Shown here one piece after another: positions 1-31,346 of a stretch of DNA of 31,346 bases; the stretch's first letter is position 1, and each line of letters begins with the position of its first letter. Under the pieces are notes generated by a model. That model saw only the letters and a list, made by a program, of their open reading frames with translations. It was not told where the DNA came from and ran no database searches. Source of the DNA: Chiloscyllium plagiosum (taxonomy: Eukaryota); assembly GCF_004010195.1 (NCBI RefSeq), contig NC_057719.1, forward strand, positions 38,936,887-38,968,232, read 5' to 3'. The position numbers and the translations under genes are program-made.

Positions 1-183
1 TCAGGAAAAACCATCTGGTTCACTAATGTCCTTCAGGGAAGGACATCTGCCATCCACACCTGGTCTGGCCCATATGTAACTCCAGACCCACAGCAATGTG
101 CTTGACTCTCACTGCCATCTGAAATGGCTGAGCCAGTTACTCAATTCAAAGGCAGCTAGGGATGGGCAATAAATGCTATCCCT
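1..183 (+). mobile_element. 3' part of a tRNA-headed SINE-like repeat (family also at ~5965, ~10120 and ~24510)
   Basis: Core GGTTCACTAATGTCCTT..GGGAAGGA..CTCCAGACCCACAGCAATGTG..CTGAAATGG recurs at ~6050-6160, ~24690-24790 and, on the - strand, ~10120-10225. Ends in GGGATGGGCAATAAATGCT. Confidence 0.75.
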
Positions 184-412
184 AGTGGATAAGAAAGAAA
201 ATCTTATTTCAAATGTTTATAAACTAATTCAGTTGATCTGATCTCAGTGTTGCGATGGAAATGGGTTACAACCAAGACCTTCTGACCAGTGCTCTCTGAC
301 TGTGGTGTCTACTATAAAGGTGCGCTAGCTGAAATTATCCTTGTTTATCAGTCATCCAACATTTTAAAATTACAGATTGATACTAATATTTTTTGTGTGG
401 GGTCTCTCATAA

Positions 413-865
413 CATGGCAGAATCTTCACCACTGTCAATATCTTATATTATATTGTGTGGCAAAACCATCTAATTCTGAATCAATTCTGTATCATAGAAA
501 ATGTCTCTATTATACTGTACAGCTCAATTCCATGTCTGAAGAATTTGATTTTAAATCTTCTTGGAGGTGTAATCTCTTTCTCCATTGTCATTTTATTTAA
601 CTGCTGTTGTTTCACATATTTAAATTATTTATTTGAAAGTTTTGCAGACATTTTATTGGAGATGTAGCTGGCTTTACTGTTCAGTGTCTTCTTCAGCAAG
701 TTTTAAAAGTAATAATACCAGTAGGCCACCACCTTCTCTTGAATTATGCTCCTGTTTGTATAGAAGAGATTATTTCCAAGTGTTTAAAGATCATTGATTC
801 AGAATTAGATGGTTTTGCCACACAATATAATATAAGATATTGACAGTGGTGAAGATTCTGCCATG
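413..865. repeat. Perfect 73-bp inverted repeat (413-485 / 793-865) with a 307-bp spacer
   Basis: CATGGCAGAATCTTCACCACTGTCAATATC...CTAATTCTGAATCAAT at 413-485 is the exact reverse complement of 793-865. Confidence 0.95.
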
Positions 866-995
866 ATTCCTGAAGAAGGGCTTATGCCCAAAACGTCGAT
901 TCTCCTGCTCCTCTGATGCTGCCTGGCCTGCTGCGCTTTTCCAGCACCACACTTTTCAACTCTAGTCTCCAGCATCTGCAGTCCTCAATTTCTCC
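866..995 (+). mobile_element. Penelope-like element terminal fragment starting at a degenerate hammerhead motif
   Basis: ATTCCTGAAGAAGGGCTTATGCCC(A)AAACGTCGATT followed by CTCCTGCTCCTCTGATGCTGCC...; homologous to the terminus of the RT-bearing PLE at 29466-29561 and to 7654-7771. Confidence 0.8.
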
Positions 996-998
996 CAT

Positions 999-1224
999 TG
1001 TAATAAGTTCAGCCAGGTGGATATCATGGAATATAAATTCCCTGATTGGGACTGTTAACCTGGTCAAATCAGGGAGCCTTGGCTGACAAAGATAAACAGG
1101 AATGTCAGAGGTTCTGTTCACTCTGATAGGTTGCTCTGAGGAAGCCAAACCATTGCAAGGACTTTCCATGAGTAAATAAAAGGTGACTTTGTGATGGGAT
1201 GCCAGCCTCTGTGGAGTTATTTCA
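999..1224 (+). mobile_element. Solo LTR (probably Gypsy-type)
   Basis: TG...CA ends, a TATA-like GATAAA and an AATAAA signal near 1175. Removing the 797-1000 insertion restores a 5-bp TSD ATCAT (790-794) / ATCAC (1225-1229). Confidence 0.65.
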
Positions 1225-1430
1225 ATCACCATATTGTATTATGGTGCATGATTAAACCATCTGAATTGCCACTAGTCTTTCTTATTGGTATTAATCTAAG
1301 CCACTGAAACCAAATGGGGAAGATCATCAAAAAGAGTATTTAACAGAAGATTGGATCAATCTTTGTGAATAGTAAAACATATTATGTAGTACTCATTATC
1401 TTGTTACATTACATCTTGGTTGGGGGGGGG

Positions 1431-1744
1431 GGGGCGGCACGGTGGTTAGCACTGCTGCCTCACAGCACCAGAGACCTGGGTTCAATTCCTGCCTCAGACG
1501 ACTGACTGTGTGGAGTTTGCACATTCTCCCTGTGTCTGCGTGGGTTTCCTCTGGGTGCTCCGGTTTCCTCCCACAGTCCAAAAATGTGCAGGTTAGGTGA
1601 ATTGGCCATGCTAAATTGCCCGGAGTGTTAGGTGAAGGGGTAAATGTAGGGGAATGGGTCTAGGTGGGTTGTGTTTCAGTGGGTCGGTGTGGACTTGTTG
1701 GGCTGAAGGGCCTGTTTCCACACTGTAATTAATCTAATCTAATC
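1431..1744 (+). mobile_element. HE1-type V-SINE (tRNA-derived)
   Basis: Pol III A/B boxes (GGTGGTTAGCACTG, GGTTCAATTCC), V-domain TGTGGAGTTTGCACATTCTCCC..GGGTTTCCTC..CCCACAGTCCAAA, CR1-like tail and (TAATC)n end. Confidence 0.92.
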
Positions 1745-1861
1745 AATGATTTTGTGTGAGACATCAGGGTGAATATACATGTAAGTACAAATTACTGTTA
1801 GTTACATTGCCTTAGCACTAAAACAATTCAAACTAAACTAGAACACTACTTTGACACACTG

Positions 1862-2001
1862 AAATAAACACACAAAATGCTGAAGAGACTCAGCAGGACT
1901 TGCAGCATCTGTAGGGAGAGAAATAGAATTAATGTTCAAATTTTCTCCAGTATTCTCTGTGTTTATTTCAGATTTACAGCTTGGCAATATTTTGCCTTTA
2001 T
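1862..2001. mobile_element. Old fold-back PLE-terminus-derived mini-element
   Basis: Imperfect arms GAAATAAACACACAAAATGCTG / CAGTATTCTCTGTGTTTATTTC; flanks TTTGACACACTG (1850-1861) and TTAGACACACTG (2002-2013). Confidence 0.6.
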
Positions 2002-3149
2002 TTAGACACACTGGGTTACTTAGATGTTTCCAGCAGCTGTTCTTTAAATCCTGATATTTATTTTGTAATGTCAGTTAACCCTTTCAGATCCTAAGTGGGG
2101 AGACAAAGACTGAAATAAACAAATTGAATGGAAATGTGTGAAAGTTCCGAACTGATGAGGTTGTCATGAATTGCAAGAAAATTAAAATTTGGCTGAGACG
2201 ATCACCTAGATTAAACAGTTGAGCCTGTGACACACTTTATGATGCAAAATCTGTGTTATCTTCCATCCGTATCCAACTCACTAATCTGCAATTGAAATGA
2301 AAAATGGCTACTCTGTACCTGGAGTGGGCAGATTGTGTGATTTTCCTGATGACGTGGAGGCTCTACTTGCGAGCAAAGTGAGACCCTTCTAGAGACAGTT
2401 TCATGAATAAGGTACTAATGCAGCATAGGTTAAAAACATCTGTAATCATAGAATTCTATATGTGAAACTTAAGCAGTTTCAAATTATGTAAAATACAAAG
2501 CCTGGCTACAAATAATTTTGACCATGTCATTAGTCTCACAAATCTCTGTGAAACAAGTAATCACAAGGGATCTTTAATGTGTCATCTATGGGCCATAATT
2601 CACAAAGACAATTCAAGGTCTCTGAGAGAGAAGAATTGATTTCCTCCTAACTTGCAACTGCAAATGTTTTCCAATATGTTCATGGAGGCAAAGTGCTTTT
2701 CTTGGCTAATTTGGGTGGAGATAACCAGGAAATCTTACCAGATTTACAAACTCTTACTTTATTTGTGTGCGGCAGGATTTGTGCTGCATACATCAGAATA
2801 AGGTCTACTACTGTGCCAAAGATCCATGCTCAGGCACTTCATGGCCTTCTTTATAGGAAACCTCTATGTTTCAGAATATGGATGACATGGAAAACTGCCA
2901 TTTGTGTATGATGCGTATGCTGACTGTTCACGTTACTTAAGATGTGTTCGGTTTCTGATATTCCCTACATAATCTCATTGGAACTATGGCAAATGGATCT
3001 AGTCAAAGCAGAGTTTATCATTTCTGCAGCTGCTGAACAGTACTTACAGATAGATTAATGGGGGAGAAATATGTCAGCAAGCCAAGGACCAGCAGCAACC
3101 TCCAGCCAACCTTCCCAACAGCCTTTGCATGAAAAGGTCACCGCAGAAG

Positions 3150-3440
3150 CTCCCCTCAGGATGTGAAGGAGGTTTGTGAGGCCAGAGATTATTGTCCCCA
3201 ACATTATTTCCTCCAGATGATTGGGATGGAGTCGGAAAATGTCCCAGAAGCCATTATAGAAATATGTCAACTACTGGAGCAGGGCATCTGATCTCAAGAC
3301 GACAGCTGCAATATTTTTTTTATGCAACTGGCTGCTTCCAAGGAACTATTGAAGATCTGTGAGAGATCTCTATATCCATAACCCTCAAATGTATCAAAGC
3401 TATTACTGATGCAATTTGTGCCAGATCATATTGCCTAAAT
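3150..3440 (+). pseudogene. PIF/Harbinger transposase remnant (N-terminal part)
   Basis: Translates, with a stop, to FYATGCFQGTIEDL*EISISITLKCIKAITDAICARS, matching the HARBI1-like FYATGSFQ..GD..GISQ..V..AL motif. Shares 24 identical nt (TACTGATGCAATTTGTGCCAGATC) with ~27807-27830. Confidence 0.75.
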
Positions 3441-4069
3441 ACTAAATGCCTTACAAAAATGATTACTGGGTGGCAAAAACTACCCCCCTGCCACAACCCC
3501 ACTGACTCCCCATCCCCCCACTGAGAGAACAATGCAGCCCATTTTTCAATCAGGGTCACTGCAGAATAGGTAATAGGCCTCCTGACGTGACAGACGTGTG
3601 AGATGTCTGGCAGCACACTGCATAGTGTGCTTATAATGTATATCAACTCACTTTTGTTGTTGTTTATTAAATTTAATGTCCTAATTTGACTGAAAATACT
3701 TATTTATATTTTTTCTCCCACAGCCTTAACTCCCTCACCCATTTTGGCAGTGATTCCTTTGTCCCTTGCAAACTCCTCATTGATCAATGCATGCAGCCTT
3801 ACAATGGTATTTGGTCCTGAACTCTGACTGACTTGAGCATCCATAGACATGACTGAACAGATTCCAGGCTGCTGCCTTTGCAGCTCCCCACCTGATGACT
3901 CGCAATCTCCCTGATAGCTTGTGATGGACTCACAGGACTGACTGCTGATTATTCCCAACTGTATTCCCTGACTGTATCTGACCTGAGCAGACAAATATCA
4001 TGGCTAAGTCCTTGGATTGTGTTTGGACAATGCCTGTGACCGATGGTACTAATATCTCTGATCAACTGC

Positions 4070-5850
4070 AGATCCCTTTGTTTGAACTGATGACTAGGTC
4101 ATGCAACAAAAAGGAGAGGGCCTTCATAAGCATAGAGGATGTGTGAGTTGCTAAAAAAGGAGCAAAGAGGGCCCATGACATATCTTTGGCATACAGGATT
4201 AAGGAAAACAGCACACATTTTATAAGTATTTTAAGAATAAGAATATTACTAGGGAAAGAGTAGGGCTTGTTAGAGACTAAAGGAAAACCTGTCAAGGAGT
4301 CAGAGGACATGGGCGAGGTCCTAAATATATATTTCTCATTTGTATTCACAAAGGAAAAAGACATTGTAACTTCAAATTTCAGTTGGGATGATGAGGTTAT
4401 AGACCATATTAAGATTAATAATGAGGGGGTATTAGATGTTTTAGCAGGCATATAGGTGCATAAATAAGCAGGGCCTGAAGAAATGTTTCCCAGGTTGCTA
4501 TGGGAGACAAGGGAGGAAATTGCAGGGCCACTGATGGGGTTATTTAATATCTTGCTGTCCACAACTGATGTGCCAGATGACTGGAAGGTAGCTAAGGTGG
4601 TTCCTTTGTTCAAGAAGGGTAGCAGGGGTAGGCCAGGTAATTACAGACCAGTTAGTTTGATGTCAGCAGGAGGGAAAAAAATTGGAAAAAAATTCTGAGA
4701 GCCAGGATTAATCAATACTTGGAAAGACAGTGAATGATTAGGGATAGTCAGCATGGAATTGTTGAAGGGAGATTCTGTGTGACTAATTTAACTGAGTTTT
4801 TTGAAAAGGTGACTAAATATCTTGATGAGGGTAGTGCAGTTGATGTGGTTTATATGGATTGTAGCAAGGCCTTTAATAAGGTCTTTCATATGGAAGGCTG
4901 GTCCAAAGGGTAAGAGCCCATATGGGAGCCAAGGCAAGTTGGCAAACTGGATCCAGAATTGGCTTACAAATAGGAGGCAAAGGGTGATGGTGGAGGGTTT
5001 TTTTATGATTGGAAGCCTGTGACCAGTGGTGTACTACAGGGATTGGTACTGTGACCTTCACTGTTTGTTACATACATTCACTGCTTGGATGAGAATGTAG
5101 AAGGTATAATTAGGAAGTTTGCAGATGACATGAAAATTGGGTGTGTTGTTGATACTGAGGAGGATGACCTCAGACTACAGTCTGATCTTGATCAACTGGT
5201 CAATTGGGTAGAGCAATAGCAGATGGAATTTAATCTCAATAAATGTAAAGTGATATTTTTTGGGACGTCTATTAAGGGAAGGATATACACAATGAACAGT
5301 AGATCCCTGGGTAGTACTGTGTATGAGTTCATAGATCCCTGAAGAGATGACAGGGTGACAGGATGGTGAAGAATGCTTATGAGATGTTTGTATTCATTAA
5401 CCAGAGTGTAGAATGCAGGATCAATGATTTATTGTTCAAACTTTATAAAACATTGTTTAGGCCACAGATGGAATGCTGTGTTTAGTTCTGATGTGGAGGT
5501 GCCGGTGTTGGACTGGGTAGGACAAGGTCAAAATTCACAAGACACCAGGTTATATTCAAATAACAGGTTTATTTGAAAACACAAATTTTCAAGGCCTCAG
5601 ATGCAGGGGAGATTCACAAGAATGTTGCCTAGGTTGGAGTTACGAGGAGAAACTGGATAGGTTGAGCTTGTTTTCCTTGGAACAGAGGATGCTCAGGGGG
5701 ATCTGAATGAGGTATGCAAAATTCTGAGAGGCGTAGACAGAGCAGATCAGGAGAATCTTTTCTTCATAACAGACATGTCCATGACCAGAGGGCATAAAAT
5801 TATGGTAGGGAGTAAGTGGTTTAGAGGGGACCTGAGGAAATGTTTGGTGT
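4070..5850 (+). mobile_element. CR1/HER1-like LINE ORF2 fragment, decayed
   Basis: Peptides DDWKVAKVVPLFKKGSRGRPGNYRPVSLMS, WIQNWLTNRRQRVMVEG and KFADDMKIG (~5115-5140), with many stops and frameshifts. Confidence 0.92.
5491..5598 (-). mobile_element. Terminal fragment of another repeat (probably a PLE terminus) nested in the CR1
   Basis: Interrupts CR1 homology between the 'QFW' and 'RRFTRMLP' regions; ATGTGGAGGTGCCGGTGTTGGACTGGG..CACCAGGTTAT resembles shark PLE ends as I recall them. Confidence 0.5.
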
Positions 5851-5964
5851 TTGTTGGATGATATAGATATTGTGGGCTAAATCTTGTTCTTATGTTGTAT
5901 GACTCTACGACTTTTTGACATGGCCATTTGGTTGAATGAATGTGCAGAGTAGTTTCATACATGA

Positions 5965-6230
5965 CTCTGGTGAGTTGAATTAATGAATCTGGAATTGAAA
6001 TATTGTTTCAGTAATAGTAGTCATAGGACTATCATTGACATAAATCTATCAGGATCACTGATATCCTTTAGGTCAAGAAAGTCTGCCACACTGACCTAGT
6101 CTAGTTTATGTATGACTCCAGACCCACACAATGTGGTCCACTCCTAACTGCCTTCTGAAACTCAATTCAAGACAAACTAGGAATGAACAACAAATACTGC
6201 AGCAATGTCCACATCTTTAGAAAGAATTTA
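5965..6230 (+). mobile_element. tRNA-headed SINE-like repeat, 5'-truncated and diverged
   Basis: Homologous to 1-183 and 24590-24840 (ATCTGGAATTGAAA..TCACTGATATCCTTTAGG..GACTCCAGACCCACA..CTGAAA..CAACAAAT). Confidence 0.7.
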
Positions 6231-6599
6231 AGAAAAGCTGTTAATGCAGTCAGGACTGGTAAGCAAGTGTTGTCCACTTATGTTTAAAAATAGATGTTTT
6301 GTTTTAGGTTTAATGTGTAGGTTGTCTGGATGTTATGGGGGACATCAACAGCGTACACAGCTCTTTTGTTGTGCGGTTCTAATGCCCACCTCCATGAGAC
6401 TGCATCCAAGACAGTTTTGTCAAGGAGAAGGCAAGGTCAACAATTGTTTTCGAGCTTCTTTATAACATTATTTATTACATCCTAAGACTAAATGCTACAA
6501 TACATGGTATTCAGTGATCCATGGTCAACATCGGTTATAGTATTTGAAAGAAGAATGTTAGCTTGGGAGTGTTGTTGAACACATTAACGTTGAGCTACA

Positions 6600-6800
6600 T
6601 GTGTTTAAGAGAGACTAGTGGCTTGCTACAAATCATTAGATTGGCTATTGTTTCCTCCATGGCAATAACTTGGCCAAACAATGTCAACTTGCCAACCAAT
6701 CAGCACACATTTTTCCTTTCATATCAGTTGTCATAATTGTTTGAAATTGGCAATCTTGCATTTGCCCTGATAAGTGAAAGTTGAAAAGCTTGAACAATAT
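6600..6800 (+). mobile_element. Old PLE terminal region with degenerate HHR-like core
   Basis: CTTGCCAACCAATCAGCAC resembles the reverse complement of ~29170-29190; ends in CCTGATAAGTG..GAAAAGCTT (decayed CUGANGA..GAAA). Confidence 0.4.
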
Positions 6801-7097
6801 TTCACAATATTAAAAAGAATTATACTGTTAATGATTTCTAATCTCAAATATGGTGAGGAGTGGAAACTGCAACTTTGGAACAGCTTGCCTTAATGTTGCT
6901 TCCTTATTATTTCCATTTTGATTTCCATCATTCATGTAACTTTATTCACAATTAAACAAAAACCTCTAAGACAAAAATATGCTAAACATATGGCAGATTA
7001 GACTGGACCATGTGATTACAAATGTTTGTTGTATAACAAATCTGACAAATAAATTTGCTCGGGATTAAATCTGTCTTGAATTTGAAAGTCATACACT

Positions 7098-7337
7098 CAT
7101 AGAGTCATACAGCATGGAAACAGACCCCTTCAGTCCAACTTATCTGTGCTGATCAGATTTCCCAATCTGACCTAGTCCCATTTGCTAGCACCTGGCCCAT
7201 ATCCCTCTAGAGCCTTCCTACTCATATACCCATCCAGATGTCTTTTAAATGCTGTAATTGTACCCGCCTCCACCACTTCCGCTGGCAGCTTGTTCCATAC
7301 AGACACCACCCTCTGCATGAAAAAGTTACCCCTCAGT
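7098..7337 (-). mobile_element. CR1/HER1-like LINE 3' end
   Basis: Collinear with 15900-16140 (CATAGAGTCATA..CAGCATGGAAACAGACCC..CCTCCACCACTTCC..CTGGCAGCT). Confidence 0.88.
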
Positions 7338-7558
7338 AACCCATATAAAATCTTCGTATGACGTAGTAAATGTGATGAAAAATAGGAGACCCCAAAGATA
7401 GTCTGTCAAGGGACTCCAGGGCCAGTGATTCAGAGACAACAAGACAGGCCACTTCAAGAGATATTCATTATTGGAAGGTAGGATGGAAGATGCGGGTGAG
7501 GAGGATTTAAGATGACAATTGGGAGTGGAGAAAAGAAGGCTATGGATTATCCTAACAT

Positions 7559-7771
7559 AGATGGAAATGTGTTGCTGGAAAAGCGCAGCAGGTCAGGCAG
7601 CATCTAGGGAACAGGAGAATCGACGTTTCGGGCATTAGCCCTTCTTCAGGAATGGCTAATGCCCGAAACGTCAATTCTCCTGTTCCCTAGATGCTGCCTA
7701 ACCTGCTGCGCTTTTCCACCAACACATTTCCATCTCTGATCTCCAGCATCTGCAGACCTCACTTTCTCCTC
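7559..7771. mobile_element. Fold-back PLE mini-element with 13-14 bp TSD
   Basis: 82-bp arms 7559-7640 / 7654-7735 (3 mismatches), 13-nt spacer, 36-bp one-sided extension; ATTATCCTAACAT(A) at 7546-7558 and 7772-7784. Confidence 0.9.
7617..7653 (-). ncRNA. Minimal type I hammerhead ribozyme motif
   Basis: Minus strand reads AUUC-CUGAAGA-A-GGGC-UAAU-GCCC-GAAAC-GUC-GAUUC: conserved core, 4-bp stem II, loop-less palindromic stem III. Activity untested. Confidence 0.7.
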
Positions 7772-7862
7772 ATTATCCTAACATACTTAACTGTTGTGCA
7801 GTGGGATGCAGGGCACAATGCTGCTTCATGTGGTCCAGCTAGATTGGGTGATAAATACCTAA

Positions 7863-8350
7863 GGGCCAAAAATGGGGGGTGACCAGGGTAGAAAACTTAA
7901 TGAAACCAAAACAGAAATTGTTGGTGAAACTCAGCAAGTTCGGCTGCACTGTGAGATGAAAGCAGAGCCAATACTCCATATATAAGGAGTCTGGAATCAA
8001 TTGTGAAGTCAATAGACCAGTTCAGAAGTCTAGACTGAAATGGCATTGGTGGGAACTCTATATTCCTTTGGAGTAAAGAGCTGGCCACATTGGATGAAGT
8101 GAGTCAGCAGATGCATACATTTTGAATATGTTCTCTGCATATAATGTGCTTGAAGATGGAGCTGTCAAAATATCTTAAAGGCTCATTGTGCCAACATCAG
8201 ATGACTATTTATTGACTCCAGGAAATCCACTAGGTGAACAATGAAAGTTAGTTAAGGACATATGACAGGAACTGTCCTTTGAATGAAACGGACTTGGATG
8301 TGCTATTGGACGAAGTCATAGTTGAGGCTGAGGGAAAGTGTCCTCAGTAG
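7863..8350 (+). mobile_element. Possible Harbinger terminus plus Myb/SANT-like gene remnant
   Basis: TAA|GGGCCAAAAAT terminus-like start; NETDLDVLLDEVIV at ~8282-8325 resembles the first helix of Harbinger Myb-like proteins. Confidence 0.3.
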
Positions 8351-9033
8351 CACAATATGCGGCAAATATGACAGAGATATCATATATTGTTTGTGTCTAA
8401 CATTAGTCACTGTTAAACACATGTGGCTACTGACCAATATGCTCAACAGCACTCCCAAGCTACTATTCTACCGTCAACTACTATACCAATGTTGACCATT
8501 GATTTTACTGATTATTGTTAAAAATTGCTGTCTACAAAATGGCTGCTATCACCACATAACATCAATACCAACAACGTTCAAGCTTCACAAACAATTCACT
8601 GTACTTATAATGTGATTCTGCACAACATATAATGCTCCCGAAAAGAGAATTGTGAAGGTTGGAGGTAAAAAATATTTTGGTAGTTGGTAAATAGTTAATT
8701 GAAAAGGATGGCACGCAGTTTACAAGATACTATTTTGAATTTATTATGAGTAAGGTTATTCAAGCATAGACCAAATTGAAAATGATCACAATTCTACCCA
8801 TTACTGATTAGTGGAATTGTCTACATGCCACATTAATCACATTTTCCCCTTCCTTTTCCTCTGCTGTTTTGTGGTCCATTAATTCCATGGTTATTCTTCT
8901 CCACTTGAAGAATAAGCAGACAACAGTTATTTTTGAAGTCTTCTCAGGCTTTAATACTCAAATTTCCTTGATTTGTCTAAGTCATATAAACTCTGCTGGC
9001 AGCTTTCTTCTTTCACCAGTATTCAGAAACATT

Positions 9034-9354
9034 GGGGTGGCACGGTGGCTCAGTGGTTAGCACTGCTGCCTTACAGCGCTAGGGACCCAGATTTGACTCC
9101 AGCATAGGGCGACTGTTTGTGTGGAGTTTGCACATTCTCCCCATGTCTGCGTGGGTTTCCTCCGGGTGCTCTGGTTTCCTCCCACAGTCCAAAGATGTGC
9201 AGGTTAGGTGAATTGGTCATGCTAAAATTGTCCAAAGAGTTAGGTGCATTAGTAAGGGGGAATGGGTCGGGGTGGGTTACTCTTCGGAGGGTTGGTGTGG
9301 ACTAGTTGGGCCGAAGGGCCTGTTTCCACACTGTAGGGAATCTAATCTAATCTA
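9034..9354 (+). mobile_element. HE1-type V-SINE
   Basis: Full head GGCACGGTGGCTCAGTGGTTAGC, V-domain, CR1-like tail and (AATCT)n end. Confidence 0.92.
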
Positions 9355-9739
9355 TATCTGTATTCTACACTTGTTCCTGTGTTTCTCCTTAGCAGTCTCA
9401 TAAAATTGAGCAATTGTGACTATAACCAAGATATTGCATTGTAATTTTGGTAAAACATACTCGTGGAGTCATTTTTCAGGCCTGGCAGGCCACTTGTGTT
9501 CCAGCAATTAAGTCCTCCATTTTTGGACTTACTACAGGAGGCAGTGAGATAACCTGACCTCTTTTCTTTTCTTGGTTGTTTGCAGAAGGCTTTTTTTGAT
9601 GGACTATTTTAGAAACTTTTTGAGGGCAATAACTTTAAAGAATAGACTCAAACAGATTCACAGCAAGATCAAATCAAAAGAAAGCATACATTTTTATTTA
9701 TGTAACTCTTTTCTATTTAGCACAGAGATGGTGCCACAT

Positions 9740-10385
9740 GGCATGATGGAAATTATCCCCAGTGGGGGGACATGATCTCTAAGGACTGTGTGGTGGTCAC
9801 ACCTACTGATACTGTCATGGATAGATGCATCTATGATAAGGGGGTTGGTCCTGCTATTGGGACCAGGCATAACCAGGGATGATGGTGGTGTTACCTGGGG
9901 CATTGTAAGGTCTGATTGTGATTATGGGCATGTTGGCTGTTGTTTAACAACTCCCCTAATGTTACTAATAGCTCCCAGAACTTAGCAAGGAGGGCTTTGC
10001 AGGGTGGACAAGGCTGAGTTAGCTGTTGTTGCTCATGGTGCTTCGGTTGATGCCAGGTGGTCAGTCCCATTCTTTTCTTTTTTTTTCTTGTTGATAGCTT
10101 CATGAGTATTTTCCTTGACCATTTCAGAGAGCAGTCACAAGTCAAACACTTTGCCATAGGTCTGGCGTCTTTGTAGGTGCGACCAAGAAAAAACAGCAGA
10201 TTTCCTTTCTTAAATGGCATTAGATTGTATTTTTTTTAAGTCAAGAATGGTTTCATGGTCACTGTTAAACCTATAATTCCGAACATTTTTTTAAAAATTC
10301 AAATTCCACCAATGTCCCAGTCCACGTAGCAGAGATCCTATCAATGTATTAATAGTCTGACAACAATACTACAACGCCATTAATC
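9740..10385 (-). mobile_element. 5' end of a LINE: SINE-like head followed by an AP-endonuclease remnant
   Basis: 10120-10385 (-) matches the SINE-like family. It then reads into KALLAKFWEL..LGEL, TTIIPGY and DASIHDSISRCDHHTVL (degenerate APE 'SDH' motif). Confidence 0.65.
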
Positions 10386-10432
10386 TCCTTCACTTTCTAT
10401 GTCCAGTGAAATACTTTTTCTAAAACATTAGT

Positions 10433-10740
10433 GGGCAGCACGGTGGCACAGTGGTTAGCACTGCTGCCTCACCGCGCCAGAGACCCAGGTTCAATTCCCG
10501 CCTCAGGCGACTGACTATGTGGAGTTTGCACATTCTCCCCGTGGGTTTCCTCTGGGTGCTCTGGTTTCCTCCCACAGTCCAAAAATGTACAGGTCAGGTG
10601 AATTGGCCATGCTAAATTGCCCGTAGTGTTAGGTGTAGGGGTAAATGTAGGGGAATGGGTCTGGGTTGCACTTCGGCGGGTCGGTGTGGACTTGTTGGGC
10701 CGAAGGGCCTGTTTCCACACTGTAAGTAATCTAATCTAAA
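10433..10740 (+). mobile_element. HE1-type V-SINE
   Basis: A/B boxes (GGTTCAATTCCC), V-domain and GGGCCGAAGGGCCTGTTTCCACACTGTA tail. Confidence 0.93.
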
Positions 10741-11514
10741 AACTCCCAAATTGTAATGATTTTTGCACTTTCAAATTTCAAACAATTGAACAGTTAACAC
10801 TAAACTGAGCATTTCACACCTTGTTATACATGGATAAGTCTGTTAATCATTGCAGTGATAGATCAGTTACGATGGCTGAATATGTATTCATTTTAATTAA
10901 TCGATTGATGCACTGAATAACAGGCATTCTCACATGTAATGAAGAGTGAAATTATGTTTCCTTATTCAGTAGTTGTGCAATTCGACATCACCATCACAGC
11001 TCTCAAAAAGCAAGCATTTTCTATCCTTGGGCGAAGAGAGCTGTAACATTTAGAAAATCTATATCTATAGTGAGGAAAAAATGAAACTGTAACAATCTGG
11101 TTGCATGCTAAGCAGTATCAAAATACACTGCTTCTCCAAACTTATAACACCATAATCTCTCAAGGGGAAACTGTTCCCTATCAGAAAGAGAATTAAGTAC
11201 CCACTGCTAGTCTGGTTAATCAGATCACTCTTCCATGGAAATGGTATACCTACCAGTCAACATTTCCAAATTGCTATTCTATCCTTTGAGTGTTCATTTC
11301 ATCACTCTTCCTTGTTCAATTCTCAAAAACAAACTGTGACAATATTGTTTCCATCTAATATGTGATGGGTACCATTGGCATGCCATTTTGCAACACTTTA
11401 AAGACACTCATTAGCTGAAAACTTGTGGGAAAAAAATAACTCACTCCACTTCAACACCCTGACTTGATTTCCACAGTTTGGAGCTTGGTTTTTCTCGATA
11501 AAACCAAATTTCTA

Positions 11515-12135
11515 AATACAAATATTCAAATTGGGAGCTGTAGTAGGTCACTTGGCTCCTCACGCTTGCACTGCTTATTGTTAAGATTATGATTAATTCG
11601 ATTTACTCCACATTCTCATCTACCCATGGTAATCTTTCATCCACTTGCTTATCCAGAATCTATCTACCGAGGCCTTAGTGATATTCAAGGACTGTGCTTC
11701 CATTGGCTTTTGCAGAAGAATAGACCAAAGTTTCAAGAACGTGTGAGAAAAATATTCTCCTTATCTCTGTTCTAAATGGGCGACCCCTTATTTTTAAAGT
11801 GACTGTTAGTTGTACAAGCTCTCACATGCACCCTGCCAAGACATCTCAAGAACAAGCAATCTCTTACTCTTCTAACCACCTGTAGATACAAGCCTAGGCT
11901 GTCCAAGCTTTCATCACAAGACATTCCAGGTTTTAGTCGAGTAAATCTATTCTTAACTGTTTCTAATGATTCCTTAAATTAGGAGATCAAACTGCTTGCA
12001 GTCCTCCAAATATGATCTCATCAATATTCTGTTTAGCGGAAGCATGACCTCTCTACTTGTGCAATCAATTCTCTTCACAATAAACAATATCATTCTATTA
12101 GCTTTTCCAATTAATTGCTGTTCCTACATATTCTC
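11515..12135 (-). mobile_element. Old CR1 LINE 3' end
   Basis: Reverse-oriented CR1 3' UTR/C-terminal motifs (AATCTATCTACC..GCCTT..ATATTCAAGGACT, AAATGGGCGACCCCTTATT, GGAGATCAAACTGC). Confidence 0.7.
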
Positions 12136-12139
12136 TTTG

Positions 12140-12770
12140 AAGGACAGCCAGAAGGAAACAGAAAACTAGTATTTTACATACTGGAAGCATTACCTAATAT
12201 GGAAACTCATTATTGTTGAAAAGGAAGCTGTTGAAAATGATGTGTGGTCATGTGAGAGATTTTCAGATTATGTATGGGTTTCAAGAGTCTTACCAAGACT
12301 GATCAGAAACTGCTGATCTCTGTGTTAGGTTAAAAAAAATGACAAGAATGCATCTACTATTCCTTTGCTTCATATATTTCATCCAAGACCAAAACTTGTA
12401 AGGGAAGTTATGGATATCAGTATATGCCTCCCTAATGCTGTTATCAATACCAACTGATAAAGAACTTTTGGACAAACTCAGTTCATACTTTCAAGTAACA
12501 GAAATGTTGTGAACAACAATCTAAAGAAAGTTTAGCTTAAACAGAGAAGAACAGCAAACGTGTCACAATACATCAATATTGTATGGAATTCTGGCCAGAA
12601 AAGGAACCTACAAACATAAAAAAACAAGTCACTATTGTTGATGGCATATTTCTTTTTGATGACAGCCTAATTTGCCAATGGGAAATTCATGATGTTTTTA
12701 AGGTTGCAACACATCGCCGGTTCACCAAAAAATCCTCAATCTAAAGGTAAGTAGAAAAGCTGTAGTTAAA
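12140..12770 (+). pseudogene. Gypsy pol remnant (RNase H and integrase fragments)
   Basis: EKEA....WSCERFSDYV (~12218-12275), TDQKLLISVLG (~12298-12330) and SPKNPQSKG (~12722-12750; cf. SPxYPQSNG). Confidence 0.7.
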
Positions 12771-12879
12771 CAATGGGTTACCTTCAAAGACATGATGGTT
12801 TGGGCACAGTCAAGGTGTGTTATTTACAAACGTGTAAGTAGGACAAACAAATCCAGAACTTCCACAATGGCAAAGAGTA

Positions 12880-13400
12880 TGGAGATTAAGAGAAGGCCTG
12901 CATAGTTGTTAAGAAAATTTAAGGGAATGTAAGTACAAGGATATTGAAGAACATGAGAACGATAAATGTGTAATTTTCCTTAGACTCAGGGGTGGTGGCA
13001 AAGAATGGGAGAATTGCAAACATTACACCCTTGTTCAATAAAGTCTAAGGATAAGCTAAGCAATTACAGATCAATCGGTTTAACTTCAGTGGTGAGGAAG
13101 CTTCTGGAAACGATAATTTGTGACAGAATTAACTGTCACATGACAAGTGTGGGTTCATTAAAAAGGGCTTGCATGCATTCCTTAAAGGAAAGTTATATTT
13201 AACTATTTTTTTATGAGATAACAGAACTAATTAATTTGATAGTGCTGTTAATGTGATGTACATGGACTTCCAAAAGGCTTTTGATGCAATGGGGACACAA
13301 CAGACTTGTGGGCAAAGTTAGAGCTCGTGGGTTAAAGGGAACAGTAGTAACATGAATACAAAATTGGCTGAGTAATAGGGGAGAGTAATGGTTAATGGAC
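12880..13400 (+). mobile_element. CR1 LINE RT fragment
   Basis: NYRSIGLTSVVRKLLETII, YMDFQKAFD and IQNWLSNR motifs. A further CR1 3' piece lies at ~13850-13930. Confidence 0.85.
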
Positions 13401-14027
13401 ATTGTTATGATCCTATCAGATGATAATAGTCAGATCTTAGAGTGAAACCTGGCTTAATATATTGTAAATGTTATTATTGGAAATAGGTCACCATAGTGGT
13501 CAGTCACTGAACATAGTCACATGAGGCTATCAATTACTTTTAACAAAAGAACATACATTTATTACACAAAATGAAAGAAAACAACAAAGCTATATAGGTA
13601 TACAGACACTGTTCCAGTGAAGTACCATGCAAATCTTAACTTCAAATTTTTTACTTAACTGATGAGGTCGCAAGTGTTTACTTCCAATGATTTTCTGCAC
13701 ATTCACCAGATGTGATTTTCTTTATTGTTTTTCCTACCCAAGACACACTGCCAAGCTAACTCACTGATGTTTCCTCACTGAATCCTAAGATAAAAATACA
13801 GGCATTCATTTTTCAGCCCTGTCCGCGTGAACTGCTAAAACAGCTAGAAGGGAAAGATCCAATTGATGTATTCAAGAGGACATTAGATAATTATTTGAAT
13901 GGAAACAATGTGCAGGTTATGGAAAAATGGTACTGTCCAAGTAACATAACAACCTGCCTTGCAGGGTATACTTTTCAGAGCTGTAGAAAATTTGCATAAA
14001 GTACATGACAATGTTTCCTCAGTGATA

Positions 14028-14028
14028 A

Positions 14029-14067
<39 letters not shown>

Positions 14068-14079
14068 CAGAGAGAGAGA
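14028..14079. repeat. Compound (TG)n(AG)n microsatellite
   Basis: Seen directly. Confidence 0.95.
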
Positions 14080-14557
14080 CTGATCTTCTCTTAGACTCCT
14101 GGGTGATTCCTGAAGTACTCTCAGAAGATGGAAAACATGAATTCAAACAGGCAAGGGGAAAGTGTTAAACGTTACTACTGTGCAGATGATCATACTGCAT
14201 AAATCGAACATTAATTCAACATGAATGAGTGTTTTGTGTGTGCATGTTAATTAATTTGATCACCAGTTAAGTGGGACATCTACATTTCTCCATTTTCCAT
14301 GTTCAGGTGGTCTAACGGTCTGCTGATTTCTTATGCCACCTTCTCCACATTAGTCAGGGTGACAATTATTAGAGGGCAACTGCTAGTTCTGTAGAATTCT
14401 GCATGCTCTTGTATAAGTAACAAAAGCAGTATGTTATAAGTGAGAAGTAAGTTTGCAAGGATTGAACCGCAAATTGGAGGAAAGCAACAGTGATGGATGT
14501 CAGCTGTTCATTTGGAGACATAAGGAGGTGTCTTAAGAAAGAGGAATAAATAGAGCT

Positions 14558-14747
14558 CAAAGTTTGTGCGAAGATTTGTAGCTCGGGTGCTCGTTGTTGT
14601 GGTTCTGTTCGCCGAGCTGGAAGTTTTTGTTGCAAACGTTTCGTCCTCTGGCTAGGCGACATCATCAGTGCTTGGGAGCCTCCTGCGAAGCGCTTCGGAC
14701 GAAATGTTTGCAACAAAAACTTCCAGCTCGGCGAACAGAACCACAAC
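14558..14747. mobile_element. Fold-back PLE mini-element (second family) with 12-bp TSD
   Basis: 51-bp arms 14596-14646 / 14697-14747 (1 mismatch), 38-bp one-sided extension; ATAAATAGAGCT at 14546-14557 and 14748-14759. Confidence 0.88.
14631..14671 (-). ncRNA. Minimal type I hammerhead ribozyme motif (second family)
   Basis: Minus strand reads GCA-CUGAUGA-U-GUC-(12 nt)-GAC-GAAAC-GUU-UGC: stem I GCA/UGC, stem II GUC/GAC, palindromic stem III. Confidence 0.7.
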
Positions 14748-14823
14748 ATAAATAGAGCTGCAAACTGCATTGGTCAGGTGACTGTGAAAATGTCTCAGTC
14801 TGGAGTTTGGCACATATATATGG

Positions 14824-15043
14824 GAAAGTGAAGACTGCAGATGCTGGAGATTAGAGTCAAGATTAGAGTGGTGCTGGAAATGCACAACAGGTCGGGCAGC
14901 ATCCAAGGAGCAGGAAAATTGACATTTCGGACAGGAGCCCTTCATCTGCTTCCTGATAAAGGGCTCCCATCTGAAAAGTCGATTTTCCTGCTCCTTGGAT
15001 GCTGCCTGACCTGCTGTGCATTTCCAGCACCACTCTAATCTAG
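14824..15043. mobile_element. Fold-back PLE mini-element with 12-bp TSD
   Basis: ~87-bp arms 14860-14946 / 14955-15041; ACATATATATGG at 14812-14823 and 15044-15055. Each arm carries a mutated HHR core. Confidence 0.88.
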
Positions 15044-15069
15044 ACATATATATGGTCTGCTACTCTGCT

Positions 15070-15571
15070 TTCTTACCCTAATAACATTATTGAAATTTTT
15101 TGATACTATATACATGAACAAGAGGAACACTTCTATGCTAATGTGCTGAATCACCTCCAGCTATCCTGCCTCCGTTACAGGCTGACGTTTGCCACCAAAA
15201 CACAGTGAAGAGTGTTTTTCTGCAGGACATAACAGTCCACATCCTGACACACAAGGTACCACAGAGAAATAAGAGACAGTCTTCTCATGTTGAGCCCATA
15301 TCATTACATTTACCTCTCACCCCTGGTTGTTCTGGAATAGATCTATTCTGATTCCTATCAGGGTCCCTCTAAATTTGGAGCTTTTGCTGTCAGGTGTGAA
15401 TCAATATCACAGTTGCAATTTTCAATTTGTTGGGAAACCTGGAAGCAGGAAGCTGATGTCATGATTGAGGTAAAGATCCATGACAAAGTAAAATCAAGCA
15501 ACTTTTAGGATCTAAACCCACTGCATTCCCCTCACATCAGCATGAATGATTCTGAATGGTAAAATTCTGCC
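15070..15571 (-). mobile_element. Harbinger terminus with Myb/SANT-like exon remnant
   Basis: Minus strand starts GGCAGAATTTTACC; later GGKRQPVTEAG*LEVIQHISI...KNFNNVII followed by a GTAAG donor resembles the Harbinger Myb-like W-xx-V..(W)xQCxKxFNDL pattern. Confidence 0.5.
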
Positions 15572-15893
15572 ATTAAACTTATTTTCAACTTTTCACAAAT
15601 GTTACCTAATCTAATTATTTTCACATTTTAATTTAATAATAAATGTTGTCTTGCTTATGTTGCTCACATGCTGAGACAAATAAATTGTGTCTGACATTAT
15701 CTCTTAAGTAATGCCACTAAATAAAGATCAATGGTAATTCAGCTCATTGATCTTTGTGCCATCTTGCTAACAGGAAAATAGCCACTGCAGTCAGTGTATG
15801 TGCGTTGTATGTAAAATCTGTCTGGGAGTCAACTGGAAGCACCAAACAACTACATTTCCTGACCGTTTATAAATAAACTTACCTAATCGGCAA

Positions 15894-16975
15894 ATAGAGT
15901 CATAGAGTCATAGATACGTACAGCATGGAAACAGACCCTTCAGTCCAACCCGACCAGATATCCCAACCCAATCTAGTCCTACCTGCTAGCAATTGCCCGA
16001 ATCCCTCCAAATCCTTCCCATTCATATATCTATCCAAAATGCCTCTTAAATGTTGCAATTGTACCAGCCTCCACCACTTCCTCTGGCAGCTCATCCATAC
16101 ATGTACCACCATCTGTGTGAAAATGTTGCCCCTTAAGTCTCTTTTATATCTTTCTCCTCTCATCCTAAACCTATGCTATCTAGTTCTGGACACCCCGACC
16201 CCAGGAAAAGACTTTGGCTATTTACCCCATCCATGCTCCTCATGATTTTGTAAACCTCTATAAGGTCACCCCTCAGCCTCCAACACTCCAGGGAAAACAG
16301 CCCCAGCCTGTTCAGCCTCTCCCTACAGCTCAAATTGTCCAACTCTGGCAACATCCTTGTAAATCTTTTCTGAACCTTTTCAAGTTTCACAACATCTTTC
16401 CGATAGGAAGGAGACCAGAATTGCATGCAATATTCCAACAGTGGCCTAACCAATGTCCTGTACAGCCGCAACATGACTTCCCAACTCCTGTACTCAATAC
16501 TCTGACCAATAAAAGAAAGCATACCAAACACTTTCTTCACTATCCTATCTACCTGCAACTCCACTTTCAAGGAGCTATGAACCTGCACTCCAAGGTCTCT
16601 TTGTTCAGTAACACTCCCTAGGACCTACCATTAAGTGTATAAGTCCTGCCAAGATTTGCTTTCCCAAAAAAGCAGCACCTTGCATTTATCTGAATTAAAC
16701 TCCATCTGCCACTTCTCAGCCCATTGGCCCATCTGGTCCAGACCCTGTTGTAATCTAAGGTAACCCTCTTCACTGTCCACTACACCTCCAATTTTGGTGT
16801 CATCTGCAAACTTTCTAACTATACCTCTTATGCTCACATCCAAATCATTTATATAAATGATGAAAAGTAGTGGACCCAGCACTGATCCTTGTAGCACTCC
16901 ACTGGTCACAGGTCTCCAGTCTTAAAAATAGCCCTCCACCACCACCCTCTTTCTTCTACCTTTGAGCCAATTCTG
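15894..16975 (-). mobile_element. CR1/HER1-like LINE, 5'-truncated with intact 3' end
   Basis: ORFs 16631-16909 (QGSVLGPLLFIIYINDL, KFADDTK), 16160-16588 and 15900-16163; (CTATGACT)n tail. Confidence 0.95.
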
Positions 16976-17289
16976 TACACAAATGGATGGACACACACAC
17001 ACACATATTTCAGTGTTGAAACTTGAACTCAGACTCTCATTGACTCTCCACCCCCAATAAAACCTGCATCTAGTCCCCATGATCTTCCCAGTCCTGTGTT
17101 GGGAGGAGTGTGTTTGTGTGTGTGTGTTGGGGGGTGGATGGGTGAGCAGAGAGGGGAAAATGTGGGCGTTGAGGATCAAGCATGTGATCTACATTTTAAA
17201 TTCCCAAACTCCGCTGATATATTTGAGAAAGGGAAAGGAAATAAAAGATTGAAAGTTAAGTTAGAAATGGCTGCATGTAGAGCAGGGCA

Positions 17290-17535
17290 GGGAGAGACAG
17301 ATAAAGACAGAGAGACACACGGACAGAGAGAGACAGCGACAGACACAGATAGAGAGAGACAGACACAGGGACAGAGAGACAGACAGACAGACAGACAAGG
17401 AAAGAGACAGAGAGACACAGGGACAGAGAGAGAGAGACAGACATACAGGGATAAAGACAGAGAGAGACAGGGACAGAGAAAGAGGCACACACATGACAGA
17501 GACAGACAGACAGACAAGCAGATAGATAGAGACAG
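17290..17535. repeat. Degenerate (AG)n/(AGAC)n simple repeat
   Basis: Seen directly; it accounts for the low-complexity ORFs 17096-17695 and 17176-17565. Confidence 0.95.
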
Positions 17536-17920
17536 AATGTTAGAGTCTGGGAACCACACATACAACAGGAAAATCCTGAGGGATCTTCAGCAAATATCCC
17601 CCTCTCTTCCCAGCCCTGTGTGTGTCAGGGGGTCTACAGTCAGGCTCTTAGACACTAGTGTGGGCCCAATGTTTAATATTTTCAGACTGCACTGACACAA
17701 CTAACAAGACTTCAAAACAAAAGAGTTGCAAATTTATCTAAATCCTTTTATTTATTTTTCAAAATTGGCAGCAACAAGAATATCTTTCCCCATGTAACCA
17801 GTATATTAAACATAACTAGAATGACTATACTGTGAAGTTCTTTCCATCTCAGGAGGAATGTTGCAATAAAATTACACACATTTCGAACATTGAAGACTCT
17901 CCCATTACCTTACCTCATTT

Positions 17921-18240
17921 AATATCACTCCATGGAACCAAAGAACAGTCATAATAGACTTGAAATGTTAACTCTGTCTCCCTACACACAGATGCTGCCA
18001 GACCTGTTGAGGATTTTCTTTCCAGCACTTACTGCATTTATTTCAGAATTCTAGCAACTATAATATTTTGTCTTTATCCTAGTCAACCTAGTCTGCTTTC
18101 CCATTGCTGTTACAACTTTTTCAAAAGTTCCACCTGCAAATTATCTAATCCTGGTACAAGTTGAGCCTCATCATCTTGATTTTGTATCCTTTCTAGGTAC
18201 GAAATTAGCTTTATGTATTTTATGACCCTGTCCACTTGTA
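17921..18240 (+). repeat. 320-bp direct duplicate of 19549-19868
   Basis: Base-by-base comparison shows only two A/G differences. Confidence 0.95.
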
Positions 18241-19299
18241 TGATTTCCAGTGGTAATACAAATAAGATCTCTCCTTGCACATATCCTGCAACCTAATTAT
18301 ACTTATGTTAGTAATTCACATTCATTATGCTTTATTTTCTGGTGTGTGTTGCCTTAGAAAATAATATTCCTATACCCTTGGCTTTCCATTTTTTATTGAA
18401 GATTTGTGACCATAAGGTTTTAATGATCATTTCATTCAAACATAGGTTTAAAATGCTTAATTCTAAATATTTGTCAGTACAAAGAGTTCATTAATTTCCA
18501 AGAGAAAGTTCAGCATTTTAACAATCAGATTAAAAATAATATGATATAGTATATTTTGCATTTCCTTCATTTCATAAGCTCCTTCACTGATATTTTCTCA
18601 ATGCAGAATTAAATTTATCCACCCATGAAACTATCTGATATCACAGTAATGCTTTTTGTACTTATTCATGCACTGCTGCCTTTACAGTAAAGATCAGGGT
18701 GCTGCTGAATGAAATATTTTTTTCCTTTTGAAGCTGATGATAGTGCTAAGTACAAGCTAGTTTAACTCATTCCACCCTATCAAAAGCCAGTTACACTGAC
18801 AGAACAGTATTTCAGAGAATTAGTGAAAGTTACAGCACTGGAACTATTTGTTTGACAATAAATATATAGTTATGTTTTTTTTCTCCCCTCATCCTATAAA
18901 ATTCCTTTATTTCTTTTCCTTTCAGGGTACTATATTGTGTCTCTGAGCCAGACACTCAATCCAAGACTTACTAGCTATAAATGATTTGTTTGTAAGATGG
19001 CCACAAACTGTGAATTATTCCAATGTTCTTAGGCCAGGTGGTAAGGTGTAAGGGTCTTGGTCAGTTATGATTGATATGGGGTGGTGCACCCGAATCTGTA
19101 GCCACTGGCAGCAGGTTAGCAACCTGATCCAGGAAAAATTAGTCATGGAAACAGACAAAAACACAAACTTTGGCTGCTTTATGTGTTATCGATAGATATT
19201 GGAAAACTTAAAATCCAAGACTAATTCTTTTGAAATTTATTTGTGGAGTATTTTATATTTTAGTCATCTCTGAACAAAGAATGATTTTCTATACTGGTC

Positions 19300-19930
19300 A
19301 CTCGTTCCTGTTTATCATTATTGGAAATTGCAGGTCTTTTGTTGACATCTCACAGACTGGTAGAAACATTTTCCTCTATCATAGATTATTGATGTCTCTT
19401 TTAGAGCATTCTTCAACTTTCTTATTATAGTGAAGAAAGGTCTAACTTCTCAAATCTTTCTTCATAATTGTAACCGCTCTTCATTTCTAACATTCTAATC
19501 AATCTAATAAATCTGGGGAAAGAGAAACAGTGTTCATACCTTGAGTCGAATATCACTCCATGGAACCAAAGAACAGTCATAATGGACTTGAAATGTTAAC
19601 TCTGTCTCCCTACACACAGATGCTGCCAGACCTGTTGAGGATTTTCTTTCCAGCACTTACTGCATTTATTTCAGAATTCTAGCAACTATAATATTTTGTC
19701 TTTATCCTAGTCAACCTAGTCTGCTTTCCCATTGCTGTTACAACTTTTTCAAAAGTTCCACCTGCAAATTATCTAATCCTGGTACAAGTTGAGCCTCATC
19801 ATCTTGATTTTGTATCCTTTCTAGGTACGAAATTAGCTTTATGTATTTTATGGCCCTGTCCACTTGTACTGACACAATTAAAATGTTCTTGCAGTACTTA
19901 ATTGTTCAGTGCTTGACAATGTGGTCCACG
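19300..19930 (-). mobile_element. Very old CR1 fragment containing a fold-back mini-element (19507-19706)
   Basis: QVDRAIK and LERIQ..LVPGLDNL peptides on the - strand. The insert is flanked by CTAATCAATCTA (19495-19506) / CTAGTCAACCTA (19707-19718). Confidence 0.55.
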
Positions 19931-20103
19931 GACTCTTTTCTGTGTGCTATTAGTCAGGCCTAGAGGTAGTTACAGAGTAACAGAAACATAGATTTTTGAA
20001 GGGGAAGTCATGCTTGATAAATCTGCTGGAATGTTTTGAGTGACTCTAGTAGAGCAGACATGGGGGAGTCAGTGGATATTATCTACCTGGATTTTCTGAG
20101 GGC

Positions 20104-21520
20104 TTTTCTTTTGCAAAAATGTACTTTATTCATAAAAATTCTTTATGTACATACACAGTTACTAAAGCAGTTCAGATATGTGCAGTCTTTGCAGATGAAG
20201 ACAAAAGCCAAACATTGGGGTTTGATTTTCTCCATAGTCACAACAAAACCAAAGAATGAAGCAAGGTAATATTTACATATATCTGAGGCACTGAGACAGT
20301 CCGATAACTGAATTGACCCCATTATACTTTGGCAGAAAGATCTTAGATGCTGGCCTTAGCAGCAGCTACCCCAAGCTTTGGTGCATCCCTCAGCATGTGG
20401 TGCTGGACCTTGGAATGTCCCAATTTGCAACACGCAGTTAAGATCAACTCTTTGCCCTGGAAGACCAACAAGATTTGGGCAGACCAAAGAGCATCTTTCA
20501 CTGAGTTGATAGTCCTCCAGGCATGTTCAATGTTTGTATCTTGGGGAACAGATTTAGAGCACAGAGTCATGTATCATGGAGCTGTCGAGATGAGCCTTGA
20601 CAGAAACCACTACATCTCTCTCCAGACTTCCTTTGCAAAGGAATATTTCATCAAGAGACATGTGACAGTTTCATTCCCTGATAGCTGCTTCAATGGCTGC
20701 ATGTGGTGGAGCAGAGTCCTGGCATGCATAGGTAGTGCCCTTCTCACCACCAGCCAAGCGATGTCTTGGTGTTTGTTGGAAAGTTATGGTGATGAAGCAT
20801 TCTGAAAAATGACTTTGGCAGTTTGTTCAGGGAACCACACAACAGTATCAACCCTCTTCTTTTCCCACAGGGTCTCAGGGATGCTATGTGCTGGCCACTG
20901 GCTGATGGACTTGGGGTCAAAGGTGTTTTCTTTCACAAACTTTTCATTAAGGGACAGTTGATACAGAACAATCCAGCTACTTGAAGCATTCTGCAGCAGT
21001 GAGGCCAGTCCAATCCTTCACAACACCAGGGACAGGGAGAACCTCAGTACATAGTAACATTTGGTATCTGCAATCCAAGGATCTATGCACAGCTTGATGA
21101 GGCCACACATGAAGGTGGCCATCAGGATGAGAATGGTATTGCGTACATTCTTCCCCCATTATGTTTGGCTTTGTACATTGTGTCCTTTTGTACCCTGTCC
21201 ATCTTTGAACTCCAGATGAAATGGAAGATAGCTTGAGTGATTGCAGCAGCACGCCCCAGCCCCTCCAAATCAAATACCCAGCCCCTTCAGATATTCTTTC
21301 CTGGCAATGAAGGGTATAAAGAATTGGTCAGCCCAGTTACCAAAGAACATGGCCTTGCTCTTGCCTCGATTTACCTTGGCTCCCAAGGCTTTTTGGACTG
21401 ATCATGGACATTCATGATTCTGTGTACTGACAGTGGATCAGAGCAGAAAACAGCAATGTTGTCCATGTACAGGGAGGCCTTGACCTGTAGCCATCTACTA
21501 CCTGGAGTAGTCACCCCTCT
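20104..21520 (-). mobile_element. Tx1-type L1-clade LINE, 3' half, decayed
   Basis: ASLYMDNIAVFC (YxDD motif, ~21443-21478); C-terminal WRTINSVKDALWSA..LLVFQ..LRDA; AATAAA and an A-rich end at ~20104-20130. Confidence 0.8.
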
Positions 21521-21924
21521 ACACTAGTCTAAAACAAAACCTGCCCAATCTTGTCAGATTTTCAGAAGGATTTTGATAAAGTCCCATGAAAGAGATTAGA
21601 AAGCAAACTTTAAAATGTTTGCAACTTCCTCTACTCTTACAACAGTCCTCAAGCTTACGATGATCTGATTTTGATTTTGGTAGTGATCTGTGTTTCAGTG
21701 TAGGACAAAAGCATCATCTTAGAAAGGTTCACATTTTACAGGGGTTTATTGTGGGTAAATCTATTCAAAAACCTTAGCTTCAAACTGAAGAGCTTATGAA
21801 AGCAGATATTAGTTTGATCAATGACTGTGACTATATCCAGTGGGGGATATTCCTCTTTATTTACCAGAATTGAGGAGATTAAGGGGTAATGTCAATTCTG
21901 TGAGTTCAACAAGATTTCAGATGG

Positions 21925-22180
21925 TTGTCATTTGCAAACTGTGTTGGAGTGTCACAGGAGCTGGAATGTCTTGAAGCAAACAATGTAATTGAACAAATTG
22001 ATTTATCACCATGGGTATCATTGCACAACGTGATAATGGTGAACTTAGACTATGCATCGACCATAGGGTGGCCAACAAAGCAATCATTCAATCCTCATAG
22101 TTTCACAGTATCAGTATTAGTCACAGCCAAATCATTTTGACTTACAATGCTGTTTCACTTTGGTTCTCCATCAGCCTGGA
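21925..22180 (+). pseudogene. Gypsy reverse transcriptase N-terminal remnant
   Basis: VSQELECLEANNVIEQIDLSPWVS, then after a frameshift DNGELRLCIDHRVANKAII. Confidence 0.8.
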
Positions 22181-22849
22181 GTGCTGCCGCATTTTGCTTT
22201 GACAACTACGTCTTAGGGTCAGCAGGGAAGTTTAGTTCAGACAGTGTCAGTTGTTGTTAACTCTTTGTTGTCAATCTGAGACTTCAGTGTTTTTTTTAAT
22301 CTCAGAAATCGAGCTTCTAACTCTTTGGCCATATTGGGTCAAACCATTGTACTTCATAGCCGATAAAAAGACTGTCCTTTATTTTTCCAAGCCATTATAT
22401 TTTGGTGCTGCACCCTTCTGGCCAATAATGTTAAGTGAATTTGAGGAAATATCCAGAAGCAGCACAGGTTTCTTCATGAATCAGTCTCAAGATATCAACA
22501 TGAGGCAGTTTGAACATCATTCCCAAAGTAACAGAACTACTAAGCTTAGTTTAAAGTCATACTTCAATTGAACAGGTTAACAATTGCCATCAATGTCCTA
22601 TATCAGTGCACTTCTATTTAGTGAATTCTGTGGAGAGAAATTCATAAGGTTAGCCATCCTTTTGGCTCCTTTGAGTCAAAAATGGAGGCACTTCAACCTT
22701 GAATATAAAACTCTTGTTCATCTTTTATGACCTGTTCTGTTCACCATCATTTCTCTTAACTCTCCAACTTTTCTTTGGGATTAAAGGCAAAGGTTTGCTG
22801 CCCCCAGTTTGTTCATGAGATAGTTTGTAACCATTGAACACAATAGTAG

Positions 22850-23700
22850 CTTCCTTTATTTAAGAAATCTTATATTCTCCGAGGTGAGACTTGATTCCAA
22901 AAAAAAACATTTTAAAGTTCCCTATTAGCAACATCTCTCTGAGGACATTAAAATATTGTTCAAGATTCATTGCTCCATTCTATTTATCAAAAAACATCCA
23001 CTTTTCTCAAGAAAATTCCATAAATGTCTGATTCTGTCTCTTCCTCAGAATTCTAAACTATTATATTTGTCTTTAACCTTCTGGGACAAATACATAAAAA
23101 AACCAGCCAAAACTACATTATTACCAAGAGATTGTTCTTCTGAAAGGTCAAATAAACCCCCAATATTTTCCTAACCAAAACACTTTGCAATTTCATATAC
23201 TAGGGATATATTCCATGCCAAGGCAAAACAAATAATTAAATCTAAACCATCATCAAGTCTACCTGTCCATTTCATTGAAACATTTCTCCATTCAATGCAA
23301 ACCTTGACTTGCTTTCTATTTTCAATTTAAGTGTTTTCCTTTCTTTTAGTCCCTGAAGTTCTGATTTTTGTATCTATCTTTATTTCTTTCTCCTCCTTTT
23401 CATTTTTTTTTCTTTGCCTCTCTCGTTCCCTCTTCCATTTTCTTTCCTTTGGAACTATATTCTTTGATGTTTTAATTGCATCTAGTCCTGGCGAAATTAA
23501 TATCTATTCTCTTCACATAACTCTTCTCTAATTCTAGTTTCAGATACTGAGATAATGCCTCAATAATTTATACTTTCTTAGTACTGACTGTTAAATGATT
23601 TCTTCTAACTTTTCTTCTCACACCTTCAAATTAACCTCAATCAACTGTTGCAAGGCACTTTGAGACCAGTCTTCCCTTTCATGGAATGAATAGACATTTC
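22850..23700 (-). pseudogene. Gmr1-like Gypsy gag remnant (SCAN-related capsid region)
   Basis: IIEALSQYLKLE, an E/R/K-rich coiled-coil tract, LSEEQS, and VPEG*RQ..FRILRKRQNQTFMEFS*EK..FDK*..LREMLL (cf. VPEAYRQKFR..K...TY.EF..K...FDRW). Confidence 0.65.
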
Positions 23701-24112
23701 CATATTAACTTTCCAGTGAATGCAGCAAAGGTCACTGTGAAATTATTCTTGTTTAAATTTTAGCAAATTCATGTGCACCTGCAGATTTGAAATCTTAAAA
23801 GACTCCCCCAATTTATTTTGGTCCTGCTAGAGACTAATAACTTTACAAAATATCTTTGATCTTCCATGTACAGTTGAAAGGATGTCAGAGGATTTTGTGT
23901 TTTAAACCTTTTACAATAGCAAGTCAAAGGCTGCATTAACTAAATGCCATTTTTGCTAGCAACTTATACTTTAAATTGCAGTACCGTGCTTTCCTCTTTT
24001 ACATTTAAAACAATGACAATCACAGTCCACTATTATATTTTACACTGCCCTGTAAACAGACATTCAATTCTTTGGAACCTGTCCAAAATTATTTGTGACT
24101 CACAAGAGTTTA

Positions 24113-24285
24113 CTTCCAAGGTCCCTGGTGCTAACTTCTAAGATATGGCAATGATCACAGATAACTTGTACATTTACCAAATAAAAGCCTTTACTATTGA
24201 TGAACTCTTCTGGATTATGACATAGTGCTGTCAGAGTGACACAAACAGTCTATAGTATCCTGTGTCTGAGGAAATCAGTTATGCT
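24113..24285 (-). pseudogene. PIF/Harbinger transposase core fragment
   Basis: FPQTQDTIDC and NPEEFINSKGFYLVNVQVICDHCHILEVSTRDLGS; homologous to ~27890-28060 (+). Confidence 0.8.
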
Positions 24286-24509
24286 TTCCTTCTTCACAGT
24301 AAGAGGTTGCCTTGAGATTCTATCTCGAGCTCAAATTTGGTGAATCTTCCGGCCTTATTTTTAATTTTAATGAAGTTCAAGTTTTCAATCCAAGAGTGCA
24401 CTCCTGCCAGCATACCTACATGATAAACTATACAAACTATCCTCTAACTGCTCTCTCTGTCTCTCTGGCAGATTGGTTTATCAATAATTGCAGGGAGGTA
24501 GGAAGAGGA

Positions 24510-24840
24510 AGCATATTTGTGATGTCAGTAGATGTGTAATCCTGAGGCCTGAGCTAAATCACTCAGGAGAAGGGGGTTCAAATCTCACCATTGTAACTGG
24601 TGGAATGTAATTCCAGTTAATGAGTATGGAATTGAAACTTTAAGTTAGTAATAGTGCCATGAAAATGCCATCAACTATCATAAAAACACATTTAGTTCCC
24701 TGATATCCTTTAGGGAAAGAAATTTATTTACATGGCCTAGCCTACATGTGACCCCACAGTTACCCTTGACTCTGACCTGCCCACTGAAATGGCCAAGCAA
24801 GACCCTTGGTTCAAAGGTAATTAGAGTTTGGCAACAAAGT
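24510..24840 (+). mobile_element. Near full-length tRNA-headed SINE-like repeat
   Basis: B box GGTTCAAATCTC (~24576-24587), shared core, and tail TTCAAAGGTAATTAG..GGCAACAAA. Confidence 0.7.
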
Positions 24841-24879
24841 GTCCGAGATGGTCCACGTGAATTTGAGGTAAGGGTGGAA

Positions 24880-25710
24880 GGTGTTCAGACTAAAGGGGTA
24901 GCAATGGGCCCCAGCTATGCCTACCTCTTTGTTGGGTATGTGGAACAGTCCATCCTCCGCAGTTACGTCAGCACCATTCCCCACCTTTTCCTCTGCTATA
25001 TCAATGACTGTATCAGTGCCATCTTGTGACCCAGGTGGAGGTTGAACCGTTTACCAACCTCTGGATACAACGCATCCTCCTCCTCCATTTCTACCACCTA
25101 CAGTCAGGCCCTAAAACCAGAGACACATTTCCCTCACCACCCCTTTCAGCATTCTGCAGACACCATTCCCTCTGCAACTCCTTCATTAGGTCCACGGTCC
25201 CCCCCGCCCCCACCCCCACCAACCCACCCTCCGCTTTAGGCACCTTCCCTTGCCACCGCAAGAGGTGTTAAACTGCTCCCACACCTTCTTTCTCAGCTCT
25301 ATCCAAGACCCCAAAGGAACCTTCCACATCTGACAGAGATTTCCCTGCACCTCCAAATATCTCATCTACTGTGGCTGTTGCTTTCAATGTGGTCTCCTCT
25401 ACACTGGGGAGACAGGACGCCAACTTGCAGAACATTTCAGAGAACATCTCTGGGACACATGCACTAAACAACCCCACAACCTTGTGGCTGAATACTTAAC
25501 TCCCCCTTCCACTCCACCAACAAGTCCTGGGCCTCCTCCACTGCCACATCATAGCCACCCAACGACAGGAGGAAGGAGACCTCATCTTCTGCCTTGGAAA
25601 CCTCCTGCCATACGGAATCAATGTAGATTTCACCAGTTTCATTATCCCCCCCCCGCAACCTTATCCCAGCCCAACCCTTCAATTGCTGTCTGACCAGCTG
25701 TGTTTTTACA
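24880..25710 (+). mobile_element. Penelope-like element remnant (RT plus GIY-YIG endonuclease), internally deleted
   Basis: QTKGVAMGPSYAYLFVGYVEQ..YIND and CTSKYLIYCGCCFQCGLLYTGETGRQLAEHFREHL. Confidence 0.88.
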
Positions 25711-25819
25711 GCACCACACTTTTAGACCCATCATTATTGCATCATACCATGTGACTAGAGAACATAAAGATCCCAGGCTCTACTTTACACCGGGTTGCTT
25801 AAATTATGATATGCTACAA

Positions 25820-26950
25820 ACAAAGAACAAAGAAAATTTACAGACCAGGAACAGGTCCTTCGGCCCTCCAAGATTGAGCCGATCCAAATGTACTGTCTAA
25901 ATCTGTCGGTCAATTCCTAAGCATCCCTCCACTCCCCATCTACTCATGCATTTATCCAGATGCATCTTAAATGAATCAACCGCGCCTGCCTCTACCATCT
26001 CTGCTGGCAGCGTGTTCCAAACGCCCACCACCCTCTGTGTGAAGTACTTGCCGTGTGTATCCCCCTTAAACTTTCCACCTCTCACCTTGAAAGCGTGACC
26101 TCTTGTTATTGAATTCTTCACCCTGGGAAAAAGCTTGTCTCTATTCCCCCCTGTCCACACCCTTCATGATTTTGTAAACCTCAATCAGGTCCCCCCCTCA
26201 ACCTCCTGTTTTCAAATGAAAATAAACCTAACCTACTCAACCTTTCTTCATAGCTAGCACCTTCCATATCAGGCAATATCCTTGAAAACCTTCTCTGCAC
26301 CTTCTCCAAAGCGTCCACATCCTTTTGGTAATGTGGCGACCAGAATTGTACACGGTATTCTAAATGCGGCCAAACCAATGTCTTGTACAATTTTAACATG
26401 ACTTGCCAGCTCTTATACTCAATACTCCTTCCAATGAAGGCAAGCATACTGTATGCCTTCTTAACCACTCTATCCACCTGTGCAGCAAGCTTCAGGGTAA
26501 AATGGACCTGCACTCCCAGATCTCTCTGCCCATCAATTTTTCCCAAGGCTCTTCGGTTCATTGTATAAGTTGCTCTAGAATTAGTCTTGCCTAAATGCAT
26601 CACCTCACATTTGTCTGGATTGAAAACCATCTGCCACTTTTCCGCCCAACTCTCCAGTCTATCTATATCCTCCTGTATTCTCTGACAGTCCCTTATACTT
26701 TCTGCTACTCCACCAATTTTCGTATCATCTGCAAACTTGCTGATCATACCAACAGTGCCCTCTTCCAGATCATTTATGTATATTACAAACAACAGTGGCC
26801 CCAACACTGACCCCTGTGGAACACCACTGGTCACCTTTCTCCATTTCGATAAACTCCCTTCAACTACTACTCTCTGTCTCTTGTTGCTCAACCAGTTCTT
26901 TATCCACCTGACTAGAACACCCTGCATGCCATATAACTTCACTTTCTCCA
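25820..26950 (-). mobile_element. CR1 LINE, 5'-truncated, relatively young
   Basis: ORF 26181-27011 keeps ~250 uninterrupted RT codons (SGVPQGSVLGPLLF, KFADDTKIG). C-terminus at 25897-26160 is in another frame; 3' tail near 25820. Confidence 0.95.
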
Positions 26951-27360
26951 AGAAGTATACAAGAAGTGTACTACTCTGTGTAGTAAAATAGGTTGATGTT
27001 AGCCCAGACATTTATGTGCCTGTGAATGTAATGTTTGTATACAATAGCTAGCTGTAATAAATGACAGTTGGATTCTTTAACACCACAACATCCATGTCCA
27101 GTTTCTAATTTAATAAGGAAAAAGAAAAACATTGAAATAGATAAAATATTCTGAGGCAAATCCATATCACCATTCATTTTCAAACCCTTCTCAAAGTATG
27201 CCATTATGAATCACATAGGACTTGTATCCACGTAGAAATTCTAATTAGCTTTCCTTTAGATCTCCAACTTAATTCTATCTTGAAATTAAATTGACAGTTA
27301 CAGTATGACTGTTTGCAAAACCCAACATTCTGATCACCCTCCTGGGATTTTGAAGACCAA

Positions 27361-28680
27361 GGGCTTAATTTCCCCTGCCCTTGAAAATCATGGGCAATGG
27401 AAAATTGGGAAAGATCAGAAAAATAAGATTCTTGATATTAAGAAATAAAAGGAAGATTTTCCAAACCATGTTTGAACAGCGAGATGAGAATCTCAATAGC
27501 AAGCAGCAATGGGCCTATTAACATGCATTTAACTTCCAAACATGAAGCAGTCAGGATGCAAAGGAGGAAGAGGAGTCCCAGAGTGTATCATCCTCAATGC
27601 CTTTTCCTGCAGATTTGCCTCCATAAATTGAACACGGTCTAAAACCTACACAGATCTACATCATCTGATGGAGAAGAAATGAGAACTGAAGGGATTGGTA
27701 TTGTATCCGAGTGGCACTGTTTTTACACAACTGGCTACTTCCAAGGGTTCACTGAAGACTTATATGTGATTTCTCTATCTTCAACTAATTAATGTATCAG
27801 GACTGTTACTGATGCAATTTGTGCCAGATCCTACCACTTTATCTCACTTCTTCTACTGCAAACCGGGCAGTAGTTTTTTTTAACGTAACTGGTTTACCCA
27901 GATACAGGATACTACAGATTGTATACTATAGTCTCTGACAGCACCATATCATAAGCCAGAAGAATTAATCAATGGTAAAGGCTTTCATTCAGCAAATTTA
28001 CAAGTCATCTGTGATCATTACCACATCTTAGTAATCAGCACCATGTATCTTGGAAGCTGCTGTAATGTCTATATCTTTGATAACTCTCAGGCTCCTGCTT
28101 CATTTCAAGGGTCAGATACATTATTAGGATGAGTGATAAGATACAAGATACCCTCTGCAACCATAGTTGATGACCCTGTTAAGCAACACCACTGACTGAG
28201 ACTGAACATAGCTGCAATGTAGTCCATTCTTCCACAAGGGTCAGTGTGGCCTGCTGAACATGACTTTCTGATGCTTGTTTGGTCTGTCAGGGCGGCCTTG
28301 ATGTAGACTTGATGCAGACGGAGTGTGCTGCATAGTCCCAGCATTCTGTGCCTGTATAACTGATGCAGAGCGGCTATGATGGATTCTGAAGAACTGGGAG
28401 AGCACCAGCATTATTCCAGGAAGGAAGATGATGAAGTTGAGCTGGAAGCAGATCATGTTTAGTGTGATAGAGCAGTGCAGTGTCAGCCACAGCATTCCTG
28501 ACAGGACTTAATTGACTTCCAGTTCTTATAGATATGAGTTGGGTGATGTCATCATTCATTGACTATAAATTGTTGCTGTTCAAAAAACAAACAGTTCTTG
28601 TTTATTCATTGGAATAAATGAAGTTCTTTTGTTAATTTATGCTTTGCTTTTCCTGTTATTCAATAAAAGTTAACATTATC
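27361..28680 (+). mobile_element. PIF/Harbinger transposon fossil with most of the transposase
   Basis: GGGCTTAATTT terminus-like start; RRKRSPRVYHPQ, FYTTGYFQG..VTDAICAR, INGKGFHSANLQVICDH and YLGSCCNVYIF; many stops and frameshifts. Confidence 0.8.
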
Positions 28681-28699
28681 AACTGTTTGAAGGCTTTCT

Positions 28700-29130
28700 A
28701 ATGCTTCCATTACCTCCACTGGCAGTGCATTCTGGGCACCATCCTCTGTGCGAAAAACATTTTCTGCACTTCTTCCCTGAAATTTCTCCCTCTCACCCTG
28801 AACTTGTGCCCTCTTGTAGTTGACCTTTTCACCTTGGGAAAAAGCTTCTGACTATCCACCCTTTCTATGCCTCTCATAAATTTGTAGACTTCTGTCAGGT
28901 TGCCCCTTAGCGTCCGTCTTTCCAGTGATAACAATCCATGTTAATGCAACTTCTCCTCATAACTAAAACCTTCTGTACCAGGCAACGTCCTGGTAAACCT
29001 TCTCTGCACCCTCTCCAAATCACTTATGTCCTTCTGGTAGTGTGGCGACCAGAACTGCACACAATATTCCAAACGCGGCCTAAGTAAAGTTTTGCACAGC
29101 TGTAACATAACATGCAACTTTTATACTATG
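28700..29130 (-). mobile_element. CR1 LINE C-terminal fragment
   Basis: SLERRTLRGNLTEVYKFMRG..TRGHKF; LEYCVQFWSPHYQKD. Confidence 0.9.
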
Positions 29131-29149
29131 TCAAATTTTAGAGAAGCAA

Positions 29150-29460
29150 TAACTTATGCTACATGGCAAAAGGGCGTTAATTGATTGGCAAGTGAGATCT
29201 GGTTGCTATGAACAATGTATCGAATGGTTATTGTTGTCCATTTTTGAATGTGTAGATGCAATTATTCATGTGCAGTATCTGGACATTTCTTTTTCTGCAG
29301 AGGCTACATCCCTGTGTATGGATATTTATAGTTTCTAGCAAAAATAAGTGAGTTGTGTTCCGATCTTACTTATGATCTTAAGGGGATTGTTTAATGTGAT
29401 TCTTAGCAGACTCTGAATTGTTCAGCAAGTTCTGGCCAATTGTGCAATCACACCTACTGT
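29150..29460 (-). mobile_element. Older PLE of a different family (GIY-YIG C-terminus and start of the terminus)
   Basis: CDCTIGQNLLNNSESAKN...HLFLLETINIHTQGCSLCRK resembles the PLE SAIxxHL..LEAxxI..PxL C-terminus. Confidence 0.6.
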
Positions 29461-29525
29461 TACACATTCTGGATTAGTGGTGCTGGAAGAGCACAGCAGT
29501 TCAGGCAGCATCCGAGGAGCAGTAA

Positions 29526-29561
29526 AATCGACGTTTCGGGCAAAAGCCCTTCATCAGGAAT
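29526..29561 (-). ncRNA. Minimal type I hammerhead ribozyme motif in the PLE terminus
   Basis: AUUC-CUGAUGA-A-GGGC-UUUU-GCCC-GAAAC-GUC-GAUU, in the same sense as the RT. Confidence 0.78.
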
Positions 29562-29612
29562 AAAGGCAGAGAGCCTGAAGTGTGGAGAGATAAGCTACAG
29601 GAGGGTGGGGGT

Positions 29613-30270
29613 NNNNNNNNNNNNNNNNNNNNNNNNNNNNNNNNNNNNNNNNNNNNNNNNNNNNNNNNNNNNNNNNNNNNNNNNNNNNNNNNNNNNNNNN
29701 NNNNNNNNNNNNNNNNNNNNNNNNNNNNNNNNNNNNNNNNNNNNNNNNNNNNNNNNNNNNNNNNNNNNNNNNNNNNNNNNNNNNNNNNNNNNNNNNNNNN
29801 NNNNNNNNNNNNNNNNNNNNNNNNNNNNNNNNNNNNNNNNNNNNNNNNNNNNNNNNNNNNNNNNNNNNNNNNNNNNNNNNNNNNNNNNNNNNNNNNNNNN
29901 NNNNNNNNNNNNNNNNNNNNNNNNNNNNNNNNNNNNNNNNNNNNNNNNNNNNNNNNNNNNNNNNNNNNNNNNNNNNNNNNNNNNNNNNNNNNNNNNNNNN
30001 NNNNNNNNNNNNNNNNNNNNNNNNNNNNNNNNNNNNNNNNNNNNNNNNNNNNNNNNNNNNNNNNNNNNNNNNNNNNNNNNNNNNNNNNNNNNNNNNNNNN
30101 NNNNNNNNNNNNNNNNNNNNNNNNNNNNNNNNNNNNNNNNNNNNNNNNNNNNNNNNNNNNNNNNNNNNNNNNNNNNNNNNNNNNNNNNNNNNNNNNNNNN
30201 NNNNNNNNNNNNNNNNNNNNNNNNNNNNNNNNNNNNNNNNNNNNNNNNNNNNNNNNNNNNNNNNNNNNNN
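29613..30270. other. Assembly gap (658 N)
   Basis: Run of N. Confidence 1.
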
Positions 30271-30567
30271 GGCGGAGGTGGAGGAATTGGGAATACGGGA
30301 TGGCATTTTTGCAAGAGGTAGGGTGGGAAGAGGTGTAATCCAGGTAGCTGTGGGAGTCGGTGGGTTTGTAAAAAATGTCAGTGTCAAGTCGGTTGTCATT
30401 AATGGAGATGGAGAGGTCCAGGAAGGGGAGGGAGGCGTCAGAGATGGTCCAGGTACATTTAAGGTCAGGGTGGAATGTGTTGGTGAAGTTGATGAATTGC
30501 TCAATCTCCTCGCGGGAGCACAAGGTGGTGCCAATGCAGTCATCAATGTAGTGGAGGAACAGGTGGG

Positions 30568-30879
30568 ACGGTGGTTAGCACTGCTGCCTCGCAGCGCCAG
30601 AGATCCGGGTTCAATTCCCGCCTCAGGCGACTGACTGTGTGGAGTTTGCACGTTCTCCCGTGTCTGCGTGGGTTTCCTACGGGTGCTCCGGTTTCCTCCC
30701 ACAGTCCAAAGATGTGCAGGTCAGGTGAATTGGCCATGCTAAATTGCCCGTAGTGTTGGGTAAGGGGTAAATGTAGGGGTATGGGTGGGTTACGCTTCGG
30801 CGGGTCGGTGTGGACTTGTTGGGCCGAAGGGCCTGTTTCCACACTGTAAAATAATCTAAAGTAATCTAAAGTAATCTAA
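30568..30879 (+). mobile_element. HE1-type V-SINE inserted in the PLE RT
   Basis: Typical HE1 body and a three-unit TAATCTAAA(G) tail; AGGTGGG duplicated at 30561-30567 and 30880-30886. Confidence 0.95.
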
Positions 30880-31346
30880 AGGTGGGGTGTGGTGCCGGTG
30901 TAACTATGGAAGATCGACTGTTCTACGTAGCCAACAAAGAGACAGGCATAGCTGGGGCCCATATGTGTGCCCATGGCTACCCCTTTGGTCTGCAGGAAGT
31001 GGGAGGATTTGAAGGAGAAATTGTTAAGGGTGAGGACCAGTTCGGCCAAACGAATGAGAGTGTCGGTGTTGGGAACGTCGGGAGAGGAAAAAACGGACGG
31101 CTTGGAGGCCCTGGTCATGGCGGATGGAGGTGTAGAGGGATTGGATATCCATGGTGAAGATGAAGTGTTGGGGGCCGGGGAAACGGAAGTCTTGGAGGAG
31201 GTGGAGGGCGTGGGTGGTGTCTCGAACGTATGTGGGGAGTTCCTGGACTAGGGGGGATAGGACAGTGTCGAGGTAGGTAGAAATGAGTTCAGTGGGGCAG
31301 GAGCCTGCTGAGACAATGGGTCGGCCAGGGTGGACAGGCTTGTGGA

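Follow-up and report, generated by a model that had tools for sequence, protein, structure and literature searches.

Five hairpin-shaped inserts lie in a 31,346-nucleotide stretch of the Chiloscyllium plagiosum genome (contig NC_057719.1; hereafter the window), and they are stumps of Penelope-like elements (PLEs). Each stump most likely arose in its own insertion event, following a pattern that has already been described for PLEs; the fold-backs are thus integration footprints and not a new kind of element. In fact this architecture, with an inverted pLTR, a tail on one side and a target site duplication (TSD), is already in print; here it occurs without an open reading frame. The inserts, named E1 to E5, are composed as follows (positions of the window; in brackets the arm ends relative to the predicted hammerhead cut).

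1850–1861, left TSD of E1, 12 bp, matching 2002–2013 at 11 of 12 positions
1862–2001, E1, decayed family-C fold-back
about 1862–1939, minus strand, left arm of E1, tail-less
about 1940–2001, plus strand, right arm of E1, short, with a tail of about 30 nt
2002–2013, right TSD of E1
7546–7559, left TSD of E2, 14 bp, exact
7560–7653, minus strand, left arm of E2, family-A PLE 3′ terminus, tail-less (−32 to +63)
7654–7771, plus strand, right arm of E2, family-A terminus including a tail of ~36 nt (−19 to +99)
7772–7785, right TSD of E2
14546–14557, left TSD of E3, 12 bp, exact
14558–14696, minus strand, left arm of E3, family-B terminus with a 38-nt tail (−62 to +77)
14697–14747, plus strand, right arm of E3, tail-less (−12 to +39)
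14748–14759, right TSD of E3
14812–14823, left TSD of E4, 12 bp, exact
14824–14946, minus strand, left arm of E4, family-A terminus with a tail of ~34 nt (−26 to +97)
14947–14949, junction of E4
14950–15043, plus strand, right arm of E4, tail-less, with a degenerate hammerhead (−31 to +63)
15044–15055, right TSD of E4
19495–19506, candidate left TSD of E5, matching 19707–19718 at 10 of 12 positions, suggestive only
19507–19706, E5, decayed family-C fold-back with its centre near 19565 at a degenerate hammerhead; internal deletion in the left arm, tail on the right arm
19707–19718, candidate right TSD of E5

Each fold-back consists of two PLE 3′ ends placed head to head, with a tail of ~30–38 nt on one arm only (5 of 5 inserts; 34–38 nt in E2–E4, about 30 nt in E1 and E5). 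The preliminary description had assigned one architecture to all five. This is clear for E2, E3, and E4, whose arms agree at 81/85, 50/51, and 79/87 positions and whose inverted-arm local alignment scores are 154, 98, and 142 against 25, 23, and 28 for the best of 60 shuffles, a control that was run with a coarser split step than the real arms. The decayed copies score 34 against 25 (E1) and 30 against 26 (E5). As the arms of E1 pair over only about 25–28 nt and the left arm of E5 is missing about 45 internal bases, both are weak as hairpins; in the family alignment both arms of E1, and likewise both arms of E5, map to one terminus. The TSDs described for all five inserts hold for E2–E4. Among 4050 random position pairs of the window a match of at least 11/12 was found in 0.05–0.15% and of at least 10/12 in 0.35–1.6%, the ranges reflecting the allowed boundary slack; the TSD of E1 is therefore credible and that of E5 only suggestive. 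The coordinates given earlier were right within one base, and we moved the start of E2 to 7560 because 7559 is the final base of its left TSD. Most of E5 lies within a 300-nt near-exact duplicate that had not been recorded before (17921–18220 equals 19549–19848 with 2 mismatches).

The termini fall into three families, A (E2 and E4), B (E3), and C (E1 and E5), where at least two unrelated terminus sequences had been described. A blastn search of family B against the other termini gave no match, and family C shows a weak relationship to A (nhmmer E about 5e-6). The arms within one element share private variants and are 95% identical in E2 and 91% in E4; E2 versus E4 gives 78–82%, and the two belong to different family-A subfamilies. 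The window also contains a single terminus, which lies outside the original finding, and two longer PLE copies.

866–995, plus strand, E0, single tailed family-A terminus (−32 to about +98)
24829–25723, plus strand, rearranged longer PLE copy with reverse transcriptase (RT) pieces at 24883–25047, a GIY-YIG region at 25274–25634, and then a family-A terminus
29468–31346, minus strand, longer PLE copy with RT open reading frame pieces, a SINE insertion, an N gap at 29613–30270, and a family-A terminus

E0 is joined to a perfect 73-nt inverted copy (793–865) of the local sequence 413–485, and no TSD was found for it. The terminus of the 24829–25723 copy comprises 25684–25723 and its hammerhead part is missing. 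The RT pieces of the 29468 copy are 86–92% identical to the bamboo-shark proteins P0001 and P0002; its tail-less end is at +62, and the family-A arms are 77–87% identical to its terminus. The homologues P0093 and P0064 combine RVT_1 with a C-terminal GIY-YIG domain in Pfam, P0093 above the cut-offs and P0064 just under the curated cut-off; a direct Pfam scan of five short window fragments returned no RT or GIY-YIG match and one irrelevant weak match. Judged from these sequence comparisons, the family-A terminus belongs to an element coding for an RT with a C-terminal GIY-YIG domain. Families B and C have no ORF-bearing copy in the window, and other copies of family B extend further upstream (48 contigs, agreement 0.86). 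The PLE origin proposed earlier is thus carried for family A by the RT- and GIY-YIG-coding copies and for B and C by architecture and motif only. In viral_contigs a degenerate family-A motif had 0 matches and a PLE protein query 0 loci; the 48 loci of a 19-nt motif in metagenome_contigs were dismissed as chance, as none matches an arm beyond about 35 nt.

The hammerhead pattern CTGANGA..GAAAY matches E2 (7649–7625, minus strand) and E3 (14668–14638, minus strand), and the 29468 copy also has an intact core (29557–29533). There is no match in E5, nor in E4, whose two copies are truncated or mutated; a match in E1 was discarded as spurious by its position. An inversion point in or next to the hammerhead had been reported for the three well-preserved copies; cores are present in E2 and E3, and E4 has none. 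In E3 one arm overshoots the motif by 28 nt, and the second starts inside it. Helix II forms in 3/3 folded family-A copies, the full hammerhead not being the minimum-energy fold. No hammerhead family of Rfam was matched; this search gave only sub-threshold miRNA-hairpin matches at E4 (mir-3158 and mir-515) and two weak matches.

The breakpoints are clustered and not uniform along the PLE, in a small sample of 11 short arms from one window that had partly been picked for their fold-back shape. The inner ends lie at −30 to −32, the 5′ edge of the hammerhead, in five of the 11 arms, the partnerless E0 among them, and the outer ends of family A occupy two fixed positions (+62/+63/+63 and +97/+98/+99). 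Not one of the 11 arms starts at the predicted cut: ten include 9–62 nt upstream of it and the remaining one starts about 40 nt downstream. The earlier suggestion that the RT stops at the ribozyme is therefore rejected in the form of a run-off on cleaved RNA.

The fold-backs are probably independent, dead-on-arrival minimal insertions of endonuclease-bearing PLEs that were primed twice and whose short cDNAs were joined. The GIY-YIG domain, attributed to the enzyme by family membership, would nick both strands 12–14 bp apart, the length of the TSDs seen here. Reverse transcription of PLE RNA would then be primed by both 3′-OH ends from a pair of neighbouring internal start sites, the tailed end (about +98 in A, +77 in B) arising from one and the tail-less end (+63, +39) from the other. 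For the anole element Poseidon of Anolis carolinensis (PAc; Frangieh et al. 2024, PMC11167929), in vitro work has demonstrated two RT start sites and the extension of both strands, and the proposal of the preliminary description that the inserts are the smallest outcome of double-ended priming at a staggered cut fits these data. As in PAc, the tail would be bounded by two RT start sites, both strands would be nicked and extended, and the hammerhead lies just upstream of the start sites; that hammerhead cleavage is dispensable in PAc agrees with arms running through the cut. Unlike here, the part of that report we draw on describes no ORF-less fold-backs or end positions of short cDNAs. How the two ends are coupled to the two start sites is our supposition. 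Both cDNAs would be short, copying through the uncleaved hammerhead and mostly ending at or near its 5′ edge, possibly because the pLTR template is 5′-proximal and the RT runs off close to the start of the RNA, or because the RT cannot pass the motif when it is folded or bound by protein. Their ends may be joined head to head through a quasi-palindrome at the motif start (E2) or without homology (E3), and gap filling would leave the asymmetric hairpin between the TSDs. Such hairpins would normally not be re-copied as units.

A possible, though unlikely, alternative is that the insertions are independent but the inverted arm arises by self-priming (snap-back) of one short cDNA or antisense RNA at a palindrome near the hammerhead; copying would then proceed as far as the tail-less position, and resolution of the intermediate by the endonuclease would leave the tail on one side. 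Self-priming has been proposed for inverted PLE junctions (PMC3846280) and endonuclease-mediated resolution for the tail (PMC8557442). The junction of E2 on an 8-of-11 quasi-palindrome argues for snap-back, and the private variants common to both arms of each element are equally compatible with it. On the contrary, the junction of E3 is without visible homology and leaves a perfect 8-nt palindrome in its own core unused, and the in vitro work found RT starting at either boundary of the tail, with nicking and extension of both DNA strands (PMC11167929). It is highly improbable that the inserts are remnants of recombination or deletion, that is, longer inverted PLE insertions which collapsed after insertion to their two ends between the original TSDs. 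Long inverted repeats are prone to deletion, and internal deletions are present in the left arm of E5 and in the 24829–25723 copy; however, E3, the youngest element by its arms and its apparent absence in organism B (see below), is already minimal, and the recurrent inner ends at −30 to −32 include that of E0, a terminus without a partner arm. That the inserts are MITEs, or DNA transposons bearing terminal inverted repeats (TIRs), has next to no probability and is already contradicted for family A. The inserts are short, have inverted repeats and are TSD-flanked, but on the tailed side the repeat does not reach the terminus, as the tail lies outside it, and the family-A arms match retroelement ends that also occur singly (E0, 25684, 29468). 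The view that the arms are PLE termini and not transposon TIRs is thus upheld for family A by this match.

The preliminary description had also considered a self-propagating, non-autonomous hairpin class, in which PLE proteins acting in trans would re-insert transcripts of some fold-backs as whole units. We regard this as very unlikely. It is in its favor that pLTRs can act in trans (PMC3846280), that non-autonomous PLE derivatives exist (PMC8557442; bioRxiv 10.64898/2026.07.22.740005), and that a single-cell polyA RNA run contains family reads on both strands (3482 placed). Nevertheless, all five element junctions in the window differ, E2 and E4 represent two subfamilies, and the junction of E4, the only one whose depth was checked, is not amplified: its summed contig depth is 631–2014 versus 12–17 million at 14993 in the arm (three DNA runs), about 10^4-fold lower, the divergent centre of E4 lowering depth there for reasons besides uniqueness. 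The differing junctions and this low depth favor independent insertions over an amplifying hairpin family. Some other joints lie above single copy. Among 15 of the 341 joints, a few on single contigs reach several to about 30 times single-copy depth (about 11–16): the joint 14880 to 14971 has a depth of 372 in run X13, 15.5 in X5, and 0 in X1, the joint 14890 to 14970 has 138 in X1, and the joints 14602 to 14721 and 14639 to 14721 have about 135 in X5 only. These hairpin-shortening joints could be multiplied junctions, but the deep ones are discordant between two runs of one organism, pointing to artefacts of the libraries or to nesting within other repeats. Joints on opposite strands (about 14857–14862 to 15026–15033) were rejected as real inversions; most likely they appear because reads match the E4 tail on one arm and the better-matching other arm. 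Moreover, the RNA arms are predicted to pair at −159 kcal/mol, which would bury the hammerhead and leave only the tail free, and RNA depth is zero on the unique flanks of E3 and E4 in the about 2% of the run that was read. A related reading, which we consider quite unlikely, holds that ‘strong-stop’-like double-primed hairpins are a main product of shark PLEs and that a subset re-amplifies in trans via the free tail; as part of this joint reading the cDNAs would end at the 5′ border of the hammerhead, left uncleaved, because the PLE RT initiates at internal sites close to the RNA 5′ end. The joints above single copy are its candidate re-amplifying hairpins. If true, it would define a class of hairpin retroelements that could easily pass for MITEs and that would supply very large amounts of intronic double-stranded RNA.

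For A-to-I editing, suggested earlier as a check, the RNA run has 90 A>G or T>C places versus 44–51 in the DNA runs; transversion places are raised similarly (99 versus 47–69), so there is no editing-specific signal. No RNA dataset was among the indexed datasets that contain 7000–8500.

E3 appears to be absent and E4 present in the related organism B. A contig of this organism departs from the window sequence at 14545, adjoining the left TSD of E3; the empty site was deduced from two tables, and the end distance given there does not fully agree with the length of the contig. This distribution is consistent with the arm divergence of 2% in E3 and 9% in E4, on either side of the flank divergence of 3.1% (39/1276).

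Inverted pLTRs with a one-sided 31-bp tail, TSDs of 8–10 bp, and an ORF in between have been described by Arkhipova et al. (2013, PMC3846280), and inverted 5′-truncated copies with a 30–40 bp tail by Craig et al. (2021, PMC8557442). The inserts share with such canonical endonuclease-bearing PLE insertions, as depicted there, the head-to-head terminus, a 30–40 bp tail at one end, the TSD, overlap or a palindrome at the junction, and strong 5′ truncation. In contrast, no ORF or direct tandem lies between the arms, the whole insert measures 140–220 bp, the TSDs have 12–14 bp instead of the 8–10 bp in A. vaga (PMC3846280), and the copies are very dense, with seven family-A termini in 31 kb, five of them short. 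Like the non-LTR retrozymes (bioRxiv 10.64898/2026.07.22.740005) they are short, non-coding, PLE-pLTR-derived, and hammerhead-bearing. However, retrozymes, as characterized in that preprint, consist of tandem head-to-tail units that each contain a complete motif; we rejected this identity as the inserts are head-to-head singles with TSDs and at most one complete core per element.

Published minimal hammerheads likewise have a CUGANGA core, one unpaired base before helix II, and palindromic residues replacing helix III, and opposite-strand motif pairs 100–700 bp apart have already been noted in Schistosoma; unlike these, a complete predicted core is found in only one arm (E2, E3) or in neither (E1, E4, E5). 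In L1 twin priming the second nick primes on the element RNA, which gives an inverted segment inside the TSD, as proposed here. The segments of L1 cover different parts of the RNA, whereas both arms here copy the same stretch, which calls for two RNAs, one RNA used again, or snap-back.

A search mostly of open-access main texts found no dedicated paper on ORF-less PLE fold-backs in sharks, from which absence from print does not follow. Frangieh et al. (2024, PMC11167929) describe the later steps of PLE integration as still unvalidated. Very many minimal, TSD-bounded products would form a natural archive of how far apart the nicks lie, how the two RT start sites are coupled, and where and by what means cDNA ends become joined, which is testable computationally on one assembly. 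Fold-back stumps of this type could be misfiled as MITEs or as miRNA hairpins. In addition, presence/absence sites such as that of E3 are usable as phylogenetic markers.

The five short fold-back inserts, each consisting of two 3′ ends of a Penelope-like element (PLE) head to head, are real, PLE-derived and most likely formed anew at each insertion. The evidence comes from the window sequence, from contigs of four public runs mapped on 14100–15850, from protein searches and from published papers. The window DNA is vertebrate and rich in repeats. In a protein search its PLE fragment came nearest, among named proteins, to those of the bamboo shark Chiloscyllium punctatum (88% identity) and then to those of other sharks and rays, and the window is thus shark-like. 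The inserts and a single PLE end are located as follows:

866–995, plus strand: E0, single PLE end
1862–2001: E1, fold-back, terminus family C
7560–7771: E2, fold-back, terminus family A
14558–14747: E3, fold-back, terminus family B
14824–15043: E4, fold-back, terminus family A
19507–19706: E5, fold-back, terminus family C

The preliminary description assigned target-site duplications (TSDs) of 12–14 bp to all five fold-backs. These are exact in E2 (14 bp), E3 (12 bp) and E4 (12 bp) and imperfect in E1 (11/12) and E5 (10/12); in a set of 4050 randomly drawn position pairs, matches of 11/12 or better made up 0.05–0.15% and those of 10/12 or better 0.35–1.6%. Arm-versus-arm scores are 154, 98 and 142 for E2, E3 and E4 (shuffle maxima 23–28), and 34 and 30 for E1 and E5 (shuffle maxima 25–26). 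Thus, by TSDs and arm scores, E2, E3 and E4 are unambiguous and E1 and E5 are old and weak. The hammerhead, reported for three well-preserved copies, has a complete core only in E2 and E3; both copies in E4 are cut or mutated. E5 overlaps a 300-nt duplicate (17921–18220 versus 19549–19848, 2 mismatches, 1.6 kb apart), which complicates its reading. The duplicate begins within E5 and extends ~140 nt into the right flank of E5; no TSD was seen, and it is either a local templated insertion or an assembly artefact.

Where at least two terminus sequences had been claimed, the window contains three families, of which C cross-matches A (nhmmer, E ~5e-6). Family A gives seven strong nhmmer matches in the window, namely the four arms of E2 and E4, E0, and the termini of two longer copies:

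24829–25723: longer PLE copy; RT-matching region, GIY-YIG-matching region and family-A terminus in this order (tblastn with the homologous proteins P0093, P0064 and P0003)
29468–31346: longer PLE copy; RT pieces 86–92% identical to the bamboo-shark proteins P0001/P0002 and, beyond an N gap (29613–30270), a family-A terminus with intact core

The top Atlas match of the first copy is a GIY-YIG cluster (0.95, PF01541 on 20% of members). P0093 has RVT_1 and GIY-YIG both above the Pfam cut-offs, and P0064 has both with GIY-YIG slightly below. The terminal peptide of P0010, a zebra-shark read-through protein, weakly matches the family-A hammerhead region (E 0.007). On this sequence evidence, family A represents the pLTR at the 3′ end of an EN+ PLE. 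For families B and C no ORF-bearing copy is found within the window; in other copies in the genome, sequence of family B reaches further upstream (48 contigs, agreement 0.86). The copy at 24829–25723 starts with an inverted 5′ piece (24829–24885), an RT segment that its direct part lacks. Further deletions come after this piece, the hammerhead being among the lost parts, and the copy is a twin-priming-like or a rearranged insertion.

Counted from the predicted hammerhead cut, the family A outer ends lie at two fixed places, at +62, +63 and +63 in tail-less and at +97, +98 and +99 in tailed arms; those of family B lie at +39 and +77. Exactly one arm is tailed in all five fold-backs. A tail of 30–40 bp on one side is a published PLE feature (PMC8557442, PMC3846280), and its two boundaries are two RT start sites in vitro (PMC11167929). 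The inner ends are at −32 (E0), −32 and −19 (E2), −26 and −31 (E4) and −62 and −12 (E3), and in the decayed copies at about −30 and −32 (E5), −9 (E1 left) and, from alignment, about +40 (E1 right). The clustering of breakpoints proposed earlier holds, as 5 of 11 arms terminate at the 5′ boundary of the motif, in a small and partly selected sample. Run-off of the RT at cleaved ribozyme RNA, one sense of the proposed stop at the ribozyme, is rejected since 10 of 11 arms cross the cut and none begins there; the crossing agrees with PMC11167929, in which uncleaved RNA is the main substrate in vitro.

The junctions of the five fold-backs are all different. Arms within an element agree at 81/85 (E2) and 79/87 (E4) and have private variants in common, whereas E2 and E4 are only 78–82% identical to each other. 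In three DNA runs, with 58,000–68,000 contigs mapped on 14100–15850, the summed depth is 12–17 million at 14993 in an E4 arm versus 631–2014 at the E4 junction (14947–14949). Since summed contig depth is no copy number and the divergent centre of E4 itself lowers junction depth, this ratio of 8,000–22,000 is a rough indication that the E4 junction is unamplified. Counting against this, several of the 15 joints listed out of 341, at which a contig skips between window positions, shorten the hairpin and exceed single-copy depth. The joints 14880->14971 (depth 372, run X13 from organism B) and 14890->14970 (depth 138, run X1 from organism A), one contig each, exceed single-copy depth several-fold to ~30-fold, each in a single run, and are candidate multiplied fold-back junctions or library artefacts; two E3 joints have a depth of ~135 in run X5 only. 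As the deep joints are a single contig per run and runs of one organism disagree, they may be artefacts or come from copies nested in other repeats, which is as plausible as true amplification.

Organism B, a related organism, probably carries an empty site for E3. In organism A (X1) a left-flank contig enters E3 by 25 nt. In organism B the contig of record 9 (run X13, depth 11) departs from the window sequence at 14545, directly ahead of the TSD, and continues for another 84 letters, a length not fully reconcilable with its end-distance figure of 44; a depth-11 contig spans 14791, immediately right of E3. The simplest reading would be that organism B skips one TSD and E3. It has the right junction of E4 (record 16), and this order fits the divergence of the arms (2% in E3, 9% in E4) and flanks (3.1%, 39/1276).

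As a whole mechanism, we somewhat favor independent double-primed PLE insertions. Two staggered nicks 12–14 bp apart would allow both ends to prime cDNA from two internal RT start sites; the short cDNAs would traverse the uncleaved hammerhead, end near its 5′ edge and be joined head to head, E2 using an 8-of-11 quasi-palindrome and E3 no homology, before gap filling. The window itself shows the TSDs, the end positions and the variety of junctions, and two-strand nicking with two start sites is known from another PLE (PMC11167929). We infer the coupling of the ends, the reason why the cDNAs stop and the way in which they are joined. Snap-back self-priming, proposed in PMC3846280, accounts equally well for the variants common to both arms but does not explain the junction of E3, and we consider it unlikely. 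The self-propagating hairpin class of the preliminary description is disfavored by the five differing junctions and the low E4 junction depth, with some deep joints remaining; it is quite improbable, though a minority of copies may belong to it. The E2 RNA is predicted to fold as a single long duplex (−159 kcal/mol, z −23), in which the ribozyme would be buried.

E0 is compatible with a failed double-primed insertion of this kind. Its tailed family-A arm ends at −32 and runs into a perfect 73-nt inverted copy (793–865) of 413–485, a source 307 nt upstream, and no TSD was found at E0. The structure may also have arisen through a cDNA that switched to a local DNA template, or through a PLE end that landed precisely on the border of a 453-bp inverted-repeat element.

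The fold-backs have the layout of a canonical PLE insertion minus the ORF and are a miniature case of the known PLE pattern, with some value as an integration record. Minimal hammerheads in close opposite-strand pairs were recorded earlier in Schistosoma (PMC4209133); on ORF-less PLE fold-backs in sharks we found no paper in a search with poor reach into subscription papers, repeat databases and supplements. Retrozymes are rejected, as the fold-backs lack tandem units, and so are MITEs, as the inverted repeat is not terminal and is retroelement-derived.

A degenerate solo family-C terminus lies on the minus strand at 7901–7978 (nhmmer E 3e-5), with no partner arm seen. Candidate decayed hammerhead-like or PLE-tail-like stretches, noticed by eye at 6680–6800, 2100–2175, 13657–13690 and 23020–23080, possibly belong to other PLE families. 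Dispersed inverted repeat pairs of unnamed families (82–84%) are present at 6536–6585/8436–8485 and 24113–24236/27933–28056. A SINE-like repeat with (AATCT)n-type tails occurs in four copies (1423–1747, 9034–9355, 10432–10744 and 30552–30880), one of which splits the long PLE copy within its RT ORF.
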